Source of the DNA: a virus | Virus record (IMG/VR): IMGVR_UViG_3300047160_006900 | Span: 1 to 64,000 of that record | DNA length: 64,000 nucleotides | Reading direction: 5' to 3' (one strand) | Part shown: positions 1 through 64,000 of the stretch, piece by piece | How the letters are laid out: every line of letters begins with the position of its first letter | How positions within the stretch are numbered: position 1 is the first letter of the stretch | Translations under genes and position numbers: made by a program | Notes under the pieces: model-generated | What the model was told of the DNA's origin: nothing | The model's database searches: none | Seen by the model: only the letters and a program-made list of their open reading frames with translations

Positions 1-99
1 ATTTCCACTGTCACAGCGGTCAATCAGAACACCGGAGGCGGCGGAGCCCACCAGAACCTGCAGCCCTATATGGCGCTGAATTACATCGTTCGGTATTGA
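1..99 (+). CDS. 3' end of a tail-collar-domain (tail fibre) protein, partial
   Basis: Frame 1 reads ...NTGGGGAHQNLQPYMALNYIVRY*, the typical C-terminus of tail-collar proteins; not in the ORF track. Confidence 0.75.
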   Translation: MSTVTAVNQNTGGGGAHQNLQPYMALNYIVRY

Positions 100-100
100 T

Positions 101-616
101 ATGGCGACGTTCTCCCAATGGCAATCCAGGGATTACCCCGCTTCTGATGCTCCCTTCCGAGCCGCCGAGGTCGGAGGGCCAGAGCCCTTCTATCACGACG
201 AGCTTGACCGTATCCGGATGCAGTGGCGGCAGACGCCGGAGGCCACGTTTCCAGATGGCTACTTGGGCACGATCAACACCCGGAGGCAGGACCGGCTGCT
301 GGATGGGCTCAAGCAGCGCACACAGAATCGGCCTTATACCCGGGGGATCCACAAGGGCGAGCGCATCGATTACCAGGACTACTTCTGGCCCCCGGAGTTC
401 AACCCGTGGACGGCTTTGCAGCTAGAGGCTCAGGGCAAGAAGTTTGCCCCACCAGGGCTGGGCATGGAGTACGGCCAGAAGCTCGCCAACGACGGGAAGA
501 ACCCCGACAACTGGCGACGGCAGCAGGATGATCCCGACCGGATCGCTCACTTGCGTTCGTTGGCTCCGCCGTGGTCGACCGGTCCCGGTATGGCTGTGCC
601 ATACCCGGGTCGATGA
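101..616 (+). CDS. conserved phage hypothetical protein (PDGYLGT motif)
   Basis: 171 aa ORF starting right after the upstream stop; PEATFPDGYLGTI...HKGERID motifs recalled from BRock-like phages. Confidence 0.7.
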   Translation: MATFSQWQSRDYPASDAPFRAAEVGGPEPFYHDELDRIRMQWRQTPEATFPDGYLGTINTRRQDRLLDGLKQRTQNRPYTRGIHKGERIDYQDYFWPPEFNPWTALQLEAQGKKFAPPGLGMEYGQKLANDGKNPDNWRRQQDDPDRIAHLRSLAPPWSTGPGMAVPYPGR

Positions 617-625
617 GAACATCTG

Positions 626-808
626 ATGATCCCAATCCATCCCAAGCGACGTTTGGTGGCGACCAGGAATCCGGCCTTGGAACCTCAGCAGCATCAGATC
701 AATCGGCTGGGGTACCGGGGCCATACTTTCGGAGAGAAAGTCAATCCTTGGATCCTGGATCAACTCCGGCAGAATGAGCGTTTCAACATGACCGAGCGGG
801 AGTTCTGA
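626..808 (+). CDS. hypothetical protein
   Basis: 60 aa; stop overlaps the next ATG (TGATG). Confidence 0.5.
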   Translation: MIPIHPKRRLVATRNPALEPQQHQINRLGYRGHTFGEKVNPWILDQLRQNERFNMTEREF

Positions 809-1230
809 TGGCGATCCGGGTTGACCCAGATGGGTTTGGATTCGATCTCGATCCCGGTTCGGTCGGGCAGCGTTCCAGTGGTGCCCAGGTTTATGACGAC
901 GGCTGGCGTACTCCGCCGTGGATCGATCGGCCTTGGAAGGATAAGAAGGAGATCGCTGCCTCCGATACTTTGCGGCTGATGTCGATACCGGGCGAGCAAC
1001 TCGCTCAGATCCGTCCGCCCGTTCCCTACGTGCTCTTCCCCGATCAAGAACTTGGATTCGTGAACCAGCCGCTAACGATTGAGGACGTTCTGGATACGGG
1101 TCGGTGGTCTCCGCAGATCCGATCGTGGTTGTCCCCTACGGTGATGCCGAGGACCCGAGCCGACTACCAGGAGAATGCTTGGAGCGGCACGGCGAGAAAC
1201 GTCTCGTCCTCCGTCAACCCCATGCTTTAG
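808..1230 (+). CDS. hypothetical protein
   Basis: 140 aa, translationally coupled to the upstream ORF. Confidence 0.65.
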   Translation: MAIRVDPDGFGFDLDPGSVGQRSSGAQVYDDGWRTPPWIDRPWKDKKEIAASDTLRLMSIPGEQLAQIRPPVPYVLFPDQELGFVNQPLTIEDVLDTGRWSPQIRSWLSPTVMPRTRADYQENAWSGTARNVSSSVNPML

Positions 1231-1237
1231 GAGCCTC

Positions 1238-2644
1238 ATGGCCGTCACGGTTCACTTCCACGCCTTCTATACCGATGCGACGGGTAAGAAGACCGAGATT
1301 CCGGGTTCGCCGTATCCCACGGAGGCGACGGCCGATACGGCGATCTCTTCGTATGAGACGGCTCATCCAGGTACCGGCGGCTACTACACCGAGGAACGTC
1401 GTTTCGACCAGCTTGTTGCCCCGACCCCCACCCCGACCCCGCAGCCTCCTCCGCCGACGGCCGCGTTTTTGGTGGCGACGCTGGCCGCAGCGGCGACCGT
1501 CAACCAGCCCGTCGCCTTCCAGGCCACCCTGCGGAACAGCACCGCATCCCCGGTCCCCGGTCCTGGTATTGGGTTCTACGACACCAGTAACAAGCAGTTG
1601 GGGTGGATGAGTTCGGCCAGTCAGACCGTGGCTCCGGGTGCTTCGATCACGCTCACCAACACCACCGCTGAGAACAAGGCGGACTGGGTACCGACGAGCG
1701 CTGGGGCGGTCAATATCGTCGCCAAGCCGGGGAGCAATGGTAAGGACTCGGATACCGGGGCCTTCCGGCTCACGGTCAACGTGGCCGCAGCGGCTCCTGC
1801 TCCCACCCCGCCTCCGGTTCCGGCGGGGAAACGGGATCAAGCTCTGTGGCCGTTCGTCTCTACTGATCCGTTCAACATGCCTTTCGGCAACGGGGTGACC
1901 TGGACACCGATCCGGGATCGGGGTGGTCTGTACTGCAACATCAACGCCTACTCCATCCCGGTCTACTTTGCTAAGACCACCGACGGCCCCAAGACGTTCA
2001 ACGCCTCGGGTGGTTCGTACGTCGGCAACAACACCATCCCCAACTTCCCCGCCAATGCCCAGTCAGCGGCGGGTACCGACCGGCACTTGTGCATTATCTC
2101 CCCCGACCGGCTCTCCTCCTACGAGATGTGGAACTGCGACGTGGGTGCTGGGACCAGCGGCACGTTCATGAAGGTCGATCTGCGTGGCCCCGGCGTTGGT
2201 CTCGGCTGGTGTCGAGCTACGGGCGTCTCGGTGCTGGCGGGGCTGATTCGTACGACCGAGTTGGCCGCTGGTGTGATCCCGCATGCCTTGGCGATGGCCG
2301 GATCGCAGGGCTGGACCGGGGGCGGTGGGACGCCGTGGCCTGCGATCAGCAATGACGACGGCAGCAGTGGTGAGGGTTCCTGGCTAGGTATTCCCCAGAG
2401 CACGCAGATGCCCGCTGGGTTGAGCCCAGCCCAGCAGGCGATCTTCCATGCCCTCCAAACTTATGGGGGTATGAACGTCGACATCGCCGGATCCAATGTT
2501 CCGGTGATCTACGCCGAGCCGGGAACGCCTGATCCCGGGGATCTATCGAAGTTCGCAGGACTGATCCAGCGGGTGACGAACTACAGCCAGGACAATGTGG
2601 GTGGTCCGGGCACACGGGTAGGCCCCATGGCCCCCGGGTTCTGA
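1238..2644 (+). CDS. virion/surface protein: Pro linkers, CARDB/Ig-like domain, C-terminal putative carbohydrate-active domain
   Basis: AGGAG RBS before ATG 1238; PTPTPTPQPPPP linkers; DRHLCII...YEMW...LAGLIRTTELAAGVIPHALA domain like those of extracellular bacterial proteins. Confidence 0.65.
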   Translation: MAVTVHFHAFYTDATGKKTEIPGSPYPTEATADTAISSYETAHPGTGGYYTEERRFDQLVAPTPTPTPQPPPPTAAFLVATLAAAATVNQPVAFQATLRNSTASPVPGPGIGFYDTSNKQLGWMSSASQTVAPGASITLTNTTAENKADWVPTSAGAVNIVAKPGSNGKDSDTGAFRLTVNVAAAAPAPTPPPVPAGKRDQALWPFVSTDPFNMPFGNGVTWTPIRDRGGLYCNINAYSIPVYFAKTTDGPKTFNASGGSYVGNNTIPNFPANAQSAAGTDRHLCIISPDRLSSYEMWNCDVGAGTSGTFMKVDLRGPGVGLGWCRATGVSVLAGLIRTTELAAGVIPHALAMAGSQGWTGGGGTPWPAISNDDGSSGEGSWLGIPQSTQMPAGLSPAQQAIFHALQTYGGMNVDIAGSNVPVIYAEPGTPDPGDLSKFAGLIQRVTNYSQDNVGGPGTRVGPMAPGF

Positions 2645-2676
2645 CATACTTGGTATTGGGATAAGGAGGTCATCTC

Positions 2677-2961
2677 ATGGCCGTCAACACCAGTCAAAAC
2701 ATGCGGGCCGAGCTAGAGCAGGGCGTGCGGGACGGCACGTACATCCAGTTGAACCCGGGCTGGAGTACCAACACGCCCGCCCCGGTGGAACGGTTGTCCT
2801 GGCCCAACTATCAGCAGGTCGAGCGGCACACGGAAGCTGCCCGGGAGATACTCAGCCAGATCTCTCCCCGTGAGCCCGCCCCCAAGGGGAACCTGTACCA
2901 CACCAAGAAGCCTGGCCCCGATACCAGCGGCACGCTGCTGGGCGATCTGAACGCCAGCTAG
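2677..2961 (+). CDS. hypothetical protein
   Basis: AAGGAGG RBS, 94 aa. Confidence 0.7.
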   Translation: MAVNTSQNMRAELEQGVRDGTYIQLNPGWSTNTPAPVERLSWPNYQQVERHTEAAREILSQISPREPAPKGNLYHTKKPGPDTSGTLLGDLNAS

Positions 2962-2963
2962 TC

Positions 2964-3209
2964 ATGGCTGAACTCAACGCCAAGTCACGGTCCAAGATCC
3001 CCAAGAAGGACTTCGGGCTGCCGGGTAAGGCCAAGACCGCCTCGGCCAAGAAGGAGTCGGGCAACTACCCGATGGAGGACAAGAAGCACGCTGTGGCGGC
3101 CAAGGGCCGGGCCAAGCAGCAGTTGAACAAGGGCAATCTCACCCAGAGCCAGTACAACACCATCGTGACCAAGGCCAACAAGAAGCTGGGTCAGAGCGGG
3201 AAGAAGTAA
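2964..3209 (+). CDS. small basic protein, DUF6582-like
   Basis: LNAKSRSKIPKKDFGLP...YPMEDKKHAVAA pattern, Lys-rich. Confidence 0.65.
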   Translation: MAELNAKSRSKIPKKDFGLPGKAKTASAKKESGNYPMEDKKHAVAAKGRAKQQLNKGNLTQSQYNTIVTKANKKLGQSGKK

Positions 3210-3225
3210 ATGGACTAGGAGGATC

Positions 3226-3423
3226 ATGGCCACCAAGGAGCCTCGTCTACCGCAAGGTCCGGGAAACTATGAACGCATGCGGCCGTTCTTGGACGCTAGT
3301 TGGGGCCGCAACGTCACCCCAGGAGCCATCAAGGGCATGCGGGCCAAGGCTGAGGAGACCGGCGAGGCCAAGGACTGGGACGAGTACGAGGCGTACAACG
3401 ACCTCCGTAAGGAGAAGGACTGA
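3226..3423 (+). CDS. hypothetical protein
   Basis: AGGAGG RBS; stop overlaps the next ATG. Confidence 0.65.
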   Translation: MATKEPRLPQGPGNYERMRPFLDASWGRNVTPGAIKGMRAKAEETGEAKDWDEYEAYNDLRKEKD

Positions 3424-3674
3424 TGTCTGCGTACGGTCTGGGTGGGTCGTATGGCAATCGAACGGAAGACGATCCCAATCGTGGGGTCGACCGTGACTCC
3501 TATGCCCAGGCCGTTGCCAGCCGTTTGCACTATGGACAGAACGTCAGGGCCGCTGATGTGGAGGCAATGGGTCCTGGTGAGTGGTCGAAGCATCCTCTTG
3601 TCGTCAACCGGGGTGGTCTGGTGGATCAAGGCCAGGTCGTGAATGTCCTGAGAGCTTTGGAGAACTACGCCTGA
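3423..3674 (+). CDS. hypothetical protein
   Basis: Coupled on both sides (TGATG). Confidence 0.6.
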   Translation: MSAYGLGGSYGNRTEDDPNRGVDRDSYAQAVASRLHYGQNVRAADVEAMGPGEWSKHPLVVNRGGLVDQGQVVNVLRALENYA

Positions 3675-4297
3675 TGCCCCGCCTCGTCGCCTGCATGATG
3701 TGTGCCAAGATCGAACGTATCCCTGACCCGCCGGATGCCATCCCTCGGGTTCCGGCCCGAGTGGCCTGGGATGATCACGGGGTCGAGCGGGACTACGTCT
3801 TCAAGTACGACGACGGCAGCACGATCATGGTCCCGGAGTACGACCCGGTCTTGGAGGACGTCGTCGCCCGTCACGGGCACAGCCGTCCCGATACCGAGGT
3901 CATGCAGTTCGTCAAAGTGTTCCCGGTCGACCAGTCCACCTACGAGAAGCTCGACGTGGTCACCGAACTCAAGCGGGAGCTAGCGAGCTTGACCGACAAG
4001 CTTTGGGAAGAGGTCGAGCACTACAAGACGGAAGCGCTCAAGTGTTACAACGAGCATCACAACCCGACGTCGTGCATCGACTACCTGGACGACTCCAAGC
4101 GCATCGGTTCCGCTGATATGCCCCGAAAGTATCAGTCATTCCTTTGCCATATGTGCCCGATCCAACAGGCGTACATCTCCCATGAGCAGCGCAAGCGCTC
4201 CGGGCTCTACGACCCCTCCTCGGTGAAGGTCCGGGCGAAGCAGGAGGTCGAGTTCACTCGGAATCACCGCACGCTGCGGAAGTTGAGAGGGAAGTAG
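3674..4297 (+). CDS. Cys/His-rich (probably Zn-binding) conserved phage protein
   Basis: Start MPRLVACMMC at ATG 3674; CxxC at N-terminus, CYNEH...C...CHMCP at C-terminus. Confidence 0.7.
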   Translation: MPRLVACMMCAKIERIPDPPDAIPRVPARVAWDDHGVERDYVFKYDDGSTIMVPEYDPVLEDVVARHGHSRPDTEVMQFVKVFPVDQSTYEKLDVVTELKRELASLTDKLWEEVEHYKTEALKCYNEHHNPTSCIDYLDDSKRIGSADMPRKYQSFLCHMCPIQQAYISHEQRKRSGLYDPSSVKVRAKQEVEFTRNHRTLRKLRGK

Positions 4298-4299
4298 CC

Positions 4300-4596
4300 A
4301 TGGCTTTTCTAGTGCCGGAGTTGTTGGCAGCGGGTGGAGAAGCGGCAGCCGCCGGAGCGGCTGAAGCAGGGGCTGGCGCTGCTGCTGCGGGGGCCGCAGA
4401 AGCCGGGGCAGGGGCCGCTGAGACAGGTGCTGCGGAAGTAGGGACTGAGGCTGCCACAGCAGAGACAGCAGCCGAAGAAACCGGGCAGAGCCGGAACCTT
4501 AACCCGCATCAGTTCAGGGATCATCTAACGTCGTCTACGAGGGCTCCACAACTCAACCCTCGTACAGACTGGAACTCTCCGGGCTACATCGAGTAG
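4300..4596 (+). CDS. Ala/Gly-rich protein, possible internal virion (ejection-type) protein; carries NLNPHQF
   Basis: MAFLVPELLAAGGEAAAAGAAEAG repeats resemble N-termini of phage internal proteins. Confidence 0.55.
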   Translation: MAFLVPELLAAGGEAAAAGAAEAGAGAAAAGAAEAGAGAAETGAAEVGTEAATAETAAEETGQSRNLNPHQFRDHLTSSTRAPQLNPRTDWNSPGYIE

Positions 4597-5094
4597 ATGC
4601 TCTGCGTCATGGCGATCGAGGGGGTCCTGACCGAGGAACTCCCCGTCGGGGCCAACCTGCTGCACTACGAGTCCTCCATACAGGGCAAGGAGTTGTATCG
4701 GATCTTCCAGGACACCACCAGGCTGCTGATGCTGTCCCAAGATCCCGACCGTGACCGGGTGAAGGCCTGGATGGCCCGAGAGCGATTCTCTCGGTATGCC
4801 GACGTCCACTGCTATCCCGAGGACTCCCTCTCCCCCTTCTCATTGTGGAAGGTGGAGCACATTCGGGAACTCATGGGGGTTGGGCATCACATCGCCTTCT
4901 ACATCGACGGTGACCCTACGGCGGTCTCCATGGTCTTGGAAGAGGGGGTTGGAGCCCTGCTAGCCGTGCGTCCTGGCGATACTCCTGGTAAGAAGGACGA
5001 CATGTCATTCACCCCTTGGCTCACACTGGTGGATACCATCGAGGCACAGAACCTGTTGCGGGCGGAGAAGACTGTCGAGGCCGACTATGGCTAA
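4597..5094 (+). CDS. HAD-superfamily-like protein with degenerate motif I
   Basis: VMAIEGVLT at the DxDGVL position; AFYIDGDP...LEEGVGALL at motif IV. Confidence 0.55.
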   Translation: MLCVMAIEGVLTEELPVGANLLHYESSIQGKELYRIFQDTTRLLMLSQDPDRDRVKAWMARERFSRYADVHCYPEDSLSPFSLWKVEHIRELMGVGHHIAFYIDGDPTAVSMVLEEGVGALLAVRPGDTPGKKDDMSFTPWLTLVDTIEAQNLLRAEKTVEADYG

Positions 5095-5815
5095 CCCAGG
5101 CGAGACTCCCGGCTACAGCATGCCGGGGGAACAAGGGGAACAACTGCAGTTTGACTTTGAGGGTACGCCGGATGCTGCCCAGGACGTTCCTTCGGAGCAG
5201 GCCCAGCCCTCGTTCCGTGCTCGATTCCAGAACTACGTTGGGAACTTGAATGTGGGTGCGGGGCTCAACGCTTGGCAGGAGGCTCGCCCTGCTCCTCGTA
5301 GCAACTTCAGCCCGCAGGTTCAGGCAGGGCTCAATGCGTTCGATCCCACTGGCAGGGCGTTGGGTGCAGCCGAGACGGCGGCGTGGGCGTTTAAGGGCCG
5401 TCGTACGACATCGACTTACTCCCCATACCGTGAGCAGACAGTGTATGGCGGGGTACAGCGTGATGCCATCCCCACCTCCCGGATCAGTATGCGATCCCCT
5501 GGTGGCGGACAAGGGGCTGCTCAGGAACGGATGGAGCGGCAGCGCAACGTGCTCAACGAGCAGGAGTTGTACCCCTCTCCGGCTGAGGGTGGATCGAGCA
5601 ACGCCGCTGGTGGGGCTCCGCAGGGACTTCCTCCCGGGACTGGGTTTGACCCGGTGACCACCTCACCCATGCACATGGGCGGCATGATGAGCGACCCCCG
5701 TACCCAGCGGTTCGGGATGGAAGACCCGTTGTTCGCCAAGAACACCGGGGCCATGCCCTTCAACCAGGCTCAGTTCGGGGACCTGCATCAACGGTCTGTA
5801 GCTGGCGGATCGTGA
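5087..5815 (+). CDS. hypothetical low-complexity protein (QLQFDF near N-terminus, FNQAQF near C-terminus)
   Basis: 242 aa, overlaps both neighbours. Confidence 0.6.
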   Translation: MANPGETPGYSMPGEQGEQLQFDFEGTPDAAQDVPSEQAQPSFRARFQNYVGNLNVGAGLNAWQEARPAPRSNFSPQVQAGLNAFDPTGRALGAAETAAWAFKGRRTTSTYSPYREQTVYGGVQRDAIPTSRISMRSPGGGQGAAQERMERQRNVLNEQELYPSPAEGGSSNAAGGAPQGLPPGTGFDPVTTSPMHMGGMMSDPRTQRFGMEDPLFAKNTGAMPFNQAQFGDLHQRSVAGGS

Positions 5816-7146
5816 CCAGGATCTACCTGGCGGGGGCGGAGAGCGTTACCCACCAGGAGCTTCTGATCTCCTGTCAGGTCCAGCGGGTGGGGGTGAACGT
5901 CACCTCCCTGTTGCGGCGTCGGAGTGACACCTGGGTTCTTGACCTGCCCTATCCAGGCTGGGGTTGGGTGGCGTATAGCGACAGTGATTCCACCATCGAG
6001 GACTTGGACTGGGTGTGTGAGCGGGTCACCATCCCGCCGACCTGGGTGATCGGTCCGGAGTCGTGGAGCGCCACCAAGGGCTATCTCCCGGTGTGGAACG
6101 GTGACGGCCCCATCAGCGAGGTGTTGGTCCAGGGCTCTCCCGGGATGATGGTCATCGACCGGGTGTTCAAGGACAAGCAACTGAATCGTCGTGCGCTGGC
6201 TGCCCGCAGCGTTGGAAAGATCCTTGGAGCCATCACCGGAAGTATCGATACGGGTATCGGTCGGTATGACCTGATCATCTCCGGCTCCTGGTGGTCCAGC
6301 TTCAAGTTCGGGGAGACGCAGATCTGGGATGGCAACCGCATGCACCGCTACGGAGCGGAGCGGAGGGCTGAAGTACGAACTCGTCATCGAAAGCACATCG
6401 AGAATCTTGGAGTGGATGCCGACAAGATCTTAGAAGGTGATCCGGATGAGTCTGCTCGTCTCGCTATTGTTAGCTGGCAATCGTTTGAAAATGATCTGAG
6501 CGGACCGCCTCCAGTATCAGCCCCACCCGTAGCAACTATCGACCCAGACGACGTGCTGGTATCTGTCGGTTCTGCTCCGGCTCCTATTGCTACGACTGCC
6601 ACCCAACCCCGGCTCCAGACGGTCCTGCCCGTGGTGAGCATCGGTAGCATCACGGCGACCGAGCGGCACGGCGATGGTACGGAAACCTTGGAGCACCAGG
6701 CGGTACTCCAGAGCGTCTCAGAGACCATCAGGGCGTGCGACAACTGCTTCCTGGGCAGTGCGGGCTGCCCTGGCTTCCAGCCCGGTCAAACGTGTGCCTA
6801 CAGCATCCCGGTGGAGATCCGCAGTAAGGATCAGCTCCAGGGCGTGCTCACCGCGATGATCGAACTCCAGACGCAACGTGTTCTGCAGGCACGGTTTGCG
6901 GAGGAAGTGGCCGGTCAGGAACTCACCCCGGAGGTGGGCCGGGAGATGGACCGGCTCTTTGGAGCGGTCGAGAAGATGCGAGACATCATGGACAACCGGG
7001 ACTCCATCAAGATGACGGTCGAGGCCCGGGGTCGCAGTGGTGTCCTGTCCAGGCTCTTCGGAGACCGGGTCGGCACCAACGCCAAGATGTTGGCCGAGCC
7101 GGTCGAATCCGAAGAGGTCTTGGACGCCGTCCTGGAAGGCGACTAG
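5812..7146 (+). CDS. TGT/DpdA-like N-terminal domain (degenerate) fused to a 4-Cys plus helical C-terminal domain
   Basis: RIYLAGAE start and SGSWWSSFKFGETQIWDG resemble the phage TGT-like xDSxSW...YG motif; CDNC...C...C; GVLSRLFG. Confidence 0.5.
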   Translation: MTRIYLAGAESVTHQELLISCQVQRVGVNVTSLLRRRSDTWVLDLPYPGWGWVAYSDSDSTIEDLDWVCERVTIPPTWVIGPESWSATKGYLPVWNGDGPISEVLVQGSPGMMVIDRVFKDKQLNRRALAARSVGKILGAITGSIDTGIGRYDLIISGSWWSSFKFGETQIWDGNRMHRYGAERRAEVRTRHRKHIENLGVDADKILEGDPDESARLAIVSWQSFENDLSGPPPVSAPPVATIDPDDVLVSVGSAPAPIATTATQPRLQTVLPVVSIGSITATERHGDGTETLEHQAVLQSVSETIRACDNCFLGSAGCPGFQPGQTCAYSIPVEIRSKDQLQGVLTAMIELQTQRVLQARFAEEVAGQELTPEVGREMDRLFGAVEKMRDIMDNRDSIKMTVEARGRSGVLSRLFGDRVGTNAKMLAEPVESEEVLDAVLEGD

Positions 7147-7149
7147 CAA

Positions 7150-7728
7150 CTATCCCAGGTTGGAAGGGCTCACGTATCCCTGCGGTAGGCAGGATCCGTT
7201 GATGTCCTGGTAGCCGGGACCGCAGAGATTGCTTGGAGCGAGCGGCACGGTCGTGACCACCGCCGGGTTGTCCTGGTAGAACGGGTCGGGGGCGGTTCCC
7301 CACTGCCACAACCCTGCCGGGAGCATGATCAGCGTCGCCACGAAGAAGGCGATGTAAATCGTCCAGGCGAGGAAGGTATGGGCCTGGGTCTTGGTGGGAT
7401 CGAACTTGGGGCTGCGGAGTTTGTGGAGCCGAACGACCCAGTACGTGGCCACGGCCATCGCCATCATCCCCCAGAGATGGAGGATCCACGACTGGGGGGC
7501 GATCACCCCGAGGAATCCTACGAAGTAGAGGATGGGGACGGCGAAGACGGAGTAGGCGGTTTTGACCCCGACCTCCGTGCCGTAGGCCAGGGCAATCTCA
7601 GGGTCCACGCCTTGAACCGCAGCCCGACGAGCGGCCTTGTTCGCTGCGCTGCTCCCCACCAAGATGTTGGTGATGGAGACCCGCTTGTCGGGTGCCCGGA
7701 AGAAGTACTCACCGATGAGGCCCATCAT
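7150..7728 (-). CDS. membrane protein (about 3 TM segments)
   Basis: AAGGAG RBS before ATG 7728; hydrophobic stretches VFAVPILYFVGFLGV, LWGMMAMAVATYW, FLAWTIYIAFFVATLIML. Confidence 0.7.
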   Translation of the reverse strand: MMGLIGEYFFRAPDKRVSITNILVGSSAANKAARRAAVQGVDPEIALAYGTEVGVKTAYSVFAVPILYFVGFLGVIAPQSWILHLWGMMAMAVATYWVVRLHKLRSPKFDPTKTQAHTFLAWTIYIAFFVATLIMLPAGLWQWGTAPDPFYQDNPAVVTTVPLAPSNLCGPGYQDINGSCLPQGYVSPSNLG

Positions 7729-7819
7729 GGGCTCCTTGGTCTCTTGGAACGATTCTTGGAGGGCCTGGTCTTGAGGTGGGGGACCAGGCCTTGGAACGCT
7801 TCCTGGTCCCTCACCAGAC

Positions 7820-9988
7820 TCACCCCATCCCGACGAGCATCGCTTCCAGTGCCCGTGGGATGTCGAACAGGTCCCCGATCTTGTACGCCTCGTCGGCGGA
7901 GACCTTCTTCGCCAGGGCGGGGTAGGGCTCCATGGACTCCCCCCCACTCCAGGTGTTGAAGTAGAAGACCATGCTGTGCATGTTGTCGTGCGGGTGACGC
8001 TTGAGCACGTCGTTGTCCGTCCACGCCCCGTCGGTCATGATCAGGACGAGGTGGTGCTTCTGCGGGCGCTCCTTGTCCAGCACGGCGTCGAAGGCAGCCT
8101 GGGGGTTGGTGCCCCCGTGGTACCCCACCGTGGGGCAGTCGTTGGCGATCTCGTCCACGCCCCAAAGGTTCCAGGCCCCGTCGTCAAACAGGGTGACATC
8201 GCAGGGGATCCCGATGTGCTCGCAGGCGACCTTGGACGCCCAGGCCGCTGCCCCCAGCTTCTCGGTGAACCCGTCCATGGACAGGCTCACGTCCAGGAAG
8301 ATGGACACCGCCATGTCGTTGCCGGGGTCTCCGGCCTCGGTGTACTGGCGGAAGAACTCCATGTCACCGGGCTGACGGGTGCGGTAGCGGATGGGCTCCA
8401 GGACCCCCCGACGCTGACCGGACTCCCAATGCGGGGCCGAATCGGCGTTGGCAAGTTCAAAGGCCCGGATGAGGTCATCGATGATGACCCGTGCGTCGCT
8501 GACCAGGACATCGTCTTGGAGGGTCTCGTCCCGACCGGGGTAGGCGGGGAGCGTGCCGGGGTCTAGGGTGTAGGCGTCGTTCATGGCCTTGAGGTCGTCG
8601 TTGACGGCCTCGTCCTGGGACAGGTCGTCCAGGGTGTCCTGGAGGTCGTCCTGGATCTCCTTGACCGACTGCCGACGGTCCCGCTCTTCGTTGTCCCAAC
8701 GGTTGGCTTCCTCGACGTGGCCGTGACCGGCGTCGTCGGGGCTGGTGGGACGGTGGCTACCCTCGTCCTCGTCGTCGGAGTCCTTGGAACCACCCTCGCC
8801 GTCCTCGTCGGAGTCCTTGGAACCCTCTTCGTCGGCCTCGTCGTCTTCCTCGGCCTCGCCGGGGGCATCGTCCTCGACCTTGCCGGGAAAGCCACCGAGG
8901 GGCTCGCCCTCGTTCTTGTCTCCGGTCTCCTCGATCTTGTTGGTGGTGTTCGGGCGGGGAGCTTCGCCCTGGCCCTCGCCGCCCCACCCGTGACCGCCCC
9001 ACCCGCCGTCGGTGATCTCGCCACCGTCGGGGGTCATGAGGCTGTGGAACTCAGCCACGGCGTCCAGCATCTCCAGCACGGTGGTGGCCGTCTGGTAGCG
9101 CTCGACGGCGGTTTGGACGGCCTTGGGGTCGATTCGCTGGAAGAAGGGGTCCCGCTTCCACATCTTGAGGGCCTCACGGCGAGTGGCTGCGGGCAAGTAC
9201 TTCCGGCCAGCGACCAGGCTCCAGGCCCCCGCCTGCTCACGGGTGTGGCCGATGATCCGGCGCAGCACCAGCACGCTGAGGTAGTTGGCGAGGTGGGGAG
9301 ACTCCTCCACCAGGGCCATTTCCATGCGCTGGTCCTCCAGGGCGTTCCAGGCGTGGTGGAAGGAGGGGTCAATGGCCCAGACCGGCCAGGCCTGGTTGTT
9401 CTCGGCGTCCTCGTTCTCGGGCTGATATGTGGTGAGGCGGCTGTTCTTGGCTGCGTCGTGAGACCAGCCTTGGATCCATCCCAGGGTCAGCAGTTCGGGC
9501 AGCGGAATCGAGAACAACACATGGCCCACTTCGTGGTAGAAGAGGCCACGGGTCTCGGCTGAGATCTGCCGCAGCGTCTCGGGGCTCAGGTCGTCGTGGA
9601 CCCGCTTGCCGTCCTCGGTCTTGACGAACGTGTTGAGCCGCTTGTCGTAGTTCACCACGATCCGATGGAAGTCGGTGTAGGCACTGATCCTCTCCGCAGC
9701 CGAGAGGCTGATCGGCAGACGCAGGCCCCACGTCGACATCACGGCGTTGAGCCGGGGCGTGAGTCCGTTCGCCACCATGTTGATGCGGCGGTTGCTCTCC
9801 AGGTTGCGGGCCTTGTTGTCGGCCTGACGCAGGTCCCGACGGGCGTCTGCGATCTCCTGCTCCGCCCGGTCAGCGGCCTCCTGGGCCAACTTTCGGCGTG
9901 CCTTGTTGTGAGCGTTCTTGGCGACCTCGCTGTTCCACATCTTCGGACGTGCCCTGCGAGGGGTGGGAGTGGCTCCTGAAGTGGTCAT
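7820..9988 (-). CDS. CobT-like protein: HExxH metallopeptidase-like domain, acidic linker, C-terminal vWA domain
   Basis: FYHEVGH, WNALEDQRME, D/E-rich linker, MIDAS DVSLS...GGT...MTDG; likely leaderless start at ATG 9988. Confidence 0.85.
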   Translation of the reverse strand: MTTSGATPTPRRARPKMWNSEVAKNAHNKARRKLAQEAADRAEQEIADARRDLRQADNKARNLESNRRINMVANGLTPRLNAVMSTWGLRLPISLSAAERISAYTDFHRIVVNYDKRLNTFVKTEDGKRVHDDLSPETLRQISAETRGLFYHEVGHVLFSIPLPELLTLGWIQGWSHDAAKNSRLTTYQPENEDAENNQAWPVWAIDPSFHHAWNALEDQRMEMALVEESPHLANYLSVLVLRRIIGHTREQAGAWSLVAGRKYLPAATRREALKMWKRDPFFQRIDPKAVQTAVERYQTATTVLEMLDAVAEFHSLMTPDGGEITDGGWGGHGWGGEGQGEAPRPNTTNKIEETGDKNEGEPLGGFPGKVEDDAPGEAEEDDEADEEGSKDSDEDGEGGSKDSDDEDEGSHRPTSPDDAGHGHVEEANRWDNEERDRRQSVKEIQDDLQDTLDDLSQDEAVNDDLKAMNDAYTLDPGTLPAYPGRDETLQDDVLVSDARVIIDDLIRAFELANADSAPHWESGQRRGVLEPIRYRTRQPGDMEFFRQYTEAGDPGNDMAVSIFLDVSLSMDGFTEKLGAAAWASKVACEHIGIPCDVTLFDDGAWNLWGVDEIANDCPTVGYHGGTNPQAAFDAVLDKERPQKHHLVLIMTDGAWTDNDVLKRHPHDNMHSMVFYFNTWSGGESMEPYPALAKKVSADEAYKIGDLFDIPRALEAMLVGMG

Positions 9989-10142
9989 GCCCAGATGGTA
10001 TCGCATGGAGTTGGTGTACTGCAACCTATACGGACCCTTTTCTCGTCCCGAAGAAAGATTCACCCTCTGACCTGCGGAAACAGTAGAAATACCCGTGAAA
10101 CACCGCTGAAAGGTTGCAGACGACAAACTCGTCTGATACATT
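9989..10142. promoter_or_regulatory. divergent sigma70/HrdB-type promoter pair
   Basis: Minus: TTGCAG(10024-10019)-N18-TACCAT(10000-9995)-6 nt-ATG. Plus: TTGCAG(10114-10119)-N17-TACATT(10137-10142). Confidence 0.75.
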
Positions 10143-10181
10143 GGTTTCCGTCAGAGACCAACCCCACCGCAGGAGCCCACC

Positions 10182-11501
10182 GTGAACACAGACCTCAAGT
10201 CAGGCAGGATGAAGCCGGGGGACCGGTACATCGTCAAGGCAGGGGAGTTCAAGGGTCACATCGCCACGATCGTGGACCCGGTGACCTTCCCCGACTCCGA
10301 CCCCCGTCGTCGCAAGCTGACGGTCGAGGTGGACGGCGAGCAGGTGTACATCCTCCCCCGCCTCCTTCTCACCACGGTCAACATGACGGTGGAAGAGGAG
10401 CCCGAGCCCGTGGTCCCCGTCGAGACGGCGGTGTACACGGTGCCGAGCCCCGAGGGCGACGGCACGCTGGTGAGCCTCCCGCTCCCCGTGTTCTCCCCCG
10501 GTGAGATCACCGACGTGGATGACCCTCGACTCGACCCGTGGCGTCCGGACGAGGTGGTGGTCAAGCGCTACATCAACCGCTTCATGCCGAACGGCGTCAA
10601 GGACGTCGACTTCCTGCTCACCTTCTGGGCGAAGCGGGAGAACGTCCTCCTGGTGGGGGACACCCAGTCGGGTAAGACGATGCTCGTCCAGGTGCTGGCC
10701 GTCCTGGCTGGTCAGGGCACGAAGAGCGGCAAACCGCTCCCGGTGTTCACCTTGTCGGGCTCGTCGGGCGTCACTGACTTCGACCTGTTCGGTCAGCCCA
10801 CGCCCTTCCTGGGCGCTGACAACGTCGAGCGGCTGGTCAACCTCCCCGGTGTGGTCGACCTGGCCGTGCGGGCGGGGGGCATCCTCTACCTGGACGAACT
10901 CAACTTCATGGGCGAGCGCACGGTGTCGTCGCTGCACTCGGTGTGCGACTGGCGGCGGAACTTCGTGAACCGCTCCAAGGCCGTGCGCTACGAGCACAAC
11001 GGCGAAGAGGTGTTCATGCCCGAGGTGGTCAGCGCCAACGACGACCTGTGGGTGGTCTCGACCATCAACCCCGGCTACCGGGGCACGTCACTGGGCGAGG
11101 CGATCACCAACCGCTTCCGGTGGATCCCGTGGGGCTACGACGAGAACGTCGAGAAGAAGCTCATCCCGTCGGCGGCGATCCGCCTGCTGGCCCAGGCCGT
11201 GCGTGAGGCCCGTGCCAATCACACCCTCAAGACGCCGGTCGGCACGGCTGCCCTCACCCGCATGTGCGAGGATGCGGTCGAGCATGGCCCGGAGATGGCG
11301 GTGTGGATGTTCAAGGCCATGTTCGACGCCTCCGAGCACGCTCGTCTGGACGCCATCCTCACCGATCGCAGCATCATGATGTTGCTGGAGGACGAGGCAG
11401 CGTCTCGCCGTCAGGCGGCTCAGCCTCAGCCCACCGTCACTGACGAGGACACCGTGGGCCACGCCAATCCGCTCACGGGCGGCTGGAGCGTGCAGCCATG
11501 A
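10182..11501 (+). CDS. MoxR/CbbQ/CobS-family AAA+ ATPase with N-terminal KOW/SH3-like domain
   Basis: Walker A GDTQSGKT, Walker B ILYLDELN, TINPGYRG, AITNRF; AGGAG RBS. Confidence 0.9.
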   Translation: MNTDLKSGRMKPGDRYIVKAGEFKGHIATIVDPVTFPDSDPRRRKLTVEVDGEQVYILPRLLLTTVNMTVEEEPEPVVPVETAVYTVPSPEGDGTLVSLPLPVFSPGEITDVDDPRLDPWRPDEVVVKRYINRFMPNGVKDVDFLLTFWAKRENVLLVGDTQSGKTMLVQVLAVLAGQGTKSGKPLPVFTLSGSSGVTDFDLFGQPTPFLGADNVERLVNLPGVVDLAVRAGGILYLDELNFMGERTVSSLHSVCDWRRNFVNRSKAVRYEHNGEEVFMPEVVSANDDLWVVSTINPGYRGTSLGEAITNRFRWIPWGYDENVEKKLIPSAAIRLLAQAVREARANHTLKTPVGTAALTRMCEDAVEHGPEMAVWMFKAMFDASEHARLDAILTDRSIMMLLEDEAASRRQAAQPQPTVTDEDTVGHANPLTGGWSVQP

Positions 11502-11710
11502 GCCGCACTCCCACGCTGGTCTCCACTCGGTCCGACGACCGGGTGGAGATCATGCTCCCCTGTTGCTTCACCAAGCGGGTGGTGGACCGTGCCCTGGCCG
11601 AGGCCATGGCGACGGACTACGAGCAGGCCCTGGCCTTCCTGAACGACCACAAGCAGCACTGTCCGAATCAGCGTCACACCCCCGTGTCACGCTCACCGAA
11701 AGGACACTGA
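11498..11710 (+). CDS. hypothetical protein
   Basis: ATGA overlap with the AAA+ gene. Confidence 0.55.
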   Translation: MSRTPTLVSTRSDDRVEIMLPCCFTKRVVDRALAEAMATDYEQALAFLNDHKQHCPNQRHTPVSRSPKGH

Positions 11711-11711
11711 C

Positions 11712-12140
11712 ATGACAACCTCACCTGATACTTATCCACAGCCCCTGAGCGTGTACCGCTGTCGCAACCGAGCAGGCAACCACCGCTGGGTGGTGGCCCC
11801 TGGCCCCCTCACTGCTGCGTCGTACATGGTGGCGGCGGGGATGGCTCGCAAGGTGGAGAACGTCAAGGTGGTGCATGCTGCGGCTGACTCCAGCGACACC
11901 TACCTGCACGATACTCGCCCCACCTTGATGAGCAGTCTCGACACCATCGTTCATGGTGATCAGGTCGGGCACCTCATCAAGCAGATCAGTGACGAGCCGG
12001 TGTGGTTGCTGGCCGTCGAAGAGGGCTGGATCAAGGAGGGAGCGGTGATCAGCGTTCCCCGGCTGCCCGATATCGAGGCCGAGGCGGCGCAGTACGGCGA
12101 AGAGTACGAGGACGAGAACCAAGAGATCAGGGAGGCCTGA
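11712..12140 (+). CDS. hypothetical protein
   Basis: AAGGA RBS, 142 aa. Confidence 0.65.
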   Translation: MTTSPDTYPQPLSVYRCRNRAGNHRWVVAPGPLTAASYMVAAGMARKVENVKVVHAAADSSDTYLHDTRPTLMSSLDTIVHGDQVGHLIKQISDEPVWLLAVEEGWIKEGAVISVPRLPDIEAEAAQYGEEYEDENQEIREA

Positions 12141-12141
12141 G

Positions 12142-12525
12142 ATGGGACTTGATACTTCACACGACTGCTGGCACGGCAGCTATTCCAGCTTCGCCATCTG
12201 GCGGACGGAGATTTCCCGTGCCCTGGGCTGGCCCACCTGGGGTGAGGGGCGCTACAGCTTCCCCGAGGACTCCCCGAGGACCGAGGACGTGCTCTACGGC
12301 TGGTGGGGCTTCGGCAAGACGCCGGAGGAGCCCCTACACGTCCTCCTGCTGCACTCCGATTGCGACGGGTACATCTTCCCCTGGAACGCTGACCCGCTGG
12401 CTGACCGGCTGCTGGACCTGCTGGAAGAGAAGAGGATCCCCGACGAGTGGCAGGAGATCACCAAGCAGTTCGCCGTCGGCCTCCAGCGGGCAGCGTACGA
12501 GTGTGAGGTGGTGGAGTTCCGATGA
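12142..12525 (+). CDS. conserved phage protein (MGLD...HSDCDG family)
   Basis: MGLDTSHDCWHGSYSSF...LLHSDCDGYI; GGAGG RBS. Confidence 0.7.
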   Translation: MGLDTSHDCWHGSYSSFAIWRTEISRALGWPTWGEGRYSFPEDSPRTEDVLYGWWGFGKTPEEPLHVLLLHSDCDGYIFPWNADPLADRLLDLLEEKRIPDEWQEITKQFAVGLQRAAYECEVVEFR

Positions 12526-12750
12526 CTACTTCCCACCTGCAACACGGTATCGGGGGCGGGGATCCTTCCCCGGTGTCGTCTTGCACACGGCGGGGGAGCC
12601 GGTTCCCCGGATCAGCTTCGGTCCCTTGGCCTTCGGGTCACAGATCGCCCCACCCCGGACGTACTTGATGCCCTTTTCGTCGTCCTTCTTCTTGCCCTGC
12701 TTGGCAGCAGACTTGACCGGCTTCTTCGTCGCAACCTTCTTCACTGCCAT
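12526..12750 (-). CDS. small Lys-rich, histone-H1-like basic protein
   Basis: MAVKKVATKKPVKSAAKQGKKK; AAGGA RBS; abuts the convergent gene. Confidence 0.55.
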   Translation of the reverse strand: MAVKKVATKKPVKSAAKQGKKKDDEKGIKYVRGGAICDPKAKGPKLIRGTGSPAVCKTTPGKDPRPRYRVAGGK

Positions 12751-12908
12751 GTCCTTGATCATATAGAACCCACCAAACTCTCAGTCCATACCGATATGAA
12801 ACCGAGGCATACAACTATGCGATACCTCCTCAGGAAGTACCGGGCTTGGAGATGGCAGTGGTATCTCCGCAGCATCAAACGGGGATATGACCCGACGAGG
12901 TGGTGGCG

Positions 12909-13442
12909 ATGACCGCCCGAGCCAACGACACCTGGGAGTTGTCCACCGAGGACATCACCAGGCTGCTCGACGCCATGAGGTGTGACGTCTTGGCCCGGGT
13001 GAAGCTGCATCGATCCATCATCAAGCCGGTGATGGACGAGGACGGCGTGATCAACCCCATGGCCATCGAGGAGCGCTATGGGACCGAGGGCACACACCAG
13101 GACGCCGTGGACTACCACATCGCCATGGAGATCTTTGAGCGTCAGGACCTGGCCCGCACGCTCAGCGCTCACCTGCCCATCAGTCGGGCGGAGCAGGTGA
13201 TCATGGACGACTACATCCCCGAGTCGTTGGAGGTCCAGCAGGAGGAAGTCCGCAAGCTGAATGTCCTGCCGTTGGAGCACTGGGTGGCTGCTTTGCAGAA
13301 CCGGGAGGAGCGGTACGCACGCCTGGCGGAACTCAACTCACCGCAGGTGATCCTGGAGCACGAATGGATCCTGATCCTGGAAGCCAAGGCTGGTGTGTGC
13401 TGGCAACAGGCGCAGGAACTTCGACAGAAACCGCTGGAGTAA
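12909..13442 (+). CDS. hypothetical protein
   Basis: GAGGTGG RBS before ATG 12909. Confidence 0.65.
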   Translation: MTARANDTWELSTEDITRLLDAMRCDVLARVKLHRSIIKPVMDEDGVINPMAIEERYGTEGTHQDAVDYHIAMEIFERQDLARTLSAHLPISRAEQVIMDDYIPESLEVQQEEVRKLNVLPLEHWVAALQNREERYARLAELNSPQVILEHEWILILEAKAGVCWQQAQELRQKPLE

Positions 13443-13465
13443 ACATCAGCACAAGAACGAAAGAC

Positions 13466-13494
13466 TTGCACATGTCACAACTACCAACTACACT
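13466..13494 (+). promoter_or_regulatory. host-type promoter
   Basis: TTGCAC-N17-TACACT upstream of the ParB-like gene. Confidence 0.7.
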
Positions 13495-13537
13495 GTCTTT
13501 TGGAACCAGTCCCAACACACAGGAGCACTGATCCATC

Positions 13538-14437
13538 ATGGCTACCGGAAAAGGCAAAGGATGGCATCCCACAGCAACCCGCTTCGCCTGGTTGCCGGTG
13601 GGTAAGCTCAACAGCCTCAGGTTCCGCCCCGTACGTGCAGGCAAGGTCGGGCGGTTCGTGAAGAAGTTCGACCCCGATGCCATCGGCGTGCTGTACATCA
13701 GCCAACGGCGTGACGGCAGCTACCACGTCATCGACGGCAACCACCGTCGTGAGGCGGTCCACCGCATGTGGGGACCGGAGGCTCAGGTACCGTGCCTGAT
13801 CTACACCGGCCTCACCGATGCTCAGGAACACATGCTGTTCGTGGACTACAACGAGGAGCGGACCAAGCCCCAGCCCATCCACATCTTCCTGGCGAAGGTG
13901 GGGGGTCATGAACCCATCGCCACGGCGGTGGCGGAGATCGTGACGGGCAAGCACGGGCTGGAGATCACGGCCGCCCCGGGCGTGGCCCGCCTCGCCGCTG
14001 TCCAGGCCGTCACCACGCTCTATGAGCAGGGTGGGGCAGGGGTGCTGGACACGGCCCTCACCGTGGTCAGCGACGCCTGGGGCAAGCACACCGACAGCTA
14101 CCACACCCAGGTGCTGAACGGGGTGGGCGTGCTGCTGGCTCGCTACCCGCAGATCGACCTGGCCCGCCTCACCAAGGTGCTGGCCGAGACCAAGCCCAAG
14201 CGGCTCGTTGCCCGGGCCTACGAGGCCCGCTGCAGCGAGTTGGACACCCGCACGACGGACACCAAGAGCGGTAGCTTCGTGGCCCGTATCATCCTCAGCC
14301 AGTACAACCGGCGGCTGCGTCAGGCTCAGGTGCTGACCTGGATGGATCAGCCCGGGAGCTACTACTGGACCGAGGCGGCGGAGTACAGCCGCCTCGCCCT
14401 CCAGAAGCTGGCCGAACAGGTGGGAGACGAGTCATGA
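13538..14437 (+). CDS. ParB N-terminal-domain protein (DUF6551-like)
   Basis: FDPDAIGVLYISQRRDGSYHVIDGNHRREA. Confidence 0.8.
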   Translation: MATGKGKGWHPTATRFAWLPVGKLNSLRFRPVRAGKVGRFVKKFDPDAIGVLYISQRRDGSYHVIDGNHRREAVHRMWGPEAQVPCLIYTGLTDAQEHMLFVDYNEERTKPQPIHIFLAKVGGHEPIATAVAEIVTGKHGLEITAAPGVARLAAVQAVTTLYEQGGAGVLDTALTVVSDAWGKHTDSYHTQVLNGVGVLLARYPQIDLARLTKVLAETKPKRLVARAYEARCSELDTRTTDTKSGSFVARIILSQYNRRLRQAQVLTWMDQPGSYYWTEAAEYSRLALQKLAEQVGDES

Positions 14438-14580
14438 ACCACTGGGAGCGGGCCGTGCAGCGCCACCAGGCACGACAGCAGGTGAGGCACGCTCTCACCG
14501 ACCGGCAGGACCTGCTGCGCTTCGGGCTGTTCATGCTGGCGGTGGTCATCGGCCTGGTGGCCACGGTGGTGCTGACGTAG
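14434..14580 (+). CDS. small membrane protein (48 aa)
   Basis: ATGA overlap; C-terminal FGLFMLAVVIGLVATVVLT; below the ORF-track cutoff. Confidence 0.55.
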   Translation: MNHWERAVQRHQARQQVRHALTDRQDLLRFGLFMLAVVIGLVATVVLT

Positions 14581-14691
14581 ACGTTCGGCTTCCATGCCCG
14601 TGGAGTCGAGCGATGGGGTCGAGCACCGGGGATGACGACCCGTATCTCCCCGGTGTTCCCCCGCCGTTTGGGCAGGTCAGGCACATACTTT

Positions 14692-14740
14692 CGTGAAACA
14701 CTGCGAAAGAGTTGCACATCGGGTTGATACCCGGTATCTT
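14692..14740 (+). promoter_or_regulatory. host-type promoter with conserved upstream element
   Basis: CGTGAAACAC element (also at 10094); TTGCAC(14712)-N17-TATCTT(14735). Confidence 0.75.
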
Positions 14741-14778
14741 GAGTGCTGCCAGAGACCGTCCAGCCCCAGGAGCACATC

Positions 14779-15327
14779 ATGTCGACCTTGAACAAGACCT
14801 ACGCCCCCGTCGAGAGCTTCGACCTCAAGGGCCACACCTTCACCGTCCAGGTCGTCACGTACACCTGGGACGACCACCCCGACCGGAGCCGCACGGCCTT
14901 CAACGCTGTGAACGAGGACGGTGTGGAGGTGTGGCGGGAAACGTCCTGGCTGCGTGGCGACGCCACCAGGGCCGTGAAGAACGCCAAGGTGGGTGCTGCC
15001 AAGTACCTGACCGACGAGGCCGTGTACCCGGTAGCCAAGGCCCGTGCGCTCGACCATGGCCGCAGCTTCGGCCCCGATCGCAGCAACGGCTTCGTGCCCG
15101 TCTCCCGTGAGGTCCAGGTGGGGGATGACGTGTGGGTCTACAGCTACCAGGCTTGGCGGCGGGGTGTGGCCGAGAAGGTCGGTCGTAAGGGCGTGACCGT
15201 GGCCGTGGTGGTCAGGAGCACCGGCAACTTCACCCGGCAGCTTGCCCACTTCGATGGGTCGAAGAAGTTCGCTGACGGGGTCGACGGCTGGGTCCTCGAC
15301 GCCGTACGAGGCGTACCCGTCGCTTGA
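14779..15327 (+). CDS. hypothetical early protein
   Basis: AGGAG RBS, strong GC3 codon bias. Confidence 0.75.
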   Translation: MSTLNKTYAPVESFDLKGHTFTVQVVTYTWDDHPDRSRTAFNAVNEDGVEVWRETSWLRGDATRAVKNAKVGAAKYLTDEAVYPVAKARALDHGRSFGPDRSNGFVPVSREVQVGDDVWVYSYQAWRRGVAEKVGRKGVTVAVVVRSTGNFTRQLAHFDGSKKFADGVDGWVLDAVRGVPVA

Positions 15328-15338
15328 TTGAGTGTCAC

Positions 15339-15377
15339 ACCCCCGTGTCACGCTCGTTGAGTCAGTGACACGGGGGT
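15339..15377 (+). terminator. 13-bp inverted repeat (hairpin) after the 14779 gene
   Basis: ACCCCCGTGTCAC...GTGACACGGGGGT; no U-tract. Confidence 0.5.
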
Positions 15378-15404
15378 ATGGCATGGCATACAGGTCGATA
15401 TGAC

Positions 15405-15433
15405 TTGCACTTGCCGTTGATACCCGGTACTCT
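15405..15433 (+). promoter_or_regulatory. host-type promoter
   Basis: TTGCAC-N17-TACTCT; shares GTTGATACCCGGTA with the 14712 promoter. Confidence 0.75.
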
Positions 15434-15464
15434 GATGGGACGCCCATCAACACAGGAGACCGAC

Positions 15465-16298
15465 ATGGCCGCAAGCATCAAGCAGATGAACTTCATCAAG
15501 AACCTCTTCAAGGAGGCGAGTGACGGGACCGAGAAGCTCGTCGCCGCAGGCCAGGACGAGGTGGTCGCCAGCTTCGCCGCCAAGGTGCAGCCCCTGGAGG
15601 ACATCCTCATCGGAGTGCTGAACGACCGTGAGATCAGCGGCCAGGACGCCCGCCAGGCCATCGATACGCTCATCGAGGTCACCCGTCAGATCAAGGTGGC
15701 GCTGCCCAAGCCCGCTCAGCCGGTCGGCCTGGCGGCGCTCAACGCCGACAAGGTCATCCCCAACCGCTTCGGCAAGAAGTGCTCCTGTGGCACGATGGTG
15801 AACCCCGGTGAGGGCTTCGCCGCCCTGGTGCGTGGCCGCTGGCTCACCGTCTGCCAGGACTGCGCCAACACCGACCCGGCAGCCAAGGCCGCAGCCGACC
15901 AGGCCCTGCTCGACGCCGTGGTGGCCCTCATCAACGAGCGTGACGCCCTGGCCGGGGACGTGTTCAAGCTCCTGGGCACCGACGTCAACGACAACCCCAA
16001 GGCTCACGTCGCCGTGACCAGCGCCACCGGCAACAACGATCTCGACTTCTTCGCCGTGCGCTCCACCGACGGCAAGGTCACGGTCAAGCGTGTCATCGGT
16101 GGTCACAACGACCAGGCCCTCGGCCTCTACCCGCAGGTGGTCGCCCTCAAGGCCATCCTGGCCGAAGACGTGCCCGCTGCGGCCGTGCGGTTCGGTCAGG
16201 AACTCGGCTACTGCGGCTGCTGCGGTCGCCACCTCACCGACCAGGAGTCACGGGCCTACGGCATCGGCCCAGATTGTCGGAGACAATATGGTTTCTGA
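15465..16298 (+). CDS. DUF6011-domain Zn-finger protein
   Basis: C-terminal CGCCGRHLTDQESRAYGIGPDC; second CxC...CxxC; AGGAG RBS. Confidence 0.8.
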   Translation: MAASIKQMNFIKNLFKEASDGTEKLVAAGQDEVVASFAAKVQPLEDILIGVLNDREISGQDARQAIDTLIEVTRQIKVALPKPAQPVGLAALNADKVIPNRFGKKCSCGTMVNPGEGFAALVRGRWLTVCQDCANTDPAAKAAADQALLDAVVALINERDALAGDVFKLLGTDVNDNPKAHVAVTSATGNNDLDFFAVRSTDGKVTVKRVIGGHNDQALGLYPQVVALKAILAEDVPAAAVRFGQELGYCGCCGRHLTDQESRAYGIGPDCRRQYGF

Positions 16299-16299
16299 G

Positions 16300-16479
16300 A
16301 TGAAGCTCTACCTGACCGTTGAGGTGGAGGTGGACGAGACCGTGGTCGATGTCACCCGCCTGCTCATGAACCTGCAAGATCACCCTGCGCTTTCGATGGA
16401 GACGTGGTGGTGTGACTTCGACGGCACCATCGTGGACATCGAGCGGGTCGAGATCGAGAAGCGGGGCGATGGGTTCTAA
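16300..16479 (+). CDS. hypothetical protein
   Basis: MKLYLTVEVEV..., starts 1 nt after the upstream stop. Confidence 0.5.
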   Translation: MKLYLTVEVEVDETVVDVTRLLMNLQDHPALSMETWWCDFDGTIVDIERVEIEKRGDGF

Positions 16480-16690
16480 GCGTCACCAGGGCGTGTTCTG
16501 CAAGCCATGTGCCGTCCATAACCACCAGCACTGCGTCGGGCCGTGTGACTGTGGTCACCGCAAGCACAACCCCGACGTGCGGACGGCTGCGGCCATGCGA
16601 ATGTATGAGCGTCCCGATCTCCGTACGCTGAGCGTCGAGAAGCTGGCCACCTCCTGGCATCAGAAGGACGAGCAGCAGCATGCCGTGTGA
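16469..16690 (+). CDS. small Cys/His-rich protein
   Basis: CKPC...HQHC...CDCGH. Confidence 0.5.
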   Translation: MGSKRHQGVFCKPCAVHNHQHCVGPCDCGHRKHNPDVRTAAAMRMYERPDLRTLSVEKLATSWHQKDEQQHAV

Positions 16691-16910
16691 CGTGACCCTG
16701 GGCGATCACGCCTGCGTCCTGGTGGATGAGCACATCACCCACCAGGACGCCGAGGGCAGTACATGGTCATACCTACGGGACACGCTCCCACCTCCTCCGG
16801 TGGTCGAGCCCCGTGAGCCTGCCCCTGACTGGTACTTCCCCACCATGACCCTGACGGTGTTCGTCGCCCTGGTGGTCGTGTTCGTGGCCTACGTGTGGCA
16901 GCGATCCTGA
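16680..16910 (+). CDS. small membrane protein
   Basis: C-terminal TM segment LTVFVALVVVFVAYVW. Confidence 0.55.
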   Translation: MPCDVTLGDHACVLVDEHITHQDAEGSTWSYLRDTLPPPPVVEPREPAPDWYFPTMTLTVFVALVVVFVAYVWQRS

Positions 16911-17155
16911 GAGACAATCATTTTCGGTCCTTGATTCAGGATGCCCTGTAAGGCCCCTGTATGGCCCTGTAAGCGATTCCACCTCCCTCAGGACACAAGG
17001 ATGCCGTATCCCTGCTCTTCGGGCCTTACGTGGAAACACTACAAATCAGGTCAACATTCAAAAAACCGCGGAAATACTGGCTCGATTGCTAAGAAGTGGG
17101 TTGATACAGGGTATGTGAGTATCAGGCCCTGTTTCAACATTTCCGGCTCTATGAC

Positions 17156-17185
17156 TTGCAGGTGGGGTTGCCACTCTGATACCTT
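17156..17185 (+). promoter_or_regulatory. host-type promoter
   Basis: TTGCAG-N18-TACCTT upstream of the helicase. Confidence 0.7.
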
Positions 17186-17224
17186 GTGTGTGGAGACCAA
17201 ACCCGCGAACCCAGGAGCCCGCAC

Positions 17225-18757
17225 ATGAGCATCTTCGATCAGATCAGCAAGGCCGCAGAGGCCGGAGCCGTCACCGGAGCGCAGGCCTTCAACACGCCTG
17301 CCGGTTTCGACGGCACCCGTACCGAGCCCACTCAGGGCTTCGTCCTCCCCGTGGCTCCCCTCACCAAGACCCTCTACAGCTACCAGGCAGCGGCGGTCGA
17401 GAGCATCCTGACCTACCGTCGGGTGGTGCTGGGCTACCAGCCCGGTCTCGGCAAGACGGCCATCATGCAGGCAGCGGTGGCGGCGGAGGCTCGCCAGGGC
17501 CGCAAGAGCCTGGTGGTCGTGCCCCCCTCCCTCCGCATCAGCCCCTGGGCGCAGGACTTCGCCGCTGACTTCCCCGGCCTGAGCGTGGCCCTGGTGAGCG
17601 GCACCAAGGCGGCGGCGTTCCCCGAGGCCGACGTGGTCATCATCCCCGACAGCATCCTGGCCAAGCGCACCAACGACGTGCTGGCCTGGGGTCCCGACCA
17701 CCTCTTCGTGGACGAGGCCCACCGCTTCAAGAGCCGGGACAGCCAGCGCTCCAAGGCCCTCGTTGCCCTCGCCGACACCCTGGCCCCCGAGGCCATCGTG
17801 GTCACGGCCACCGGCACGCTGGTGTCGAACCGCATCATCGACGTGTACCAGCCCCTGCGGGCCACGGGCAAGGCCAACGCCACCGCCGTGAGCGGGGGCT
17901 ACTCCTGGACCCGGTTCATGGACCGCTGGTGCCTCACCGACACCATCTGGACGGGCCGGGCCACGGTGCGGGTGGCCGTGGGCTGCACCGACCCCCAGGG
18001 CCTGCGTGACACCCTCGTCCACTCCTGCTACCTCTCGGTCCCCCGGGAGGACGTGCTCAGCCTCCCCGAGCGCACCACGGCCGTGCGTGCCCTGGTGCTC
18101 AACGGTGACGCTGCCGAGTACCGGCGGGCGGAGAAGCAGTTCCTGGCCTGGGTGCGTGAGGTCAAGGGCGACGAGGCCTACCGTCGGGCCAGCAAGGCCG
18201 AGGCCATCACCAAGCTGATGGCGCTGTGGGAGATGGACGGCAAGGCCAAGGCCAAGGCCAGCAGCGAGTACGTCACCAGCCTCACCGAGCAGGGTGAGCA
18301 GGTCGTCGTGTTCGCCCACCACAAGAGCGTGATCGAGAAGCTCTACGAGGCCTTCCTCAAGGCCAACCAGCGGGTGGGCGTGATCGTGGGGGGCATGACC
18401 AGCGAAGCCAAGGCCGAGGTGGTCGACTCCTTCCAGGCCGGTCGCCTCGACGTGCTGCTGGGCAACACCGAGGCTGCTGGGACTGGACTCACCCTCCACG
18501 CTGCTCGCCACGTCGTGTTCGTGCAGCTTCCCTGGGCACCAGGGGTGTTCGGTCAGGCGGCCGACCGGGTGTACCGCATCGGTCAGCACCGCCACGTCAC
18601 CACCCACGTCCTGAACATGAGCGAGGGCGTGAGCGAGAACCTGTGGAACGTCCTGGTGGACAAGGCCCACGTTGCCGACGCCGTGAACACCGGTACTCCC
18701 TCCACCATCGACGCCGACAGCGTCGAGGAGGCCGTCCTCCAGAACTACGGGTGGTGA
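17225..18757 (+). CDS. SNF2-family (SF2) helicase/translocase
   Basis: YQ...PGLGKT, VDEAHRFK, TATGT, AAGTGLTL, QAADRVYRIGQ; AGGAG RBS. Confidence 0.92.
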   Translation: MSIFDQISKAAEAGAVTGAQAFNTPAGFDGTRTEPTQGFVLPVAPLTKTLYSYQAAAVESILTYRRVVLGYQPGLGKTAIMQAAVAAEARQGRKSLVVVPPSLRISPWAQDFAADFPGLSVALVSGTKAAAFPEADVVIIPDSILAKRTNDVLAWGPDHLFVDEAHRFKSRDSQRSKALVALADTLAPEAIVVTATGTLVSNRIIDVYQPLRATGKANATAVSGGYSWTRFMDRWCLTDTIWTGRATVRVAVGCTDPQGLRDTLVHSCYLSVPREDVLSLPERTTAVRALVLNGDAAEYRRAEKQFLAWVREVKGDEAYRRASKAEAITKLMALWEMDGKAKAKASSEYVTSLTEQGEQVVVFAHHKSVIEKLYEAFLKANQRVGVIVGGMTSEAKAEVVDSFQAGRLDVLLGNTEAAGTGLTLHAARHVVFVQLPWAPGVFGQAADRVYRIGQHRHVTTHVLNMSEGVSENLWNVLVDKAHVADAVNTGTPSTIDADSVEEAVLQNYGW

Positions 18758-18999
18758 GCCCGATGCCCATGGCGGTCTCACCCAACGTCACCCCCGCCCC
18801 CCGTGGCTGCCGAGACAAGGTCAAGTACCCCTCGGCAGCAGCGGCGGGGGACGGGCTCATCCGACTGACCGAGCGCATCAACAGCGGTCAGCTTCTCCCG
18901 GCCAGCTACCACTGGTCGGCCGGTCCCCTGGCCGTGTACGAGTGCAGCTTCTGTGGCTACTGGCACATCGGGCACACCGCCCCGACAAGGAGACCATGA
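18754..18999 (+). CDS. Zn-finger-like actinophage protein
   Basis: C..KVKY...VYECSFCGYWHIGH; GTGA overlap. Confidence 0.6.
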   Translation: MSPMPMAVSPNVTPAPRGCRDKVKYPSAAAAGDGLIRLTERINSGQLLPASYHWSAGPLAVYECSFCGYWHIGHTAPTRRP

Positions 19000-19154
19000 T
19001 GCCCGACAGCTACAGCGAGTGGAAGGCCGATGTCCAACACGGCCGCACCGTGCTGGGCTTCATCGACTGGCTGTATGCACGGCGGCCGCCTGAGATACGC
19101 AGCCGGTGGTGGTGGAGGATCCTTCCCAAGCCCGACGTCGAGCGTCATACTTGA
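18996..19154 (+). CDS. hypothetical protein
   Basis: AAGGAG RBS, ATGA overlap. Confidence 0.5.
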   Translation: MMPDSYSEWKADVQHGRTVLGFIDWLYARRPPEIRSRWWWRILPKPDVERHT

Positions 19155-19157
19155 CCC

Positions 19158-27562: not shown

Positions 27563-27757
27563 GTGATAGCAATGGAACCGCTAGAGCGCATGATCGAAGC
27601 GGAAGTTGGCGTAGTGTTGGAGCCGTCTGCGCTCCCGGAGTGGTGGACCACGTACATCTCAGCGCTCGACGGGACTCCCCGAGAGTTGTATGACCGAGGA
27701 GATTGGGAGAAGGTATTCCTCTACGCCCAGACCTATTCCTCGGTGGACTTCTCATGA
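27563..27757 (+). CDS. hypothetical protein
   Basis: Downstream of a TGCGATACT motif; ATGA coupling to the next gene. Confidence 0.45.
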   Translation: MIAMEPLERMIEAEVGVVLEPSALPEWWTTYISALDGTPRELYDRGDWEKVFLYAQTYSSVDFS

Positions 27758-27963
27758 GCGCTCACCAGAATCTCAATCCGGATCAGTTCCAGACCTACCG
27801 GTACGAGGTTGAGTACGCTCCCACTCATGAGGACATGTCGGCGGGGCGGTCCAAGAAGACCTACGTGTCGGTGATGGAGAAGAACGAGACCGAAGCCAAC
27901 CTCACCGCTGCCCAGATGGTGTGGCGACATGGTATCCCCACGGCCACGAAGAGGATCTCATGA
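27754..27963 (+). CDS. small protein starting MSAHQNLNPDQF
   Basis: ATGA coupling on both sides. Confidence 0.65.
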   Translation: MSAHQNLNPDQFQTYRYEVEYAPTHEDMSAGRSKKTYVSVMEKNETEANLTAAQMVWRHGIPTATKRIS

Positions 27964-28403
27964 GTGCTGCCCGCCACATCCACCCCGATCAGCTTCGGAT
28001 GTTCATGCCCGCCAAGGAACTGATCGGGTTACCGCCCAATCGGGCGGACTTCAGCATGTGGGAGGGTAAGGATGCTCGGCGTGAAGGGATAGAGCCCTCT
28101 AAGGAGAACTTCTGGGCGTCTCGGGTGAAGGAATCCGATGAAGGGCATCGGACTGGATTGCGGGAATCGATTGGGGCAGAGGGCGTGGCCCAGCCGGTCG
28201 TCATCCATCACAGCGGTGAACACCCTGAAGGAGTCATGCTCGCCCAGGGGCATCATCGGGTGGCGTCGGCAACGGTTGCCAATCCGGAGCAGTTGGTCCC
28301 GGTGAAGCACTACGGACCAGATTATCAGTTTAAAGAAGCGGTTCATGAACGTGAGTACGTGAAGTACGGAGGCCTTGCTTCCTTGAGATCGGAGCCGTTC
28401 TGA
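27960..28403 (+). CDS. ParB/Srx-like domain protein (paralog of 26330)
   Basis: LRESIGAEGVAQPV...LAQGHHRVASA...VPV; starts MSAARHIHPDQLRMF. Confidence 0.7.
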   Translation: MSAARHIHPDQLRMFMPAKELIGLPPNRADFSMWEGKDARREGIEPSKENFWASRVKESDEGHRTGLRESIGAEGVAQPVVIHHSGEHPEGVMLAQGHHRVASATVANPEQLVPVKHYGPDYQFKEAVHEREYVKYGGLASLRSEPF

Positions 28404-29266
28404 TGAGCACCGAATACGGGGGCCGCACATTCGACCGCATCGAGCGGATCGATCCCCGGAGCTACAACTACCTCGTCATACAGCATCCGGACGTGGCCCG
28501 AGAGGTTGGCCCCACGGTGGTCTATGTCTCCCCCGAGGACAAGATCATCCTGGCCCAGATCGCTGCGTTGGATGCTCGGGTGACGGCGTTGGAGCAGGCT
28601 TCACCGACTCCGGCTCCCGCCCCGGCTCCAGTTCCCACTCCAACGCCATCGCCTCCCGCAGCTACGGTCTACACCTGCGGGCAGGTCATGGACCAGGGCA
28701 AGACCGGCATGTGCGTGGGCTACGGCTGGGCGGGCTACCTGATGACCTCTCCCAGCCCGGAGACCATCACCGTCGGTAGCGGGGGAGACGACGAAACCTC
28801 AACCGCCGACACGATCTACGACCAGGCCAGGACAGAGGACGGGTCGACGCCAGTGGATGACCCTCAGGGTGGGGCATCGACGCTAGGCGGGGCGAGGGCC
28901 TGTACCAGGCTGGGGTTCATCAAGTCGTATTCCTGGGCGCTCAACGCTTCCCAGGTGGTAGCGGGGCTGCAGTCGATCGGTCCGTGTGTGGTGGGCATGC
29001 CCTGGCGGTCCACCATGATGGAGCCCGACAACTTCGGTGTGCTCGACGTGGGCGACAAGAGCCAGGACGTCGGCGGGCATGAGTTCTTTCTCTGGGGGTA
29101 CTTCCCCAAGGGAGCCCCTGGGAACCCCTCCGCTACCGAGGATATGTTGGCGATGCGGAACTCTTGGGGCACAGGGTGGGGGAAGTACGGGAACGGCTAC
29201 ATCCCCGCTGCGGGACTGGCAGCGCTGATCGTTGACGGCGGGGACTGCACTTTTCCAGTGAAGTGA
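28403..29266 (+). CDS. papain-like C1 cysteine peptidase
   Basis: DQGKTGMCVG (oxyanion Gln, catalytic Cys), GGHEF (His), RNSWGTGWG (Asn). Confidence 0.85.
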   Translation: MSTEYGGRTFDRIERIDPRSYNYLVIQHPDVAREVGPTVVYVSPEDKIILAQIAALDARVTALEQASPTPAPAPAPVPTPTPSPPAATVYTCGQVMDQGKTGMCVGYGWAGYLMTSPSPETITVGSGGDDETSTADTIYDQARTEDGSTPVDDPQGGASTLGGARACTRLGFIKSYSWALNASQVVAGLQSIGPCVVGMPWRSTMMEPDNFGVLDVGDKSQDVGGHEFFLWGYFPKGAPGNPSATEDMLAMRNSWGTGWGKYGNGYIPAAGLAALIVDGGDCTFPVK

Positions 29267-29294
29267 CCACAAGATGTAGGACTTGCTACCCCGT

Positions 29295-29489
29295 TTAACT
29301 GGCTGATACTTCTAACGGGGTGAGTCCTTCCAGCTTGAGCCCCTGATAACGATGCAGTGTGGCCCGTGCTCGATTGATGACGGGCGTGTCGGTGGGCAGG
29401 AGTCGGAGAAGCTCATGGAGCGAGTTCTCCATGGCGTCTCCCACGTCCTCCAGGTTTCGGACGTATGCGACGATGTCGGGGTCGGTCAT
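29295..29489 (-). CDS. hypothetical protein
   Basis: GAGGGG RBS, MTDPDIVAYVRNL. Confidence 0.5.
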   Translation of the reverse strand: MTDPDIVAYVRNLEDVGDAMENSLHELLRLLPTDTPVINRARATLHRYQGLKLEGLTPLEVSAS

Positions 29490-29568
29490 GGGGTTTCCCC
29501 TCACGGTGGATAAGTGTCCCGAATGATACAGGGCTTTGGTATCCACCGATAGTAGGTTTGAAACCCTT

Positions 29569-30468
29569 TTACAGAGCCTTCACCCCCGCCGTGACTCCCG
29601 CAGCAACCGCCTGGGCCATGGCGTTGTAGTCGATGCTCCCGTCTCCACCGCCCCCGCCACTCGGCACGGACTTGAGGTTCGCCACTTCGGCGTCGCTGAC
29701 CTGCTTGCTGGGGACGCCGCCCCAGGCTCCGGTGAGGTCCGAAGGCACGCCATAGGGAGGCTGTGGCGTCCCCACGAAGTGGCTGGAGATGCGTCCGCCC
29801 TCCACCACGAACCAGCCCTCGTTGATGTTCACTCCGATGTACATGTCGTCAGTCCTTTTCGTTACGGGAGCGGGGGCGGAGGCCGTCCACCAGGAGGGTT
29901 TTAGAACGAGGTTTTGGTCCGTGCCCGGTATGGGCGTGCCGATGAGTTGGATGAGATCTGCCCCCAGTTGTTGCCAGTATTGAATGTTTCGGGGATGGTT
30001 GTCGGGATAGCCCAGGGGGTTCCAGTCGACGACCCCCCAGAACTTCTGCAGCTTGCCTCCCAGGTGCATGCCCTGGTTGATGGCATCGCTGCTGCCGTAC
30101 TGGCCGAAAGCGAGTTCTCGGGTCTGGTCGGCCCAGCCCTGGAGGTAGGGCTGGGTGTTGCGTCCGTGCAGGCTGCCGTTGTTGAGGTCACAGGCCACGA
30201 CGTAGGAGAACTCCCCGGCCGGGATTCTGCGCTCATGGGCCGCACAGTCGGACTTGCCGTTGGCATAGTTCTGATCGGGCGTTCCCGCTACCGCTCGGTC
30301 CTGGCTGGATTCAAAGATCCAGGCGTGGTGGAGACGCTCGGTCGAGAACAGGGCCACGTAGGCATCGCTGGGGCGGGCGCTCCCTGAGTAGACCAGCACT
30401 CCCTCGCCGTCGTTGGCGAGAACATCAGAGGGGCTGGCCTGGCCCTCTTGGTCGTAGGCGTAGCTCAC
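29569..30468 (-). CDS. putative endolysin, DUF1906/GH25-like glycoside hydrolase
   Basis: WIFESSQDRA...YVVACD...YLQGW...GQYGS pattern; GTGA-coupled to the holin-like gene. Confidence 0.6.
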   Translation of the reverse strand: MSYAYDQEGQASPSDVLANDGEGVLVYSGSARPSDAYVALFSTERLHHAWIFESSQDRAVAGTPDQNYANGKSDCAAHERRIPAGEFSYVVACDLNNGSLHGRNTQPYLQGWADQTRELAFGQYGSSDAINQGMHLGGKLQKFWGVVDWNPLGYPDNHPRNIQYWQQLGADLIQLIGTPIPGTDQNLVLKPSWWTASAPAPVTKRTDDMYIGVNINEGWFVVEGGRISSHFVGTPQPPYGVPSDLTGAWGGVPSKQVSDAEVANLKSVPSGGGGGDGSIDYNAMAQAVAAGVTAGVKAL

Positions 30469-30872
30469 TTCCACTCCGGAGGGGTGGTGTCGTCGTCAGT
30501 AGTGGTCTCGGCGGGCAGTTGGGTCGGGGTCGGCGGCGGGGTTGTCGTCGCTCGTTCCGGTGGCTGGGTGTAGTTGTGGCCGACGTTCTTCACGGCGGTG
30601 TAGCCCTCCCAGATACCAGCGGCGATACCGGCGAGCAGGATACCCACCACTAGCTGCGACCAGAAGTTCAGGGAGTCGAGCGATCGATTGAGCACGACTT
30701 CATCGCTGGAGAAGTTGGACGCCGAGACCAACAGCACGGCGGCGATGCCGACGACGAGACAGGTGATCGCCACGATGCGTTGGGTGTTGGTCCCCAGGGC
30801 GATGGAGCGGGCCAGTGCGACCAGGCCGGTCAACGTGAGGCCGAGGACGAGAGCGGAACTCAGATCGAACAT
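30465..30872 (-). CDS. putative holin (3 TM)
   Basis: Three hydrophobic segments, polar tail, adjacent to the lysin; GGGGAG RBS. Confidence 0.65.
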   Translation of the reverse strand: MFDLSSALVLGLTLTGLVALARSIALGTNTQRIVAITCLVVGIAAVLLVSASNFSSDEVVLNRSLDSLNFWSQLVVGILLAGIAAGIWEGYTAVKNVGHNYTQPPERATTTPPPTPTQLPAETTTDDDTTPPEWK

Positions 30873-30932
30873 TTACTCCCCCTAAGATACGGAAGGTTTG
30901 CAGTTTCCTCCCATCGAAGGTACGATGGGCGC

Positions 30933-31199
30933 ATGGGACTTTTCAAGAGACTTCAGGATCCAGGCGTACGTGACCGGACTCCCCTAGAGCATGGCCTACG
31001 GAACTCCCTTCTGTGGGGATTCGCCGTGTCGGAGGTGATGGAGGGCTCCCTCGATGAGAAGGTGTTGGCCTTCCTGGTGCCGTACGTCATCGGGGGTGCT
31101 GCCTACATCGGGGCTACTGAGGGGGCCAGGACGTATCAAGAAGAAGTTGATTCTCCAGCAGGAGGATCTCTTTACGTTCTTCCACCGGTTTCGGACTGA
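30933..31199 (+). CDS. small membrane protein, leaderless
   Basis: TTGCAG(30898)-N17-TACGAT-6 nt-ATG. Confidence 0.55.
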   Translation: MGLFKRLQDPGVRDRTPLEHGLRNSLLWGFAVSEVMEGSLDEKVLAFLVPYVIGGAAYIGATEGARTYQEEVDSPAGGSLYVLPPVSD

Positions 31200-31407
31200 G
31201 TTCGGCGTTCATCTCCGCCACCTGAGTCCCCATCGAGATGAAGAGGCCTCCGATTCGGAGGCACTCCTCGGGAGTGAAATCCAGTTTGACCTGCCCCACC
31301 TCGGCGTCCTTCGGGGTGACGTGGAATGCCAGCACGATGGAGGGAAGCCATGTCTCCTCGTCGGCTGAGACGAAGAGAATGACCTCTTGTTCGGAGTCTT
31401 CGGTCAT
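31114..31407 (-). CDS. acidic hypothetical protein
   Basis: TATGCT-6 nt-ATG; convergent overlap with the previous gene. Confidence 0.55.
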   Translation of the reverse strand: MTEDSEQEVILFVSADEETWLPSIVLAFHVTPKDAEVGQVKLDFTPEECLRIGGLFISMGTQVAEMNAELSPKPVEERKEILLLENQLLLDTSWPPQ

Positions 31408-31540
31408 GCCGGGAGCATAACCCTTGTAGGTAAAGGGTTCTGGGACCCTATTCGCCATAGTGGCTAGAGACCCTGCTAGCGTGCCCCTCTGAACCCGCCC
31501 CTGGCGGGTTTTGTCCTATCCGCCATCAGGGAGCAGCCCT

Positions 31541-32107
31541 TTGCGACGTCGTGTGAGTTTCCTCATCGTCATATCCGTTCTCGCCATCACCATGCTGTTG
31601 GTTCTCCCGACGGGGTCAGCGCAAGCGCAGTCGTCCACGGAGAAGCAAGCTGGTCTGGCCCTCATGGTGGGTCGGGCCGCTGGTGACGCTCAGGTCATGA
31701 TGACCAAAGCCCAATACGGCTTGGTCGTCTACCTGGCAGCCACCAACGACGCCAACCTGACCACGTACGTCAACGCAGTCGAGCAAGCTGATGCCGAGGC
31801 AGCCCTTCAAAACTCCCAGGCTCAGCCAACTCAGCAGTATTCTGCCCCATCCAGTGGCGGAGCTTCTGGTGACTGCTTCGACGGCTCCCCCATCCCGGCC
31901 TGGATCGTGAATCGGGAGAGTGGGGGCGACCCCAATGCGGTCAATCCCTCCTCCGGTGCCTACGGGTGCTATCAGGAACTCCCTGGGCACTTCAACGCTG
32001 GGGCGGTGTGTGGAGGGTTGTCCATGTACAGCGTCGCTGACCAGAAGACCTGTGCTCAGCGGCTGATCGACGCTGCCGGGGGCTCGTTGGCCCCCTGGGC
32101 GGAGTAG
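31541..32107 (+). CDS. secreted Rpf/SLT-like lytic transglycosylase
   Basis: Signal peptide RRRVSFLIVISVL...AQA; IVNRESGGDPNAVNPSSGAYGCYQ. Confidence 0.8.
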   Translation: MRRRVSFLIVISVLAITMLLVLPTGSAQAQSSTEKQAGLALMVGRAAGDAQVMMTKAQYGLVVYLAATNDANLTTYVNAVEQADAEAALQNSQAQPTQQYSAPSSGGASGDCFDGSPIPAWIVNRESGGDPNAVNPSSGAYGCYQELPGHFNAGAVCGGLSMYSVADQKTCAQRLIDAAGGSLAPWAE

Positions 32108-32113
32108 CCAGGT

Positions 32114-32140
32114 GCCCCGGTCCTCCCCAGGGACCGGGGC
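32114..32140 (+). terminator. hairpin after the transglycosylase gene
   Basis: GCCCCGGTCC...GGACCGGGGC. Confidence 0.55.
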
Positions 32141-32159
32141 CTTGGTGTATCCTATTGAC

Positions 32160-32498
32160 ATGCCGAGAGACGACACCTACCGCTTGCGAGAGGATCCCCG
32201 CTGTGGCCCGTGGATCGTGACGGCGGCGTCGAGTCGGGTGGCCCGGTTTCGTTGGGATTACAACAACGACGTGATGCAGGTCCAGTGGCGGAACCAGAAG
32301 AACATGGGATACCTGTATGACTGCGGGTATGAGGAGTTTCGGTCCATGTTGCGGATCAACTCCAAGGGGAAGCAGATCAACAACCCGCTCAACGGCTATA
32401 CCTACCGGCCGATGGACCCCATCGAGTACGGGGCTCCGGTGGAACGGGACAACGCCCCGCTGTCTCGGGCCAGGGGTGTCACGGACATCCAGACTTGA
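32160..32498 (+). CDS. KTSC-like domain protein
   Basis: SSRVARFRWD...MQVQWR...YLY...SKGKQIN. Confidence 0.65.
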   Translation: MPRDDTYRLREDPRCGPWIVTAASSRVARFRWDYNNDVMQVQWRNQKNMGYLYDCGYEEFRSMLRINSKGKQINNPLNGYTYRPMDPIEYGAPVERDNAPLSRARGVTDIQT

Positions 32499-32749
32499 AA
32501 GAGTTCTGGATTCAGCGGCCCTGCTTCTACTGGGGCTATGACGATATCGATGAGGGCAAGCGGCTCAGTATGACCTGGATGGTTCATACCGAGCCGCCCT
32601 TCTATCACGGGAGGGCTCTGCGGCTGCGGGTCCAGGATCGGGCCTATTGGTTCGGCCTCTACCGCAAGGCCAAGAAGCCGTTCGTGCGGGAGACCGAGAT
32701 CCATCCGGAGGAGATCCGCTCATGGGTATACGACTCAAGAAGCCGCTGA
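32495..32749 (+). CDS. hypothetical protein
   Basis: TTGA coupling; TEPPFYHGRALRLR. Confidence 0.55.
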   Translation: MKEFWIQRPCFYWGYDDIDEGKRLSMTWMVHTEPPFYHGRALRLRVQDRAYWFGLYRKAKKPFVRETEIHPEEIRSWVYDSRSR

Positions 32750-32967
32750 AGACCAACTCGGCGGTCCCGCCCCCGACCAAGCTGAAGTCCCTCTCGGGGG
32801 ACGACCTCTACCTCTACGTGGAGTCGGGGTTGATGGCCTGCCAGCAGCGGCTGGCCGAGTTCCGCCAGGGTGACTTTTTGACCAAGCCGATTCGGCTGGA
32901 GATGTTGGTGAGCGAGTTCGACGCCGTGACCGTCGGTCTCCAGGAGATGCAGGCTCGGACTGTCTAG
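32722..32967 (+). CDS. helical hypothetical protein
   Basis: GGAGG RBS before ATG 32722. Confidence 0.55.
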   Translation: MGIRLKKPLKTNSAVPPPTKLKSLSGDDLYLYVESGLMACQQRLAEFRQGDFLTKPIRLEMLVSEFDAVTVGLQEMQARTV

Positions 32968-33016
32968 CGCTCCGAATACTTGCACTTCTGGCTAGTGGTC
33001 GGTAAACTGGTTGTTC

Positions 33017-33301
33017 ATGGAACAACTATCGTTACCCCTCATTACGGAGCAGGCATCGTCGTACGAAATCGTGCTGCTGCGGAACGACATCCCCATCCTG
33101 ACCCTGCACGCCGATGCCCTCGCAGAGGCCCAGAGCAAGCGACGGGACCTAGTCGATCTGCTCCAACGTGACCCTCGGAACCGCACGGTCTGGGAGGACA
33201 ACCCCCGTCCGACCGGGTGGTGGGGCCTCAGGCCCACGCCGCCGCTTGCTGCTGCGGTGTACAACATCCGCATCGAGTCCGTCAGGATCGGAGCATCGTG
33301 A
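33017..33301 (+). CDS. hypothetical protein beginning MEQLSLPL
   Basis: TTGCAC(32980)-N17-TAAACT-8 nt-ATG. Confidence 0.55.
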   Translation: MEQLSLPLITEQASSYEIVLLRNDIPILTLHADALAEAQSKRRDLVDLLQRDPRNRTVWEDNPRPTGWWGLRPTPPLAAAVYNIRIESVRIGAS

Positions 33302-33304
33302 GTC

Positions 33305-33721
33305 ATGAGCCACACCGAGATCCACATCAACGAGCCGGGGGCTTCCATCGAGGAGCGGGTTGCGGCTCTGGAGAAGCAGGTCGAATTCCTGTCCAAGGAC
33401 CGTCCTGGCCGTAAGATGAAGCCCAACATCACGTCCCAGCCCGGGGTCTGCGGTATCGACCCGGCTCGGGACTCCTCGATCTGTCCCGACGCCAGCATCT
33501 ACCGGTACCAGAACGGCTGTCAGGGTGACAAGTGCGTCCAGATCAACCGGGACTACTACTCCGACTACCGGGCCAAGCGACGGCAGAACACCAAGCCGAC
33601 GGCGGAGGCCGTAGTGGAGGATCTTCCCGCCTCGGTCAGTAACGGGGAGGCCAGCCATGAGCCCCCGTCGATGACGCCGCCCCCGCCAGCGCCGTTCGGT
33701 CTCGACATCGACGCTTCGTAA
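33305..33721 (+). CDS. Cys-containing, possibly DNA-binding protein
   Basis: C...C...YQNGCQGDKC...NRDYY, like actinophage Y..GCRC motifs. Confidence 0.6.
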   Translation: MSHTEIHINEPGASIEERVAALEKQVEFLSKDRPGRKMKPNITSQPGVCGIDPARDSSICPDASIYRYQNGCQGDKCVQINRDYYSDYRAKRRQNTKPTAEAVVEDLPASVSNGEASHEPPSMTPPPPAPFGLDIDAS

Positions 33722-33849
33722 CGTGGATTTCAGCGGCCATACACCAGATCCTACGGAGTATGACATCTACGTGGCGTGGTATGAGAAGCTGGTAGTCGAC
33801 GCTCTCTGGAAAGAGCGATACGGTTACGATCTCGTCACCGGAGGTATCC

Positions 33850-34098
33850 GTGGAGCCGACATCGACGCAGCCTGACGATGACACCGAGACTCTTCTATTG
33901 ATCTTGGAGTGGATCACGGAGCAGCGGAAGACCGATCAAGAGCAGTGGGAGGCCATCCATCGCCTCAAGCGGGTTCTCCGGCGTGTGCTGGAGAGGGTTA
34001 AGACCCTAGAGGAGGAGGTAGCAGCGCTACAGCCACCCACACCGCATCCTGCGGTAGCGGGTACAGTCAACTTCGGCACACCAGTGAAGAGGAGTTAG
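33850..34098 (+). CDS. coiled-coil protein ending AVAGTVNFGTPVKRS
   Basis: GGAGG RBS. Confidence 0.6.
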   Translation: MEPTSTQPDDDTETLLLILEWITEQRKTDQEQWEAIHRLKRVLRRVLERVKTLEEEVAALQPPTPHPAVAGTVNFGTPVKRS

Positions 34099-34102
34099 GG
34101 CA

Positions 34103-34429
34103 ATGGCAGACGCAGTACTCAAGGACGACGAGGTATTCCCGACCGTGACCCTGTCGTGGACAGACGACCAGGGCAGTCCCACCACCTCCCCGACCACCAT
34201 CGCCGCCTCATCGTCCGACGAGGCCACGGTGACGGTGACCGAGAACTCCGACGGCAGCGGCAGCTATGCCGTCTCCTCGGTCGGTCCCGTCTCGACCGCC
34301 GACGTGACGGTCTCCTGGCTCGGGACGAACGACGACGGCAGCACGGTGACGGTCTCGGCGTTGGTCGCCGTGGTCTCCAGCGAGGCCGTGGGCGGTTCGG
34401 TGAACTTCGGAGAGCCCATCAAGCGCTGA
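34103..34429 (+). CDS. Ig-like beta-rich protein ending AVGGSVNFGEPIKR
   Basis: AGGAG RBS; Ser/Thr/Val-rich strands, SSDEATVTV. Confidence 0.7.
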   Translation: MADAVLKDDEVFPTVTLSWTDDQGSPTTSPTTIAASSSDEATVTVTENSDGSGSYAVSSVGPVSTADVTVSWLGTNDDGSTVTVSALVAVVSSEAVGGSVNFGEPIKR

Positions 34430-34430
34430 G

Positions 34431-34459
34431 TTGCACTCCCCGCAGGAGGGGAGTACAAT
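34431..34459 (+). promoter_or_regulatory. near-consensus promoter that is itself an inverted repeat
   Basis: TTGCAC-N17-TACAAT; TTGCACTCCCC/GGGGAGTACAA. Confidence 0.75.
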
Positions 34460-34465
34460 GAAAGC

Positions 34466-34553
34466 ATTCCGGTTCCTGGGTTCCTGGATTGGTCTCTGTG
34501 TGCTAGGAGCCGGAGTAAAGAGCCCCTCGGTCCACCGATCGGGGGGCTTCTTT
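34466..34553 (+). ncRNA. candidate antisense small RNA (about 88 nt)
   Basis: 14-bp stem with G-U pairs, 23-nt loop, terminator hairpin plus TTCTTT; complementary to early-gene leaders. Confidence 0.6.
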
Positions 34554-34586
34554 ATGCCATAGTGGCGGGAGGATTCGATTAAAGGA

Positions 34587-35171
34587 GTGGGTCCAATGCC
34601 CGAATCACATTACGAACCGGCTCCAGCACTACAAGATCCAGCCCCAGACCTACCCCCTGACCCCACTCCTCCTCCTCCTCCGGACCCAACTCCTCCTCCG
34701 GACCCTGCTCCCGAACCTCCCCCTCCGCCACCGGACCCAGCCCCAGAACCCGATCCGACTCCGCCTCCGGACCCTGCCCCAGCCCCAGAACCCCCTCCTG
34801 AGCCCGCCCCTGAGCCTCCTCCGGCCCCCTCTGGGGACGACTCCGGCGACGAGCCGAAGTACATCGAGCCGGTACGGGACGACGTGGTCGATGTTCCTGA
34901 GGCTCCCCCGGCTCCGCTCGTACCTCCGGGGGACTCGGGTGGAATCGCCCCTGAGGATCAGCCCAATCCGGAACTCCCGGAACTGGAGCCCCAAGAACCC
35001 ATCTACGAGGGCGAGGGCGTTCCGGCCGATGAGCAGCAGCAGCAATTGGCCGAGGATGAGGCTCAGTTCCAGGAGACGTACGACCAGCAGCGGGATGAGC
35101 ACGAACAGGCCTGGCAGGACGAGCAGGCCCAGATTCTGCAGGAGCGCGTGAAGCGGCTGGAGGGTCAGTAG
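34587..35171 (+). CDS. Pro/Asp/Glu-rich repetitive protein
   Basis: PPPDPAPEP repeats, acidic C-terminal helix; AAGGAG RBS (start may be ATG 34596). Confidence 0.65.
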   Translation: MGPMPESHYEPAPALQDPAPDLPPDPTPPPPPDPTPPPDPAPEPPPPPPDPAPEPDPTPPPDPAPAPEPPPEPAPEPPPAPSGDDSGDEPKYIEPVRDDVVDVPEAPPAPLVPPGDSGGIAPEDQPNPELPELEPQEPIYEGEGVPADEQQQQLAEDEAQFQETYDQQRDEHEQAWQDEQAQILQERVKRLEGQ

Positions 35172-35196
35172 ATCGGGTATGCCATAGTTATCGGTA

Positions 35197-44236: not shown

Positions 44237-44530
44237 ATGAGTATCGCGACGGTTCACTACCTCTCCATGAACGTCCACTCTGGGCAAGTCACGTTGCCTG
44301 CCACGCCGACGCACGGCGTCGCCGGGTCCTTCACCTTCGCCAGTCTGACTCCGTCGCTCGGCCATACGGTCAACTGGGGAGATGCCACGGCCAACTCCAC
44401 GGGCACGACGGACACGAATGGTTCGCTCACGGTGTCCCACACCTACTCCGCTGCCGGGACGTACACCATCGTCGTCACGGAGACCGTGGGAGGACGGGTG
44501 GTGGCGTCAAAGGCGGTCACGGAGGCGTGA
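44237..44530 (+). CDS. PKD-domain protein (decoration-like)
   Basis: VNWGD...SHTYSAAGTYTIVVT. Confidence 0.75.
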   Translation: MSIATVHYLSMNVHSGQVTLPATPTHGVAGSFTFASLTPSLGHTVNWGDATANSTGTTDTNGSLTVSHTYSAAGTYTIVVTETVGGRVVASKAVTEA

Positions 44531-45897
44531 CTCGTCCGGGGTTCATCATCCCGAATGCGAACCTCGTAGCCCCTGACGTTCAGGCTGCCCAGCCGGATCA
44601 GGGTGACTTCCTGATTCTGGGGAACGGGCATTACGGCGTAGTGGTGGGCTGCAAGCTCTTCTTGAGCTTCCCGACGGTCTCCCTGGCTCCGGATCAGGAC
44701 GACACCACGGCGAACATCCTGATCTGTGCGGGGCAGGCCTTTCTCCTGACCTCCGGTATCACGACTCAACTGGCCCAACAGGGAGCACAAGGTCGTTGGG
44801 ACCTGATCGTCTTCGACCGCAAGAACGGTGGATTCAGGGCCATCGGCGGGGTCCCGGCTGACAACCCGGCCTACCCCGATATCACTGACACTATGACGGT
44901 TCTGGGAGCGGTTTCGGTCCCAGCAGCCGCTAGTGGGGCAACCCCCACGCTGATCGACAAGCGGTTGTTCATCCCTTCGACGCAGGTATCTGACGCAACG
45001 TCGAACTCGATCATGCGGACGTACGACAACAACGCTTCTCCCTCCCGCATCGTGCTGAATATCGATGGTCAGGGCACGATCACCTGGGGTCCGCTGACGA
45101 AGCTGGCGGCCACCGCCCCGGGTGTGCTGACGGTGACCAGCGAGCTTGATGCGACCAACATTCGTGCCGACCACCTGTGGGTGGGGGGTATCGAGGTCAC
45201 TACGGCCCAGCACATCGTGTGGGGGAATACCCGTCCCGGATCCGGGGACCGTATCGGAGATATCTATGTCAATACCGATACGGGAGACATCAGTATCTGG
45301 AAAACCGGGAGTTGGAACTCTCTCGATACCAGCACGCCTGCGGGCACGGTCATCATGTCGTTCGTGCCCCCCGCCCAGATGCCGGGGTGGTTGGCGCTGC
45401 AGGGCCAGACGGTCGATGTGGGGCTTGCTGGAGATCTCCCGTCGATCTTCCCCGACTGGGTTAATGGGAGTTTGATCACTCTCCCGGACATGCGAGGGCG
45501 GATGCCGGTGGGTGGTGGGTTCCGTGACTCCGGAACTCCGGGGTTCGTGAATGGAACGAACCCTTCCGGCACGCTGGTGGATGATCACGGGACAACGAGT
45601 GCCACGATCGGTATCGATCAACTTCCTGCTCATGTCCATCAGACCGGGAACGCCACCGGGGCCGGTGGACAACACCGTCATGCCATCCCGATCTGGGCAC
45701 CTTTTCAACCTCAGGGTGGGGTGGTCTCCAACGTCGGGTCGGCCAACACTAACGGGGTCGTGATCGACAGCCTGACCACGACGGATCTTGGTGGAGATCA
45801 TGCTCACAACCTCCCCGTCCACAACTCAGTGGGTGGGGGACAACCGTTGCAGCTAACGCCGCCGACCCTGAGCCTCTACTTCTACATCAAGGTCTAG
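44527..45897 (+). CDS. fibre protein with tail-collar domain
   Basis: PAGTVIMS...GWLALQGQ...LPDMRGRMPVG...QLPAHVH...LYFYIKV. Confidence 0.8.
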   Translation: MTRPGFIIPNANLVAPDVQAAQPDQGDFLILGNGHYGVVVGCKLFLSFPTVSLAPDQDDTTANILICAGQAFLLTSGITTQLAQQGAQGRWDLIVFDRKNGGFRAIGGVPADNPAYPDITDTMTVLGAVSVPAAASGATPTLIDKRLFIPSTQVSDATSNSIMRTYDNNASPSRIVLNIDGQGTITWGPLTKLAATAPGVLTVTSELDATNIRADHLWVGGIEVTTAQHIVWGNTRPGSGDRIGDIYVNTDTGDISIWKTGSWNSLDTSTPAGTVIMSFVPPAQMPGWLALQGQTVDVGLAGDLPSIFPDWVNGSLITLPDMRGRMPVGGGFRDSGTPGFVNGTNPSGTLVDDHGTTSATIGIDQLPAHVHQTGNATGAGGQHRHAIPIWAPFQPQGGVVSNVGSANTNGVVIDSLTTTDLGGDHAHNLPVHNSVGGGQPLQLTPPTLSLYFYIKV

Positions 45898-45899
45898 CC

Positions 45900-46571
45900 A
45901 TGGCTGTCTCGCCGGTCGTCTATCGAGTGCCCACGCTGGTTCCCAGCACGGTGACGAGAACGGCGGAGCTTCGACCGGAGGATATGGAGCGCATCCCCTA
46001 CGCCCTGGGGGAATCGGCCGGATCTTCCGACGAGAATTGGCCTCCGGCAGGATTCACGGGAGTGACCGGTATGACGAACACCAACGGTTCTGTCGATACC
46101 ACCAGCTTGCTTCCGCAGCCCTACAACATCGAGTGGGTGCAGGGAGATACGGCGATCTTCATGTTCCTGTTCACTGACATCCTGTGGACGGATACGGATC
46201 CCGGGTTCACGGATCCGGCCGCTCCGACCTGGGTGCAGAACACTTGGGCTGCTCAGGTCCGGAATCCGTACATCTACTCCACCTATGCCGCTGACTATTG
46301 GGTTCCGGCTTACGGGTATCAATACAACTGGTGGAGGGGTCACAGCGTCGTGGCGAACTTCACGGTCACGGCGAACGGGATCGTGGTTCCGGATTCCAGT
46401 CCTACGCAGTGGGCCACGGAAGTCACTTTGACGTTGGCCGATACCGATAGTGCCAACATCCTGCCCGGGAACTGGTATCGCTGGGATCTCCAGACTCGGT
46501 CGGCCAACAATGTCGTCATGACCCATCTCCGGGGTAAGTCTCGGATCATCACGGAATGGACCGTGGCCTGA
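45900..46571 (+). CDS. virion structural protein (BppU-like adaptor fold)
   Basis: QGDT...AAQVR...YRWDLQ...THLRGK pattern; precedes a collagen fibre. Confidence 0.55.
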
Positions 46572-48265
46572 TGCCAGTCATTCCCGGCCCGGGTCACGGC
46601 GAGGTCACAGTCTCTCCGATCCTGTATGGCCCCAAGGGGGCCACGGGGGCCTCCGGCCCCAAGGGAGCAACGGGGGCTCCTGGGCCGAACGTCGTAGGAG
46701 CTACGGGTCCTCCGGGTGCTTCGGGGCCGGTAGGACCGACCGGTCCTGCCGGTGGGAACACTGGTCCGTCGGGGCCGTCCGGACCTGTTGGCCCGACGGG
46801 TATTCCTGGAGAAACCGGGGTCACGGGATCAACTGGTGATCCTGGTGGTCCGACGGGTGCTACTGGAATCAAGGGTTCCACGGGTGTTACTGGGTCGACC
46901 GGGGTTACGGGATCGACTGGTGTTACTGGAGATATAGGTATCCAAGGAGCGACCGGTCCTGGTGGTGGTGCTCAGGGGAATACCGGTGTCCAGGGAGCGA
47001 CCGGTATCCAGGGATCGACGGGCGTCACTGGTAATACCGGTGTCACGGGGTCTACAGGCGCTCAAGGGGCCACTGGGGTTACGGGCTCTACAGGGGTTAC
47101 CGGATCGACGGGTCCTGTTGGGCCGACCGGTATCACCGGATCCACCGGGGCCAAGGGAGATTCCGGGAATACCGGGGTCACGGGGGCGATGGGATCGGTA
47201 GGACCGACCGGAGCAACTGGCCCGAAGGGTGATACCGGGACCACCGGAGATCTTGGCCCTACCGGGGCCACGGGTCCCACTGGAAATATCGGGGCTACGG
47301 GGAGTGGAGCGACCGGAACCACGGGAGCTACGGGGGTCACCGGTTCACAGGGTAATACCGGAGTTCAGGGTTCGACCGGAGTGGGGAATACCGGACCGCT
47401 GGGAAATACCGGCGTGGTTGGTCCAGCCGGAGCTACGGGAGTCACTGGTGGTACGGGTGTTGGGAGCACTGGTATCACCGGATCCACGGGTCCGACCGGG
47501 GCTACTGGTCCTACGGGATTCACGGGTCCCCAGGGATTCAACGGGGCAACCGGTATCGGTGCTACCGGTGTGACCGGAGCCACCGGTCCCCAGGGGACGC
47601 AGGGCTCGATTGGCCCGACCGGTCCCCAAGGAAACACCGGGGTTCCCGGTGCTACGGGGGTAGTGGGATCTACGGGAACCACGGGATCCGTTGGACCAGC
47701 CGGTGCTACGGGAAGCGTCGGCGCTCTTGGTCCGACTGGTCCCACCGGAGTCACTGGGTCGACCGGAACTATTGGTCCGACCGGAACGGGAGCCTCTGGA
47801 CCCACCGGAGCAACGGGTCCATCAGGTGCTACCGGAGTAGTCGGGGCGACGGGGACCGGTTCTCAGGGAGCTACGGGGCCAGTGTCCAGCTACGTGGCGC
47901 AGATCGACGTCACCGACCCGAATGCGTCCTTGTCCCTCCAGGTGGGGAACGGCAAGGCCTACTACCGGATCAACTCGCTGATCAACGGGCTGAAGCTCAC
48001 TGCGGTGGCCATGCACGTCACCACTGTTTCCACCTCGGGGCTCCCGTCGTTCCAGATCTACAACGTCACGCAATCCCGCAACATGCTCACCACGGTGGTG
48101 TCGTGTGACGCCACCGAGAAGGACTCGTCCACTGCTGCCACGGCTGCGGTGATTGATACGGCGTCCTCTCACGATGTGGTATCTACGGGGGACGAGCTTC
48201 GGCTGGACTGCACCGTGGCCGGGACCGGGACCAAGGGCGTGATCATCGATTTGACGTTCGGCTGA
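46571..48265 (+). CDS. collagen-like fibre protein 1 (Gly-X-Thr)
   Basis: Long [12 protein letters not shown] triplet run plus a globular C-terminal domain. Confidence 0.9.
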
Positions 48266-48276
48266 TTGGATACGAG

Positions 48277-48750
48277 ATGGGTTGGGCTCCATATGTCATC
48301 ACAGCGACCTCCGGGGGGTTGACCACTGCCACGAACGCCTACGTGACTGGGAACCAGTTGGGGACCGAGATCACGCTCACGGCGGCGGCAGCGGGAAACA
48401 ACGGGCACGGAGCCATCGTGGGGGTCGAACTCATCGACTACGCCAACATCGTCGGAGCAATCGACGTGCTCTTGTTCAGCGATACCACCACCCCTGCTGC
48501 GGACCGTGCAGCGGCGGCGTGGTCGGATGCGGATTCCAACAAGTCGATCGCTGGAACACCGATCACGCTCCCGGGTCCTACCTCGTTGACCAACAACCGG
48601 ATCTCTGGAGTGGGAAATATCTGGATCCCCTATCAGAGCGGATCTAGTCACGCCAACCTGTACTGCGATCTCATCACTCGCTCTGGGCATACCTTCTTCG
48701 GGGCTGTGACCGATCTTCACCTGACTATCAACGTGATGAGGTTCAGCTAA
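48277..48750 (+). CDS. virion structural protein
   Basis: 157 aa beta-rich, inside the structural operon. Confidence 0.6.
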   Translation: MGWAPYVITATSGGLTTATNAYVTGNQLGTEITLTAAAAGNNGHGAIVGVELIDYANIVGAIDVLLFSDTTTPAADRAAAAWSDADSNKSIAGTPITLPGPTSLTNNRISGVGNIWIPYQSGSSHANLYCDLITRSGHTFFGAVTDLHLTINVMRFS

Positions 48751-49536
48751 GTGGTCGACGTCTTCCAAAGCTCTACCCCGGACATGATCCACGGGCGCAC
48801 GCTGCTCCACGCACTGTTCTCGCAGACGGATAACTCCGGGTTGACCCCTGATCCGTCCCGATTCACGAACCCTAGTGGGAACGCCGGATACTCCATCGGT
48901 TGTGCCAATAATGAAGCGCTGCAACTGACGACCGGCACTGTGAACACGAATGCCTGCAACATCTTCGTGACCCAGCAGCGATGGCCCTCCAACATCGGCT
49001 GCCTGGTGTTGTGGTCCTCTCCGAGCTTGGGCAACCTGACATGGTTATTGGGGTTGCGGGCGACGACGACGACGCTCACCAGTCAGTCCAACCCGACGGA
49101 CTTTTACGCCCTCAAGCCGTTCTCAAATAGCACGGTCAATAGTGGGGCACCGAGTTTCGAACTGTGGAAGGTGATCAATAGTTCGGCAGCGACCATGGCC
49201 TCGCAGCCCGCCATTACGAACTATTCGGATGGTACTCATTACTGGCTGCGATTCGAGATCGTAGGTTCGGTATTGACAGGGAAGCTCTGGGCCGCAAGCT
49301 CTCCGGAATCGAGTGCTCAAGTGATCACGGTGTCGGACACGTCGTTCACGGCTGGGGGATATTCCACGATCACTGCTCGTAACTTCGTCGCTGCGCCCAA
49401 ATCGGTGGATATCTACGAGTACGTGCTCTACGAGCCGAACACCCTGCGAACCCCGGCGGCGACCATCCTCAATATCATTGATCCTCAGGAGTACGCTCCC
49501 TACCCTCGGACAGTTACGCTGTCAAAGAAAACTTGA
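48751..49536 (+). CDS. beta-sandwich (lectin/ConA-like) protein
   Basis: YWLRFEIVGSVLTGKLW...DTSFTAGG. Confidence 0.6.
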   Translation: MVDVFQSSTPDMIHGRTLLHALFSQTDNSGLTPDPSRFTNPSGNAGYSIGCANNEALQLTTGTVNTNACNIFVTQQRWPSNIGCLVLWSSPSLGNLTWLLGLRATTTTLTSQSNPTDFYALKPFSNSTVNSGAPSFELWKVINSSAATMASQPAITNYSDGTHYWLRFEIVGSVLTGKLWAASSPESSAQVITVSDTSFTAGGYSTITARNFVAAPKSVDIYEYVLYEPNTLRTPAATILNIIDPQEYAPYPRTVTLSKKT

Positions 49537-49565
49537 TTCGTCGTAACTACTGAAAGGCACTCATC

Positions 49566-50168
49566 ATGGCTGGCTGGACGACGGAGGACCACCAGTATTA
49601 CGAGCAGGGGTGGTGGGGGAACTGTGTCAACACCTTCTCCGAGGAGACCAAGCAGATCACCTACGCCTGGAACATGGGTCTTTCCAACGTCCCCGACTCC
49701 TACACCGGCCGTTGGCCGCAGTACGACCTGGCGGGCAAGTCGGTGCTGGACATCGGCGGTGGTCCAAGTTCGATCCTGCTGAAGACGGTCAACGGGCAGG
49801 GCCTCGTCGTGGCGGATCCCTGTCCCTACCCGGCGTGGGTGGAAGCCCGCTACGCCGCTATGGGGATCTCGCAGTTTCGGGAGCCGGGGGAGACGTTCAA
49901 CGCCGGTCGGCTCTTCAGTGAGGTCTGGATCTACAACGTGCTCCAGCACGTCGAGGACCCCCAGAAGATCATCGCCAACGCCCATCGACATGCCCCTATC
50001 CTGCGGATGTTCGAATGGGTGAACTGCGAACCCACTCTGGGGCATCCCTGGAAGCTCACCAAAGAGGATCTGGATGACTGGATCGGGAACGGGGCCGATG
50101 GCACGGTGGCGTTCGTGAATGAGAACACCGCTGTCGGTGAGGCCTATTTCGGGGTGTTTCCGCTGTGA
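49566..50168 (+). CDS. class I SAM-dependent methyltransferase
   Basis: SVLDIGGGP motif I, VADP, YNVLQHVEDP. Confidence 0.85.
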   Translation: MAGWTTEDHQYYEQGWWGNCVNTFSEETKQITYAWNMGLSNVPDSYTGRWPQYDLAGKSVLDIGGGPSSILLKTVNGQGLVVADPCPYPAWVEARYAAMGISQFREPGETFNAGRLFSEVWIYNVLQHVEDPQKIIANAHRHAPILRMFEWVNCEPTLGHPWKLTKEDLDDWIGNGADGTVAFVNENTAVGEAYFGVFPL

Positions 50169-51286
50169 GTGACAAGCTCAGATTCCATATCGTTTCCTTG
50201 CCGCATACCCAGACCACCAAGGAGTACTCCTGGTGTGCCTACACCGAGAAAGTGAGGAAATTCTGCGGGATGATGATGTCCCTCGGCCATGAGGTCTATC
50301 TCTACGCTGGGGAGGAGAACGAGGCCGACTGCACGGAACTCGTCACGGTGATCACGAAGGCCGAGGTGGAGCAGTGGTTCGGCCATCTCGACTGGCAGAA
50401 GGATCTCTTCCCCGCTGACGGCTGGGACCCGGATAAGCCATGGTGGCAAATCGGGAACACCCGATCGATCAAGGAGATCGCTAAGCGGCAGCAGCCGGGG
50501 GATCTGGTGGGCACGATCATGGGTCGGGATCAGGCAATGATTGCCGACGCCTTCCCGGAGATGTTGCCCTGTGAGTGGGGCATCGGGTACGAGGGGACGT
50601 ATGCCAACTATCGGGTCTTTGAGTCCTACACCTGGCTGCATCACGTCCATGGGGTTCAGCGGGACTCCAACGGGCGGTTCTTCGACGCCGTCATCCCCAA
50701 CAGCTTTGAGCTAGAGGACTTCCCCTACGGGGAGGGCGACGGCGGGTACTACCTCTTCCTTGGCCGGGTCATCCTCCGCAAGGGGCCGCATATCGCTGCG
50801 GAGGTCTGCAAGAAGCTGGATGAGAAGCTCCTCGTCGCCGGTCAGGGCGTCTGGCAGGAGGAACCCGGCAAGCTCTACGGGCTCGACAACGTGGTGATGA
50901 CCCATGACAACATGGAATACGTCGGAGTGGTACAGCCCCAGGAACGGGCCAAGCTGCTGGGAGGGGCCAAGGCTGTCTTCATGCCCACCCTGTATCTGGA
51001 GCCCTTCGGCGGCGTGGCTTGCGAGGCCATGCTGTGCGGGACACCCGTGATCGCCACCGACTGGGGGGCGTTCACCGAGACCATCGTGGAGGGCGAGACC
51101 GGATACCGCTGTCGCATGTTCCGGGAGTTCGTGGAAGCGGCGGAGAAGGTCCCCTCTCTGGACCGCAAGGCCATCCGGGAGCACGCCCTGCGCTATACCA
51201 CCGACACCATCAAGCACGAATACGACTACTACTTCCGTCGGCTCGCTACCCTCCGGGATGAGGGCTGGTACCAAATGGAGTACTAA
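50165..51286 (+). CDS. GT4-family (GT-B) glycosyltransferase
   Basis: LFLGRVILRKG, EPFGGVACEAMLCGTPVIATDWG. Confidence 0.92.
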   Translation: MSDKLRFHIVSLPHTQTTKEYSWCAYTEKVRKFCGMMMSLGHEVYLYAGEENEADCTELVTVITKAEVEQWFGHLDWQKDLFPADGWDPDKPWWQIGNTRSIKEIAKRQQPGDLVGTIMGRDQAMIADAFPEMLPCEWGIGYEGTYANYRVFESYTWLHHVHGVQRDSNGRFFDAVIPNSFELEDFPYGEGDGGYYLFLGRVILRKGPHIAAEVCKKLDEKLLVAGQGVWQEEPGKLYGLDNVVMTHDNMEYVGVVQPQERAKLLGGAKAVFMPTLYLEPFGGVACEAMLCGTPVIATDWGAFTETIVEGETGYRCRMFREFVEAAEKVPSLDRKAIREHALRYTTDTIKHEYDYYFRRLATLRDEGWYQMEY

Positions 51287-51525
51287 TGGACGAATGGGCA
51301 GTGACCTGCATCGTGCTCGACACCGAGGGCTGCGTGGTCATGCCGGAGACGGCGTTCGCTCGTCGTCCGTTTGAGATACGACAAGCGGTCTCTCCTCGGT
51401 TCCTTGTTGGACTCATGGTGGACGATACTGACCCTTCCATGCCGCTCACTATCAGAACTGCTACTGCCCTGTACGAGCGCACCAGGGGCGATGGCGTCCT
51501 GATCTATCGTCGCAACGAGGCCTGA
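51286..51525 (+). CDS. hypothetical protein
   Basis: GGAG RBS, TAATG coupling. Confidence 0.45.
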   Translation: MDEWAVTCIVLDTEGCVVMPETAFARRPFEIRQAVSPRFLVGLMVDDTDPSMPLTIRTATALYERTRGDGVLIYRRNEA

Positions 51526-51527
51526 TA

Positions 51528-51701
51528 ATGGATGTATCGATCGAGAACAGTGTCCTGTTGGACGAACTGCTGAAGATGTATGCGGAACTCCTGAAGGAGA
51601 ACCTGCTCCTGAAGCAGGTGGTCAAGAAACTGACCGAAGACCGGCCCTCAGAGCCGATGTATCCGTCAGAATCGATTGATATCCCGATAGCCGCTCCCTG
51701 A
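51528..51701 (+). CDS. small coiled-coil protein (57 aa)
   Basis: MDVSIENSVLLDELLKMYAELLKENLLLKQVV; below the ORF-track cutoff. Confidence 0.5.
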   Translation: MDVSIENSVLLDELLKMYAELLKENLLLKQVVKKLTEDRPSEPMYPSESIDIPIAAP

Positions 51702-51726
51702 CCACTGACTGCTGTATCATCCCGAT

Positions 51727-52548
51727 ATGGCAGCGCTCACGGACGTTTCTGGGGTTGCTCGTCAGTTGAGCCGGGATTTCGGGGTGTTCTTTGAGTCGAA
51801 CTTCGGACCCCCGAATATCGGCAGCACCCTGCGGCTCCCACATCCCCTGGTTGAGCCCTCCTCAGTCACGGTCCTGGACAACCAGGACGGGACTGATATC
51901 TCCCAGCAAGTAGCGATCAATGCCCGCAATGGCTTGCTGAAGATCCAGAACTTCGCTCAGTACGTGAGCGGCGTCTATGTCTCGGGGATGTACTTCAACT
52001 GGTTCCTGGACGAGGATCTGGCGTTCTTTTCCCAGTTGATCGTCACGGAGCACATGCAGGGCCGTCCTGGGGTCACTCTGGAGTCCATCGAGGGAACCGA
52101 AGTCGAGGTCATGGGCATCGGGGCGCTGGTCTTCGCCCTCTGGTCCCTGATGAGCGAGTTCGCCACCGATATCGACGTGGCCGGTCCCGAGGGCCTGAGC
52201 ATCCCAGCCCACCAGCGGTATCAGCAGATGCAGACGTTGGTCCAGTACTGGCAGGCTCAGTACGACCACAAGGCGGCGATGCTTAACGTCGGGCTGAACA
52301 AGATCGACATCTTCACCCTGCGGCGGATTTCCCGGCTCACCAACCGGTACCCACCGCTGTATCGGGGTCGGGAGATCGACAATCCCCGCCCGCCGATTCG
52401 TATCCGTCCTCCCATCCCACCTGAGGTATCAACGCCCTTTGAGGACGAGGAAGCCTTCTGGGCCATGGGTTCGGACAGCGTGACGACCGAGTCCTGGGAC
52501 TTCGGCTGGGGCGGGTGGGGGACCCTGGGCACGGGCGGTGCTCCGTGA
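51727..52548 (+). CDS. head-tail adaptor (neck) protein
   Basis: ALWSL...DIDVAGPEGLSIPAHQRYQQ...FTLRRISRLTNR; position after the head genes. Confidence 0.7.
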   Translation: MAALTDVSGVARQLSRDFGVFFESNFGPPNIGSTLRLPHPLVEPSSVTVLDNQDGTDISQQVAINARNGLLKIQNFAQYVSGVYVSGMYFNWFLDEDLAFFSQLIVTEHMQGRPGVTLESIEGTEVEVMGIGALVFALWSLMSEFATDIDVAGPEGLSIPAHQRYQQMQTLVQYWQAQYDHKAAMLNVGLNKIDIFTLRRISRLTNRYPPLYRGREIDNPRPPIRIRPPIPPEVSTPFEDEEAFWAMGSDSVTTESWDFGWGGWGTLGTGGAP

Positions 52549-52988
52549 GTCGTCCGGTCATGGAGCGGCTGCTGGAACGGGTCGAGATCGACCTGGACAC
52601 CGAGTGCTGGATCTGGCAGGGATCGGCGGACTCCAAGGGCTACGGCAAGATCCTGGTGGGGTCACGGGTTGACGGCTCCCGGAGGTACCCCGGGACTCAT
52701 CTTGTGGTCTACGAGCATCTGGCGGGGTTAGTCCCTGACGGACAGGAGCTTGATCACCTGTGTCGACGTCGGCTCTGTTGTAACCCGGATCACCTAGAGC
52801 CCGTCTCGCATACGGTCAACATCCAGCGAGGAGAGTGGCGGAATCGGTACGGACCTCGTACGCATTGTGAGCAGGGGCATCCGTTCGATGAGGCGAACAC
52901 GATGGTCCGACCGGATGGTGGGCGTCGCTGCAAGACGTGCAAGAACGAGCGTGAGCGGGCTCGTTACCGGACAGGTGGGGCTCCGTGA
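52545..52988 (+). CDS. HNH homing endonuclease
   Basis: ECWIWQG...GYG...ELDHLCRRRLCCNPDHLEPV...N; THCEQGHPF...CKTC. Confidence 0.9.
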   Translation: MSRPVMERLLERVEIDLDTECWIWQGSADSKGYGKILVGSRVDGSRRYPGTHLVVYEHLAGLVPDGQELDHLCRRRLCCNPDHLEPVSHTVNIQRGEWRNRYGPRTHCEQGHPFDEANTMVRPDGGRRCKTCKNERERARYRTGGAP

Positions 52989-53125
52989 GAGGCGTCTGCA
53001 ATCATTGCGGTCATCCCGAGCGGGACCACCGGGCGAACGGCGCTTGCGTGGCGGTCGTGACCGGTGGGCGTTTCGGTGACGTCGTCTGCCCGTGCAACAA
53101 CTATGACGACGGCGGCATCACCTGA
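52985..53125 (+). CDS. 46-aa Cys/His Zn-finger-like protein
   Basis: MRGVCNHCGHPERDH...C...CPC; coupled on both sides. Confidence 0.55.
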   Translation: MRGVCNHCGHPERDHRANGACVAVVTGGRFGDVVCPCNNYDDGGIT

Positions 53126-53712
53126 TGGACGCACGTCGAGAGGTCGAGCACGTCTTCAAGGAGTTCAACCGCTACCAGACCAAGGTCGGGGAGGCGGTGA
53201 TCTGGTTCAAGTACGACCTGACCTCCACGTACGACGACGTGTATGACGAGGCCAACCGGACCTATCAGCCGGGGTTGGCGCTGGAGATCTTGTGGGTCGA
53301 CCAGCAGGAGGACCCGGAGAACTACTCCCCCGAGGGGCGTCGGCCCACTCAGCGCATCCGTTTCGCCTGTTCGGCTCGGGCCATGAACGAGGTGGGGATT
53401 GGGTCCACTGAGGCTCATGGGGGACGGCTCTGGGACCCCAAGCCCTACGGGAAGCCGTGGTGGGATGACCGGCTGAACGACATCCTCTACTACGACGGCC
53501 GTTGGTATGAGGTCAGTGATTTCCAGATCCGAGGCCGTGCTCGCCAGGACACGGTAGTGGGGGTGACCGGGATCGAGACCCAGCCCATGGACGAGCGGAT
53601 CTACGACCTCTTCCCCCGTGACCCACAGCCACAGTACGTGCCCAATGTGCTGATCGGTGAAGACGGACAGCCGCTTCTCGATGAAGACGGCATCACCCCG
53701 TTGACCCCGTAG
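53125..53712 (+). CDS. head closure/stopper protein
   Basis: GEAVIWF...DDVYDE...[22 protein letters not shown]; neck position. Confidence 0.65.
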
Positions 53713-53720
53713 GAGCTTCT

Positions 53721-55373
53721 ATGCCCGTCTCGTCAGACCCCAATCTTCCCCCCGATCAGCTTGCCCCCGAGGATCTCATTCCTGTCGTGGACGTGTCGGC
53801 CACCGGGCCGACGAACCCTGGGGGGACCAACAAGAACGTCACTGTGGGTGGACTTGCCACTGTGGTGGCCAGTGGAGGGCCGGTCACACAGGGACCGACC
53901 GGCCCGTCGGGACCGGTTGGGGCTACCGGGGTTGGGGACACTGGTCCTGCAGGAGATACCGGACCTCGGGGTTACGGAGGACCGATTGGACCGTCCGGGC
54001 TGAAAGGTTCGACCGGAGTCCCGGGGGTTTCCGGTCATATCGGGTCCACCGGCTCTCCGGGAGTGCAAGGAGCTACGGGAGCCCAGGGTATTGCTGGTCG
54101 AGCGGGGGCTCCGGGACTCGTCGGGGCCACCGGAGCAGGACTCCCGGGGATGCCGGGAGCCACGGGTCCTGGTGGTGGAGAAACCGGGCCTCCAGGTCCA
54201 ACCGGACCTCCAGGAGCAACGGGGACGCCCGGGGCTACGGGGGCGGGGCAAGCGGGAGCGTGTGGTCCGAAGGGTGCTACCGGTGATCTAGGGGCTACCG
54301 GGGTTCTTGGCCCTACTGGACCGCCGGGTCTCATTGGTATTACTGGCCCCATGGGGGCCACTGGTCCTGTTGGAGCAACCGGAGGCGGGGCTACCGGGGC
54401 TCCGGGACCTACTGGTTCACAGGGATTCCAGGGTCTTTCTGGAGCGACTGGTCCGCAAGGGTCCATCGGTGTCATCGGACCGACCGGGCCATCGGGGCCG
54501 ACTGGTGGGCTGGGAGTATCGGGAGCGACCGGTATCACGGGAGCGACCGGTATTACCGGGGCTACCGGAGTCGGAGTGACGGGCATCACCGGCATCACTG
54601 GCCCTGCGGGAGCTACGGGTGTTACCGGATTCACGGGACCAGTCGGAGCGACTGGGGTAGTCGGTCCAACCGGCTTGGCCGGGGCGACTGGGGTGACCGG
54701 CGCTACTGGTTCCGGGGCTACGGGGGCAGTAGGACCGACCGGTCCCGGCGGCGGAGCAACCGGTCCGCAGGGTTATACCGGGGTCACGGGGCAGACCGGA
54801 CCCGGCGGTGGAGCTACGGGGCCTCAGGGCGCTACGGGAATCACCGGAGCTACTGGTATCACGGGTTCGGCGGGAGCGACGGGGGTCGGGACTCAGGGGA
54901 TCCAAGGGATCCAAGGAATCCAAGGATTTCAGGGAGCAACGGGAGTCACGGGATCGGTCGGAGGCCAGGGTCCCCAGGGTGTCCAGGGACCCGTTGGATC
55001 CACTGGGCCTTTGGGATCTACCGGTATCACTGGATCTACTGGCCCGACCGGAGTATCAGCAGCCCAGGTACTAAATGCACAAACCGGTACTTCATACACA
55101 CTAGTCGCAGGAGACATCCTCAAGCTCATCACTCTCAGTAACACCGCTGCTATCTCTGTAACAGTGCCACAGGACTCTGCGGTTTCGTGGGCTATCGGAT
55201 ACTGGTGTGAGTTGTACCAGTTGAACACCGGGCAGGTGACCGTAGTGGCGGGGACGGGGGCCACCCTGCGGGCCACCCCCACAGCCAAGGCTCGGGCTCA
55301 GTTCTCCCGGCTGTTTATTCAGAAGATCGCCGCCAATACGTGGGCGTTGAGCGGGGACGTGGCAGCGTCATGA
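53721..55373 (+). CDS. collagen-like fibre protein 2
   Basis: Gly-X-Thr repeats; C-terminal [14 protein letters not shown]...WALSGD domain. Confidence 0.9.
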
Positions 55374-56227
55374 GTCGGACAGCGGTCTACATCCGGGACA
55401 ACCCCAACGCCACCGGGGACTGCGACTGGATCGACGTCACCAACAACTGGCGGGACGCTGACGCTACGTGGCTGCAGGAGCGCTCGATCGTCCGGGTCAC
55501 CACCACCCCGGATGCCGAGATTGACGTGGTCAACACCCATGAGGGACGGGTGTTCTACTCCACCAACGACAAGGTGCTGTACCTCAGCACCACGGGGAGT
55601 GCCCCCTTCGACAGGATCATGTCGTCGGAGTTCCTGGTCGTGGACGAGTCGGTCTCGGGATCATCCCAGGTTGGGATCAGTGGTCATGAGGCCTACGGGA
55701 TTGCTTTCGATACCTCTAGTGGCTTCGTCACCATCGGCAACCTTACGGTCTCGACACTGGGTGGCGTCGGCTTGCTGAATGTCAACACCGTGGATGCCGG
55801 GACCGTGTCTGTGGGGAGCGGTGGACTCACCATCGAGACCGACGGGTCCCACAGCGTGGTCATGACGACCGGGGCCGACGGGTTGTTGCTGAGCACCGGG
55901 CTGGACGTGGCAGGTCCAGTCAGCGCTCCGACCGGGGACTTTGGGTTCCTCTCCGCAGTGGGGCCGACCAGTCTGGCAACGACGACGATCGCCAGCACGT
56001 TGACGGTGGGGACATCGACCATCACCCCGACCGTGACTTCCCCGTCCTCCGGGGATCTGACCATCCAGATCCAACCGGGGAGAAGTATCCGTTTCACGGG
56101 TGCTGTAGCGGATACCAATCTGTACTTCGGGTCCAATATCAATGTCCGGGTGGCCTGGGTGGTGGTCGGAGCTATTGATCCCGGAGTCGGGAATGTTCCT
56201 GAGGGCACGATCTGGATCCAGCCGTGA
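55370..56227 (+). CDS. fibre/minor tail protein
   Basis: Beta-rich shaft; ends EGTIWIQP. Confidence 0.65.
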
Positions 56228-56388
56228 GTGTGGCTCAGGTCAAGCACAACGGATCCTGGGTTCCGTTTAATACCGGAAGCGTCCGGGTGAGGGCTGCTCC
56301 TGATGGGATCATCTATTGGGTTCGGCCCGCAGCTATCTATGTCAAGCACAACGGGGCCTGGGTTCGGACCGTCTTGCACTGGGGCTGA
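56224..56388 (+). CDS. 54-aa fibre-associated protein with two VKHNGxWV repeats
   Basis: GTGA coupling; below the ORF-track cutoff. Confidence 0.6.
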   Translation: MSVAQVKHNGSWVPFNTGSVRVRAAPDGIIYWVRPAAIYVKHNGAWVRTVLHWG

Positions 56389-56416
56389 TACCACCGCTGA
56401 TACTTCCGACTGATGT

Positions 56417-56842
56417 ATGCTCCCCGAAGATTTAGCTGCGCGGCTGAATCCTCATATGATCAGTGCCGGGAGAGGCATGGCGGAGATGCTCCACATCGGT
56501 GGAGGTTTCTTGACCGCCCTGGAGTCATACGTCCAGGCGGTAGCTGATACCGCTCCCGAAGCCCAGGAAGCCGCTACGCAGACCCTGGTGGGGGATCTCC
56601 AACAGCGGGCACAGCAGCATCCTCGTTGGGAACCGATCGCTCATGAGATCGAGGCCTGGGAGGACTCTCGCGGTCTCCGGGTCGGAGTGCGGAGATCCGT
56701 GGCGGCTGCTCGACAGGCGGAATATGGGGATCAAGAACATGGACCCGTACCGCTGCTGCGGCATATGCCAGGATCGGCCAAGTTGGCTGGGGAAGCCATG
56801 GGTGACGTCTTTCGGACCAGCCTCGGGATTCCGACGCCATGA
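56417..56842 (+). CDS. neck/tail-completion protein
   Basis: AEYGDQEHGPVPLLR, like HK97 gp10-type EYG..P.LR; position. Confidence 0.55.
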   Translation: MLPEDLAARLNPHMISAGRGMAEMLHIGGGFLTALESYVQAVADTAPEAQEAATQTLVGDLQQRAQQHPRWEPIAHEIEAWEDSRGLRVGVRRSVAAARQAEYGDQEHGPVPLLRHMPGSAKLAGEAMGDVFRTSLGIPTP

Positions 56843-57627
56843 CCACCCCCTGGAACAACGATCTGGCGATTGGGGAGATTGATCTTCCGGCCCATACCGG
56901 CTTCCTGCTGGCTGAGGACGAGGCCCTGAAGACCTATCTCAGTGGCCTGGAGGTTCCTGACCGGGAGACCAATATCGATGTCGGGGTGTGGTTCCGGTGG
57001 CCGGAGGGAGAACGGCGGATTAAGTACCCGTTCATCACCATCGATTTCCTGGCTGTGGACCCTGATCCCATCCGTTGGACCAGCCAGTGGAATGTCCCGG
57101 ACGACTACTGCATTTATCTTGACCCGCTGACCGGTCTTCCCACCGGCAAGACTGGGATGTATATCCCCTCGACCGCTCCGGAACTCCCTGCACTCACCAG
57201 TGATGAGTTTGGATATCACATCGATCCGCCGCTGATGCACATCATCTCGTATCAAGTGGCGGTGCATTCCCGGTCGGCTCTCCACGATCGGTATCTGGCG
57301 AGTCGATTCATGGTGGATGTCTTCCCTCCCCGGCCATTCTTCATCCCGGTGGATGCGGACATGACCTATCGGCGCTGTGATCTCCTTGATATGACGCAGG
57401 CCGATACCCAGGAGACGACGGAGTCGGGTAGCAAACGCATCTTCCGGAAGATCTACACCCTCGCTATGGATGCTGAGATCCCGCTCACCAAGATCTACGA
57501 ACTCAAGAAAGCGCAAAGGCTTCACATCGATATCTATGCCGATACCGCTCTGCGGGAGCCTGAGAACCACAAGTACAACGATCCGCACACGATTGCGGAG
57601 CCCGTCACGGTCCTCCCGGAGGTCTAA
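56839..57627 (+). CDS. tail terminator protein
   Basis: LAEDEALK...VWFRWPE...YPFITID...YQVAVHSRSALHDR...RRCDLLD. Confidence 0.7.
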   Translation: MTTPWNNDLAIGEIDLPAHTGFLLAEDEALKTYLSGLEVPDRETNIDVGVWFRWPEGERRIKYPFITIDFLAVDPDPIRWTSQWNVPDDYCIYLDPLTGLPTGKTGMYIPSTAPELPALTSDEFGYHIDPPLMHIISYQVAVHSRSALHDRYLASRFMVDVFPPRPFFIPVDADMTYRRCDLLDMTQADTQETTESGSKRIFRKIYTLAMDAEIPLTKIYELKKAQRLHIDIYADTALREPENHKYNDPHTIAEPVTVLPEV

Positions 57628-57630
57628 GAA

Positions 57631-59517
57631 ATGGTTGACACGATTGGAGCAACCGGAGCCACTGGTCCTCGGGGACTCGGTGGTCCGGTCGGACCCCGTG
57701 GCTACACGGGTCCTGCAGGAGCCACGGGCCCGCAAGGGATCAAGGGTTCCACTGGTGTTCCCGGCACGGTCGGCCCTCCGGGAGCCGGAGCAGACGGTCA
57801 GCCAGGACCCACTGGACCGCAAGGGGCCACTGGCCCTGGCGGTGGTGATCCGGGAGCGACTGGTGTAGTTGGCCAAACGGGAGCGACCGGTCCTCGGGGA
57901 GCAACTGGTGCTGGTGGTCCGGGAGCCACTGGTCCGCAGGGAGCTACGGGTCAGCCGGGATCCGACGGTTCTAATGGTGTCGATGGTCTTCCTGGCCCCA
58001 CGGGACCTACTGGTGTTGTGGGAGCGACGGGCTCCAACATCGGTATCACCGGTCCGATAGGTCCGACTGGTCCGCAGGGCATCACCGGCCCGATCGGATA
58101 CACCGGGGTCCAGGGCAATACGGTTGCAGGGCCGACTGGCCCGCAAGGGATCGCCGGTCCGGTGGGCTCCACCGGGACCCAGGGGCCTGCCGGTACCGGC
58201 TCGACCGGTCCGACCGGTGTCCAGGGCATCCAGGGCATGACGGGTGTCACGGGTGGTGTGGGAGCCACTGGTGTCGTAGGACCCACTGGTCCTCAGGGAT
58301 CAGGGGCCACGGGGGCAGTGGGTCCGACCGGTGTGGCCGGTCCTTCCGGAGCCACAGGTCCCCAAGGTGCTACCGGTGACCCCGGTGGTCCGACCGGAGC
58401 AACCGGTGCCGTTGGAGCAACCGGGCCTGGCGGGGGCGCTACCGGTCCTCAGGGAGCTACTGGTCCTGCCAACGTCGGCTTCACCGGGGTCACCGGAGCA
58501 ACGGGTACGGCTGGTATCCAGGGCACGCAGGGAGCTACCGGTTCTGGTGGTCCCGCCGGGGCCACTGGTGCTGGCATCGTGGGTCCCACCGGAGCCACGG
58601 GTGCCGTCGGTGCTCCGGGTATCCAGGGCATCCAGGGTGGGCTTGGGCCAACTGGAGCCACCGGTCCCTTCGGACCCCAGGGCTTCACTGGCCCGCAGGG
58701 CATCCAGGGGACCACGGGTCCCACCGGCCCAGTGGGGTCGGCGGGTGCCCAGGGTATTCAGGGTGCTGCTGGTGCTGTCGGAGCCACGGGGACGACCGGA
58801 GCCACTGGTTCGGGAGCCACGGGGACGGCCGGGGTTGTCGGGGCCACTGGTCCTTCCGGAGCCACCGGGGTCACGGGAGCGGTCGGAGCCACCGGTATCA
58901 CCGGGGCGGAGTCGGTCAACTCTCGGTCGGACTCGTACATCCTGGCCCTGTCGGACGCCAACAACATCGTGGAGATGACCAAGGCCACGGCCTCGGCCGT
59001 TACCGTGCCCAACAACACCGACGTGGCCTTCGCCGTCGGGACCAACTGCGACATCATCCAGATGGGTGCTGGTCAGGTCTCGGTTGTGGCAGCAGCGGGG
59101 GTGACGCTCGACACATCGTCCACCCTCAAGCTCCGTCAGCAGTACTCGGCGGGCACGTTGCTGAAGGTGGCCACCAACGAGTGGGTGTGGCTGGGAGACA
59201 CCGAGCCTCCGGGTCAGACCATCCAGACCAAGACCGCCAACTACACCTTGGCCATCACCGACGCCTGGACGTTCATCGAAATGAGTGCCGCTGGGGCGCT
59301 CACGTTGACCATTCCGGCCAACTCGGTGGTGGCGTTCCCGATCGGTACCCACGTCGATATCGGGCAGTGGGGAGCCGGTCAGGTGACCGTGGCGATCACC
59401 ACTGACACCCTGCGAGCAACCCCGACAGCGAAGCTGCGGGCTCAGTACTCCACCGCCACGCTCATCAAGGTGGCGGCGACGGAGTGGGCTGTCATGGGGG
59501 ACATGGCTGCGTCATGA
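57631..59517 (+). CDS. collagen-like fibre protein 3 with tandem C-terminal domains
   Basis: Gly-X-Thr repeats; two copies of a Y.LA..DA...GAGQV...KLR.QYS...W domain. Confidence 0.9.
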
Positions 59518-60284
59518 GCATGTTCACGTCGGGCGTCCCAGGAATCATGGCGAGCGAGGAGATGCAGGGGACTGGGCTCGTCACGGTCGCCAGTAAGACG
59601 AACTGGGGTAGCAACGCTGATGCCTCGTCGTACGTCTCGTCGTCAGTCACCACGACCGCAGGGGCTCTCTGCATTCTGGTGGGGATGTGGACCGTCGCAT
59701 CCCCATCAGTTGCCAACGCAACGATTTCGGGGGCAACGTGCTTGAGCAACCTCAATGGCGTGTCGAACGCTGCGTTCAACTCCGTCGGAGCCCCGCTCTA
59801 TGAGATCGAGGTGTGGATCGCCAAGGGGACCGGGACGGCAAGCACGATCACGGCGTCATTTGGTGGGACGCAGACTTCCGGGTTCTTCGTCCTGTTCCAA
59901 TGTTCCAACGTCAACGTGGCCGGAGGTCCGATCTGGGGTGGTACCGGAGGAACGAACTACGGCGTGCAGCAGGTCCAGACCATCAACGACGGGCTTGTGT
60001 ATGACATGACCCGAGCAACGGGAACCGGTATCGGCTGCCCCTTGAACCCGTTCACCAGTATCAACAACGGGACCTTCTCTGTGGTGGGCGTGGACTACCC
60101 CCCGACCTGGGATCCCAACATCGTGAAGCCGGGATGGACCTGTCCATGGTCTCCGGCCTGGGTCAACCCGTCAGCCGGGGCTGCGGCTGCGTGGACGGCA
60201 TACAACGATCAGACCCCGAAGTTCTATGCCAACGCCACGTCCCAGAAATTTGCTGGCGTGTCCATGGAGTTGGTCTCCATCTGA
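59514..60284 (+). CDS. virion surface protein
   Basis: ATGA coupling; Ser/Thr/Gly-rich beta protein. Confidence 0.6.
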
Positions 60285-60297
60285 TGAGGGTTGCCTG

Positions 60298-63200
60298 ATG
60301 CGAGGAAATCGGGTCTCTAGCTACAAGCAGTGGCGACGTCCTCATCCGTCCCTGGAAGTTCCTGGTCCTCCGGCTTCCAATCAGCCCAACATGATCATCA
60401 CCGGGGTGACGTCCAACCCTACAGCCCCGGTGGCTGGCGATCATGTGGTCTTCACGGCCACGGTGCAGAACATTGGCGGAGCGTCGACTCCCGCTGGGAC
60501 TGTCGTGGACGTGCTGTTTGACCCAAACGGTGTCGTAGCGGCTGGTCAGCCCACTACCGCTGTCACTTGGGAGGACACATATACGACCGCTATTCCTCCT
60601 GGAGGAACCGTTGTCCTGACTGCCACGGGTGGATCGGTTGGATACTCGGCGGGTCCCCCGGTTGTTCCGGGACAGAACTATTGGGTGGCGGTGTCGGGAA
60701 CATACCCAATCCACTGCACGGTCAACAGCAACAACCGGTTCCCGGAATCGAATCTGGCTGACAATACCTTCGATCTGAGTCTCGTCGTGGCCCCGTCGAG
60801 CGTGGCAACGCCTCCGGCGGCTCCGACCCTGACTGCGACTCCGGGGAACGCCACTGTTGGGTTGTCCTGGACGGTGCCGAACAACAACGGCTCTGCGATC
60901 ACTAGCTACAACATCTACAAGAACACCGTGCTGTTGACCTCCGTGGCATCGACGGTCACGACCTACACCGACAATGCCGTTACCAATGGGACGTCGTACT
61001 CCTATGTGGTATCGGCCGTGAATGCGATCGGGGAGGGGTCCAAGTCCATCGCTGTTTCAACGACTCCGAACGTGACCTCGCCGCCCTCGGCTCCGACGCT
61101 GAACGGGACGAGCGGCAATGCCGTGAACCACCTGACTTGGACGGCCCCATCGGCTGGGGCTCCGTTCACGGGGGTCTGGGTATATCGGGGCGGGGCTTCG
61201 TACAACCACATCACTACGACCCCGTTGCCCACGACACAGGATGACGTCGGGGTCACGAACGGCACGACCTACAGCTACACCGTGGCTTACGAGAACGCCG
61301 TCGGTATCGGGACTCAGTCCAACACCATTACTTTGACGCCGGTCAGTGTTCCTGCCGCTCCGGTGCTCACCGCTACATCCGGATCAGCGCAGGTGGGCTT
61401 GTCGTGGACGACTCCGGCGGCGAACGGGTCCACGATCACCGGCTACAAGGTGTACCGCAACGGGACGTTGCTCGCTTCCCCGACAGCCTCGCCGTACACG
61501 GATACCACCGGAACCGTGGGGACGTCGTATTCCTACACCGTCAGTGCGGTGAACTCGATCGGGGAAGGCCCACAGTCGACCGCACAGTCGGCGGCTTCGA
61601 CGGCCATCACGGTCCCTGCCGCTCCGGTGCTCATGGTGCAGTCGGTGGGCAGCAACTCTGTGTCGTTGTCCTGGACGATCCCGGCGAACAACGGATCGGC
61701 CCTGGTCAACTACAAGGTCTACCGCAACAGCGCTCTGATCTACACGCAGACCCAGTTCCTCGATTCACCGGCTTATGGGGACGGTGGGGCGGTCAACGGC
61801 ACCACATACACGTATCAGGTCTCAGCTACCAATGGGATCGGGGAAGGTCCCAGGTCCAACACGGTGACCGCCACGCCGTCGGCAGTCGGTATCCCCTCGA
61901 TCCCGGCTGACGTCGTGGCCGGGGTACCGGGGAGTGATGTCGTCTCGTTCGGTGGGATCGGACATAGCTTCCAGTCGCAAGCGAACTATCAGACCTGGAA
62001 GTCTTGGCACTTCAACGGGCACACCATGGTCCCCAATGGGTCGGGGAACGCTCAGACCTCGTCGCAGCGATTCAAGGGTGCTTCCTCCCAGAACGACACC
62101 ACTCCGGGGATCTACGACTCTCAACGACTCACGGAAGGGTGGGGCGTTGCAGCCCTGAATGGGGGTTCACAGAACTCCCCCAACAACAACCTCGGGGCGA
62201 TCAACGCTTTTCGGAATGGGACCATCAAGTACGTCGGGTTCTTCATTGGCGTCGGCCCGGGTACCAATGATCTTCCGAACATCTATGACACCACCCAACG
62301 GGCGAAGGCTGCTCAGCGGGTCGCTGATATCGCTGCCTTCATGAAGTACATCCATCCGACTCGGACCTTCATTCAAAACGACTGGGAAGTTTCGGATTGG
62401 AGTAAGACCTCGTCAAATAACAACTCTCATACCCTGGCGGATTTCCAGACGACGTATGAGCAGTGGGGCTATGAGATCGGGACGGCGATCTACAGCACAG
62501 CGGGGCATACCGGGGCTATCTGGGGGCTCTACAACTTTGAGGTCTACGGCATGTGGATCTCACTCGTTCGGGCCAATAACGCTTCGCAGGCAGCAGGGCA
62601 TGGCCCGTTGGCGGCTCCATACACGCCGGATACTACGAGCACTCCTGCTCCGGTCCCGAACTACACCGTGGTCGGGGGCGCTGCCATGGATGGCAAGACC
62701 CTGTGTATGGCGGGGCTGATGCGTGCCCATGCTCAGTTTCAGGCTACGGGACCGATTCTCAAGACCGACGACATGTTTTATCGGCCTCCGCAGTATGGCG
62801 GGGCGTCCTATGACACGGCGCTGAAGTGGAATACCCAGGGCTGGATGGATTTCTGGTCCCACTACTTGCCGCAGTCGACGTGGGATCAGGTAGCCCCCTA
62901 TCTCGGTATCGTCCCCTTCACCTGGAGCGGGACTGACCGGAGCACGTTCTCGACCGATACCCAGTTCCCGGAGCCGACGCAGACCAACCTGTGGGCATCG
63001 TGCCGGAAGTACAGCATGTTCGGGTTGCGGATGGATTACACCTACGGGGGCTATTTCGGAACCCCGGGCCTGGTCGGAAATCCTCCGTACACACAGACTG
63101 ACAGTTACTCGGGCGGCGAGGGTCTCTGGGGGGTGTATTCGGTCAAGATCGGGACCACCACCGTCTACGCCAACGATCATACGCAGCCGCAGGCGAATGA

Positions 63201-63867
63201 GGCCCAGGTCAACTCCGCTGTCCAGATCACCGTGCCGCATGTTCCGGCTGGGACCGGCATTGTCGATGTCGTGGTCACCACCTCCAAGGGTGGGACGAAC
63301 GGCTGGGGTGGAGTCAGTGCCCGGGGTGGGGCAGCGAAGTTCAACTACGGGGACGGTGGTCCTGATACTTCGACCACCGGAGCGGCGACTGGACCGTCTC
63401 CACCCACGATTACGAGTATCAGCCCGTCGACCGGAGCGGCGAACTCCCAGATCGTCATCACCGGTACGAACTTCATGGGGAACGACTATCAGACCCCGTC
63501 TGGTCGTATCGCTGCCATGCAGCCGACGATCGACCCCACGCCGCAGGACACTACTGCGATCACGGTGGGGACGATCACCCAGGCTCGTAGTGGGACCACG
63601 GTCACGCTGACCTTCAACATGCAGCATCCGTTTGGGATGCATCACGCCACCTGGCTGCTCTACTCCACGGATGGAGTACTGGTGACCGCCCAGGGTGAGG
63701 CCAGGCTGACGTACAACCTGGGGGGTGGGAGTCCGACCGGGGGGATTCCGAACTCCTCCATGGACTGTGTAGCCACGATCCCCAACGCCACGGCGGGACT
63801 CTACGTCATCCTCACCTGCGTCTCCGCCATCGGCCAGCGGACGTCACGAAGGATTCAGTTGGCATGA
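60298..63867 (+). CDS. large virion protein: CARDB, four FN3 repeats, putative glycosidase-like region with IPT/TIG insert
   Basis: ESNLADN (CARDB); PAAPTL...LSW...Y...SAVNAIGEG x4; PTITSISPSTG. Confidence 0.85.
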   Translation: MRGNRVSSYKQWRRPHPSLEVPGPPASNQPNMIITGVTSNPTAPVAGDHVVFTATVQNIGGASTPAGTVVDVLFDPNGVVAAGQPTTAVTWEDTYTTAIPPGGTVVLTATGGSVGYSAGPPVVPGQNYWVAVSGTYPIHCTVNSNNRFPESNLADNTFDLSLVVAPSSVATPPAAPTLTATPGNATVGLSWTVPNNNGSAITSYNIYKNTVLLTSVASTVTTYTDNAVTNGTSYSYVVSAVNAIGEGSKSIAVSTTPNVTSPPSAPTLNGTSGNAVNHLTWTAPSAGAPFTGVWVYRGGASYNHITTTPLPTTQDDVGVTNGTTYSYTVAYENAVGIGTQSNTITLTPVSVPAAPVLTATSGSAQVGLSWTTPAANGSTITGYKVYRNGTLLASPTASPYTDTTGTVGTSYSYTVSAVNSIGEGPQSTAQSAASTAITVPAAPVLMVQSVGSNSVSLSWTIPANNGSALVNYKVYRNSALIYTQTQFLDSPAYGDGGAVNGTTYTYQVSATNGIGEGPRSNTVTATPSAVGIPSIPADVVAGVPGSDVVSFGGIGHSFQSQANYQTWKSWHFNGHTMVPNGSGNAQTSSQRFKGASSQNDTTPGIYDSQRLTEGWGVAALNGGSQNSPNNNLGAINAFRNGTIKYVGFFIGVGPGTNDLPNIYDTTQRAKAAQRVADIAAFMKYIHPTRTFIQNDWEVSDWSKTSSNNNSHTLADFQTTYEQWGYEIGTAIYSTAGHTGAIWGLYNFEVYGMWISLVRANNASQAAGHGPLAAPYTPDTTSTPAPVPNYTVVGGAAMDGKTLCMAGLMRAHAQFQATGPILKTDDMFYRPPQYGGASYDTALKWNTQGWMDFWSHYLPQSTWDQVAPYLGIVPFTWSGTDRSTFSTDTQFPEPTQTNLWASCRKYSMFGLRMDYTYGGYFGTPGLVGNPPYTQTDSYSGGEGLWGVYSVKIGTTTVYANDHTQPQANEAQVNSAVQITVPHVPAGTGIVDVVVTTSKGGTNGWGGVSARGGAAKFNYGDGGPDTSTTGAATGPSPPTITSISPSTGAANSQIVITGTNFMGNDYQTPSGRIAAMQPTIDPTPQDTTAITVGTITQARSGTTVTLTFNMQHPFGMHHATWLLYSTDGVLVTAQGEARLTYNLGGGSPTGGIPNSSMDCVATIPNATAGLYVILTCVSAIGQRTSRRIQLA

Positions 63868-64000
63868 GGAATATCCGGACTGGCAGCTACAAGAGCTTCC
63901 GTCGACCGTGGCCCCGAACCGAGATCCCTGGCCCTCCGGTGGGCGTGGCTGTGGCTAACCCCCCGATTCTGCAGGCCGCTGCCGGAAATGCTTCCGTGGT
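63864..64000 (+). CDS. FN3-type virion protein, partial (runs off the window)
   Basis: ATGA coupling; MRNIRTGSYKSFRRPWPRTEIPGPP...PPILQAAAGNASV. Confidence 0.65.
   Translation, partial: MRNIRTGSYKSFRRPWPRTEIPGPPVGVAVANPPILQAAAGNASV

What the first reader, a model, noticed from the sequence alone, without database searches (positions are those of the whole stretch)
34431..34553. Candidate trans-acting sRNA antisense to the shared leader/RBS of early genes
Seen: a near-consensus promoter (TTGCAC-N17-TACAAT) is followed by a 14-bp stem (34466-34479 / 34503-34516, with G-U pairs) and a terminator-like hairpin. The reverse complement of the 5' arm plus loop is CACACAGAGACCAATCCAGGAACCCAGGAACC. 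It matches leaders 17-27 kb away: AAA+ (10152 CAGAGACCAA...CAGGAGCC), the 14779 gene (CAGAGACCGTCCAG..CCCAGGAGC), the helicase (17193 GAGACCAA...GAACCCAGGAGC), the 7728 minus gene (AGAGACCAAGGAGCC), DUF6011 (CACAGGAGACC) and, more weakly, the ParB-like gene (ACCAGTCC...CACACAGGAGC). Several mismatches are A-to-G changes that keep G-U pairing. Inference: one phage sRNA occludes the Shine-Dalgarno of a whole early regulon, as a shut-off, lysis/latency or superinfection switch.
Basis: partly seen in the sequence, partly recalled or inferred. Interest (0 to 1): 0.9.

Follow-up and report, generated by a model that had tools for sequence, protein, structure and literature searches.

The report
Phage small RNA mirroring early leaders
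Just before the DNA-packaging genes of an uncultured soil phage lies a small, conserved RNA gene whose core is the mirror image of a tag at the very start of the phage's early messages, so it probably controls those messages by base pairing, although the RNA itself has not yet been observed.

Summary
The structure is real. Window 34431-34555 holds a promoter of the phage's own type, a 12-14 bp hairpin and a strong terminator hairpin (fold z -4.09).

It is a conserved unit. 16 of 42 related contigs have the same promoter-hairpin-terminator unit before the terminase gene, with an invariant 10-12 nt core. A covariance model built without the window finds it (E 3.7e-5). The 34-aa ORF is not conserved.

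The complementarity to early leaders is real for the AAA+ and helicase leaders. It is weak for two others and at background for the DUF6011 and ParB-like leaders.

Relatives use different leader tags, and their units carry the matching antisense. This covariation is the strongest evidence.

The conserved pairing is with the 5' end of the early mRNAs, not the Shine-Dalgarno. Hybridisation-energy tests were not significant. No RNA data exist.

Best reading: a trans-acting antisense RNA of the P1 c4 / P4 CI kind (confidence 0.55). A DNA operator in inverted orientation is the main rival.

Earlier notes of this scan report the same kind of terminase-adjacent anti-leader RNA in other, unrelated phages. 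Those notes are unchecked.

The parts
34431..34459 (+). Promoter of the unit: -35-like hexamer 34431-34436, 17-nt spacer, -10-like hexamer 34454-34459
   Evidence: Sequence read. Same type as the early promoters of this genome. The -10 position is conserved in the alignment of relatives. Not listed by the E. coli-type scan.
34466..34555 (+). Predicted transcript of about 90 nt. The start is inferred from the -10 hexamer and the end from the terminator.
   Evidence: Two-hairpin fold at -49.6 to -49.8 kcal/mol, z -4.09. A covariance model built from 8 relatives matches 34462-34555 over its full length, 28.3 bits, E 3.7e-5.
34468..34514 (+). Hairpin 1: 12-bp stem (34468-34479 with 34503-34514) and a 23-nt loop
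   Evidence: Minimum-energy and centroid folds. Relatives have other stem sequences around the same core. 5 of 9 outer-stem pairs show a change on both sides.
34485..34496 (+). Core of the loop. It is invariant in the window and nine aligned relatives (10 consecutive positions plus one more).
   Evidence: Invariant columns of alignment A1. Mean probability of being unpaired is 0.54, against 0.20 for the rest of the RNA.
34489..34498 (+). Exact antisense of the 10-nt box of the AAA+ leader
   Evidence: The only other exact copy of that word in the window, on the opposite strand. Own-leader run of 10 nt; shuffle P 0.005.
34515..34555 (+). Terminator-like hairpin with a U-rich 3' side
   Evidence: Fold. 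Every relative with the unit has a strong hairpin at this place. Not listed by the simple scan.
10152..10161 (+). Leader box of the AAA+ ATPase gene (10182-11501). It starts 10 nt after the -10 hexamer of the promoter at 10114.
17192..17219 (+). Leader of the helicase gene (17225-18757): box plus a second complementary stretch next to the Shine-Dalgarno. This is the best match to the antisense of the unit in the whole genome.
14750..14757 (+). Box variant (8 nt) in the leader of the gene at 14779-15327, after the promoter at 14712
   Evidence: Alignment score 22, not significant alone.
7736..7745 (-). Box (9 of 10 positions) directly before the Shine-Dalgarno of the minus-strand gene 7150-7725
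   Evidence: Score 19, not significant alone.

Best explanation
Window 34431-34555 is a stand-alone gene for a non-coding RNA of about 90 nt. It has its own host-type promoter, one hairpin that presents a conserved core, and an intrinsic terminator. It lies at the boundary between the non-structural genes and the packaging and structural genes.

The core, and in this phage part of the 5' arm, is complementary to a short box at the predicted 5' end of several early, DNA-metabolism mRNAs encoded 17-27 kb away.

The most likely mechanism is pairing in trans with those leaders, which lowers their translation or stability and so adjusts early expression as the RNA accumulates.

SHOWN: the structure, its conservation, the absence of a conserved ORF, the complementarity, and the joint change of box and antisense between lineages.

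INFERRED: that the RNA is made, that the pairing happens as RNA with RNA, and the sign and purpose of the regulation.
For: (1) STRUCTURE. The + strand fold has z -4.09 and the opposite strand z -1.87.

(2) CONSERVATION.
- 16 of the 42 loci found through the terminase have the core motif at the same place (15 exact copies plus one variant with one changed base, L015). That gives 9 distinct sequences besides the window.
- The core is invariant across the window and nine aligned relatives, while blastn sees no similarity in the 156-bp spacer as a whole.
- A covariance model trained on 8 relatives without the window finds the window's unit as its only hit there, E 3.7e-5.

(3) RNA-LEVEL SELECTION.
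- 88.2% of cells are paired, against 81.6% in shuffles (1 of 500 shuffles as high).
- 7 pairs have changes on both sides, against 3.7 expected (5 of 500).
- Slid controls give 42-66% paired.
- Caveat: the alignment was fitted to the model and has only 9 sequences.

(4) NOT A PROTEIN GENE. The frame through the core has no start codon upstream of the core in 5 of 9 relatives.

(5) COMPLEMENTARITY IN THE WINDOW. See.

(6) COVARIATION OF THE UNIT WITH THE LEADER OF THE HOMOLOGOUS AAA+ GENE.
- The longest exact complementary runs with the unit's own leader are 10, 11, 12 and 9 nt in four lineages. Shuffle P values are 0.005, below 0.001, 0.002 and 0.019.
- Runs with other lineages' leaders are 5-8 nt, except window against G1, which share one box type.

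(7) COPY COUNTS WITHIN SINGLE CONTIGS.
- G1: the 9-nt box is exact 5 times against 0.32 expected. Three copies sit just after early promoters in sense, one is the antisense copy in the unit, and one lies inside an ORF.
- G4 (complete, 107 kb): a different 9-nt box is exact 5 times against 1.35 expected. Four are sense leader copies and one is the antisense copy in the unit.
- G008: a third 9-nt box has 5 sense copies within 50 nt of gene starts and 1 antisense copy in the unit before the terminase. The reversed-pattern control gives 0 and 0.
- G009 (complete, 118 kb): 2 sense copies and 1 antisense copy with one mismatch in the unit.

(8) ORIENTATION. All 21 promoter- or start-proximal copies counted are in the sense of their gene. 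In all 6 units the copy is antisense to the unit's own transcription.

(9) OWN PROMOTER FOR THE TERMINASE. In the window and relatives the terminase start codon has its own -10-like hexamer 6-8 nt upstream. The unit is therefore not needed as the terminase leader.
Against: - No expression data: no RNA run holding this phage was listed.
- Hybridisation energies are not better than shuffles. For the loop against 105 leaders the minimum is -29.4 against a shuffle mean of -27.6 (P 0.20), and the top four give P 0.25.
- With the whole hairpin, G+C-rich coding repeats outscore the leaders.
- The antisense stretch is not always in a loop. In L012 and L036 it lies partly in a stem or at the foot of the terminator, with probability unpaired 0.43 and 0.28.
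- The G009 match is weak (7 contiguous nt).
- The 12-14 nt match of the L012 unit is to leaders on other contigs (L055, L056). Whether they are the same phage is unproven.
- The unit is dispensable. At least L018, L019, L021, L023, L025, L026, L040 and G010 have the terminase gene directly after the upstream gene.
- In G1 the helicase and DUF6011-gene leaders lack the box, so the target set is not conserved gene by gene.
- A double-stranded DNA site read by a protein would give the same covariation.
- In the window the Pro-rich gene at 34596-35171 has no visible promoter after the terminator, so some read-through must occur there.
Confidence: 0.55

Rival explanations
1. The box is a double-stranded DNA operator for a phage-encoded regulator. 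It sits at the start sites of early promoters, where binding would repress them. One further copy, in the opposite orientation, sits just downstream of the promoter of the unit. The apparent RNA complementarity is then only the same DNA site read on the other strand, and it changes between lineages because the protein's specificity changes.
For: - The boxes begin 4-11 nt after the -10 hexamers of early promoters, a classical operator position.
- Covariation between sites is equally expected for a co-evolving protein and its sites.
- Hybridisation energies are not significant.
- In L012 and L036 the antisense stretch is not exposed in the predicted RNA.
- G1 has one further copy inside an ORF in the loop's sense.
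Against: - It does not explain why the odd copy always lies inside a short promoter-to-terminator unit.
- It does not explain why, in 10 distinct sequences, that copy sits in the top of a hairpin whose stem co-varies.
- Orientation is strictly sense in 21 of 21 leader copies and antisense in 6 of 6 units.
- In G008 two boxes abut the start codon and one lies in the first codons, not at promoters.
- The boxes are asymmetric and short (9-12 nt).
- No candidate binding protein was identified.
Confidence: 0.17
2. The unit is a cis-acting leader and attenuator of late transcription: a constitutive promoter followed by a terminator, as at lambda PR'-tR'. Read-through into the downstream genes would be controlled either by an antiterminator that recognises the hairpin or by pairing of abundant early leaders with the nascent RNA.
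For: - The architecture, and the position at the head of the packaging and structural genes.
- In the window the Pro-rich gene 34596-35171 follows the terminator with a Shine-Dalgarno but no visible promoter.
- In L012 and L036 the antisense stretch overlaps the foot of the terminator stem, so pairing could weaken termination.
Against: - The terminase start codons have their own -10-like hexamer 6-8 nt upstream, in the window and in relatives. Late transcription therefore need not pass the terminator.
- In the window and in the 9 close relatives the antisense core lies in hairpin 1, which is separate from the terminator.
- No antiterminator gene was identified.
- Relatives without the unit still have the same gene order.
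Confidence: 0.13
3. This is an ordinary operon-end terminator next to an ordinary promoter. The resemblance to early leaders arises by chance or from shared composition and Shine-Dalgarno-like words.
For: - Energy tests are not significant.
- In genomes of about 40 kb, many 9-11 nt words of a 70-nt leader have an antisense copy somewhere by chance.
Against: - The match is to a pre-specified 90-nt unit, not to any place in the genome. Shuffle P is 0.005 to 0.019 in each of four lineages.
- The helicase leader exceeds all 500 shuffles.
- The multi-copy leader word is the one with the antisense copy in the unit in G1, G4 and G008.
- The invariant core lies in an otherwise unalignable spacer.
Confidence: 0.07
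4. The functional product is the 34-residue hydrophobic peptide of the ORF 34458-34562, which has a good Shine-Dalgarno 9 nt upstream.
For: The ORF and its Shine-Dalgarno exist in the window.
Against: - Its start codon overlaps the -10 hexamer, so the unit's own transcript would lack it.
- In the frame that reads the conserved core, 5 of 9 relatives (L002, L004, L013, L014, L031) have no start codon upstream of the core, and the open stretches differ in length and sequence.
- The ORF runs through the terminator hairpin.
Confidence: 0.03

Closest known systems
c4 antisense RNA of phages P1 and P7 (immI region; Rfam RF01695)
   Same: A small phage RNA whose exposed stretches are complementary to short repeated sites in the leader of phage genes that it represses. 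It acts away from its own template strand. Passages of the review PMC12197685 describe complementary sequences positioned within RNA loops.
   Different: - No sequence or structure match: Rfam shows no hit at gathering scores, and RF01695 is absent even up to E 10.
- As I recall it, c4 is processed out of the same transcript that carries its targets, and it serves prophage immunity. Here the unit has its own promoter and terminator.
- The targets lie 17-27 kb away in several operons.
- I looked for no integrase, so the lifestyle of the phage is unknown.
CI RNA of satellite phage P4
   Same: A small RNA complementary to repeated sequences near the 5' end of the early transcript. It controls early expression by pairing.
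   Different: As I recall it, CI RNA causes premature transcription termination within its own operon and is an immunity factor. It is an unrelated sequence in a different genomic setting. None of this was tested here.
Start-associated sequences (SAS) of Cluster K mycobacteriophages (Pope et al. 2011, PMC3203893; passages read)
   Same: - Actinobacteriophages with an asymmetric short repeat at the starts of non-structural genes, nearly always in one orientation.
- The function is unknown.
- The authors leave open a phage- or host-encoded RNA or protein partner.
- They note a single copy in the opposite orientation in four genomes.
   Different: - SAS is a 13-bp motif that includes the Shine-Dalgarno, 3-7 bp before the start codon. 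Here the box usually lies at the 5' end of the leader, 12-35 nt before the start codon, and has other sequences.
- The paper describes no small RNA gene.
- Its supplementary figures with the opposite-strand sites could not be seen because supplements are closed.
Lambda PR'-tR' short transcript (6S RNA) and its Shiga-phage derivative sRNA (recalled; only a reference-list entry seen)
   Same: A promoter followed after about 100-200 nt by a terminator at the head of the late genes. In Shiga-toxin phages the terminated RNA is reported to act as a trans-acting sRNA.
   Different: There the late genes depend on antitermination at that terminator. Here the terminase gene appears to have its own promoter. 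No Q-like gene is known here. The targets here are the phage's own early leaders.
Highly expressed intergenic non-coding RNAs of actinobacteriophages (Rhodococcus phage WC1 and mycobacteriophages; PMC10986025, passages read)
   Same: Phages of actinobacteria produce abundant RNAs from intergenic regions, including one at the left end near the terminase genes. Their function is unknown.
   Different: In the passages I read, no sequence relation to these RNAs was tested and no complementarity to early leaders is reported.

Membership tests
c4 antisense RNA (Rfam RF01695) | Match to the family's covariance model | tested here: not met
   No Rfam family reaches gathering score in the window. With permissive filters on 34380-34620, six weak chance-level hits appear (E 0.16 to 9) and RF01695 is not among them.
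c4 antisense RNA (Rfam RF01695) | Exposed stretches complementary to repeated sites in leaders of the regulated phage genes | tested here: met
   for the window. for relatives.
c4 antisense RNA (Rfam RF01695) | Encoded in and processed from the same operon as its targets; immunity function in a prophage (recalled definition) | tested here: not met
   The unit has its own promoter and terminator, and the targets are 17-27 kb away in other operons. Immunity function is not testable here.
Lambda-type late promoter with terminated leader (PR'-tR') | Promoter followed by an intrinsic terminator directly upstream of the late genes | tested here: met
Lambda-type late promoter with terminated leader (PR'-tR') | Late genes have no promoter of their own and depend on read-through | tested here: inconclusive
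   A -10-like hexamer lies 6-8 nt before the terminase start codon in the window and relatives, which argues against dependence. The window's Pro-rich gene has no visible promoter. No transcript data.
Lambda-type late promoter with terminated leader (PR'-tR') | A Q-like antiterminator gene | not tested
   No search for one was made.
Start-associated sequences of Cluster K mycobacteriophages | Asymmetric repeat at starts of non-structural genes, in one orientation, with a rare opposite copy | tested here: met
   compared with passages of PMC3203893.
Start-associated sequences of Cluster K mycobacteriophages | The 13-bp SAS consensus including the Shine-Dalgarno, 3-7 bp before the start codon | tested here: not met
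   The boxes here have other sequences and mostly lie at the 5' end of the leader. Only two G008 boxes abut the start codon.
   Window 34462-34555: 28.3 bits, E 3.7e-5 in 327 kb. The more distant units of L012, L015, L036 and L139 are not found at E up to 1. The G009 unit is found only at E 0.43.

The most novel reading that the evidence does not exclude
The unit is one member of a widespread, undescribed class of phage 'anti-leader' RNAs. In this class a small RNA gene beside the terminase gene co-evolves with a tag at the 5' end or start of the phage's non-structural mRNAs and acts as an RNA-based timer between early and late expression. This would explain start-associated repeats such as the SAS of Cluster K mycobacteriophages, and it would recur in unrelated phage groups, as the earlier unchecked notes of this scan suggest.
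Probability: 0.35. Interest if true: 0.85.

Novelty: new variant of a known kind. Interest (0 to 1): 0.7.

Why it matters
Temporal control in large lytic phages of actinobacteria is poorly understood. Repeated motifs at the starts of non-structural genes, such as the SAS of Cluster K phages, have had no known partner since 2011.

A small RNA that co-varies with such motifs would supply that partner and a simple mechanism: one RNA tuning several early operons at once.

It would also give annotators a rule for finding these genes: a gene-free promoter-to-terminator unit near the terminase gene that carries the only antisense copy of a multi-copy leader word. The box and anti-box pairs would be orthogonal natural parts for RNA-based control in high-G+C hosts.

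If the DNA-operator rival is right instead, the same sites would mark a phage regulator that acts on early promoters and on the early/late boundary.

Tried and rejected
EXPRESSION. The run search listed 23 DNA holders, all soil metagenomes, and no RNA holder. Laying contigs of four runs on 14650-34640 gave short, low-depth pieces identical to the window and no variant in the unit. Neither result bears on expression.

ENERGY TESTS. RNAduplex of the whole hairpin against 40-nt windows of both strands ranks the leaders about 6th and 25th, behind G+C-rich repeats. Loop against 105 leaders with 300 shuffles gives P 0.20 and 0.25. I did not run an accessibility-aware program of the IntaRNA type.

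MINUS-STRAND READING. The antisense of the unit looks like a full leader with a Shine-Dalgarno and a start codon for the ORF 34264-34467 on the minus strand. I rejected this for three reasons. I saw no promoter upstream on that strand. The ORF overlaps the + strand gene 34103-34429, which shares a C-terminal motif with its neighbour. The core keeps the same orientation in all relatives.

INVERTED RELIC OF A LEADER. Rejected for the same reason.

SMALL ORF. Rejected.

BLASTN. The spacer finds nothing in 42 related loci or in the phage collection. The relation appeared only on reading the upstream regions.

LINKING THE L012 UNIT TO THE L055/L056 LEADERS.
- No overlap of the contigs.
- No early cassette in the L012 record.
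- Two viral scans found only the same contigs plus one chance match, L060.
- None of the metagenome scan's hits that could be compared over 100 nt had the unit's flanks.

OTHER NEGATIVE RESULTS.
- A long-query alignment scan of G4 found nothing above background. The targeted leader test came later.
- G010 has no unit, and no multi-copy leader word there has an antisense copy longer than 8 nt.
- The cultured Streptomyces phage LuckySocke (terminase 45% identical) shows no such + strand unit before its terminase gene. No cultured carrier is therefore known.
- Literature searches and passages of PMC12197685, PMC10986025 and PMC3203893 showed no description of such an RNA. This covers only those searches of the held library, and supplements are closed.
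Full report
WHAT THE WINDOW IS

The window is the first 64 kb of a 117,405-bp virus record with direct terminal repeats. It has 62% G+C. It is only distantly related to cultured phages: the best terminase match is 46% identity, to Streptomyces phage BRock and its relatives. The contigs that hold near-identical DNA come from soil metagenomes.

The region 7-19 kb carries DNA-metabolism genes: an AAA_5 ATPase, a DEAD/SNF2-type helicase, and DUF6551 and DUF6011 proteins. These genes lie behind a repeated promoter type. The terminase gene starts at 35197 and structural genes follow.

THE OBSERVATION

- The + strand of 34460-34560 folds into two hairpins at -49.8 kcal/mol, z -4.09, and no shuffle of 200 folds as well. 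The opposite strand gives z -1.87.
- The stem is 12 bp in the minimum-energy fold.
- By E. coli rules the promoter is not near consensus (8 of 12 positions; not listed). It is, however, the best copy of the phage's own promoter type.
- No tRNA gene or Rfam family covers the region.

IS THE COMPLEMENTARITY MORE THAN CHANCE?

By sequence, yes.

- The 10-nt word in the AAA+ leader has exactly one other exact copy in the window, antisense in the loop.
- Local alignment of the antisense of 34471-34502 to 105 leaders gives 32 for the helicase leader. That is above all 500 dinucleotide shuffles (maximum 29).
- The top-four sum is 95, against a shuffle maximum of 91.
- The helicase leader is the best non-self match in the window and in the whole genome.
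- The leaders of the genes at 14779 and 7725 score 22 and 19, near the shuffle mean of the maximum (19.9).
- The DUF6011 and ParB-like leaders are at background.

By hybridisation energy, no.

- RNAduplex of the loop against the 105 leaders is not better than shuffles (P 0.20; top four P 0.25).
- With the whole hairpin, G+C-rich coding repeats score better than the leaders.

RNAduplex allows large internal loops and ignores accessibility, so its background in a 62% G+C genome is high.

RELATIVES

The terminase protein brought in 42 related loci.

- Blastn finds no relative of the 156-bp spacer.
- The three small genes around the unit (33850, 34103, 34596) have no relatives in those loci. The gene at 33305 lies directly before the terminase gene in 36 of 42 loci. 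In the window, therefore, 33722-35196 is a variable insert.
- Reading the upstream regions showed that 16 of the 42 loci have the same arrangement at the same place: a promoter with a conserved -10 position, a hairpin, and a strong terminator. This gives 9 distinct sequences.
- The core at window 34485-34494 plus 34496 is invariant in the alignment of the window with nine relatives.
- A covariance model built from 8 relatives without the window finds window 34462-34555 over its full length at 28.3 bits, E 3.7e-5. It is the only hit in the window.
- On the model-fitted alignment of 9 sequences, 88.2% of cells pair, against 81.6% in shuffles (1 of 500 as high). Seven of 17 pairs have changes on both sides (5 of 500). 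Slid controls drop to 42-66%. The fit to the model and the small number of sequences limit this test.
- In the window and in all nine distinct relatives the core lies at the top of hairpin 1, around a weak 3-bp inner helix. The stems differ in sequence.
- The frame that reads the core has no start codon upstream of it in 5 of 9 relatives. The 34-residue ORF is therefore not the conserved product.

COVARIATION WITH THE LEADERS

This is the strongest evidence.

G1 (the record behind L009). The 9-nt word complementary to the core is exact five times against 0.32 expected. Three copies lie 4-9 nt after early promoters, in sense, including both members of the divergent pair at the AAA+ gene. One is the antisense copy in the unit. 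One lies inside a whiB-like ORF.

G4 (complete genome, 107 kb). The unit has another sequence, and the AAA+ leader begins with another 9-nt word. That word is exact five times against 1.35 expected: four sense copies in leaders and one antisense copy in the unit.

G008. A third 9-nt word has five sense copies, all within 50 nt of gene starts, and one antisense copy 160 nt before the terminase match. The reversed pattern gives none.

G009 (complete genome, 118 kb). The relation is weaker: two sense copies and an antisense copy with one mismatch.

The lineage of L055/L056. Four near-identical early promoter-leader cassettes begin with an 11-nt word. Its 12-14 nt antisense is found in the unit of L012. 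That unit is on a different contig, and I could not show that both belong to one phage.

Matched against mismatched lineages. For four lineages, the longest exact run between a unit and the leader of its own AAA+ gene is 10, 11, 12 and 9 nt, with shuffle P of 0.005, below 0.001, 0.002 and 0.019. Runs to other lineages' leaders are 5-8 nt. The exception is window against G1, which share one box type.

Chance background. One search shows that a 9-11 nt antisense copy somewhere in a 40-kb genome is common by chance. The weight of the evidence therefore lies in two points: the copy is in the pre-specified 90-nt unit, and it is the multi-copy leader word that has it.

WHERE THE PAIRING FALLS

In every lineage the box begins a few nucleotides after the -10 hexamer, at the predicted 5' end of the mRNA. 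It does not fall on the Shine-Dalgarno.

- Only the window's helicase leader has a second complementary stretch next to the Shine-Dalgarno. That stretch would pair with the 5' arm of the hairpin, which must first open.
- In G008, two boxes abut the start codon and one lies in the first codons.

Pairing at the 5' end could act on translation of short leaders or on mRNA decay. I cannot tell which.

WHY NOT SIMPLY A LATE LEADER?

In the relatives the terminator is followed within 30-60 nt by a -10-like hexamer 6-8 nt before the terminase start codon. This is the layout of leaderless genes in actinobacteria. The same hexamer precedes the window's terminase start at 35197. The unit therefore looks like an independent gene.

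Against that, the window's Pro-rich gene (34596-35171) has no visible promoter and would need read-through. In L012 and L036 the antisense stretch overlaps the foot of the terminator. I keep the attenuator reading as a rival at 0.13.

THE DNA-OPERATOR RIVAL

This rival explains the covariation equally well and fits the position of the boxes at start sites. It does not explain three things:

- the strict orientation (21 of 21 leader copies in sense, 6 of 6 unit copies antisense);
- the promoter-to-terminator frame around the odd copy;
- the co-varying hairpin that presents it.

I give it 0.17.

WHAT IS KNOWN

- The nearest described systems are the antisense immunity RNAs c4 of P1/P7 (passages of PMC12197685) and CI of P4 (recalled). 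The unit is not a member of the c4 family, and it differs in having its own promoter and distant, multiple targets.
- The start-associated sequences of Cluster K mycobacteriophages are the nearest described target-side feature. The authors note one copy in the opposite orientation in four genomes and leave an RNA or protein partner open (PMC3203893, passages).
- Abundant intergenic RNAs of unknown function are reported for actinobacteriophages, one of them near the terminase end (PMC10986025, passages).
- Two full-text searches found no description of an anti-leader RNA of this kind.
- Earlier notes of this scan describe the same kind of unit in several unrelated phage groups. They are unchecked AI notes and I use them only as a pointer.

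VERDICT

This is a real, conserved, non-coding promoter-to-terminator unit whose core is antisense to a co-varying tag on early leaders. It is most likely a trans-acting antisense RNA (0.55). The Shine-Dalgarno mechanism and the size of the regulon are overstated in the finding, and expression is unproven. Novelty: a new variant of a known kind. Interest: 0.7.

Noticed in passing
window 34436-34453: The 17-nt spacer between the two promoter hexamers of the unit is itself a perfect palindrome with 6-nt arms. It could be an operator on the unit's promoter or the 3' stem of the upstream operon. It is specific to the window and absent from the aligned relatives.
   Followed up: no
window 35180-35199, and before the terminase start in L001-L017, L031, L036: A -10-like hexamer lies 6-8 nt before the terminase start codon. 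This suggests a leaderless terminase mRNA with its own promoter.
   Followed up: partly
window 33722-35196: Three small genes plus the unit replace a spacer of about 300 nt in relatives. The proteins at 33850, 34103 and 34596 have no relatives in the 42 loci. The first two end in the same short C-terminal motif (also noted earlier in the scan). The third is a Pro-rich protein with an acidic tail and no Pfam match.
   Followed up: no
L140 about 1330-1420 (G009): By eye, a tRNA-like gene appears to lie between the unit's terminator and the terminase gene in this complete 118-kb relative (sequence printed). It was not run through the tRNA finder.
   Followed up: no
G1 (reverse of L049+L050), script coordinates 13362-13640: A whiB-like ORF holds one copy of the loop core in the loop's own sense. 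It may be a chance copy, since 0.32 exact copies are expected per genome. The whiB-like gene points to an actinobacterial host.
   Followed up: no
L057 about 7400-12300 (G007), also in L059: Four near-identical cassettes of about 85 nt (promoter, leader, Shine-Dalgarno) head four early genes, two of them divergent. The two records are 99.99% identical over 10.3 kb although they come from different samples.
   Followed up: partly
G1 script coordinates about 17800 and 20550: The helicase and DUF6011-gene leaders of G1 and G2 share a second 5' motif that differs from the box and is not complementary to the unit. These phages therefore have at least two classes of early or middle leaders.
   Followed up: no
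window 46600-48000, 53900-55100, 57600-58900: Long collagen-like triplet repeats dominate the repeat search and give the strongest spurious RNA duplexes with any G+C-rich query.
   Followed up: no
Not examined here.
   Followed up: no
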